DNA from: Nostoc sp. PCC 7120 = FACHB-418
Lineage (GTDB): Bacteria; Cyanobacteriota; Cyanobacteriia; Cyanobacteriales; Nostocaceae
Assembly (NCBI RefSeq): GCF_000009705.1
Contig: NC_003272.1
Span: 4,320,001-4,352,000, forward strand
Direction of reading: 5' to 3'
Length of the DNA: 32,000 nt
The translations under genes and the position numbers were made by a program. The notes below the pieces were generated by a model. That model made no database searches, was not told where the DNA came from, and worked only from the letters and a program-made list of their open reading frames with translations. Below are positions 1 to 32,000 of the stretch, in pieces. Numbering within the stretch: position 1 is the first letter of the stretch; every line of letters starts with the position of its first letter.

Positions 1-540
1 GGGAGTGCAGAAAATGCTGTGGCTATGGTTAATGCTATTCGAGATGCTTTAATTGAGTTATCCCCTAAAGATAGAGAAAAATATACTCAGAGGGCATCAC
101 AGCTTACAGATGAATTAAAACAGTTGCATAGCTGGATTAATCAGCAGATACAGACAATTCCGCCTGATAAACGCAAACTAATAACAACCCACGATGCTTT
201 TCAATATTATGGACGAGCTTATGGGTTGGCGATCGCTGGGACTTTAATTGGCATTAGCACCGAAGAACAGCCAAGCGCCCAAACAGTTAAAAGATTGGTA
301 GACTCGATTAAGAATATCGGTGTACCTGCAATTTTTGCCGAAACTACAATTAATCCCACTTTAATTAAAACTGTTGCCGAAGAAGCAGGGATAAAACTAG
401 CACCAAATCAACTCTACTCTGATTCCATCGGTGCTAAAGGAAGTAATGGTGATTCCTATATCAAAATGATGGAAGCGAATACACGCACTATCGTAGAAGC
501 CTTGGGTGGAAAATATACACCCTTTGAACTCAAGCAATAA
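1..540 (+). CDS. Metal (Mn/Zn) ABC transporter substrate-binding protein, TroA/MntC/ZnuA family. Only the C-terminal part is present; the 5' end lies outside the window.
   Basis: The frame is open from base 1, so the listed GTG at 19 is internal. Motifs TTHDAFQYYGRAYGL and PAIFAETTINP are typical of cluster-9 metal-binding proteins. TAA stop at 538-540. Confidence 0.8.
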   Translation, partial: GSAENAVAMVNAIRDALIELSPKDREKYTQRASQLTDELKQLHSWINQQIQTIPPDKRKLITTHDAFQYYGRAYGLAIAGTLIGISTEEQPSAQTVKRLVDSIKNIGVPAIFAETTINPTLIKTVAEEAGIKLAPNQLYSDSIGAKGSNGDSYIKMMEANTRTIVEALGGKYTPFELKQ

Positions 541-590
541 ATATTTTTCGGCTTGTTTTTTTCAAGTCTAAGGTCACATCTAAATGTATA
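541..590. repeat. Copy 1 of a ~50-bp imperfect direct repeat that starts right at the stop codon of the metal-binding protein gene
   Basis: Aligns base for base with 719-768 at 44/50 identity. All six differences are transitions. Confidence 0.8.
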
Positions 591-652
591 TAGAGATCCG
601 ATTTGATTCCTGTTGGCGTAGCCTGCGCTAGCGCATAAAATTCCCAGTATCT

Positions 653-707
653 GTAGGGTGGGCAATGCCCACCAAAACCATGAGCAGGTGGGCATTGCCC
701 ACCCTAC
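653..707. repeat. Inverted pair of the GTAGGGTGGGCAATGCCCACC element, a Nostocales-type intergenic hairpin repeat
   Basis: The 653-673 arm and the 687-707 arm are near-perfect reverse complements, separated by a 13-nt loop. A related single unit occurs at 11418-11434. Confidence 0.8.
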
Positions 708-718
708 TAAAGAAATGA

Positions 719-768
719 ATATTTCTTGGCTTGTCTTTCTCAAGTCTGAGGTTACATCTAAATGTATA
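719..768. repeat. Copy 2 of the ~50-bp direct repeat
   Basis: See 541-590. The preceding 5 nt also match (aataa vs aatga). Confidence 0.8.
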
Positions 769-899
769 AGCTGAGATATATCCTTAGATATGTAATTGTC
801 ACCAAAATAGAAAAGTATCACTAGGGAAGGAACTCAATTAACATTTGATTTTTTAGAGTGTGTTAGTAAACAAAAAATATTTTAATCATCGAAATAGCC

Positions 900-1250
900 A
901 TGACTAACGAAAATCTAGAAAATCAAAATAATCAAGCAAAAGAAATTAAACAACCAGTAAGTAAAGATTGGCATTCCCGCGAGGAACCAACTGCCAAAGA
1001 AAGAAACTTAACAGCAAACCCAGGAGATAGAATTGCCGACGAACCCCAATCTATTGAAGAGAAAGCCAAGAAGGTGGCTGTAGATGCACCAGACATCACA
1101 GGTGATCATATTAAAGTACCTACCTACTTTGTTGTTGACGAACCTAATGGTGAACAAAAAGCATTACATCACGTCAAAGATGCTGAAGAAATTTCTGATG
1201 TAATTCGTCAAGCTAGAGTAGATGAGAACGGAAATCGTATTTGGTGGTAG
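900..1250 (+). CDS. Hypothetical small acidic hydrophilic protein (116 aa)
   Basis: ATG-initiated ORF in an otherwise non-coding gap, with protein-like composition. No recognisable motifs. Confidence 0.55.
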   Translation: MTNENLENQNNQAKEIKQPVSKDWHSREEPTAKERNLTANPGDRIADEPQSIEEKAKKVAVDAPDITGDHIKVPTYFVVDEPNGEQKALHHVKDAEEISDVIRQARVDENGNRIWW

Positions 1251-1347
1251 TTCTTAATTCTTTTTCCTATTTGTAGTGGTGTGACTGGACTAAAGTCGTA
1301 CATTAGACGTAGGTTGGGTGGAGCGCAGCGCATTATGATAGGTCGTA

Positions 1348-1377
1348 GATCCCCGACTTTTTAAAAAGTCGGGGATC
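1348..1377. terminator. Perfect 30-nt palindrome (GATCCCCGACTTTTT/AAAAAGTCGGGGATC) between convergent genes. It is either a possible bidirectional terminator or a member of a dispersed hairpin repeat family.
   Basis: The two 15-nt halves are exact reverse complements. It lies between the 900..1250 (+) stop and the dnaE-N (-) stop. Neither strand has a clean U-tract. Confidence 0.4.
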
Positions 1378-1424
1378 TCAACACCCACAGTCTGTCAAAA
1401 TTCACAGGCTGACGCATAGATGAA

Positions 1425-4058
1425 TTACTCTGGTAAACCCTTCACTTGCAACAAGTCCAACTCTTGTTCAAATATTTCATCAATTGGCAACATCTTGCCA
1501 TCTTGAGTCATAAATTTGTGGTCTTTTGTTGCCTTAATTATTGACCCATCTTCTAAGCAATATTCAAATACTTCTTGTTTACCGCGATGATGCCATTGAG
1601 CAATGGGTTGAGTGTAAACAATACCATTATTATTAATGCTAAATACACTACACTCAATACCTTTCTCTACAATCTCGCCAATGGGGACAAATCCATATTC
1701 AACTGTTAAAACTTCTGTATCATAACTTAAACAATATTCGGCAAATTTCAACATATCATCAAATAGCTTCTCAGCTACTTGCTTTTTCACACCATTTTTA
1801 GTTGAACCATCAATAAATTTTTCTTGCTGCTTCTGCATCTCCGAAACTTTCTTTTTACCCATCGCACGGCGCAGCAAGTCGGCTTGTCCTAAGGTATAAC
1901 CAGCCATATCTTGAGCAATTTTCATGATTTGCTCCTGATAGACCATGATTCCATAGGTTTCATTTAATATTGGTTCTAAAAGCTGGCTTTCATAATCGAT
2001 ATTTTCCCGCCCATGTTTACGGTTAATAAACTTAGGAATTAATCCAGCATCTAGAGGGCCTGGTCTGTAAAGTGCCAAGATAGAAGAAATATCTTCAATA
2101 TTAGAAGGCTTCAAATCTCTTACTATCTGTTTCATCCCTGAAGATTCTAATTGAAATATGCCTTCTAATTCACCAGATTCCAACAATTCATAGGTCTTTT
2201 GGACATCTTTTGGCAGAGTTTTATATTCACCTTTAGCTAAGATTTTTTGTGCTTTACGTTCTTGACTGGTGATTTCGTAAGGGTCAATTCTAAAACCATG
2301 TTTTTCTTCAATCAAGTCAATGGTTTTTTGGATCATCGTCAGGTTTTTTAAGCCTAAGAAGTCCATTTTTAACAAACCCATTGATTCCAGATCTTCCATG
2401 AAATATTGAGTAATGACAGACCCATCATTATTTTTTTGCAGTGGGACGATTTCATCCAATGGATCAGCAGAAATAACTACACCGGCAGCGTGAACACCAA
2501 AGGTTTTGTTAGTCCCTTCGATTCGCATCGCCATATCCAACCAATGGCGAACTCTGGGGTCGTTATCATATTTTTCTTTAAACTCTGGTTCCGGGGTAGC
2601 ATCGGAAATCATCACCTTCAGTTTGGTGGGTTTACCCCGGACTACAGGAATTAATTTTGCCATTTTGTCGGATTCCCCATAGGGAATGTTTAACACTCTG
2701 GCGACATCTTTTAACACTGCTTTGGAAGTTAGACGGTTAAAAGTAATGATTTGGGCGACTCTTTCTTTTCCATATTTATCTGTTACATATTCAATTACTT
2801 TATCCCGTTGTTCAATACAGAAATCTGTATCGATATCAGGCATGGATTTACGTTCTGGGTTCAAAAATCGCTCGAAGAGTAACCCATGATGTACCGGATC
2901 AATGTTAGTAATTCCCATTGTGTATGCTACTAAGGAACCAGCCGCCGAACCCCGACCAGGCCCCACAGGGATATTATTATCTCTAGCAAATTTGATGTAG
3001 TCCCAAACTACTAAAAAGTAGCTGGAGAATCCCATTTGTTGCAACATTTTGAGTTCATATTCTAGCCTTTCTCTGTAGACTGGCTCGACTTCGTTGCGGG
3101 ATTTACGATTGAGTTTCTCCAATAGTCCTTGCCATGCAACTTCTTCAACATAAGTATCAGGAGTATGACCTGAAGGAATTGGGTAGTTGGGAATGCGAGG
3201 CTCACCCATAATATGGTAAGGCTCGACTTTATCCGCAACTTCTTCAGTGGTGGCGATCGCCTCTGCAATTACATCATCGGTTAAGTGGTCGCGGAATAGC
3301 AACTTCATCTCTTCACCAGATTTGAGATATTCTGTACCGCTATACCGCATTCGCTTATCTTCACTAATTAGCTTGCCAGTTTGAATACATAGCAATGCGT
3401 CGTGTGCTTCTACATCAAAGCAAGAAATGTAATGGGAATCATTGGTAGCAACAAATTTAATCTCTAACTCACGGGCAATTTTAATAATTTCTACGTTGAC
3501 AATACGGTCTTCTTGTGAACCGTGGTCTTGAATTTCTAAATAAAAATCATCACCAAAAACATCTTTATACCACTTGGCAACTTTCCGCGCTGCATCTGGT
3601 CTGTTGCTAAGAATTGCTTGGGGAATTTCTCCACCTAAACAAGCACTGGTAACAATTAAGCCTTCATGATACTCTTTGAGCAAATCTTTATTAATACAAG
3701 GGCGAGAAAAAATACCTTTACCTTGCACACCTTGGAGGTGAGAGATTGTCGTTAATTTGACTAAATTTTTGTAACCTTTAGTATTTTTAGCTAAAACAAC
3801 TTGATGATATTTAGGGCGACCACGTTCTTGTTTTTCCAGGTCGCCGTTCAGGATATACATTTCGTTGCCAATGATGGGCTTAATATTTTTACTGCGGCAA
3901 ATTTTCAGTAGTTCAATAGCACCATACATGACACCGTGATCGGTAACAGCGATCGCTTTCATACCCAAGGCGATCGCTTGATCAATCAACTCAGGTAGCT
4001 GACTAGCCCCATCCAGCAGGCTGTAATCACTATGAATATGTAAAGGTACAAAGGACAT
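1425..4058 (-). CDS. dnaE: DNA polymerase III alpha subunit, N-terminal half (DnaE-N) fused to the N fragment of the naturally split DnaE intein
   Basis: PHP domain start [18 protein letters not shown], polymerase core motifs (PDIDTDF, GVHAAG), and an ending of ...[19 protein letters not shown]...LPE. Confidence 0.97.
1428..1733 (-). other. Split-intein N fragment (IntN, 102 aa) at the C-terminus of DnaE-N
   Basis: The Cys1 codon is at 1733-1731 (minus strand), preceded by the extein sequence [27 protein letters not shown]...DHKFMT...LPE closely matches my recollection of Nostoc/Anabaena DnaE IntN sequences. Confidence 0.95.
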
Positions 4059-4217
4059 AACTCTCTCCCAGCGCTAGCCCACAATCTTCCCCTGGGATTT
4101 CTTGTGAGCCAGATTTTATCTAGCAACGGAATCTTAGATTAACGCTTTTAGGGAATTTTCACTTCCGCAATATATGTATAAATAATGATAAGTGGATACG
4201 GAGAAAAAATATCTTAT

Positions 4218-4236
4218 GTCCCCAGTCCCCAGTCCC
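4218..4236. repeat. STRR-type heptamer tandem repeat (CCCCAGT, about 2.5 copies)
   Basis: gtCCCCAGTCCCCAGTccc lies directly downstream of the 4243..4710 (-) gene end. Confidence 0.7.
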
Positions 4237-4242
4237 TGCAAC

Positions 4243-4710
4243 TTACCTTAAAACTCGCATTGTCAAAGGATAGCGATAATGTTCACCATTGTAAGCTTTT
4301 GTGGCAGCAAAAGTTACTAAAAATAGTTGCAATAGTAGTAAGGCTACAGTGAAATACATCCAAATAAATAATAAGCTGTCTAAAACTGTACTAACTTGAT
4401 TTATTTCACCATTAGTAGTGACTGCAATGCTACAACTAGCTAAAACTAATAGTAATGAGATAGCTATGACAAAGACGATATAGAAAGTCAAAGAAATCTG
4501 AAAATTTAACGATTCTTTACCTTGGAAATCAACCCAGGGATATTTGACTTTTCTAGATTTCCAGACTAAGAAGGGGATCAAAATATTTAATGGTAAAAAT
4601 AGAGGAACGCCTAAAAATACTACAAAGAATAAAAGTAACCACGCGAATAAAGCTGAGAAATGACACAACATCGCCCAGACCCGCATTTGTTTGTTGTGTT
4701 GTAATCTCAT
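4243..4710 (-). CDS. Small integral membrane protein, DUF4870-like
   Basis: Three or four hydrophobic helices. The HFSALF...PLxxW...GKESLNFQIS pattern resembles the DUF4870 family. The start could instead be an internal Met. Confidence 0.6.
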   Translation of the reverse strand: MRLQHNKQMRVWAMLCHFSALFAWLLLFFVVFLGVPLFLPLNILIPFLVWKSRKVKYPWVDFQGKESLNFQISLTFYIVFVIAISLLLVLASCSIAVTTNGEINQVSTVLDSLLFIWMYFTVALLLLQLFLVTFAATKAYNGEHYRYPLTMRVLR

Positions 4711-4781
4711 GGTTTTTTATCTCATGTGGATTGAGAAAGAATGCTTATCCACATTATCAATAAAAAAAGCCCCAAAACAGC

Positions 4782-5945
4782 TTAAAATTTGAGAATTTCT
4801 CGGTCATAATTTTCCGGTAGCGGTTCAATTTCCCATACTATGCCTTCTCCAGCCTCTAAAGCAACTTCAACGTAGAGTTGTTCTACAGCATTTGTGGCAA
4901 TATCTTCATTATTGGGAAATGACTGTAGGTCTTCTGTGAGGAGTCGGAGTTTAAAGCCACCGGGAATAACTGCACCTACGGTTGCATTCCGTAATTCAAA
5001 GCGCCAATAAGATGCGTCTGGTTCACCTTGTGGTGTAATCAACAGTTCGTATAGTTGACCAGCAATGGTTAATCGGCGAGACAAGGTGACACCCGCTTGT
5101 CTATCTTCTACACTCCTAGCCCCAGCCGCACTTAATTGTAAATTCAAGCGTCCCCAACCCATATTCTGTGCTACTTGAGACACACCACTTTGCAACCATT
5201 GTAGTACCAATCTCTGCTCAGGCAGTCCCAAACGGCGTTCATATAAACTTTGCCGCCAGCCGCCATGTTCAATTAATGCGCCCCATAGTTGAAAAGGGAT
5301 GGCTAACCGGGGGTTAATGATTTCTGGATTGCTTAAACGGGTGATGAGATTTTGGGCTTGTTCCTGGGGTAGGTTTGGTAATGCAGCTAGGGCATTACGT
5401 GTGACTTCATCAGGGCATAAATCCTGCGCTACAGCTAACACACCGAGATCTTTAACAATATCAGTTATATCTAACGAATAGGTGCGATCGCCTGGATCAT
5501 ATTGGCCTTGATTCTTCAGTTGCGTATGGGTACAGTAGCCCCAAACTTCTACATATTCCCCATCTACTTGCACCGCTAAATAATAATCCCCTGCCCAGGT
5601 TGGTAAATCTACCCATTCTTGCTGCACACGCAATTCGCTGTGATCAATATTTTCACTGGGAACCAAAATAAATCTCTTTCCGTCAATTGTGACTGCGGTT
5701 CCATTCACTAGTTCCCAAAGACTGGCTAGAGTCATGGTGGATGGCCACACCTTTGCCTGTGTGGAAAAGTCTTCCTGTAACCACGGCAAGACTGCTCTCA
5801 GGCAAAGTTCGTTGATATAAGCTTGATAACCTGAGTAAGGATGAGAAAATAACTGGCTGTCAATACTTGCTGTTGTAGAGTCAGGGATTTCTAAAATCAG
5901 GTCTGTCGAGTCAGCAAAGGTGAATACTGTGGGGTTAGCAGTCAT
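4782..5945 (-). CDS. DUF1822-like cyanobacterial protein (387 aa), function unknown
   Basis: ATG with GGAG 9 nt upstream. The size, the soluble composition and the position just downstream of a sigma-like gene fit my recollection of DUF1822. The family call is not verified. Confidence 0.6.
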   Translation of the reverse strand: MTANPTVFTFADSTDLILEIPDSTTASIDSQLFSHPYSGYQAYINELCLRAVLPWLQEDFSTQAKVWPSTMTLASLWELVNGTAVTIDGKRFILVPSENIDHSELRVQQEWVDLPTWAGDYYLAVQVDGEYVEVWGYCTHTQLKNQGQYDPGDRTYSLDITDIVKDLGVLAVAQDLCPDEVTRNALAALPNLPQEQAQNLITRLSNPEIINPRLAIPFQLWGALIEHGGWRQSLYERRLGLPEQRLVLQWLQSGVSQVAQNMGWGRLNLQLSAAGARSVEDRQAGVTLSRRLTIAGQLYELLITPQGEPDASYWRFELRNATVGAVIPGGFKLRLLTEDLQSFPNNEDIATNAVEQLYVEVALEAGEGIVWEIEPLPENYDREILKF

Positions 5946-6070
5946 AGGGTTTACTCCGGGGATTTCTTTGGCTGGGTTTGGGGCAAGCTGGGAAAATTGC
6001 TGTTTCCCGAACAGACGTGAAAATCTCCAATTCTTTATTAATAGTTAATTTTCGACTGTTTTAGCATTTT

Positions 6071-7246
6071 TTATGTATTAGAGACATTGTAGTAATTCTG
6101 TAACCAGTCTTCTATTAATGTACTCATAGCTTTGAGTATGTCTGAAGTCAGGGAAATATGCAGTATGTCTTGACTCCAGCTAGCTACAGACCGCAGTAAA
6201 GTTTCCTTGGCTTTGGTTAATCGCCGGGAAACAGTGTACTGTTTGATCTCTAATTGTTGAGCAATGCCATCTTGATTGAGTTTTTGCTCGTAGTATAGTT
6301 GCAGTATTTGTTGTAGTTGCGTGTCGAGTTGAGCGATCGCCTCAACTAAGACTTGATAAATTTCCGTTTGTTGAGAACTTCTGGCTTGTTCTTCTTCTTG
6401 GGCAATAATTTCCTGAATTAGGGATGGCTGTTCTGTCCCTGGGAGATTATCTAGTAACTCAAATGAATCATCAGCACCCTTAGATACATTGAGAGAATCT
6501 GGGGTGGGATAAAGATACTTACGGGCTGCTTTCGCTGCATTTAATAACCACTTTTCCATATCTTGGGGATTAGCGGGTTGGTGGCTTTGGGAATTGTAAG
6601 CTTTGGCGATCGCCTCCCAAGTAGTATCATCTGGTCGAGACAGTTGGCGAGAGTTAGCCGCCTTGGTGGGGACATACAAAGTTTTGAAGCAATTCCAAGC
6701 AAGGATATAGGCAGGGATCTCCGTTGAGGATAAACCACTGTTTTGTAAAGACTCATACAAGCGCTTCTGGCTGATTTTGCGTAACAGACCCCAATCAGTA
6801 CAGATATCGACTTCTTGACGTTGGCGTAAAGTTTCGCGGATTGCACTACCAAAAATAATACTGGCGTAGTTTTTCAGGGTACTGCTTTGACTGGGATCGA
6901 AACCTTTCAGGACTCGATCAACTTGGGCGATCGCTACTTGGAAACAATCAGATAACCTATATTGCGTACTGACAAAACTAGCGGCTGTTTTTTGGGATAT
7001 CCAATAACAAGGTTCTTGCAAATAAGCAGCCAGATGTTGCTTCGCCAGAGGTTGAGTTTCCGGAATCTGCCAAAACTTATACCAATATAAAGCCCAAAAA
7101 TATTCCGAAGTTTCCTTTGGCGTGTGCTTCAGACAACCGAGGATGCTACGACGCAATCGTGATTCCGTCGCCCAACCACTGAAGCGATCGGCATCGAATT
7201 GCACAAAAGTCGAAAAAATTTCAGTAACGCTTTGCCGAGGTTGCAT
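6071..7246 (-). CDS. Divergent sigma-70 family RNA polymerase sigma factor-like protein (about 391 aa from the ATG at 7246)
   Basis: Region-4 HTH-like C-terminus (LQQILQLYYEQKLNQDGIAQQLEIKQYTVSRRLTKAKETLL) and a region-2-like segment (LKNYASIIFGSAIRETLRQ). The track start at 7321 adds 25 implausible hydrophobic residues. Confidence 0.7.
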   Translation of the reverse strand: MQPRQSVTEIFSTFVQFDADRFSGWATESRLRRSILGCLKHTPKETSEYFWALYWYKFWQIPETQPLAKQHLAAYLQEPCYWISQKTAASFVSTQYRLSDCFQVAIAQVDRVLKGFDPSQSSTLKNYASIIFGSAIRETLRQRQEVDICTDWGLLRKISQKRLYESLQNSGLSSTEIPAYILAWNCFKTLYVPTKAANSRQLSRPDDTTWEAIAKAYNSQSHQPANPQDMEKWLLNAAKAARKYLYPTPDSLNVSKGADDSFELLDNLPGTEQPSLIQEIIAQEEEQARSSQQTEIYQVLVEAIAQLDTQLQQILQLYYEQKLNQDGIAQQLEIKQYTVSRRLTKAKETLLRSVASWSQDILHISLTSDILKAMSTLIEDWLQNYYNVSNT

Positions 7247-7624
7247 AAGAACTAGAAGCCGACCTAGAGGAAAAATGAAGGCGTTAAACGACACCTGCAC
7301 AAACTTTACTATAAGCAACAAAGATTATGTTTGCGCCAGTCAAGTAATTTTCTTAACTGTCCTTGCATTTCGAGGAAAATTTTGAAATATTCAAAAATGT
7401 CAAAAGCGATCGCACCCAAAGAAGCACAAAGCAAAGTCAAAGCCTCCTAAGCAATAGCCGGATTAGTTAAGAAGCCCACACTGTAACTATACTCAGTTCA
7501 GTGTGTGAAGTATGTCATGTAAAATCCTCAATTATCAATTATCCTATTTTTATTAATTTGGTCAGGCGATCGCCATCCTATTTTTTTGCAATCACTCATC
7601 TAAAATCAGATAAATAACTACCCA

Positions 7625-7670
7625 TAAAAAACAAATTAAGGTGCGTTTGGCAAAACCATAACGCACCTTA
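7625..7670 (-). terminator. Rho-independent terminator for the 7699..8292 (-) gene
   Basis: An 11-bp stem (TAAGGTGCGTT / AACGCACCTTA, 7637-7647 and 7660-7670) is followed on the minus strand by ATTTGTTTTTTAT. Confidence 0.6.
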
Positions 7671-7698
7671 TTTCTAACAAATGACTAATAACCAATGA

Positions 7699-8292
7699 CT
7701 AATTGGCCACTTCAGCTATTTCTATCACCCGCCCTTCATAATCCTTGACTAGAAAATTTAGAGGCTTCTGGTTACGAATCTTAAATTTTAAACCGCGTGT
7801 TTCTACCCGCATCAAAACCATTTCTAAACAGTCACGGTCGAAGCAAACGTGACGTTGCTGATTTTTTACACCCAAACTTGCACCTGTAATTACGTGCAGT
7901 TGAGTATTCTTCTTCAATTGATACCACAGCCCATCACTGGCATTATTCATTGACTTGCCAGTCCAGCTAGGACTAGTAGACATATATAGCGGATCTATGC
8001 CCGTTGCGCCTATAGTTTGTTCGTAGTTGTAGTAGTAGTGCAGTGGTACTTCTGCGGCTGGCAAATCTAGTAGCCCTTCGTATAATTGTCGGGCAATCTC
8101 TAGATCGGACACCATCACAGTATGCACTTTAGGCGCACTGGTGAGGAATAGCCACATAGCACCAGCATAAGCTGCTAGCAGCATCACCATGATGCCTTGG
8201 GTCGAAAAAAGGCTATCTAGAGGCAAGGAGGGCAAAAAAGAGCCTAAAACAGGGGGAAGCCGGAACGATATCACACTAGCTGCTATAACCAT
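7699..8292 (-). CDS. Membrane-anchored protein with a glyoxalase/VOC-like domain
   Basis: A hydrophobic N-terminus is followed by VMVSDLEIARQLYEGLLDLP, which resembles the first beta-alpha unit of the VOC fold. The ATG is at 8292; the track start at 8298 is TTG. Confidence 0.5.
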   Translation of the reverse strand: MVIAASVISFRLPPVLGSFLPSLPLDSLFSTQGIMVMLLAAYAGAMWLFLTSAPKVHTVMVSDLEIARQLYEGLLDLPAAEVPLHYYYNYEQTIGATGIDPLYMSTSPSWTGKSMNNASDGLWYQLKKNTQLHVITGASLGVKNQQRHVCFDRDCLEMVLMRVETRGLKFKIRNQKPLNFLVKDYEGRVIEIAEVAN

Positions 8293-8477
8293 GAACAAAT
8301 TAAAAATTATATAAGGGAGCCGCTTTTATTTTTGTCTATAAAGACTTCAGTTAAGAGGTCTTTGTTCTAGTGTACAAGACTAAACTAGTCTGAGTCTTCG
8401 TTCTCAACAGACCTACATCAAGATATTATACGGCTGACTCAAAAATCTTATTGCCAACTTTATTTTAATCAGTATCA

Positions 8478-9119
8478 ATGGCCAAAGTTATGCAAATTCC
8501 TCATTTTTCTGAAGCTAATCACCCACTGGTAAAGTCTCTTTTTCACCACAGTGACCAAGAATTGCTGGATCTGTTTCAGTATCATCCCGATGCTGGTAAG
8601 TACTTTACAGTGATTTTCTGCCGTTATAGCCCAATAGTCTACACGTTGATTCAACATTCTGCGCGATCGCCTGTACAGGCCGATTATCTTTTTGCTCTGA
8701 CTTGGCGACATATCTATTACGAACTTGGTGGACTGGATTTAAAAAATCCTCTCCCAGGTCAAGAGGGGTTGACCTTACAAAATTGGCTGATTAATATCAC
8801 AGCTTACTGTATCAACGAAATTCAATTACCCCCAACAGAAGCCATTCACTATTCTCTGCAAGCAACTTCACCACCACTCTGGTGCTATGTCGAACAAGCA
8901 TTAGACCAACTGCCCCCCATGTTACGGTTGATGGTTTTGATGGCGCAAACCTTTCATTGGAGCGAAACTCGCATTGCTGCTTATCTACAAGCAGAAGGGG
9001 AAAAGGTAACACCTGCTGAAGTAGCCAATTTTCTCCAAGAAGGCTATCGTATGCTAGAGGACAAATTACCCGCAGACATCCGCACTATCTACTTGGGCGA
9101 AGATTTGGTTAAGTCATAG
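8478..9119 (+). CDS. Small divergent sigma-70/ECF-like protein (213 aa)
   Basis: C-terminal region-4-like segment ALDQLPPMLRLMVLMAQTFHWSETRIAAYLQAEGEKVTPAEVANFLQEGYRML, plus an N-terminal region-2-like helical segment. Confidence 0.55.
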   Translation: MAKVMQIPHFSEANHPLVKSLFHHSDQELLDLFQYHPDAGKYFTVIFCRYSPIVYTLIQHSARSPVQADYLFALTWRHIYYELGGLDLKNPLPGQEGLTLQNWLINITAYCINEIQLPPTEAIHYSLQATSPPLWCYVEQALDQLPPMLRLMVLMAQTFHWSETRIAAYLQAEGEKVTPAEVANFLQEGYRMLEDKLPADIRTIYLGEDLVKS

Positions 9120-9216
9120 GTTAAGTATATACGCGTATACTGCTAGTCTTCATGCTGACATAATAAAACTTTTCTGCCAGCTTTTACTTAAAACCGCAAT
9201 TTCATGGGTAAGTTTT

Positions 9217-10290
9217 ATGACACAACAGCATTTATTCCCTAGCACTAAAGCCAAGAGCTACAAGTTGTTTTGTTTTTACCTATTAATTTTGACTTCGTTG
9301 CTGCACCCCGCGACCGCAGGTGCGGCTGATATTACTCAACAACTCCATCGTCCTGTTAATAGTTCTATGGGACGGCAATCTAGAGATGAAGCAGACTCAT
9401 TATTACGGGTGGCTGAACAACAATATGCTGCTGGATGTGCAGACAAAGCCATTGACTCTGGTTTGCAAGCGTTGGATATTTATCACCTGATTGGTGATCT
9501 GAGGGCAAAAGGTTTAACTTATAATTTGTTAGCAAAAGCTTATATTGAGTTAGGACGTTTTAAAGAAGGTGAAGACGCATTACGACGAAGGTTAGCGATC
9601 GCTCGTGATACTAAAGACTTTCAATCACAAATTTTCGCCTTGAATAATCTTGGCACGTTGCTACTACAAGCAGGTGAACCCAAAGCCGCCGGAGAAACAA
9701 TTCAAGAAGCCTACACGATCGCTGACAATGTGAAAAATATTGATGGTGAAGGACTATCCTTGAGTAACTTGGGTCTTGTATCGTCTAGGCTGGGAGATTA
9801 CAACAAGGCGATCAAACTTTATGAAACAGCTTTAATTTTCCGCCGTCGGACTGGGGACGCACCAGGAGAAATGAATACTTTAAATAACTTAGGCGATGCT
9901 TACCTAGCGGCTGGCAATTACCCAGATACAATTGGTACTTATGGCGCAGCTATGAGGATTGCCAAAACTCTAGGCGATCGCTCTAACCAATTACGCGCCA
10001 TTGATGGTTTAGTCACAGCTCACAGCGCTGTCGGACGTTATGAACGCGCCTTTGACTTGCTACAACAGCGTTTAACCATCGCTCAAGAATTACAAAATCT
10101 GCGAGAAGAATTAAAGTCCTTTGAATCCTACGCAAAATTATACGAGCAGCTAGGTAACTACCCAACCGCCCGTAATTTTTACGAAAGAGCAATCATAATT
10201 TCACAAACCCTAGAGGATAACAAACAAGAAGTGTTTTTACGCGATCGCCTGACGCAAATGTTGAGGAGTCAAAAGTCTATACTCAAGTAA
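9217..10290 (+). CDS. Secreted or membrane-anchored tetratricopeptide-repeat (TPR) protein
   Basis: N-terminal hydrophobic signal (LFCFYLLILTSLLHPATAGA) followed by about seven 40-aa units with the pattern xLNNLGxxYxxxGxYxxAI. Confidence 0.8.
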   Translation: MTQQHLFPSTKAKSYKLFCFYLLILTSLLHPATAGAADITQQLHRPVNSSMGRQSRDEADSLLRVAEQQYAAGCADKAIDSGLQALDIYHLIGDLRAKGLTYNLLAKAYIELGRFKEGEDALRRRLAIARDTKDFQSQIFALNNLGTLLLQAGEPKAAGETIQEAYTIADNVKNIDGEGLSLSNLGLVSSRLGDYNKAIKLYETALIFRRRTGDAPGEMNTLNNLGDAYLAAGNYPDTIGTYGAAMRIAKTLGDRSNQLRAIDGLVTAHSAVGRYERAFDLLQQRLTIAQELQNLREELKSFESYAKLYEQLGNYPTARNFYERAIIISQTLEDNKQEVFLRDRLTQMLRSQKSILK

Positions 10291-10311
10291 CAACTAACAA
10301 TTGACAACCGA

Positions 10312-11148
10312 CTAGTTCAAAAACACGGAACCGTTATTTTCAATTCTCAACGTGTTTCTGTCTTGACCAACGTTAGTAGTTTCTCTCAATCTCACTTCTA
10401 AAACACCTGATTGTGGGGAAGGCTGAGGAGTTGCTTCTAGCAATCCGCCATCTTCCCGTTGGAATGTGACGGTGACTGGTGCTGCTAAACCTTGGAGTGT
10501 GACATCGGATTTACCTTGCAGCGATCGCGGTGCTGTGTCTCCAATTACCTGATAAGTAACATTAGCACCGCTATCATTAACTAATCTCACGTTTACTCTA
10601 CCGCTCGCCAGAGAAATACGAGTGCTAGGGCTTTGTTGTTGACCTGGTGAGGGTAGGGGACTAACTGGCACAGTAGATTGTCCTGTACCAGGCGCTGGGG
10701 TCTGCGGTGATGGTTGAACACTTGGCTGTGTATTTCCACCTTCAGTTTGTAAACTGCGTTGAGAACGACCATAGGGAGCTTCACTAAAAATCCTGGGGTT
10801 AGGATTTAGTACTGAACTTGTTTCACCACCAACACCCATTCTGATTTGGTCAGCGTTTGGCGTAACAGGAATGCTACTTTGAGGAAGCAATCCTTGATTT
10901 ATGAGTCTTTGAGTAAAAGCATTGGGAGGGCAACCCTGAGGTACTGCAACCCGTTCATTGTGTGGTTGCTCGTAAAAAATTCTCGGACAAGGATTAACTT
11001 TAGAACTGGGCTGAATAGTAGGCTGCTGATTAATTGGCTGTTGTGCTAGTACTGCCTGAGGAATTGCTGATATACCCATCAGTAACCCTCCACAAATTGC
11101 ACTCAATAATTCAGCAGACTTGCGAAGGTTGGAAGAGTTTACATTCAT
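10312..11148 (-). CDS. Secreted Pro/Gln-rich hypothetical protein with a C-terminal beta-rich domain
   Basis: ATG with AGGAG upstream, a signal peptide ending in AVLA/QQP, and low-complexity P/Q/S stretches. Confidence 0.7.
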   Translation of the reverse strand: MNVNSSNLRKSAELLSAICGGLLMGISAIPQAVLAQQPINQQPTIQPSSKVNPCPRIFYEQPHNERVAVPQGCPPNAFTQRLINQGLLPQSSIPVTPNADQIRMGVGGETSSVLNPNPRIFSEAPYGRSQRSLQTEGGNTQPSVQPSPQTPAPGTGQSTVPVSPLPSPGQQQSPSTRISLASGRVNVRLVNDSGANVTYQVIGDTAPRSLQGKSDVTLQGLAAPVTVTFQREDGGLLEATPQPSPQSGVLEVRLRETTNVGQDRNTLRIENNGSVFLN

Positions 11149-11417
11149 AATTTACTCCTAAAAATTTGAGTTTTAGCAAATTGGAAGATTTTTTATTTAA
11201 ATAAATTAAATAAATCTCTACTACAAAAGCAGCATTCTCAATCTACCAGCTATTCTTTTCTTCTTGCTCTAACTTTGGGATTGAAAATATGGATAAAAAT
11301 TGTATATGTCAACCTATATCTTTAGGATGATGAATCCCAATTGATTACGTTGCTAATGATGAAAATATTTATAGATGAATCAGATTAATTTTCTCGGAAA
11401 AATTTAAGTATCCGTAA

Positions 11418-11434
11418 GGTGGGTATTGCCCACC
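11418..11434. repeat. Single GGTGGG-N5-CCCACC hairpin unit of the same family as 653-707
   Basis: GGTGGGTATTGCCCACC lies about 30 nt downstream of the 11466 (-) gene end. Confidence 0.6.
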
Positions 11435-11465
11435 CCACAGTTATTAAGAAGATGCCAGACTTCAG

Positions 11466-11945
11466 TTAAGCTTCTTCCCAAATTTGACGAACTTTATCAG
11501 GCAACCAACTAGAAATTTCTTCAATTCGTTCTGGTGATAATTCATCTTTTGTGGCAGAAAACACAGCTTTTACTACTTGTTCTCTATCTACATTTGGCTG
11601 CATTCCCCCCTCATTAGCTACCCGAAATAAGAAGCGATCGCTATCAATTTTAAAAATGCCAGGGCCTTGCCAAGGTGGACGTACTCGACTCAAGAAGCCA
11701 ACCAGAGGATTGGTATCATGCCACAAATCTGCAATTTCCATTTGCAGAGATTTATCATCACTTTCTTCCGCAGGTTCATGTAATTCTGCTTCAACTCTGT
11801 CCGCAGCTTCCGTAGTCATCAAATCACGCATGACCCGAAAAACCACTTCAGTTATATCTCTGGCATCATAAATATCGCCTAGACCACTTTCTGCTTTTAC
11901 TTTTTCTAAAAAAGGTATATTTTTTTCTGGGATGGAAGTTGTCAT
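11466..11945 (-). CDS. DUF2267-like protein (two tandem helical repeats)
   Basis: FLEKVKAESGL...ARDITEVVFRVMRDLMTTEAADRVEAEL, and a second unit FLFRVANEGGM...VVKAVFSATKDELSPERIEEISSWLP. The ATG is at 11945; the track start at 11957 is TTG. Confidence 0.6.
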   Translation of the reverse strand: MTTSIPEKNIPFLEKVKAESGLGDIYDARDITEVVFRVMRDLMTTEAADRVEAELHEPAEESDDKSLQMEIADLWHDTNPLVGFLSRVRPPWQGPGIFKIDSDRFLFRVANEGGMQPNVDREQVVKAVFSATKDELSPERIEEISSWLPDKVRQIWEEA

Positions 11946-12136
11946 CAAGCCCTCCAAAAGTTTTCTTATACCTGCATTTTTGCCAGCAAAAAACTAGCAT
12001 ATTAAATGACAAATTATTGGTCATTCAACTGCTTGCTGCAATATTTATGGCTAAAGAATGCAAGCCTTACTAAACAAATTAGTATGTAAATTTAGTAGAA
12101 TTCATCTATCACAGGAAACAAATATCAATTATCAAA

Positions 12137-13564
12137 TTAAGACTCTAGAGTTATGGGTAAAGTGACAATAAAAGTAGTACCGTTACCTAAAGTGCTTTCG
12201 ACTAGAATGTTACCGTGGTGATGTTCCACAATAGCTTGCGCGATCGCTAGTCCTAATCCTGAACCTGTAGCATTATCTTTACCTGCATTCCCACTCTTAT
12301 GAGTGCGTGCAGGATCAACTCGATAAAAACGATCAAATAATCGCGGTAATGCTTCAGTCGGAATACCAATTCCCGTATCACTCACCTTAATTTGTAACTG
12401 TGATGTATTATAGCGAACCTTGTCTATACGCATTAGTTCCACATTTACCGCACCACCTGCGGGGGTATAGTGTAAAGCGTTACCAATCAAATTAGTAAAT
12501 AATCGCATCAGTTGATCCCAATTCCCTATCAGTGTGAACCAATGTTCTAATATTTCAGGGCTAGTTTCAAAATCAGCAGGATCAATTAAGTGCAGATTCA
12601 GAGTAATTGCTTTTTCTGTAGCTACAAGCTGTTGTTCTTCCACCACATCCATCAGTAAAGCATCAAGCGGACAAGATGAAAAACCATCTCTGCTTACACC
12701 ACCATCCTGACGTGCTAGAAATAATAAGTCATTGACTAACTTACCCAAACGCTGCGTTAGCCGTTCCACCACCTTTAACTGTTGGCGATAATTGGAAGAG
12801 GTAGTAACCTCAGATTCAGTCAAATCCAAGTCAGCCAAAGCAACTTGGACATTAGTTTGAATCAAAGTGATGGGACTTCTGAGTTCATGGGAAGCATCCG
12901 CAGTAAATTGCTTGAGACGTTGGTAAGATTCACCAACTGGTTCCATTGCTTTACCCGAAAGAAACCATCCACTAGCCGCGACAGAAATCACCATTAACCC
13001 AGTACCCAGCGCCAAGTCAAAAATTAACTGGCGACTCGGTTTAGTTACTTCAAACCAAGGATGACTCACACGCAGATATCCCAAAACTTGCCGTCCAATT
13101 TCCACTCGTTGTGTGACTTGTCGCAATAGTAGTCCTGAATCTTGAGTGGGGATTAGAAGCTTTTGCGTTCCTGGATTTATCCATCTGTCTTGTTTAAAAA
13201 CATGAACAGTTTCACCTGTGCGGTTACTGTGAATAGGAATATTTAAAGGTTCAGAAAAAGTTGACCAGATTAATTCACCAGTGGAGCTAAACCACTCCAG
13301 ATCAATGTGATCATCTTCTACAGTATTGGCATTGTTGCGAAAACTTGCCTCTACATTAATACGTAGCTTCTCAGGCTCACCGTTCACTGGTTCAATGACA
13401 AGCGATCGCTCGACTATTTCCACTACATGATTGAGCGTATCGTCGATCCGTTCCACCAAAGTACTACGGACATATAAATACACACCACTAGCAAACAGCA
13501 GCAACAATACCGCAGTTACCGCAGTGTACCAAATAGCCAGACGGCGACGAGTAGCTTGAAACAT
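12137..13564 (-). CDS. Membrane sensor histidine kinase (two TM helices, periplasmic loop, HisKA, HATPase_c) with no adjacent response regulator
   Basis: H-box FTADASHELRSPIT, N-box LIGNALHYTP, and G-boxes DTGIGI / GSGLGLAIA. The ATG is at 13564; the track start at 13576 is TTG. Confidence 0.9.
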   Translation of the reverse strand: MFQATRRRLAIWYTAVTAVLLLLFASGVYLYVRSTLVERIDDTLNHVVEIVERSLVIEPVNGEPEKLRINVEASFRNNANTVEDDHIDLEWFSSTGELIWSTFSEPLNIPIHSNRTGETVHVFKQDRWINPGTQKLLIPTQDSGLLLRQVTQRVEIGRQVLGYLRVSHPWFEVTKPSRQLIFDLALGTGLMVISVAASGWFLSGKAMEPVGESYQRLKQFTADASHELRSPITLIQTNVQVALADLDLTESEVTTSSNYRQQLKVVERLTQRLGKLVNDLLFLARQDGGVSRDGFSSCPLDALLMDVVEEQQLVATEKAITLNLHLIDPADFETSPEILEHWFTLIGNWDQLMRLFTNLIGNALHYTPAGGAVNVELMRIDKVRYNTSQLQIKVSDTGIGIPTEALPRLFDRFYRVDPARTHKSGNAGKDNATGSGLGLAIAQAIVEHHHGNILVESTLGNGTTFIVTLPITLES

Positions 13565-14540
13565 TGATCTATACAAAAAAACCTGATTCTATCAAAATAA
13601 TTCTTTTTGAATGAACCTTGCAAATACTCTACATCCCTCAGCGTAAAAAAAATAAAATGGCAAAAAACTAAGAACCACCCACAAGGAAGGTATTAAACTT
13701 TGCTCAGGAACATTTTTAAATCTCAGCTACTGGTCTATCAAATTAGTTTTGACGGTTCGTAGTCAGAATTTTAGTCATGATTTTTTTAAGACTAAAATCC
13801 TTACTAAAAACTTGCTGATCCCTCAATTCAAATTATATGACCTACTAAATTGCTCTTTTTTCAGTATTTACCACAGGTTGTATTGTTCCTCTAAGGCAAT
13901 AGTCTTTGGTAAAACAGGGGAATATACTAGTACTTGTGATACATAACAGCCCGGCTCAATAATGCTTAAACTCTTAATAGCTAAATTTTACATTTTTAAG
14001 TATTTTCTCGGAAGCAACCTCTCTGGTATAAAAGTTAAATTCTAGATGCAGTTGACATAGGAGGAAATTTTCTCTGAAAAACAAGCATTAAAGGAAATCA
14101 AGCACCGTTTTTGTAGATGATTTTAAAATGTGTGACCAAGTTATAGTTACCAAAACAAGAAAATTATCTAGTAGTAAGTATTTTCTTTTTCTAATCTCGT
14201 CTTCAATAGCAAAAATAAAACTTAAATCTAATTAATGTAAAGATAAAACAGCTTATCGTGCTGAACTAATCGATATATTTTTACCATTAATTCCAAACAC
14301 AAAAGCAACCGAAATATCCTTGTTTTGTTGCTAACATTCTACTGGGAAAATTAAAATTTTCAGCAGTTATCAGTAGATTAAACTACCAATTTTAAAATTT
14401 CGCTTCCCAACGGCTTTCAGGTTCTTCATGCAACCAGGCAGAAATTTGGCAAAAAGAAGAACAAATAGTGTTAAACCGCCACCAAAATACTTTACAGCCT
14501 TTGCAGTTGTTGAGTTGCTAATAATAAAAGGTAGATAGCT

Positions 14541-17267
14541 ATGGGAACCTACAACGGTACCACACCATTCCCCGATCCGGGCAGTAGCACATCAACCGCC
14601 CTAGACACTGGACTCTTGATTGGAGGCTCGCTCCTCAGCACACCAAGCTTATTTCAAGATAACCTCAGCCGTCTCATTCCATCTGATCTATCTGATTACT
14701 ACAGATTCACTCTTAGCAGTTCCAGCATAGTCACCCTGGAACTGGATGGATTAACAGATAACGTAAATTTATTTTTGCGAAACAGTGCTGGTAGTTCCCT
14801 TGCGGCTTCCAGTAATGCTGGAACTACGGCAGAGAGAATTCGTTTTAGCATTTCTGACCCACCAGATAACCCATTTTACGCACACGCTTTTATCCCCTCT
14901 GGTTCAATTTCCACCCCTTATGATCTTCGGCTTTCCGCAGAAGTTATTCAGCAAAACAATATAAACGACAATACAATAGCTAATGCTAGAAATATTGGTA
15001 CATTTAACACCACTACTAGCATTACTCCCGTAACTGATTATGTTAGTGGTTCAGGTCAAGTTATAGATCAAAACGACTACTATAGTTTCACATTAACCAA
15101 CAGTGGAACAGTTGACATCAACTTAAACAGTCTGAATGGTACAGATACTCTCTATGCTGATCTTCAACTTATAAGTAGTTCCAACTCAGTTATTCAAACT
15201 AGCGCCACTGTTGGAACATCATTAGAATCAATAAGTCGTAGTCTTGCAGCTGGTACATACTATATCCGGGCCTATTCTCAGTCAGATCCCGGTAACTATA
15301 ATTTAGAGTTTAACTTTAGCGCCGATCCACCAGATGCTGGGGGAAACACATCTGATACTTCTACCCCAATTAACCTACCCGCAACCTTTTCAGAGATAAT
15401 TTCGGATCAAGTTAGTCTCGGAGATTCTAGCGACTATTATCAGTTCACTCTAGCTTCAGCATCCCTGGTAGAGATCCAATTCACATCCCTGACAGCAGAT
15501 GCAAATTTATATCTTCAAACCCAAAATGGTGGTAACATTCTCAGTTCAACTCAGCCAGGAACAGCCTTAGATGCCGTTCGGTTGAGTTTGAATGCTGGTA
15601 CTTACAATATTTTAGTTAATCGGGGTTCTACAGAAACTGCACAATATACCTTGAGTGGTTTTGCTCAAGCAATAGGAAATGATCAAGCACCCAACAGTAC
15701 AACATTAGCGCTGAATCTGAACTTAAATAGTCCTATTTCTCTCAATGAATTTGTAGGCAATATAGATACTAACGATTACTATAAATTCACAGTAAATGGG
15801 ACTACAGAAATCAATCTTGATCTAAGTATTTTGAATAGCTATTTATTAGATCCACAACTAGTTAATGCAGATGTGCAAATACTTAACTCTGGTGGTACAC
15901 AAGTAGCTATATCTAACCAAACTGGAAATAGCAACGAAAGCATCAACACCATATTAGGTGCTGGTACTTACTTTATTCGTGTCTATACTTCTGGTTTAGC
16001 TAATACATTCTATGATTTGAATATCACAGCCCAGTCCCAAGCTCTCTTAGTTCAAGATATTAATCCTACTGGTAATTCCGATCCTGCAAACCTTACCACA
16101 TTAGGCAACACACTGTATTTCACAGCTAATGATGGTATAAATGGTGTGCAGCTATGGAGCAGTAACGGTGATATAACTACTCGTTTGAGTAATATCAGTA
16201 GCTTTAACCCTACTAATCTGATAGTTTTCAACAATAGGTTGTATTTCGCTGCTAGTAATGACACTTTCGGTAGAGAACTGTGGGAATATAACGGTACTAC
16301 AGTCAACAGAATTAGTGACATTAATGTTGGTGCTGGCAATTCTAATCCTGGTAATTTAACTGTCGCTGGAAACAAACTTTTCTTTACAGCCGTTGATAAT
16401 GATAGCATCAGGAAACTATGGGTTTATAATGGCACAAACGTTAATTTAGTAGATGTTAACGCAAGTTTTTCTAATAGTAGTACACCCACTTTTACTACTA
16501 CTTTTAATAATCAACTCTTCTTCACAGCCCAAAACAATAGTCAACTTTGGTCAACCGATGGAACTATCGGTGGTACACAGGTTATAAGTGCAGGGGGAAT
16601 AACAAAATCAACTCCTCGTAACTTGACAGTTGTTGGTAATACTCTATATTTCACCGCCAACAATGGCACGAGTGGACATGAAATATGGCAGTATCAAAAC
16701 GGCACTACAGCCAGCCTCTTGGAGGATATTACCCCAGGTAATAATTCTTTTGCCCCTAGTTCTCTGACGGCCGTTGGTAATACCTTATATTTTGTCACAG
16801 ATAGCGACAATGACTTTAATTTGGAACTGTGGAAGAGTGATGGTACTGCGGCTGGAACCGATATTATTGGAACCGATGGACAGGCACCCAACTTGGGTCT
16901 AGGTTCCTTTTCTTTAACTGCTGTGGACAACACGCTCTATTTTGTAGCAAATGATCCGATTTCTGGTTTAGAACTCTGGAAAACAGATGGTACATTTGCC
17001 AACACAGCAGTAGTGAGAAATATCTCAAGTGGTGCTGCTGACAGTCTTCCCACTGGCCTCGTCAACTTCAATGGTACTCTCGCTTTTGCCGCTTCAGATG
17101 GTATCAATCGAGAGGTGTGGTTCAGTAACGGCACAGAGCTAAATACACGCAAGGTTAGCAACATTAACCCTACAGGAAATGCTAACCCTGCTTCGCTCAC
17201 TGTCGTTGGTACGAAACTGTTCTTCACCGCTAACGGGGCTAACGGCACGGAATTATACGTAATTTAA
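14541..17267 (+). CDS. Large repeat protein with four PPC-like (pre-peptidase C-terminal) modules followed by about nine ELWxxDGT-type repeats
   Basis: Four ~115-aa modules each carry DYY[RSQK]FT[LV] and a distal AGTY[YNF]I[RL] motif (roughly 14541-16046). They are followed by ~45-aa units NLTxxGNxLYFxAxD...ELWxxDGT (roughly 16047-17264). No Cys and no obvious N-terminal signal peptide. Confidence 0.85.
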   Translation: MGTYNGTTPFPDPGSSTSTALDTGLLIGGSLLSTPSLFQDNLSRLIPSDLSDYYRFTLSSSSIVTLELDGLTDNVNLFLRNSAGSSLAASSNAGTTAERIRFSISDPPDNPFYAHAFIPSGSISTPYDLRLSAEVIQQNNINDNTIANARNIGTFNTTTSITPVTDYVSGSGQVIDQNDYYSFTLTNSGTVDINLNSLNGTDTLYADLQLISSSNSVIQTSATVGTSLESISRSLAAGTYYIRAYSQSDPGNYNLEFNFSADPPDAGGNTSDTSTPINLPATFSEIISDQVSLGDSSDYYQFTLASASLVEIQFTSLTADANLYLQTQNGGNILSSTQPGTALDAVRLSLNAGTYNILVNRGSTETAQYTLSGFAQAIGNDQAPNSTTLALNLNLNSPISLNEFVGNIDTNDYYKFTVNGTTEINLDLSILNSYLLDPQLVNADVQILNSGGTQVAISNQTGNSNESINTILGAGTYFIRVYTSGLANTFYDLNITAQSQALLVQDINPTGNSDPANLTTLGNTLYFTANDGINGVQLWSSNGDITTRLSNISSFNPTNLIVFNNRLYFAASNDTFGRELWEYNGTTVNRISDINVGAGNSNPGNLTVAGNKLFFTAVDNDSIRKLWVYNGTNVNLVDVNASFSNSSTPTFTTTFNNQLFFTAQNNSQLWSTDGTIGGTQVISAGGITKSTPRNLTVVGNTLYFTANNGTSGHEIWQYQNGTTASLLEDITPGNNSFAPSSLTAVGNTLYFVTDSDNDFNLELWKSDGTAAGTDIIGTDGQAPNLGLGSFSLTAVDNTLYFVANDPISGLELWKTDGTFANTAVVRNISSGAADSLPTGLVNFNGTLAFAASDGINREVWFSNGTELNTRKVSNINPTGNANPASLTVVGTKLFFTANGANGTELYVI

Positions 17268-17392
17268 AAGGAGGTGATGCTTAAAAGACAAAATCTATCT
17301 GAACGATAAACATCCATAAATGGTTGCAGTTTCACGAAGATTTCAGCCAATTGTAGCCAAACATCGCATTGATTGAATCAGATTTACTAACA

Positions 17393-17408
17393 GTCAATAC
17401 AAATTGAC
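17393..17408. promoter_or_regulatory. Candidate operator palindrome GTCAAT-N4-ATTGAC overlapping a TTGACA hexamer, 34-49 nt upstream of the first subunit gene
   Basis: Perfect 6-bp inverted arms. TTGACA is at 17404-17409. No well-spaced -10 hexamer was found. Confidence 0.3.
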
Positions 17409-17441
17409 ACAAACACAAACTATAGGGAGACTTATTTCATC

Positions 17442-18047
17442 ATGAAGAACAAATTTTTAGCTCTAGCCGCTTTTGGTGCTGCTGCTTTAGGTACTGCAAT
17501 TGTTTCTGCTCCTGCTCACGCACAAATTCCTCAAGGTAGTGGTCCACAGAGCAATATTACCGTTAACGTATCCGTTCCCGAAATTCTGTATCTGAGAACA
17601 ATTACAGATATTGATTTAACAATCGATGCTGCTGATTTGACCGGTGCTACATTAAACGCAGTAGCAGGAAGCAACCCTCCTGCTTTTACTGGAACTCAGA
17701 ATCTTGAAGATGGTGCTGGTCTAGTTGATACTAATTCTCCATTTGCTGGAGGATTTGCAGATGGTGTCCCTGTCGTAAAAACCATTCCCAGTGCCTACGT
17801 TGTTTGGTCTAATTCTCCTACAGGGAACTACCAAGTACAAGTAACAACACCTGGTGGTGGACTTGTTGGACCTGGTGGTGGAGTAGTTAACGTTGCAGTT
17901 AACGGCGCTAATCCATCTACACAGACTGCTCAAGGTTTAATTAATGCCACTGCTCAAAATATTTTATTAGACCTAGCGGCTGCAAGTGGCACCATCTCTG
18001 CTGGGACTTACACAGGCAACATCACAGTTGAAGCTTTTAGACCGTAG
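17442..18047 (+). CDS. Secreted pilin/fimbrial-subunit-like protein A (201 aa)
   Basis: GGGAGA lies upstream of the ATG, and the signal peptide ends AHA/Q. The mature protein is G/T/N/V-rich and Cys-free. It has an alternating-hydrophobic N-terminal segment (NITVNVSV) and a C-terminal GTYTGNITVEAF strand. Confidence 0.7.
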   Translation: MKNKFLALAAFGAAALGTAIVSAPAHAQIPQGSGPQSNITVNVSVPEILYLRTITDIDLTIDAADLTGATLNAVAGSNPPAFTGTQNLEDGAGLVDTNSPFAGGFADGVPVVKTIPSAYVVWSNSPTGNYQVQVTTPGGGLVGPGGGVVNVAVNGANPSTQTAQGLINATAQNILLDLAAASGTISAGTYTGNITVEAFRP

Positions 18048-18074
18048 TCTATTGATTTTTTCCTTAATGACATT

Positions 18075-18195
18075 AGGAGAAATAAACTGCCTCAAACCTC
18101 GCAAGTAAAAAGCAGATTTATCTCCTATTGCCTATACGATTCAGTTTACTGATTAGCTTTCTGAATCAATGCTTTAACCCCCTGAAACATGGGGG
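18075..18195 (+). other. Three consecutive stem-loops in the 329-nt spacer after subunit gene A, possibly an attenuator or RNA-processing region
   Basis: AGGAGAAATAAACTGC/GCAGATTTATCTCCT (18075-18126), GATTCAG/CTGAATC (18138-18167), and CCCCC/GGGGG (18178-18195). Confidence 0.35.
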
Positions 18196-18376
18196 CTATC
18201 TTCCCTACTACATTTTTGAGGCAGTAGTTTCCTATCTTTATTAAGATTGAGTTTCTTTTATTCTACCGCCGCATATCTCGACAATGTATAAAGTTTTGAC
18301 ATAACACATTGTCCAATTAGTAAAGTCGGGAAATAAATATTACTCTACATGGCTATGAGGTGGATAATTTACAATT

Positions 18377-18940
18377 ATGTCATGGCATGAAATCAAGCAT
18401 TACAAAAATTATCTGTTCAGTTGTTTTGGCTTGAGTGCAGCGATCCTACTCTGGTCTCAGACTCCCACACAAGCACAATTTACCTCGAATCTCGAACCCA
18501 TAGAAATTTACGAATTATCTACTCCTCAAACACTGACCATTCCTCCCATAGGATATTCAGAAATTTCTCTGACAACTAAAAGTGATTCCGTCAGCAATCA
18601 AGGAGATTTATTAGCGCCTCCTAATTTTAATGCTTTTGTAATTCGAGAATTTCCTGCGGTGTGGCAGATGCGTGTTCCCATAGATCAAGTTGATTCTCTT
18701 TACGCCACTTATGAGATGAAAGGTGAGAATGGTAGAACTAATGCTGTTAGTAATGAACAGCGTTCTGATTCTGCTGTGCAAGTCATCTTAGAACCTCTAC
18801 CTATTATGGAGATTTCCCGTGATCTCAATAGTAATACTGCACTGGTACAAGGCGGATTGCGCTTAAGAATGGACATTTCTAATGCTCAGTTTGCTGGCAA
18901 TTACGCTGGGGAATTAACAGTATTAGTAGAGCGTCGTTAA
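18377..18940 (+). CDS. Secreted pilin/fimbrial-subunit-like protein B (187 aa)
   Basis: The signal peptide ends TQA/Q. The mature protein is Cys-free, and its C-terminus AGNYAGELTVLVERR parallels that of subunit A. Confidence 0.6.
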   Translation: MSWHEIKHYKNYLFSCFGLSAAILLWSQTPTQAQFTSNLEPIEIYELSTPQTLTIPPIGYSEISLTTKSDSVSNQGDLLAPPNFNAFVIREFPAVWQMRVPIDQVDSLYATYEMKGENGRTNAVSNEQRSDSAVQVILEPLPIMEISRDLNSNTALVQGGLRLRMDISNAQFAGNYAGELTVLVERR

Positions 18941-19008
18941 TTTCTAGCAATTAAATTTCCCAAAAAAGTGATGTTATAGTCTGTTTGCAAGTGAAGAGAT
19001 TAAATCAA

Positions 19009-19950
19009 ATGTTACCAAAATTAAAAAATATTACCCTGGGTTTAATGGGAGCATTAGCTCTAGGTTTACAACCTGCAAATGCAGTGAATCTTGGTGTCAC
19101 ACCATCCAAATTTCATGTAGATATTACTAGTAAAAAAACAAGCTCTCAGGCAATTCGCATTTTAAACTTTGATACCAAGCCAGTCGAACTGAAAGTTTAT
19201 GTGCAGTCGTGGACGATGACTGAACAAAATAAATTACAAATCATTCCTGCTGAGGAACAGTCATTAGAACAATGGATTGTTTTTACTCCCTCTCGATTTA
19301 CAATTCCCCCTCGTGGTTCTCAAACTGTTCGCTTTGCGGTTCGTCCTAGAGTTAAACCTAGATCTGGTGAACATAGAGCGATTCTTTTTGTGGAAGAAGT
19401 GCCAAGACGTGATAGTACTGCCGCCAATAAAGGTGTAAATTTAATTGGTAAATTAGGGATAGCGATTTACGGATATACCGGAGATATTAAGCGAGTTGGT
19501 GTGTTGAATGCTGTCAAAGTAGAAACTAAGCCAAAGGCGCTTAATGCCGTATTTGATATTTCTAGCCAGGGTAACGGATATGTGAATATGCAAGGTCAAT
19601 ACACTATTTGGCCGGCGGCTCAATATCCTGGTGCAGAAGCTACCCAACCCATAGCTAATATAGGTAAACCAGAAACAAAAATACCTGAGCCTGTGGTACA
19701 TGCAGGATTATTACCTTCAACACCTGTATTACCTGATAGTCGTCGCCAAGTTTTATTACCCATTAAAAAGGATTTACCACCCGGTAAATATGTGTTGGAT
19801 ATCAAGGGAGATTTGAATGGCGTAGCGATTAAAAAAGGCATACCATTTACAGTGCCAGAAAATAATCCAGTTGCTACTAATCGTCCTCGGATTCAACCTA
19901 CATCTGAGCAACTCAGAAATTCACTGAGAAATTCTCAACAACGCAGATAG
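19009..19950 (+). CDS. PapD-like periplasmic pilus chaperone (two Ig-like domains) with a basic C-terminal tail
   Basis: Signal peptide MLPKLKNITLGLMGALALGLQPANA/V. The N-domain pattern ...IRILNFDTKPVELKVYVQSW...IVFTPSRFTIPPRGSQTVRFAVRP...GEHRAILFVEEVP mirrors the PapD/FimC pattern (xNxxxxPxLVQSW...xxPPLFRLxPxxxQxLRI...DRESLFxLNxxEIP). Confidence 0.7.
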   Translation: MLPKLKNITLGLMGALALGLQPANAVNLGVTPSKFHVDITSKKTSSQAIRILNFDTKPVELKVYVQSWTMTEQNKLQIIPAEEQSLEQWIVFTPSRFTIPPRGSQTVRFAVRPRVKPRSGEHRAILFVEEVPRRDSTAANKGVNLIGKLGIAIYGYTGDIKRVGVLNAVKVETKPKALNAVFDISSQGNGYVNMQGQYTIWPAAQYPGAEATQPIANIGKPETKIPEPVVHAGLLPSTPVLPDSRRQVLLPIKKDLPPGKYVLDIKGDLNGVAIKKGIPFTVPENNPVATNRPRIQPTSEQLRNSLRNSQQRR

Positions 19951-20049
19951 CTTTTGCTTACTTAAAAGCTAGTTTTGATTCTTCCCAAAATCATTTTGTA
20001 ATCGGGAAGCTTTTTAGGCTACCTATACGAATTTTTGTGCTTTAGTTTT

Positions 20050-23000
20050 ATGTTCTACCAACCTGCAACACCTCCCCAGATAGTTCCAATTTTACAGCCT
20101 GAAAGTAGCTCTTGTAAGGCGTTATCAGATGTTAGTGTCAATAATGAAAATAAAGTAGTTTTCGGAAACATACCAACACCCAGTCCACCAGAAACATTAG
20201 CACCTGAATTTTCTGATGGTGGGTTACAGAATATTTGTTATGAAGGGGGACTGAACAAAAATATAAAATGGCAGCATATTAATGCCAGTATTGCAATAAC
20301 TGAAAATCCTGTAGATAAGAATCTCCTAGAAGTATCCAACAAGAAAATAAGTCAGTCCAATTATTTAGAAAAACCACAAAAAATCTTTATTAAAAAACAG
20401 GATAATAGGGATTTACCTACCTTGGAAAACGTAGGTCTAGAGGATACGAACATAGCTCAAAATAATGTTGTAATTCCTCAAGAATATAAAAATAGCAAAA
20501 ATAATACGGGAAGGGTAATTCCTGCTGAAGAAAAGCAGGCTTTAAGTGATGTTAATTTAATTGCTCAAGACCCTAAAGCTTCAAGTGAAAAAAATAATCC
20601 ACAAACAAATGCGCCAGCACCAATAGATAATATTTTAGCAAATGCTAAAACTTTGTTGGTGGCAGTATTTGTCAATGAGCGTGAAATCGGTACTTTAGAA
20701 GTCATACCAGAAAACAATAGCTTACTTATTCCCCTTGAGGATTTTGCTCAAATTACTGGTTTAGAACTAGAAAAAAATAATGAGATAATTCAACTCAAGA
20801 CACCATTAGGTGTGATAAATATTACAGAGACTGATGTAAGAAAAATTGATGGTGTTACTTATATTAGTGAACTGTTTTTAAAAGAAAGATTACTAACAAA
20901 TCTAGAACTAAAAACAACAGACTTAGCTTTAAATGTTGATTTACCTTGGTTGAGACGTAGTCAGTCTAATAACCAAGCTATTGATCTACAACCAGAAGTG
21001 AAAGCTCCTAGCAGTGGTTTATCTAGCTTAAGGCAAGAATTAGGTTATTACAACAATTCTGGCAGAACTAATTGGCGAAGTTCTACACTTTTAGGTGGAC
21101 GTTTAGCAGGTGGGGCGTGGCGTTTACGGTTAGATAATAATTTTGTTGACAGACCTGATTTAACTGAATATTTTTTCTTTAAACGCTCAGGGCGAATGCT
21201 TTATCAATTAGGTCGCCAACAAATTTCACTAGGTCCTTTATTCAGTGGGGTAAATTTTACTGGAGCGCAAGTTGGTTACACAAATCTTCCGGCAGATAGA
21301 TTTAATACAAATTTCAGTGCTAGTGAACTTTTACCCAGGCGTTCTCAACCTGTACAAACATTTCGTGGGGTAGTTTCTCCTGCTAGTTTTGTTCAGTTAA
21401 GAGTGAGTGGAATTATTGTTGCTCAACAACAGGTAGGATTAAGTGGTGAATACGAATTTTTAGATATTAATTTACCTAGTAGCCAAAGCAGCGATATTGA
21501 ACTTTTGGTATTTGACCGGAATAATCTAGGTGTACCTATTGAAATTCGTTCTTTAAGGCTGAATGCTTCTGATTTATTACTACCAGCCGGTGGGAATGTG
21601 CAGATAGCAGGTTTAGGTTTAACTGGTAACTGGATACAAAATAATTTATTTGATGATTTTAGCGCTCCGGAGGTTGGTAGGTTTACTGGTTTTTATCAGG
21701 TGCGTCAAGGTCTTTCTGACAACTTTAGTGTGGAAGGCTCTGTACAATTATTACCTGAGACAACGCAAGCACAAGCAGGTTTTGCTTGGCGTTTAGCACC
21801 GCCGGTAATTCTTTCTGCAAACGTGGGAACTTCTCGCGGTGAGTTAGGTTATGCAGCGAATTTAGATGTGAAGTTAGAGCGCTGGCAGATTTTGGGAACT
21901 TCTGAATTTTATCCACAAGGTTATTTCTATAGAAATCAATTTCTTGATCGTCAAAATCACAGTATAGATGTTAAGCATAGCTTTAGTAACAACTTTGAAT
22001 TAGGAGTAATCGCCAGAAGTTTCAGCAATCAAAGTAATTCCAATAACTATATTTTGCCAACTTTTGCCTTCCGCCCATTGCCTAACTTATCTTTAAGAGG
22101 TTCCCCAGATTATTTTGGTCGCTATTCATTGAATGCTTTTTATAGACCAACAAATAACACTAGACTATCTTTTAATTCTTTAGGTGATATCTATACAACA
22201 AATTTTGGCTATAACTTTAGCCAACAGTATTTGTTATCTTTTGGTACTGAATCTGGTGCTGATTTACCGACTCGCTACACTTTGATATTGAATCGTAGTG
22301 CTTCTAGTCTTTCTGGGTTGAGTTGGCGCTTGGGCTTGGGATATAGAGATGGGGAAGTAGGCCCAGTTGTCGGTGCTAGTATGCGGATATTGCCAGGGTT
22401 ACTCGCATCTATTGATTATCAAGGTATTCCCTCTAGAAATAGAAACATTTTTGGTAGTATTGGTGACGATCGCCTGACTATATCACTCATATCAGACTTA
22501 TCTTTCGCGGGTGGCAGAGTTACACCATCTCAATATAGCTCCATCAATAAAGATAGAGGTGCGATCGCTGGCAGAATAGTGGTAGAAGGTGGCAGAGATG
22601 GTACAGACCTTAGTGGTGGCCTAGTCCAAGTCTTCAATAACCGAGGTCGCAGTGTTGGCGGTGCAAGAATTGACTCTCAAGGTAACTTCTTTGTGGGTAA
22701 TTTGCGAGAAGGTAATTACATAGTGCAGCTTGACCCAGATGAGTTACCAATAGAAGTTTCCCTGCGAAAAACTTCCATTGTGGCTGAAGTCGCAGGTGCA
22801 GCTGTAACTCAGTTAGATTTCCCCGTCAGATTAGAGTATGGTGTGGCAGGTAGAATTACTGATATATCAGGTCAACCAATGTCAGAAGTCGAAGTAGAAC
22901 TAATTGACGTTGAAGGTAAACAAGTTACTACAGCCATGACTGACCAATTTGGTCTTTACCGGATAGATGGTCTACCTGTGGGTAAATACACCCTGCGCGT

Positions 23001-23151
23001 TCCCAAACAAGTAAACGTAACTAATAGTGAAGATCTCCCGCAACTAGAAGTAGCAATTAGTAAAGATTTCATCTACGACCAAAATCTACGCTTACCAATT
23101 TCCGCAGCAGTTAAGCAAATACCCAATGATTTAAATATTCCCAAACCTTAG
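20050..23151 (+). CDS. Usher-like outer-membrane assembly protein with a ~200-aa low-complexity N-terminal extension and two C-terminal CarboxypepD_reg-like domains
   Basis: PapC_N-like segment LLVAVFVNEREIGTLEVIPENNSLLIPLEDFAQITGLEL (about 20647-20949). Long amphipathic beta-strand region. Plug-like segment FRGVVSPASFVQLRVSGIIVAQQQVGLSGEYEFLDINLPSSQSSDIELLVFDRNNLGVPIEI (about 21352-21564). C-terminal GRIVVEGG...GNYIVQL and GRITDISGQPMSEVEVELID...GLYRIDGLPVGKYTLRV (about 22558-23094). The start is uncertain (TTG at 20035 or ATG at 20050). Confidence 0.65.
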   Translation: MFYQPATPPQIVPILQPESSSCKALSDVSVNNENKVVFGNIPTPSPPETLAPEFSDGGLQNICYEGGLNKNIKWQHINASIAITENPVDKNLLEVSNKKISQSNYLEKPQKIFIKKQDNRDLPTLENVGLEDTNIAQNNVVIPQEYKNSKNNTGRVIPAEEKQALSDVNLIAQDPKASSEKNNPQTNAPAPIDNILANAKTLLVAVFVNEREIGTLEVIPENNSLLIPLEDFAQITGLELEKNNEIIQLKTPLGVINITETDVRKIDGVTYISELFLKERLLTNLELKTTDLALNVDLPWLRRSQSNNQAIDLQPEVKAPSSGLSSLRQELGYYNNSGRTNWRSSTLLGGRLAGGAWRLRLDNNFVDRPDLTEYFFFKRSGRMLYQLGRQQISLGPLFSGVNFTGAQVGYTNLPADRFNTNFSASELLPRRSQPVQTFRGVVSPASFVQLRVSGIIVAQQQVGLSGEYEFLDINLPSSQSSDIELLVFDRNNLGVPIEIRSLRLNASDLLLPAGGNVQIAGLGLTGNWIQNNLFDDFSAPEVGRFTGFYQVRQGLSDNFSVEGSVQLLPETTQAQAGFAWRLAPPVILSANVGTSRGELGYAANLDVKLERWQILGTSEFYPQGYFYRNQFLDRQNHSIDVKHSFSNNFELGVIARSFSNQSNSNNYILPTFAFRPLPNLSLRGSPDYFGRYSLNAFYRPTNNTRLSFNSLGDIYTTNFGYNFSQQYLLSFGTESGADLPTRYTLILNRSASSLSGLSWRLGLGYRDGEVGPVVGASMRILPGLLASIDYQGIPSRNRNIFGSIGDDRLTISLISDLSFAGGRVTPSQYSSINKDRGAIAGRIVVEGGRDGTDLSGGLVQVFNNRGRSVGGARIDSQGNFFVGNLREGNYIVQLDPDELPIEVSLRKTSIVAEVAGAAVTQLDFPVRLEYGVAGRITDISGQPMSEVEVELIDVEGKQVTTAMTDQFGLYRIDGLPVGKYTLRVPKQVNVTNSEDLPQLEVAISKDFIYDQNLRLPISAAVKQIPNDLNIPKP

Positions 23152-23263
23152 AGATTAGGCATTGAGAACCGGGGATTAGGGCTATTGACTAATGCCCCAT
23201 TTCATCTACGATATGAATTGTTCTCCCCTTCAATGGGCTGCATCAGGTTAGCCTGTGATCGCC

Positions 23264-25474
23264 ATGCCTAAATCAAAAAAAAGCTCTAATTCTATCAACT
23301 TAAACGATCCTCAATACTATCTTAACCGAGAGTTAAGCTGGTTAGAATTCAATAACCGAGTTTTACATGAAGCTTGTGACTCGCGCACACCACTATTAGA
23401 AAGACTTAAATTTTTAGCAATTTTTAGTTCTAACTTGGATGAGTTTTTCATGGTGCGGGTTGCAGCATTGAAACAACAGGTAGAAGCAAAGGTTAGCCAG
23501 TTAACCCCCGATGGGCGGACACCTCAACAACAGCTAAATGATATTCGGCTGAATCTCATACCCCAAGTTACCAAACAACATCAACATTGTGAACAAATAA
23601 TTCGCCCGTTGTTAGCTAGTCATGGTATCCATATTTTGGATTATATTAACTTGACTCAAAAACAACGCAGTTATCTAGATAATTACTTTGAAGACCAAAT
23701 TTTCCCAGTTCTGACACCCCTAGCTGTTGACCCTAGCCATCCATTTCCCTATATTTCTAATCTCAGCTTGAATTTAGCTGTTGTGGTGAAAAACCCCGAC
23801 ACAGAAGAAGAATTTTTTGCCAGAGTCAAAGTTCCTAGCGTTCTTCCTAGATTTTTGCCATTACCGCCAGAGTTAGCATTTCAGGAGAACGGACAAGCAG
23901 CTAACTGGGTAGGTGTACCATTAGAACAGGCGATCGCTCATAATCTAGATTCCCTATTTCCAGGGATGAATATCCAAGAATATCACCCCTTCCGCATTAC
24001 CCGCGATGCTGACCTCGCCCTCGAAGAAGATGAAGCTGATGATTTATTATTAGCGATAGAACAAGAACTGCGAAAACGCCGCATGGGTGGTTCTCCAGTC
24101 AGAATCGAAATTCAATCCCAAACCCCACAAGCAATACGCATCAGGTTATTACAAGACCTAGACTTAACAGAACAAGATGTCTACGAGGTAGAGGGACTGT
24201 TAGGATTGCGTGACTTAATGTCATTTATGGCTTTACCATTACCAGAACTCAAAGATCCACCACGCCAATCTGTAGTAGTTCCCCGTCTACAACGGTTGGG
24301 AGAACCAAGCGTAGACCCAAATGCTTTAGAGTTGGAAGATGGTAAAGATTTCTTTTCTGTAATTCGAGAAAAAGATTTATTCGTACACCATCCTTACCAA
24401 TCTTTTTCTGCTACGGTTGTACGCTTCATTACCCATGCAGCCCATGACCCGAATGTTTTAGCAATTAAGATGACACTGTACCGGACTTCGGGAGATTCGC
24501 CCATCGTCAATGCCTTGATTGCGGCGGCAGAAAATGGTAAACAAGTGTCAGTCTTGGTAGAACTTAAAGCCCGATTTGATGAAGAAAATAATATTTATTG
24601 GGCTAGACGATTAGAAAGAGTTGGAGTTCACGTCGTCTATGGTTTAGTGGGTCTAAAAACTCACTGCAAAACTGTGATGGTAGTAAGGCGAGAAAAAGAC
24701 CGGATGCGCCGCTATGTGCATATTGGAACCGGCAACTACAACCCAAAAACGGCACGACTCTATACAGATATAGGCTTATTTACTTGTCGTGAAGAATTAG
24801 GTGCTGACATCACCGATTTATTTAATTTTTTGACAGGGTATTCACGACAAAAGTCTTATCGAGAATTGTTGGTTGCGCCTGTAAATATGCGCGATCGCTT
24901 TTTGGAATTAATCCGCAGGGAAATCACCAACGTCCAGAATGGATTCTCTGGTCGCATAGTAGCAAAAATGAATTCCCTTGTTGATCCCCAAATTATTACC
25001 ACCTTATATGAAGCTTCCAGCGCGGGAGTACAAATCGATTTAATTATTCGGGGCATTTGCTGTTTGCGTCCAGGGATTAAAGATATCAGTGACAATATTC
25101 GCATTATCAGCATTATCGGCCGCTTTTTAGAACACTCCCGTATCTATTATTTCCATAACAATGGACAAGAAGAAATTTTTATTGGTAGTGCCGATTGGAT
25201 GAGCCGTAACTTAGATCGGCGAGTAGAAGTAATTACCCCCATAAAAGACCCAGATATTGCCAAGGATTTGCAAGAAATCTTGGGAATTTTGCTGGCTGAT
25301 AATCGTCAAGCTTGGGATTTACAAGCTGATGGTAGTTACATTCAACGCCTTCCAGGAGAAAATTGTCCAGAAACTAACTCACAGAAAACTCTCATGAATA
25401 TGGCTTTACGTTCAACGGGAATCGCTACAAACCTGATCGATTCACCAAAAAGTTCTGCATATAAAGACAATTAA
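23264..25474 (+). CDS. ppk: Polyphosphate kinase 1
   Basis: YYLNRELSWLEFNNRVLHEA at the N-terminus, DEFFMVRV, and two PLD-like HxK motifs (LKTHCKTVMVVRRE and FLEHSRIYYF). The ATG is at 23264; the track start at 23255 is GTG. Confidence 0.95.
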   Translation: MPKSKKSSNSINLNDPQYYLNRELSWLEFNNRVLHEACDSRTPLLERLKFLAIFSSNLDEFFMVRVAALKQQVEAKVSQLTPDGRTPQQQLNDIRLNLIPQVTKQHQHCEQIIRPLLASHGIHILDYINLTQKQRSYLDNYFEDQIFPVLTPLAVDPSHPFPYISNLSLNLAVVVKNPDTEEEFFARVKVPSVLPRFLPLPPELAFQENGQAANWVGVPLEQAIAHNLDSLFPGMNIQEYHPFRITRDADLALEEDEADDLLLAIEQELRKRRMGGSPVRIEIQSQTPQAIRIRLLQDLDLTEQDVYEVEGLLGLRDLMSFMALPLPELKDPPRQSVVVPRLQRLGEPSVDPNALELEDGKDFFSVIREKDLFVHHPYQSFSATVVRFITHAAHDPNVLAIKMTLYRTSGDSPIVNALIAAAENGKQVSVLVELKARFDEENNIYWARRLERVGVHVVYGLVGLKTHCKTVMVVRREKDRMRRYVHIGTGNYNPKTARLYTDIGLFTCREELGADITDLFNFLTGYSRQKSYRELLVAPVNMRDRFLELIRREITNVQNGFSGRIVAKMNSLVDPQIITTLYEASSAGVQIDLIIRGICCLRPGIKDISDNIRIISIIGRFLEHSRIYYFHNNGQEEIFIGSADWMSRNLDRRVEVITPIKDPDIAKDLQEILGILLADNRQAWDLQADGSYIQRLPGENCPETNSQKTLMNMALRSTGIATNLIDSPKSSAYKDN

Positions 25475-25626
25475 ATCAACCAAATTTCCCTACAAACATT
25501 AATTTTTTACAATTACTCTAATTAATCTTTATGGTTAAACACAAATTATTCAACCATAGGATAGAGTAATCATTGGTACCTGTTCCCATAAACTATGGAA
25601 AATATCGTATTTAGTTATTCCTGGGA

Positions 25627-26043
25627 ATGTTAATGTTCTCTTGTGAGTCCTCTACCTTAAAGGTTCTAGTGGTTGACGATCATGAACTGACTCGTTTAAC
25701 CTTGCAATTAGCCTTTTCTAGTCAGGAAAATATCCAAGTAGTCGGTCTAGCCAGTAATGGTCAAGAAGCGATAGAAATGGTGAGAGACAGTCATCCTGAT
25801 GTCATTGTTCTAGACTTACAAATGCCAGTCATGGACGGTTGGAGCGCTTCTGGTCATATTAAAGCCATTTCCCCTAACACGCAAATACTAGCTTATTCGT
25901 CAGTAGAGGATACAAATCTTCCTGACACAAAGATAACTTCTAACTTTGATGATGTTTGTAAAAAAGATGTGCCTACCAAGGAACTTATTGCTTTGGTAAG
26001 AGAATTGGGAAGACGTGGGGGGGATAGTTCCATTTCCAAATAA
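25627..26043 (+). CDS. Stand-alone CheY-like response regulator receiver protein
   Basis: VLVVDDHELTR, phospho-acceptor context DVIVLDLQMPVMDG, and no output domain. Confidence 0.85.
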   Translation: MLMFSCESSTLKVLVVDDHELTRLTLQLAFSSQENIQVVGLASNGQEAIEMVRDSHPDVIVLDLQMPVMDGWSASGHIKAISPNTQILAYSSVEDTNLPDTKITSNFDDVCKKDVPTKELIALVRELGRRGGDSSISK

Positions 26044-26163
26044 ATGCCTTAGCTACGTCGCTTAACTAAATCGGTATATTTGAAGATGGGGACTTGAAGA
26101 AATTTTATCATTCAGAAGCGTCGGTAAAATCGTTATTTGACGGTCAGACCGACGCAATTTTAT

Positions 26164-26346
26164 TTAATTGTTACCTGTTTCGGGAATAGTGCGTCTATAT
26201 TCTTCAATCAATTCGTCCAATTCTTCCAACGCTTGATTAACATCAACTCTTAAAATGCCTAGATTCGGTTGTTCTAGAAGGCTGAGTAAGTACTCACGTT
26301 TACTTTGAACTGCTGTAATTCTTTCTTTGAGAGTTGGCAAATCCAT
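26164..26346 (-). CDS. Small hypothetical helical protein (60 aa)
   Basis: ATG with AGGA 11 nt upstream and coiled-coil-like composition. No family recognised. Confidence 0.45.
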   Translation of the reverse strand: MDLPTLKERITAVQSKREYLLSLLEQPNLGILRVDVNQALEELDELIEEYRRTIPETGNN

Positions 26347-26514
26347 TATTTTTGTATCCTAAAATCGGCTTCAAATTTAAAGTTAACTCAAAAAAGGCTC
26401 GTTATGTAGCTGGCATAAGAGAGAAAATCAAGGGTTTGAGCAGCGACTCTTCCCTAAGTTGTCACTCATAACAGATGATAATAAAACTAATGTGTTAAGA
26501 ATTTATACTATCTC

Positions 26515-27093
26515 ATGTTACGCCAAATCTCTTTGGGAACAATTGGTTTAAGCATCGGCAGCATATTAACCATCATGGGGTTTGTTGCCTATGCTGCAAA
26601 TAATGCCACACTAAACCTGGTCGGATTCTTTTATGGGTTTCCTTTACTTTTAGGAGGACTAGCTCTCAAGGCTAACGAACTCAAGCCCATATCTTTTAGC
26701 CAGACGACAAAAGAGTCAGTGTTACTCTTGCGCCAACAGCAAGCGACTGTGACCCAAAATAAAATCCGTAAAGATATCACTCGATATTGTTACGGACAGA
26801 ATGCTCACTTAGATGGAGCGCTGTCTTACTTAGGTTTAAGTCCTTCAGATGAAGACAGACCCATAGTTACAGGTCTACGGGAAACAGAAACTAATGGTGC
26901 TTATACCCTAATTTTGGAATTTGACTCGCCTGAAATACCATTCAGTGATTGGCAACAAAAGCAAGAAAAAATGACTAAGTACTTTGGGCCAGGAGTTGAG
27001 ATAAAAATTACTCAAGTGGATGAAGATAAAATCGAATTAGCCCTGATTACTCTTAGTCAAGAGCCAATAGCTCAAAGTATCGCCAATAACTAA
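26515..27093 (+). CDS. Conserved membrane protein with two N-terminal TM helices and a soluble C-terminal domain, possibly DUF2854
   Basis: GTIGLSIGSILTIMGFVAYA and LVGFFYGFPLLLGGLALK helices. The family name is recalled from memory and not verified. Confidence 0.6.
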   Translation: MLRQISLGTIGLSIGSILTIMGFVAYAANNATLNLVGFFYGFPLLLGGLALKANELKPISFSQTTKESVLLLRQQQATVTQNKIRKDITRYCYGQNAHLDGALSYLGLSPSDEDRPIVTGLRETETNGAYTLILEFDSPEIPFSDWQQKQEKMTKYFGPGVEIKITQVDEDKIELALITLSQEPIAQSIANN

Positions 27094-27105
27094 ATAATTA
27101 AAAAC

Positions 27106-27366
27106 TTACTTTTCTAGCCGCACTGCGTACCATTGTAAATATTTTCCCGCGCCTACATCTAACTCACAACTGGTATCGATCAAGTGTTGGGCTTGGGCTG
27201 GCAAAGAATCTAATTTTTGTAGCTCAAGGGGTAAATCCGAAAAACTAATTTTTTCTAATTCCCCCTTGAGCTTTTCTAGTAATTCTATTGTGGTGAGAAA
27301 CTGTTCCGGTTGGTTGGTTTCTAAGACAACAAAGTTATCCTGTTGATACATTAACGGATCTGGCAT
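27106..27366 (-). CDS. CRR7-like small protein (chlororespiratory reduction 7 / NDH-1 assembly-associated family)
   Basis: MPDPLMYQQDNFVVLETNQPEQFL...CELDVGAGKYLQWYAVRLEK matches my recollection of the cyanobacterial CRR7/DUF3571 pattern. The CDS itself is convincing; the family name is less certain. Confidence 0.6.
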   Translation of the reverse strand: MPDPLMYQQDNFVVLETNQPEQFLTTIELLEKLKGELEKISFSDLPLELQKLDSLPAQAQHLIDTSCELDVGAGKYLQWYAVRLEK

Positions 27367-28227
27367 TGCAAGGATGCTCTAAGTTACTTCAAGGGATTCT
27401 ACTAAGATAAATGAGATTTTTATAAAAATCTATCACAATGTTGTCGTTCATCTAGATGTATGTAAAAAGTAACTTTTGTAGTGTGTGATCAGTTTTTAAA
27501 ATCCAGATATCTTCAGCAACTAGGTATGCCGATCTCTCGACTTTATAGTATATTTACTTATATTTTAAATATAAAAATATATTTTTATATCCGTTTGTCA
27601 ACAGGAATCTTACTTAATTAAGTAGCTGATTAATAACAGTAATAACTTATTGTGTTAATAGCTTGATAATAAACTTATATAATCTAAGTAATTTTCTTGA
27701 ATACCCACTATTGTCAAGCTTTCAGGATGTTTTCAATCGCTGCAACTTAAGTGAGAGCAGTCCTGGGTTTGGGAAATATTTCCCTTGTAATTTGGCGATT
27801 CATATATTGTTTTATTTTTTTAAGTTTATATACAAAATAACCCCTGTAGTGAAAAATTGGGGTTCACATTTAAAGTTTTGCTTAATAGAGCAATTACGCT
27901 TTATTAGGAGGGAACTATAACAGTAATATTTCTTATCATGCCTATAAAGAATCCAGTGTAATAAACAACTACCTTTGTTCTGCCATTAAATGTATATCCA
28001 ACCTAGTATTACTCCAGATTCTGGGTTACAAATTATCGAGAAGTCTATAGCTACAACAGATACAGGCTTGCTATCCGTTTCAGTATTGATGAATGCTGTA
28101 CAAACTTTTTTCTACACACTCACCAAGATTTTGCTGAAATTATGACTATAGGTAATTTAACTATGGAGGTGAAGCTTTTCTCTGTTTTTCAGTCCCCAGA
28201 ACTCTGATTTTCTACGGAACGCATCTC

Positions 28228-29262
28228 ATGTCAGGCATAAGCCCATATTCTCTTTCTAAAAAACCTCCCGTAATTTTGGTGGCTGATGATGACAAGACCA
28301 TCCGAATGCTGTTGCGTGAAGCTATGGAAAAAGAAGGCTATCGAGTGGTAGAGGTTACAGATGGTAAACAGTGTCTAGACGCTTATGAGGCTGTTAAACC
28401 AGATATAGTGTTGCTAGATGCTATGATGCCTGTAATGGATGGTTTTACGTGCTGTAAACAATTACTACAAATTGCTAGAAATAATCTAATTACCGCGTTG
28501 GCAAATTTAGATACTGATTCTGGCTTAGGAAATACGGTGATATCTAGATTGTGGGAACGTACACCTATCCTGATGATCACTAGTTTAAATGATGCAGAAT
28601 CTGTTGATCGTGCTTTTGAAGCTGGCGCAACTGATTATATTACTAAGCCAATTCATTGGGCTGTGTTGCGCCAACGCTTACGAAGATTACTACAGCAAGC
28701 ACAAGTGTATAAACAGTTAGAAGCTGCGAACATGGCCTTACAGCACTTAGCCAATGTGGATGGTTTAACTGGATTAGCTAATCGCCGCCGCTTTGATAAT
28801 TATTTAAATACGCAGTGGATTAACTTGGTACAGGAAGGCGCTCCCTTGTCTTTGATTTTGTGTGATATTGATTATTTTAAATTTTATAATGACCAGTACG
28901 GACATCCGACTGGGGATATTTGTTTACAAAAAGTAGGTGCGGTTTTAAGCTACAAGGCTCAGAAACACCAGGATTTAGTTGCCCGTTATGGTGGGGAAGA
29001 ATTTGCCGTGGTTATGCCATACACTCATGCAAAAGGAGCGATTTATGTTGCCCATGCCATACAAACCAGTGTCAGAGATTTGCAAATTGCCCACGATAAA
29101 TCTGCTGTGAGTCAACATATTACTCTCAGCATGGGTGTTGCGACTATAACTCCTACCTGGGAATCTTCACCTTCTGATTTGATTGCGGCGGCAGATAAAG
29201 CACTTTATAAAGCTAAGGAATCAGGACGGAACCGTATTTGTCAATGGGAAGATAGTCAATAG
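28228..29262 (+). CDS. Response regulator with a receiver domain and a GGDEF diguanylate cyclase domain
   Basis: VILVADDD, DIVLLDAMMPVMDG and TKP in the receiver; DGLTGLANRRRFD and RYGGEEF in the cyclase domain. Confidence 0.92.
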   Translation: MSGISPYSLSKKPPVILVADDDKTIRMLLREAMEKEGYRVVEVTDGKQCLDAYEAVKPDIVLLDAMMPVMDGFTCCKQLLQIARNNLITALANLDTDSGLGNTVISRLWERTPILMITSLNDAESVDRAFEAGATDYITKPIHWAVLRQRLRRLLQQAQVYKQLEAANMALQHLANVDGLTGLANRRRFDNYLNTQWINLVQEGAPLSLILCDIDYFKFYNDQYGHPTGDICLQKVGAVLSYKAQKHQDLVARYGGEEFAVVMPYTHAKGAIYVAHAIQTSVRDLQIAHDKSAVSQHITLSMGVATITPTWESSPSDLIAAADKALYKAKESGRNRICQWEDSQ

Positions 29263-29285
29263 TTTTCTTTTCCCCTTGCGCCCTA

Positions 29286-29312
29286 CCAGTCCCCAGTCGC
29301 CAATCCCCAATC
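29286..29312. repeat. STRR-like heptamer run (CCAGTCCCCAGTCGCCAATCCCCAATC) in the 51-nt gap between convergent genes
   Basis: Degenerate CCCCAGT/CCCCAAT units lie between the GGDEF stop (29262) and the sasA stop (29314). Confidence 0.6.
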
Positions 29313-29313
29313 T

Positions 29314-30501
29314 CTAAGATGGATAAACGGGTAACGTGAAGTGGAACCACGCTCCACCGTGGGGGTTGGAGTCTACCCAAATTTGACCATAGTGGGCGCG
29401 TATTATGCGTTGGCATAAAGAAAGACCGATACCGTAGCCTTCTTTGGCTTCATCTCGTTCTAAGCGATAGTGGTTTTCAAATATACGCTCTCGATTGTCG
29501 CTGGGAATACCGGGGCCGGTATCGCCAATGCTAAATTGGACTTTTTGGGTAGTACGGTGTAGTCCAGCAATACTAATTGTGCCGCCTTCTGGAGTATATT
29601 TTATAGCATTATCTAGCAGATTTATCAGTACTTGGCGGATGCGTTCGGGGTCGGCATAGACACAGGGCAAATCTTGGGGAATGTCTGTTTCTACTTTTTG
29701 CGCTTTGGTGGTATAGCGATCGCGCAATTCTCCTAGTACTTCTAAACAGAGTAACCCTATTTCCGTTTTTTGTGGTATAATAATTAGCTCGGTATCAGTA
29801 CCGCGACCCACTTGTAAAAGATCCGCAATCATTTTATCAATTGTTTTAGCTTGAGTGCGGGCTTGTCTTAATAGGTTGACTACTAAGGCGGGTTTTAAGC
29901 GTTGAAATTGGCCGATATCTGGGTTGTAGTTAGATTGTAGGGTTTCGATAGCGATCGCTGCTGCTGTGAGGGGATTGCGGAGGTCATGAACTAACATGGC
30001 AATTACGCGGTCTTTAAACTGTAACTGCTCTAGTAGTTTTTCTTTCTCTTGTTTGAGATTGAATATTTCGTCTGAAAGCCGTAACAGCTCTGCCGAAACA
30101 GCGACAGAATTGATAGTTGATTGAGGTTGTGCCACCCGGCCATTATCATCTACACGTTCTTGCAAGTCCTCTTGCAACTTTGCATAGGTATCTGCTGCTG
30201 CTTGCCAGCGCGGCCACAAATTTTTCAGTTGGGTGATGATGTTACTACCGGCTAAAATCTGCCTGGGTTCTGGATGAATTTTAATTAGAGCTGGTGTTGC
30301 TACTAACTTAAAATGTTCTGCCAAGTATGGTTGTTGCCCGACATCAATGATTTGAAGTTCAAAGTTATACTCAGCCTGCAAGTCTTTTAAGTAAGCACGG
30401 ATACGCTGCACCTGCTGTTTGGACTTGGGTCGTCCATCGACGAACAATAACAGCTGGAGTGGAGCCTCAGAATAAATAGGCTGATCCTGGGAAACTTGCA
30501 T
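29314..30501 (-). CDS. sasA: Adaptive-response sensory kinase SasA (KaiB-like N-terminal domain plus HisKA/HATPase_c)
   Basis: KaiB/thioredoxin-like [27 protein letters not shown]...[11 protein letters not shown]-box [12 protein letters not shown]-box [10 protein letters not shown], and G-box DTGPGI. The ATG is at 30501; the track start at 30528 is TTG. Confidence 0.92.
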
Positions 30502-30643
30502 GGAATCGTGTTTCAGCACTGGTAACAACCCGGCGACGCTTTGCGGAAATTAGAATAGACTGACAGGTGTCGATGGTCGTTCTTTTTTCAATTTAATATC
30601 TATTTTAGGTTTTTACTACACCTATCCACACAGGGTTTTTGAG

Positions 30644-32000
30644 ATGAGATACATATTTCTTGGCCTTTTATTACCTTTTTGTGTTGCTAGCTTGGAGAGA
30701 AATGCTCTTGCCCTAGAATATCAGTCTCCGTCTCATAATCATACTCTGGCGGTTGAGTCAACTGATGGGAATTTTTATACTAAGGCTAGTTACCTGCTTC
30801 AGCAGCAGTTGGATTTGATTGTACGCATTGAACAAGCTTTAGTTTCTCCAGATGCTAATCGGATGCGTGCTGTCCGGGGACAATTAATTTTTCAAGCTAA
30901 AACGGTAGACAGTTTTCTCCAGCGCGACAAGGGCAACCATTTTTGTAATCTTGCAAACGATTCCCCTGACATAAGCGAATCACAAACAAAAATTTATTGC
31001 GCGCTGTCTGCTTCTAGCCAGGAATTATTAAAGCTTGCGCCTTTGCTAGATAATCTTTTGTCTCGTCGAGGTGAATTAGGTTTAGTTAGACGCTTACCCT
31101 TGGTGAGTGGTGAACGTAAGCTCGATCCTATACTGACTATTGCACCAATACAACAGCCAAACCTGGGGAAGCCAGCAGCGCCTTTATCAACCAGAGAACC
31201 AAATTTAGCACCGACCAATCAACAGACTACCACAGTGACTTCGCCATCTGGACTACCAATTATTGGCAGAGTTACGAAAACAGCTATAGTTAATTATCAG
31301 CCGCCGATACAACCTGCGATCGCACCACCTGATACGGCACTGCATATACTAGCAAATGCCAAGCGGTGGTTGACAGCAGCACAGATAGCATTTCCCCCAG
31401 AAACAAAATTTAGAGATGCACAGGAGACCGCGAGAGTACTTGACCGTTTTGCTTACGGACTTGACCCACAAGAACCGGAAACTTACGCTAAGTTTTTAAG
31501 ATTGCCACGTACTGGGATTTTTCGGGTTTTACCTGCTTCAGCTTACCAGCGTCCGCTAAATACTTTGTGGAATAGATTACAGCCCAATGTGAGTGAGCGC
31601 TATTCTTTTCCGACTTTGGGTAATACTCAGGGAGGACTTAATCCTAGTTTAACACTCCAGGTTGTAGAAGAGAACTTTCAATTTCAGCATCAGGGCATAG
31701 ACTATAGTTTTATGGTAGATGTGGGTGATGTGCCATTAGAGAAATTGGACAATAGCCTGAAAGTCTTACCCTCATCAAAAAAAGATTTTTTCTTAAACTA
31801 CCAACCCCCCAAACAGTTAGAAGCCTTACAAGCAGACAGAAGAAGGTTTGTGACTGGTAAAGACCAAAATTGGCAGCAAAATCAGGTAATTCTCACCCAT
31901 GCCACCGCTAAATTGAATCATACTTATTTAGTGCGATCGCTACAATTCCAACTGCCAGAGATTATTCTCAATGGTCAATTTGCCAACTTAGACAAAAGCA
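30644..32000 (+). CDS. Secreted hypothetical protein, 5' part (at least 452 codons; runs off the window). Not in the supplied ORF track.
   Basis: I translated frame 2 by hand from the ATG at 30644 to 31999 and found no stop. The signal-peptide-like start is MRYIFLGLLLPFCVASLERNALA. The protein is Pro/Gln-rich in the middle and divergent from sasA. Confidence 0.75.
   Translation, partial: MRYIFLGLLLPFCVASLERNALALEYQSPSHNHTLAVESTDGNFYTKASYLLQQQLDLIVRIEQALVSPDANRMRAVRGQLIFQAKTVDSFLQRDKGNHFCNLANDSPDISESQTKIYCALSASSQELLKLAPLLDNLLSRRGELGLVRRLPLVSGERKLDPILTIAPIQQPNLGKPAAPLSTREPNLAPTNQQTTTVTSPSGLPIIGRVTKTAIVNYQPPIQPAIAPPDTALHILANAKRWLTAAQIAFPPETKFRDAQETARVLDRFAYGLDPQEPETYAKFLRLPRTGIFRVLPASAYQRPLNTLWNRLQPNVSERYSFPTLGNTQGGLNPSLTLQVVEENFQFQHQGIDYSFMVDVGDVPLEKLDNSLKVLPSSKKDFFLNYQPPKQLEALQADRRRFVTGKDQNWQQNQVILTHATAKLNHTYLVRSLQFQLPEIILNGQFANLDKS

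Follow-up and report, generated by a model that had tools for sequence, protein, structure and literature searches.

A putative chaperone-usher-type assembly cluster, alr3589–alr3592, in Nostoc sp. PCC 7120

Chaperone-usher (CU) clusters of the SCPU type have already been published for the cyanobacteria Nodularia and Thermosynechococcus. CccS, CccP and UshA of Synechocystis have also been described, and the gene of the usher candidate, slr0019, has received the name ushA and been knocked out. Four ORFs in one direction on the + strand, at 17442–23151 of the window (the whole stretch of 32,000 nucleotides that was analysed), correspond to alr3589–alr3592 of Nostoc sp. PCC 7120. They likely encode a CU-type assembly machine for a surface fibre, belonging to a sequence-divergent clade of the CU pathway. 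Judged by its domain matches, the cluster is set apart from the published cyanobacterial ones by the lack of SCPU, Fimbrial, Usher, PapC_N and PapC_C matches, by C-terminal domains of the CarboxypepD_reg type and by a small family (252 clusters). An earlier note on this stretch had proposed the CU-type interpretation, which was supported: none of the refuting tests it set, on HMM or structural similarity, usher fold and co-conservation, went against it, and all four co-oriented ORFs were confirmed with the sizes it gave (201, 187, 313 and ~1030 aa). Its presentation of the system as undescribed overstated the novelty, since cyanobacterial CU clusters and a Synechocystis usher candidate were published and alr3591 is annotated publicly (NCBI) as a fimbria-pilus periplasmic (fimbrial) chaperone. 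Its statement that no usher was defined for Synechocystis slr1667/slr1668 is contradicted by the work on ushA.

A conserved four-gene module

The genes form a conserved module, in which two small ORFs, a chaperone gene and an usher gene follow each other in 78/80 cyanobacterial genomes, usually 5' of ppk1; four distant loci outside the Nostocales keep this order as well. Co-conservation of the four genes had been set beforehand as a test that could refute the CU reading. Chaperone and usher genes were adjacent in 78 of the 80 genomes and were preceded by two ORFs of ~190 aa wherever the flank sufficed; the ORF directly 5' of the chaperone gene measured about 170–210 aa in every locus with enough flank. 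The chaperone of one distant locus (L081) gave an hhalign match at E=6.7e-41. Identity among homologs was 19–70% for the subunits, versus 46–79% for chaperone and usher. The subunits are thus evolving faster, the pattern expected of surface-exposed pilins. Neither an NtcA-type nor a CRP-like site was found upstream of alr3589, and no published record of a fibre, expression or phenotype was found for alr3589–alr3592.

Table 1. Features of the alr3589–alr3592 locus and its upstream neighbour (window positions).
Feature	Position	Strand	Basis
alr3588, 908 aa, four PPC domains and ELWxxDG-type repeats	14541..17267	+	Pfam PPC, 106 bits
alr3589, putative major fibre subunit, 201 aa	17442..18047	+	ORF; identity BAB75288
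Long intergenic spacer with structured RNA and terminator-like hairpin (about 18173-18215)	18048..18376	+	Fold and terminator prediction
alr3590, second small secreted subunit, 187 aa	18377..18940	+	ORF; identity BAB75289
alr3591, PapD-like periplasmic chaperone, 313 aa	19009..19950	+	PapD_N HMM
alr3592, usher-like protein, 1033 aa from ATG	20050-23151	+	ORF
alr3592 residues 1-193, conserved M-F-Y-Q-P..PP start, then low-complexity, predicted-disordered stretch of variable length	20050..20628	+	
alr3592 residues 200-300, usher N-terminal (chaperone-subunit docking) domain	20647..20949	+	AF2 pLDDT about 85-90; Foldseek
alr3592 residues 323-411, first six barrel strands	21016..21282	+	DSSP on AF2 model; Foldseek
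alr3592 residues 435-502, six-stranded plug-like domain after barrel strand 6	21352..21555	+	AF2 strands 435-441 through 492-502
alr3592 residues 516-826, remaining approximately 18-20 barrel strands	21595..22527	+	AF2 model; Foldseek
alr3592 residues 836-1003, two CarboxypepD_reg / Cna-B type beta-sandwiches	22555..23058	+	Pfam; AF2

Domain matches and predicted folds

Most components of the cluster escape standard domain models. Of the Pfam families proposed for checking, PapD_N was found in Alr3591 and CarboxypepD_reg in Alr3592; PapD_C, Usher, PapC_N, PapC_C and SCPU were absent, and DUF4402 stayed at chance level. Profiles of the subunit, chaperone and usher families matched no CU protein at significant E among PDB sequences. 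These gaps, like the weak Foldseek E-values of Alr3589 and the missing signal peptide of Alr3592 described below, count against the CU reading.

Alr3591 carries a PapD-like chaperone domain. Its PapD_N score was 30.6 bits (gathering cut-off 23), the domain was matched in 41/42 homologs (best E=2.4e-10), and the PapD-like motifs quoted in the earlier note were present. The N-domain spans residues 41–144 and is followed by a larger, unclassified domain (residues about 160–290) that did not match PapD_C. P94, R108, R112 and E121 are invariant in the family. The protein begins with a hydrophobic segment and a signal peptide end ANA/V; translation may also start at a TTG at 18985, which would give 321 aa.

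Alr3592 has a predicted usher fold. In the AlphaFold2 (AF2) model (overall pLDDT 72.8, folded parts >85), an N-terminal domain is followed by six strands, a plug, ~18–20 further strands and two C-terminal sandwiches. The first four of these parts lie as had been guessed from sequence, and the usher motifs quoted then map to them. A canonical usher plug sits between barrel strands 6 and 7, and the modelled position agrees with it. All of the top 18 Foldseek matches in the PDB were FimD/PapC (best E=1.4e-27, ~890 columns), and TonB-dependent receptors reached merely 1e-6 to 1e-4. The six-strand segment gave a target-normalised TM of about 0.57 against PapC/FimD translocation domains. CarboxypepD_reg scored 61.4 bits over two stretches at the position of the usher domains CTD1 and CTD2, and C-terminal domains of this type occurred in 20/20 distant family members sampled. 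The usher HMMs PF00577, PF13954 and PF13953 (Pfam/NCBIfam) did not match Alr3592 or ~140 homologs (120 with precomputed domains and the 20 sampled distant members). An alternative TTG start at 20035, with an in-frame stop just 5' of it, would give 1038 aa. The mature parts of all components had been described as Cys-free; Alr3592 contains Cys22 and Cys63, both in its N-terminal extension, so this statement is limited to the two subunits and the chaperone, where it was correct.

Both small proteins start with the hydrophobic segments and signal peptide ends reported previously (AHA/Q in Alr3589, TQA/Q in Alr3590). They share an AG.Y.G..tV motif at the C-terminus (AGTYTGNITVEAFRP in Alr3589, AGNYAGELTVLVERR in Alr3590), and hhalign aligned the last 32 residues of Alr3590 with the subunit-1 family at 85.6% probability. 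Alr3589 has a predicted pilin-like fold: CU pilins made up nearly all of about the first 35 PDB matches that Foldseek gave for its AF2 model (pLDDT 88.4), among them the PapG pilin domain, CfaB, SafA, CsuE, CsuA/B, FimF/G/H and PapE, with E-values that are each weak on their own (best E=2e-3). Pfam domains were found in 0/52 Alr3589 homologs, the 36 Alr3590 homologs gave no consistent Pfam match, and SCPU (PF05229) was missing from the subunit homologs (0/47 and 0/36) even at E<=1. A likeness of the small subunit to DUF4402 was sub-threshold, occurred in 1/36 homologs and was probably due to chance. Alr3589 is probably the major of the two subunits, whereas Alr3590 may be a minor one or serve as tip or adaptor. 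The alternating hydrophobic residues I-T-V-N-V-S-V at the mature N-terminus of Alr3589 are a candidate donor strand.

The spacer between the two subunit genes contains a terminator-like site (18190–18207), and the RNA of 18045–18260 was predicted to fold at -51.1 kcal/mol (z=-3.1); no Rfam family matched. The hairpin is possibly an attenuator setting the ratio of subunits to assembly machinery.

Proposed assembly and alternative readings

We hypothesize that Alr3589 (probably the major subunit) and Alr3590 leave the cytoplasm via the Sec system. In the periplasm, the PapD-like chaperone Alr3591 would cap their incomplete Ig-like folds by donor-strand complementation. The complexes would then dock at the N-terminal domain of the outer-membrane usher Alr3592, where the N-terminal strand of the incoming subunit would oust the chaperone (donor-strand exchange), and the Cys-free fibre would pass through the plugged barrel as it is extended. 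The product is probably a thin surface fibre made of protein, which, we infer, probably serves in adhesion or in contacts of filaments with surfaces and with each other.

It is unlikely that the cluster just adds one more ordinary member to the archaic (sigma) CU family already described from cyanobacteria, with Synechocystis cccS/cccP plus ushA (slr0019) and the Nodularia and Thermosynechococcus SCPU-type clusters as its orthologs. The G.Y.G..tV motif may resemble the final strand of SCPU and Csu subunits, and two members of the family carry the JGI label 'outer membrane usher protein FimD/PapC'. Cyanobacterial ushers have moreover been assigned to the sigma clade (PMC4654587), and slr0019 homologs lie directly 3' of cccS-cccP-like genes, a matching subunit-chaperone-usher order (Schuergers and Wilde). 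However, the domains that define the sigma family are missing (SCPU from the subunit homologs, PF00577 from Alr3592, the 120 homologs and the 20 distant members), the SCPU-type Nodularia and Thermosynechococcus clusters have a different gene order, and the exhaustive phmmer search yielded only 252 usher clusters, leaving thousands of canonical ushers out of reach. An amorphous or sheet-like surface layer as the product, comparable to Myxococcus spore-coat protein U or the Caf1 capsule and maybe part of the envelope of akinetes, hormogonia or heterocysts, seems distinctly unlikely. CU pathways can make non-fimbrial coats (Leng et al. 2011, as cited elsewhere), the cyanobacterial distribution is almost limited to heterocyst-forming lineages, and the cluster has two subunit genes only and no lectin-domain adhesin. 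Yet the module also occurs in non-cyanobacterial lineages without akinetes, hormogonia or heterocysts, no record was found tying its expression to differentiation, and alr3589 has no NtcA-type site 5' of it.

That Alr3592 is a plugged-barrel translocon for other cargo, such as Alr3588, instead of polymerising the small proteins, is highly improbable. alr3588 (locus tag inferred from consecutive BAB accessions) lies directly upstream of the cluster in 37/80 loci, and its product is reported in the PCC 7120 exoproteome (PMC4390845) although it has no N-terminal signal peptide. It is absent from the other 43 and from all distant loci, however, while no locus lacks the two small ORFs or the chaperone, and the fold match of Alr3592 covers all five usher domains. 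Usher pores pass single Ig-like domains, which does not suit a 908-aa propeller protein. Alr3588 is possibly an accessory protein or a mere neighbour, outside the core module. We find it barely credible that the Nostocales copy is a decaying, non-functional remnant marked by loss of the usher signal peptide. Alr3592 lacks a Sec-type signal peptide, a feature that the earlier note had not pointed out, and a signal-peptide-like N-terminus was seen in just 4/120 cyanobacterial ushers versus 111/124 distant family members. In the Nostocales ushers, it is replaced by a conserved M-F-Y..PP.PP start and a disordered extension of 65–600 aa. This replacement is itself conserved (M[FILV][YFSH] in 111/120 cyanobacterial members, the PP pair in 108/120), which argues for selection and not decay, and about 80 genomes retain intact copies of all four ORFs, with many invariant residues in usher and chaperone at the identities given above.

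Comparison with known systems

The cyanobacterial tubular (CT) pilus of Microcystis aeruginosa (PMC12397347) is, like the putative product here, a non-type-IV surface fibre, and part of that report proposes an outer-membrane protein of its cluster as usher-like. The CT cluster encodes an O-GlcNAc transferase, an FkbM methyltransferase and a different pilin fold, with no PapD-like chaperone mentioned in that part of the report; at the alr3589–alr3592 locus, no O-GlcNAc transferase, FkbM methyltransferase or CT-type pilin genes were found. With type 1 and P pili (FimC/FimD, PapD/PapC), the system shares the five-domain usher order with the plug after strand 6, the top 18 Foldseek matches, the PapD_N match of the chaperone and the resemblance of Alr3589 to the pilin domains of PapG, FimH, FimG and FimF. 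In contrast to these pili, the usher sequence identity is only 13–16%, Alr3591 does not match PapD_C, Alr3589 and Alr3590 have neither a Fimbrial domain (PF00419) nor the conserved disulfide, and a two-domain lectin adhesin is absent.

Synechocystis sp. PCC 6803 likewise has a small secreted protein (CccS, slr1667), a PapD_N chaperone (CccP, slr1668) and an usher candidate (UshA, slr0019), and cccS-cccP-like genes of other cyanobacteria reportedly follow the subunit-chaperone-usher order seen here. The Nostoc proteins differ by the absence of SCPU and PF00577, a distinction drawn from published domain calls. The usher gene of Synechocystis is not linked to the other two, and, unlike alr3589, cccS carries a binding site for the cAMP receptor protein (CRP).

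The archaic (sigma) pili comprise A. baumannii Csu, P. aeruginosa CupE, the Myxococcus Mcu spore-coat pathway and the SCPU-type clusters of Nodularia and Thermosynechococcus. Differences from them are the subunits without SCPU (PF05229), the usher without PF00577, PapC_N or PapC_C, its C-terminal domains of the CarboxypepD_reg / Cna-B type, the ~310-aa chaperone, whose enlarged second domain does not match PapD_C, the fixed subunit-subunit-chaperone-usher order, and the Nostocales usher without a signal peptide. In common with them, one cluster supplies the small subunits exported by Sec, the PapD_N chaperone and the usher of the outer membrane, and the distribution is wide and non-enterobacterial, cyanobacteria included. 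The structural matches of Alr3589 include the archaic CsuA/B and CsuE, and the subunit types are likewise few, so that a thin fibre is expected.

Gene content and neighbourhood of the cluster

The genes alr3589–alr3592, which encode two small subunits, a PapD-like chaperone and an usher-like protein, quite probably form a chaperone-usher (CU) type fibre assembly line that works by donor-strand complementation and exchange; this is the best-supported reading of the locus. The coordinates, sizes, signal peptides and motifs that the earlier note had read from the sequence were all correct, with the ORFs on the + strand. Its CU interpretation was supported by the PapD_N match of the chaperone, by the predicted fold of Alr3592 with its FimD/PapC matches, and by synteny. 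The locus tag alr3591 was taken directly from a source (in a 319-aa version), and the remaining cluster tags were assigned by counting consecutive GenBank accessions from it. In PCC 7120, all3552 is ppx and alr3593 is ppk1 (PMC7564538).

Features of the locus, its surroundings and the Alr3592 model (nucleotide positions refer to the window, residues to the protein)
Feature	Position	Strand	Length	Description
DNA polymerase III alpha fragment	1425–4058	-		N-terminal fragment with terminal intein splicing domain
NtcA-like site	14373–14386			GTA-N8-TAC, 5' of alr3588
alr3588	14541–17267	+	908 aa	four PPC (pre-peptidase C-terminal) domains, C-terminal ELWxxDG-like repeats, without N-terminal signal peptide
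alr3589	17442–18047	+	201 aa	subunit 1
Spacer	18048–18376		330 nt	between the subunit genes
alr3590	18377–18940	+	187 aa	subunit 2
alr3591	19009–19950	+	313 aa	PapD-like chaperone
alr3592	20050–23151	+	1033 aa	usher-like protein
Start of alr3592	20050–20628			residues 1–193, no Sec signal peptide
alr3593 (ppk1)	23255–25474	+	739 aa
Signalling cluster	25627–30528			3' of ppk1
Response regulator	25627–26043			single-domain, signalling cluster
DUF2854 gene				signalling cluster, 3' of ppk1
Diguanylate cyclase	28228–29262			response-regulator-GGDEF, signalling cluster
Histidine kinase	29314–30528	-		KaiB-domain, SasA-like, signalling cluster
Alr3592 model	residues 1–193			disordered stretch (AF2)
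Alr3592 model	residues 200–300			beta-rich N-terminal domain (AF2)
Alr3592 model	residues 323–411			six long strands (AF2)
Alr3592 model	residues 435–502			compact six-stranded domain, plug position after strand 6 (AF2)
Alr3592 model	residues 516–826			~20 further strands, count approximate (AF2)
Alr3592 model	residues 836–1003			two beta-sandwiches (AF2)

Compared with shuffled versions, the spacer between the subunit genes folds more stably (−51.1 kcal/mol, z = −3.1). Its CCCCC/GGGGG hairpin, with a U-rich tract behind it, resembles a terminator. It matched no Rfam family, and Rfam and tRNA scans across the window detected no RNA gene. Neither a CRP-like nor an NtcA-type site was found upstream of alr3589, and the window-wide counts of such sites were at chance level, as was the number of sites like the NtcA-like one 5' of alr3588. 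A promoter scan returned fewer matches than expected by chance. The signalling cluster downstream of ppk1 includes a c-di-GMP enzyme; its proximity to the fibre operon could be significant or incidental. The DNA polymerase III alpha fragment at the other end of the window is the well-known N-half of the split DnaE intein of Nostoc. The product of alr3588 is reported from the PCC 7120 exoproteome (PMC4390845).

Predicted fold of the usher-like protein and features of the chaperone

Alr3592 did not match the Pfam models Usher (PF00577), PapC_N (PF13954) or PapC_C (PF13953), and no usher model was matched by the 120 homologs with precomputed domains. PF00577 was also absent from all 20 distant family members scanned, and a 78-sequence Alr3592 profile found no usher among PDB sequences. 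The C-terminus matched CarboxypepD_reg, SdrD_B and related beta-sandwich models only. An AlphaFold2 (AF2) model built on the 78-sequence alignment (mean pLDDT 72.8, folded parts 85–94) showed an N-terminal domain, a large plugged barrel and two C-terminal domains. In a Foldseek search against the PDB, the first 18 matches of this model were FimD/PapC structures (best E = 1.4e-27, ~890 aligned columns), and entries comprising the barrel only gave a target-normalised TM of ~0.57. TonB-dependent receptors, which came next among plugged barrels, reached only 1e-6 to 1e-4. The layout that the earlier note had expected, a barrel of 24 strands interrupted by a plug, was recovered as a plugged large barrel in usher domain order, with an approximate strand number. 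Since the fold is FimD/PapC-like and no usher sequence model matched, the usher assignment comes from the fold and the order of the domains and owes nothing to sequence models.

The chaperone Alr3591, whose signal peptide ends ANA/V, matched PapD_N (PF00345) with 30.6 bits (gathering score 23), residues 41–144 covering model positions 12–109 of 126. PapD_N was matched by 41 of 42 diverse chaperone homologs (best E 2.4e-10), and PapD_C (PF02753) by none of the 42 at E ≤ 1. The second half of the protein (~residues 160–290) is conserved among the homologs, which NCBI labels 'fimbrial biogenesis chaperone'. Neither the Alr3591 sequence nor the family profile found a solved chaperone in the PDB at a significant E-value, the best being FaeE (E = 0.88). 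Within the family alignment, R108 in the strand ..QTVRFAVRP.. is invariant, as are Y206 and Y261 of the second domain. A single proline is the sole residue invariant throughout the chaperone superfamily (PMC4654587); by motif comparison, the conserved P94 within ..FTPSRF.. is taken to be this residue. Weak matches to WxLIP_PGBD (PF06030) occurred in 10 of the 42 chaperone homologs (alignment A2). In Gram-positive surface complexes this domain belongs to WxL-interacting proteins, and one subunit-1 homolog (P0302) carries the UniRef label 'WxL domain-containing protein'. These signals may be noise, or CU-like and WxL surface systems may be related at a deep level.

Among the Pfam families that the earlier note had nominated, PapD_N and CarboxypepD_reg were matched, and PapD_C, PapC_N, Usher, PapC_C and the spore-coat-protein-U (SCPU) domain were absent. 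DUF4402 was seen below threshold in one of 36 Alr3590 homologs; this match fell at the N-terminus, signal peptide included, and is discounted as probably due to chance.

Alr3592 begins with a conserved M-F-Y-Q-P..PP and has no Sec signal peptide. A start of the form M-[FILV]-[YFSH] was present in 111 of 120 Nostocales-type ushers and a PP pair inside the first 15 residues in 108. The hydrophobic core of a signal peptide is missing from this group: a 10-residue hydropathy of 1.9 was reached by only 4 of the 120, compared with 1.99–2.36 for the three signal peptides encoded in the window itself. A start of alr3592 further upstream was excluded because of an in-frame stop there. The extension before the N-terminal domain is disordered and spans ~65 to >600 residues among Nostocales-type homologs; in Alr3592 it contains a second conserved motif, PPETL(A/P)PEFS, at ~residue 48. 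A signal-peptide-like N-terminus was found in 111 of 124 full-length distant family members, and among the N-termini inspected the N-terminal domain directly followed the signal peptide. The conserved replacement N-terminus counts against decay of the Nostocales ushers. A branch that lacks the signal peptide and is still strongly conserved constitutes a natural experiment.

Subunits, conservation and a proposed assembly pathway

Both subunits carry signal peptides. All 52 homologs of Alr3589 are annotated 'hypothetical', and they belong to no Pfam or NCBIfam family; NCBIfam was uninformative for the four cluster proteins as well. The AF2 model of Alr3589 (pLDDT 88.4) matched almost exclusively CU pilins or pilin domains among its first ~35 Foldseek hits (PapG, CfaB, SafA, CsuE, CsuA/B, FimF/G/H and PapE), each of them individually weak (E only 2e-3 to 0.1, TM 0.35–0.5). 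Three elements are conserved in the family: the signal peptide, with A-x-A/Q at its end, alternating hydrophobics at the start of the mature protein (..I-T-V-N-V-S-V-P-E-I-L-Y-L-R-T..) and a C-terminus ..AGTYTG.lTVeA.rP. The Alr3590 alignment was assembled from syntenic loci, and the two subunits had only their last two strands in common (hhalign probability 85.6%). SCPU (PF05229) was matched by 0 of 47 subunit-1 and 0 of 36 subunit-2 homologs at E ≤ 1, and Fimbrial (PF00419) by none of the window proteins or members of either subunit family. Searches of PDB sequences with all four proteins, by phmmer or profile, retrieved no CU protein at a significant E-value.

The earlier note had described all mature components as Cys-free. 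This applies to both mature subunits and the chaperone, but not to the usher, in which residues 22 and 63 of the extension are partly conserved Cys. In the Calothrix/Rivularia/Tolypothrix branch, a conserved Cys pair, ..VCV......C.., lies at the end of subunit 2 (alignment A4, loci L034–L080). The PCC 7120 branch lacks this pair, so that the family appears to have gained or lost a disulfide. Two relatives' loci (L007 and L069) have three small subunit-like ORFs 5' of the chaperone gene rather than the usual pair, a hint that a subunit was duplicated.

Genomes scanned with the chaperone profile supported co-conservation, the absence of which the earlier note had named as refuting. Nearly all of the 80 best-matching loci were from heterocyst-forming genera (Nostoc, Anabaena, Trichormus, Cylindrospermum, Fischerella, Calothrix, Rivularia, Tolypothrix, Scytonema and Mastigocoleus), and a few were from metagenome-assembled genomes with other labels. 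The usher gene lay directly 3' of the chaperone gene in 78 of these 80 loci, the two exceptions being contigs that end soon after the chaperone gene. Two ORFs of ~170–220 aa precede the chaperone gene in all loci with enough flank, and three in some. Downstream, ppk1 was present in 58 of the 80, and alr3588 was upstream in 37. The subunits diverge fastest (19–70% identity, against 46–79% for chaperone and usher), as would be expected of surface-exposed pilins and a conserved machinery.

An exhaustive phmmer search of 1.84 billion representative proteins with the usher N-terminal domain, barrel and plug returned only 252 clusters at E ≤ 1e-3, leaving the thousands of canonical ushers outside its reach. 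Twenty sampled distant members were 24–43% identical and ~790–1020 aa long (mostly 820–880 aa), and all ended in a CarboxypepD_reg-type domain; among those with a name are a 'Cyanobacteria bacterium' genome and Candidatus Vecturithrix. The order small-small-chaperone-usher recurred in all four distant loci. One of them (L081) lies on a contig of 66% GC, presumably gammaproteobacterial judging by its EF-Tu, and its chaperone aligned with the Nostocales profile across both domains (hhalign E = 6.7e-41). The usher gene of L081 is followed in the same orientation (8595–11311) by genes for a 634-aa PD40-repeat protein and a 271-aa protein without a domain match, which may be extra components in that lineage. 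The CU-like systems of this family make up a compact and self-consistent clade that is not restricted to cyanobacteria.

From the demonstrated fold and synteny we infer strand-exchange chemistry, a fibre and a role for that fibre. The groove of a subunit would be filled by the G1 strand of the chaperone or by the N-terminal strand of another subunit; sequence hints of this are the chaperone motif GEHRAILFVEEVP and the alternating I-x-V-x-V-x-V of mature Alr3589, which has the donor-strand pattern. Alr3589 would be the major subunit, given that its gene comes first and is followed by the structured spacer with its terminator-like hairpin, and Alr3590 the minor one. As a tentative and rather doubtful extension, we propose a CU-like system with CarboxypepD_reg-type C-terminal domains in the usher, an enlarged second domain in the chaperone and Cys-free, non-Pfam subunits, whose usher in heterocyst-forming cyanobacteria might arrive in the outer membrane by means of the conserved proline-rich N-terminus and long disordered extension, with no Sec signal peptide involved. 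If true, an outer-membrane barrel would be targeted by a route not yet described.

Comparison with known systems

In classical CU pili (beta, gamma, kappa and pi), subunits carry Fimbrial PF00419 and a conserved disulfide, both absent from mature Alr3589 and Alr3590. Classical chaperones anchor subunits through Arg8/Lys112; in Alr3591 the residue at the Lys112 place of the G1 motif appears, by motif comparison, to be Glu (..FVEEVP..). Subunits of the archaic (sigma) clade carry SCPU, which the Alr3589 and Alr3590 families lack. The non-classical carboxylate anchor of the archaic-clade chaperone CsuC consists of R89 in strand F of domain 1 together with Y196/R174 of domain 2 (PMC4654587). The invariant R108, Y206 and Y261 of Alr3591 are candidate counterparts. 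A relationship to the cyanobacterial tubular (CT) pilus was rejected on gene content: the Microcystis cluster combines a CT pilin with an O-GlcNAc transferase and an FkbM methyltransferase (PMC12397347), and no such domains were present in the window ORFs scanned.

The claim of novelty in the earlier note was overstated, as was its remark that no usher was defined in Synechocystis. Schuergers and Wilde 2015 linked CccS (SCPU), CccP (PapD_N) and the usher homolog Slr0019 (PF00577) and noted syntenic clusters in further cyanobacteria (PMC4390875). Chandra et al. 2017 called the same proteins AdhA, ChpA and UshA and reported phenotypes (10.1101/130278), and Conradi et al. 2019 made an ushA knock-out (PMC6755745). 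SCPU-type clusters have also been published for Nodularia and Thermosynechococcus, and the NCBI label of the chaperone homologs already points to fimbriae. The published cyanobacterial systems are all defined through SCPU and PF00577, and alr3589–alr3592 was negative for both at every depth tested. The cluster might still be orthologous to CccS/CccP/UshA. Because not even a weak signal of either domain appeared in any member of the two subunit families or the usher family, we consider such orthology unlikely. No Synechocystis entry occurred among the 20 usher-family cluster proteins looked up.

The literature searched contained no paper on alr3589–alr3592, no usher described with 'carboxypeptidase regulatory-like' and nothing relevant on PapD in Nostoc; for PCC 7120, the main genetic model of multicellular cyanobacteria, it describes type IV pili as the surface appendages. 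Another fibre system, dedicated to that purpose, would be an obvious place to look for the basis of adhesion, filament-filament contact, biofilm or symbiosis phenotypes, given that heterocystous cyanobacteria keep the cluster at a single chromosomal position. HMM censuses based on PF00577 and SCPU overlook this whole usher family, which structure prediction recovers. CU systems in cyanobacteria as such are already known; what is new is a divergent variant that escapes these censuses, in a model organism, with an usher that lacks a signal peptide.
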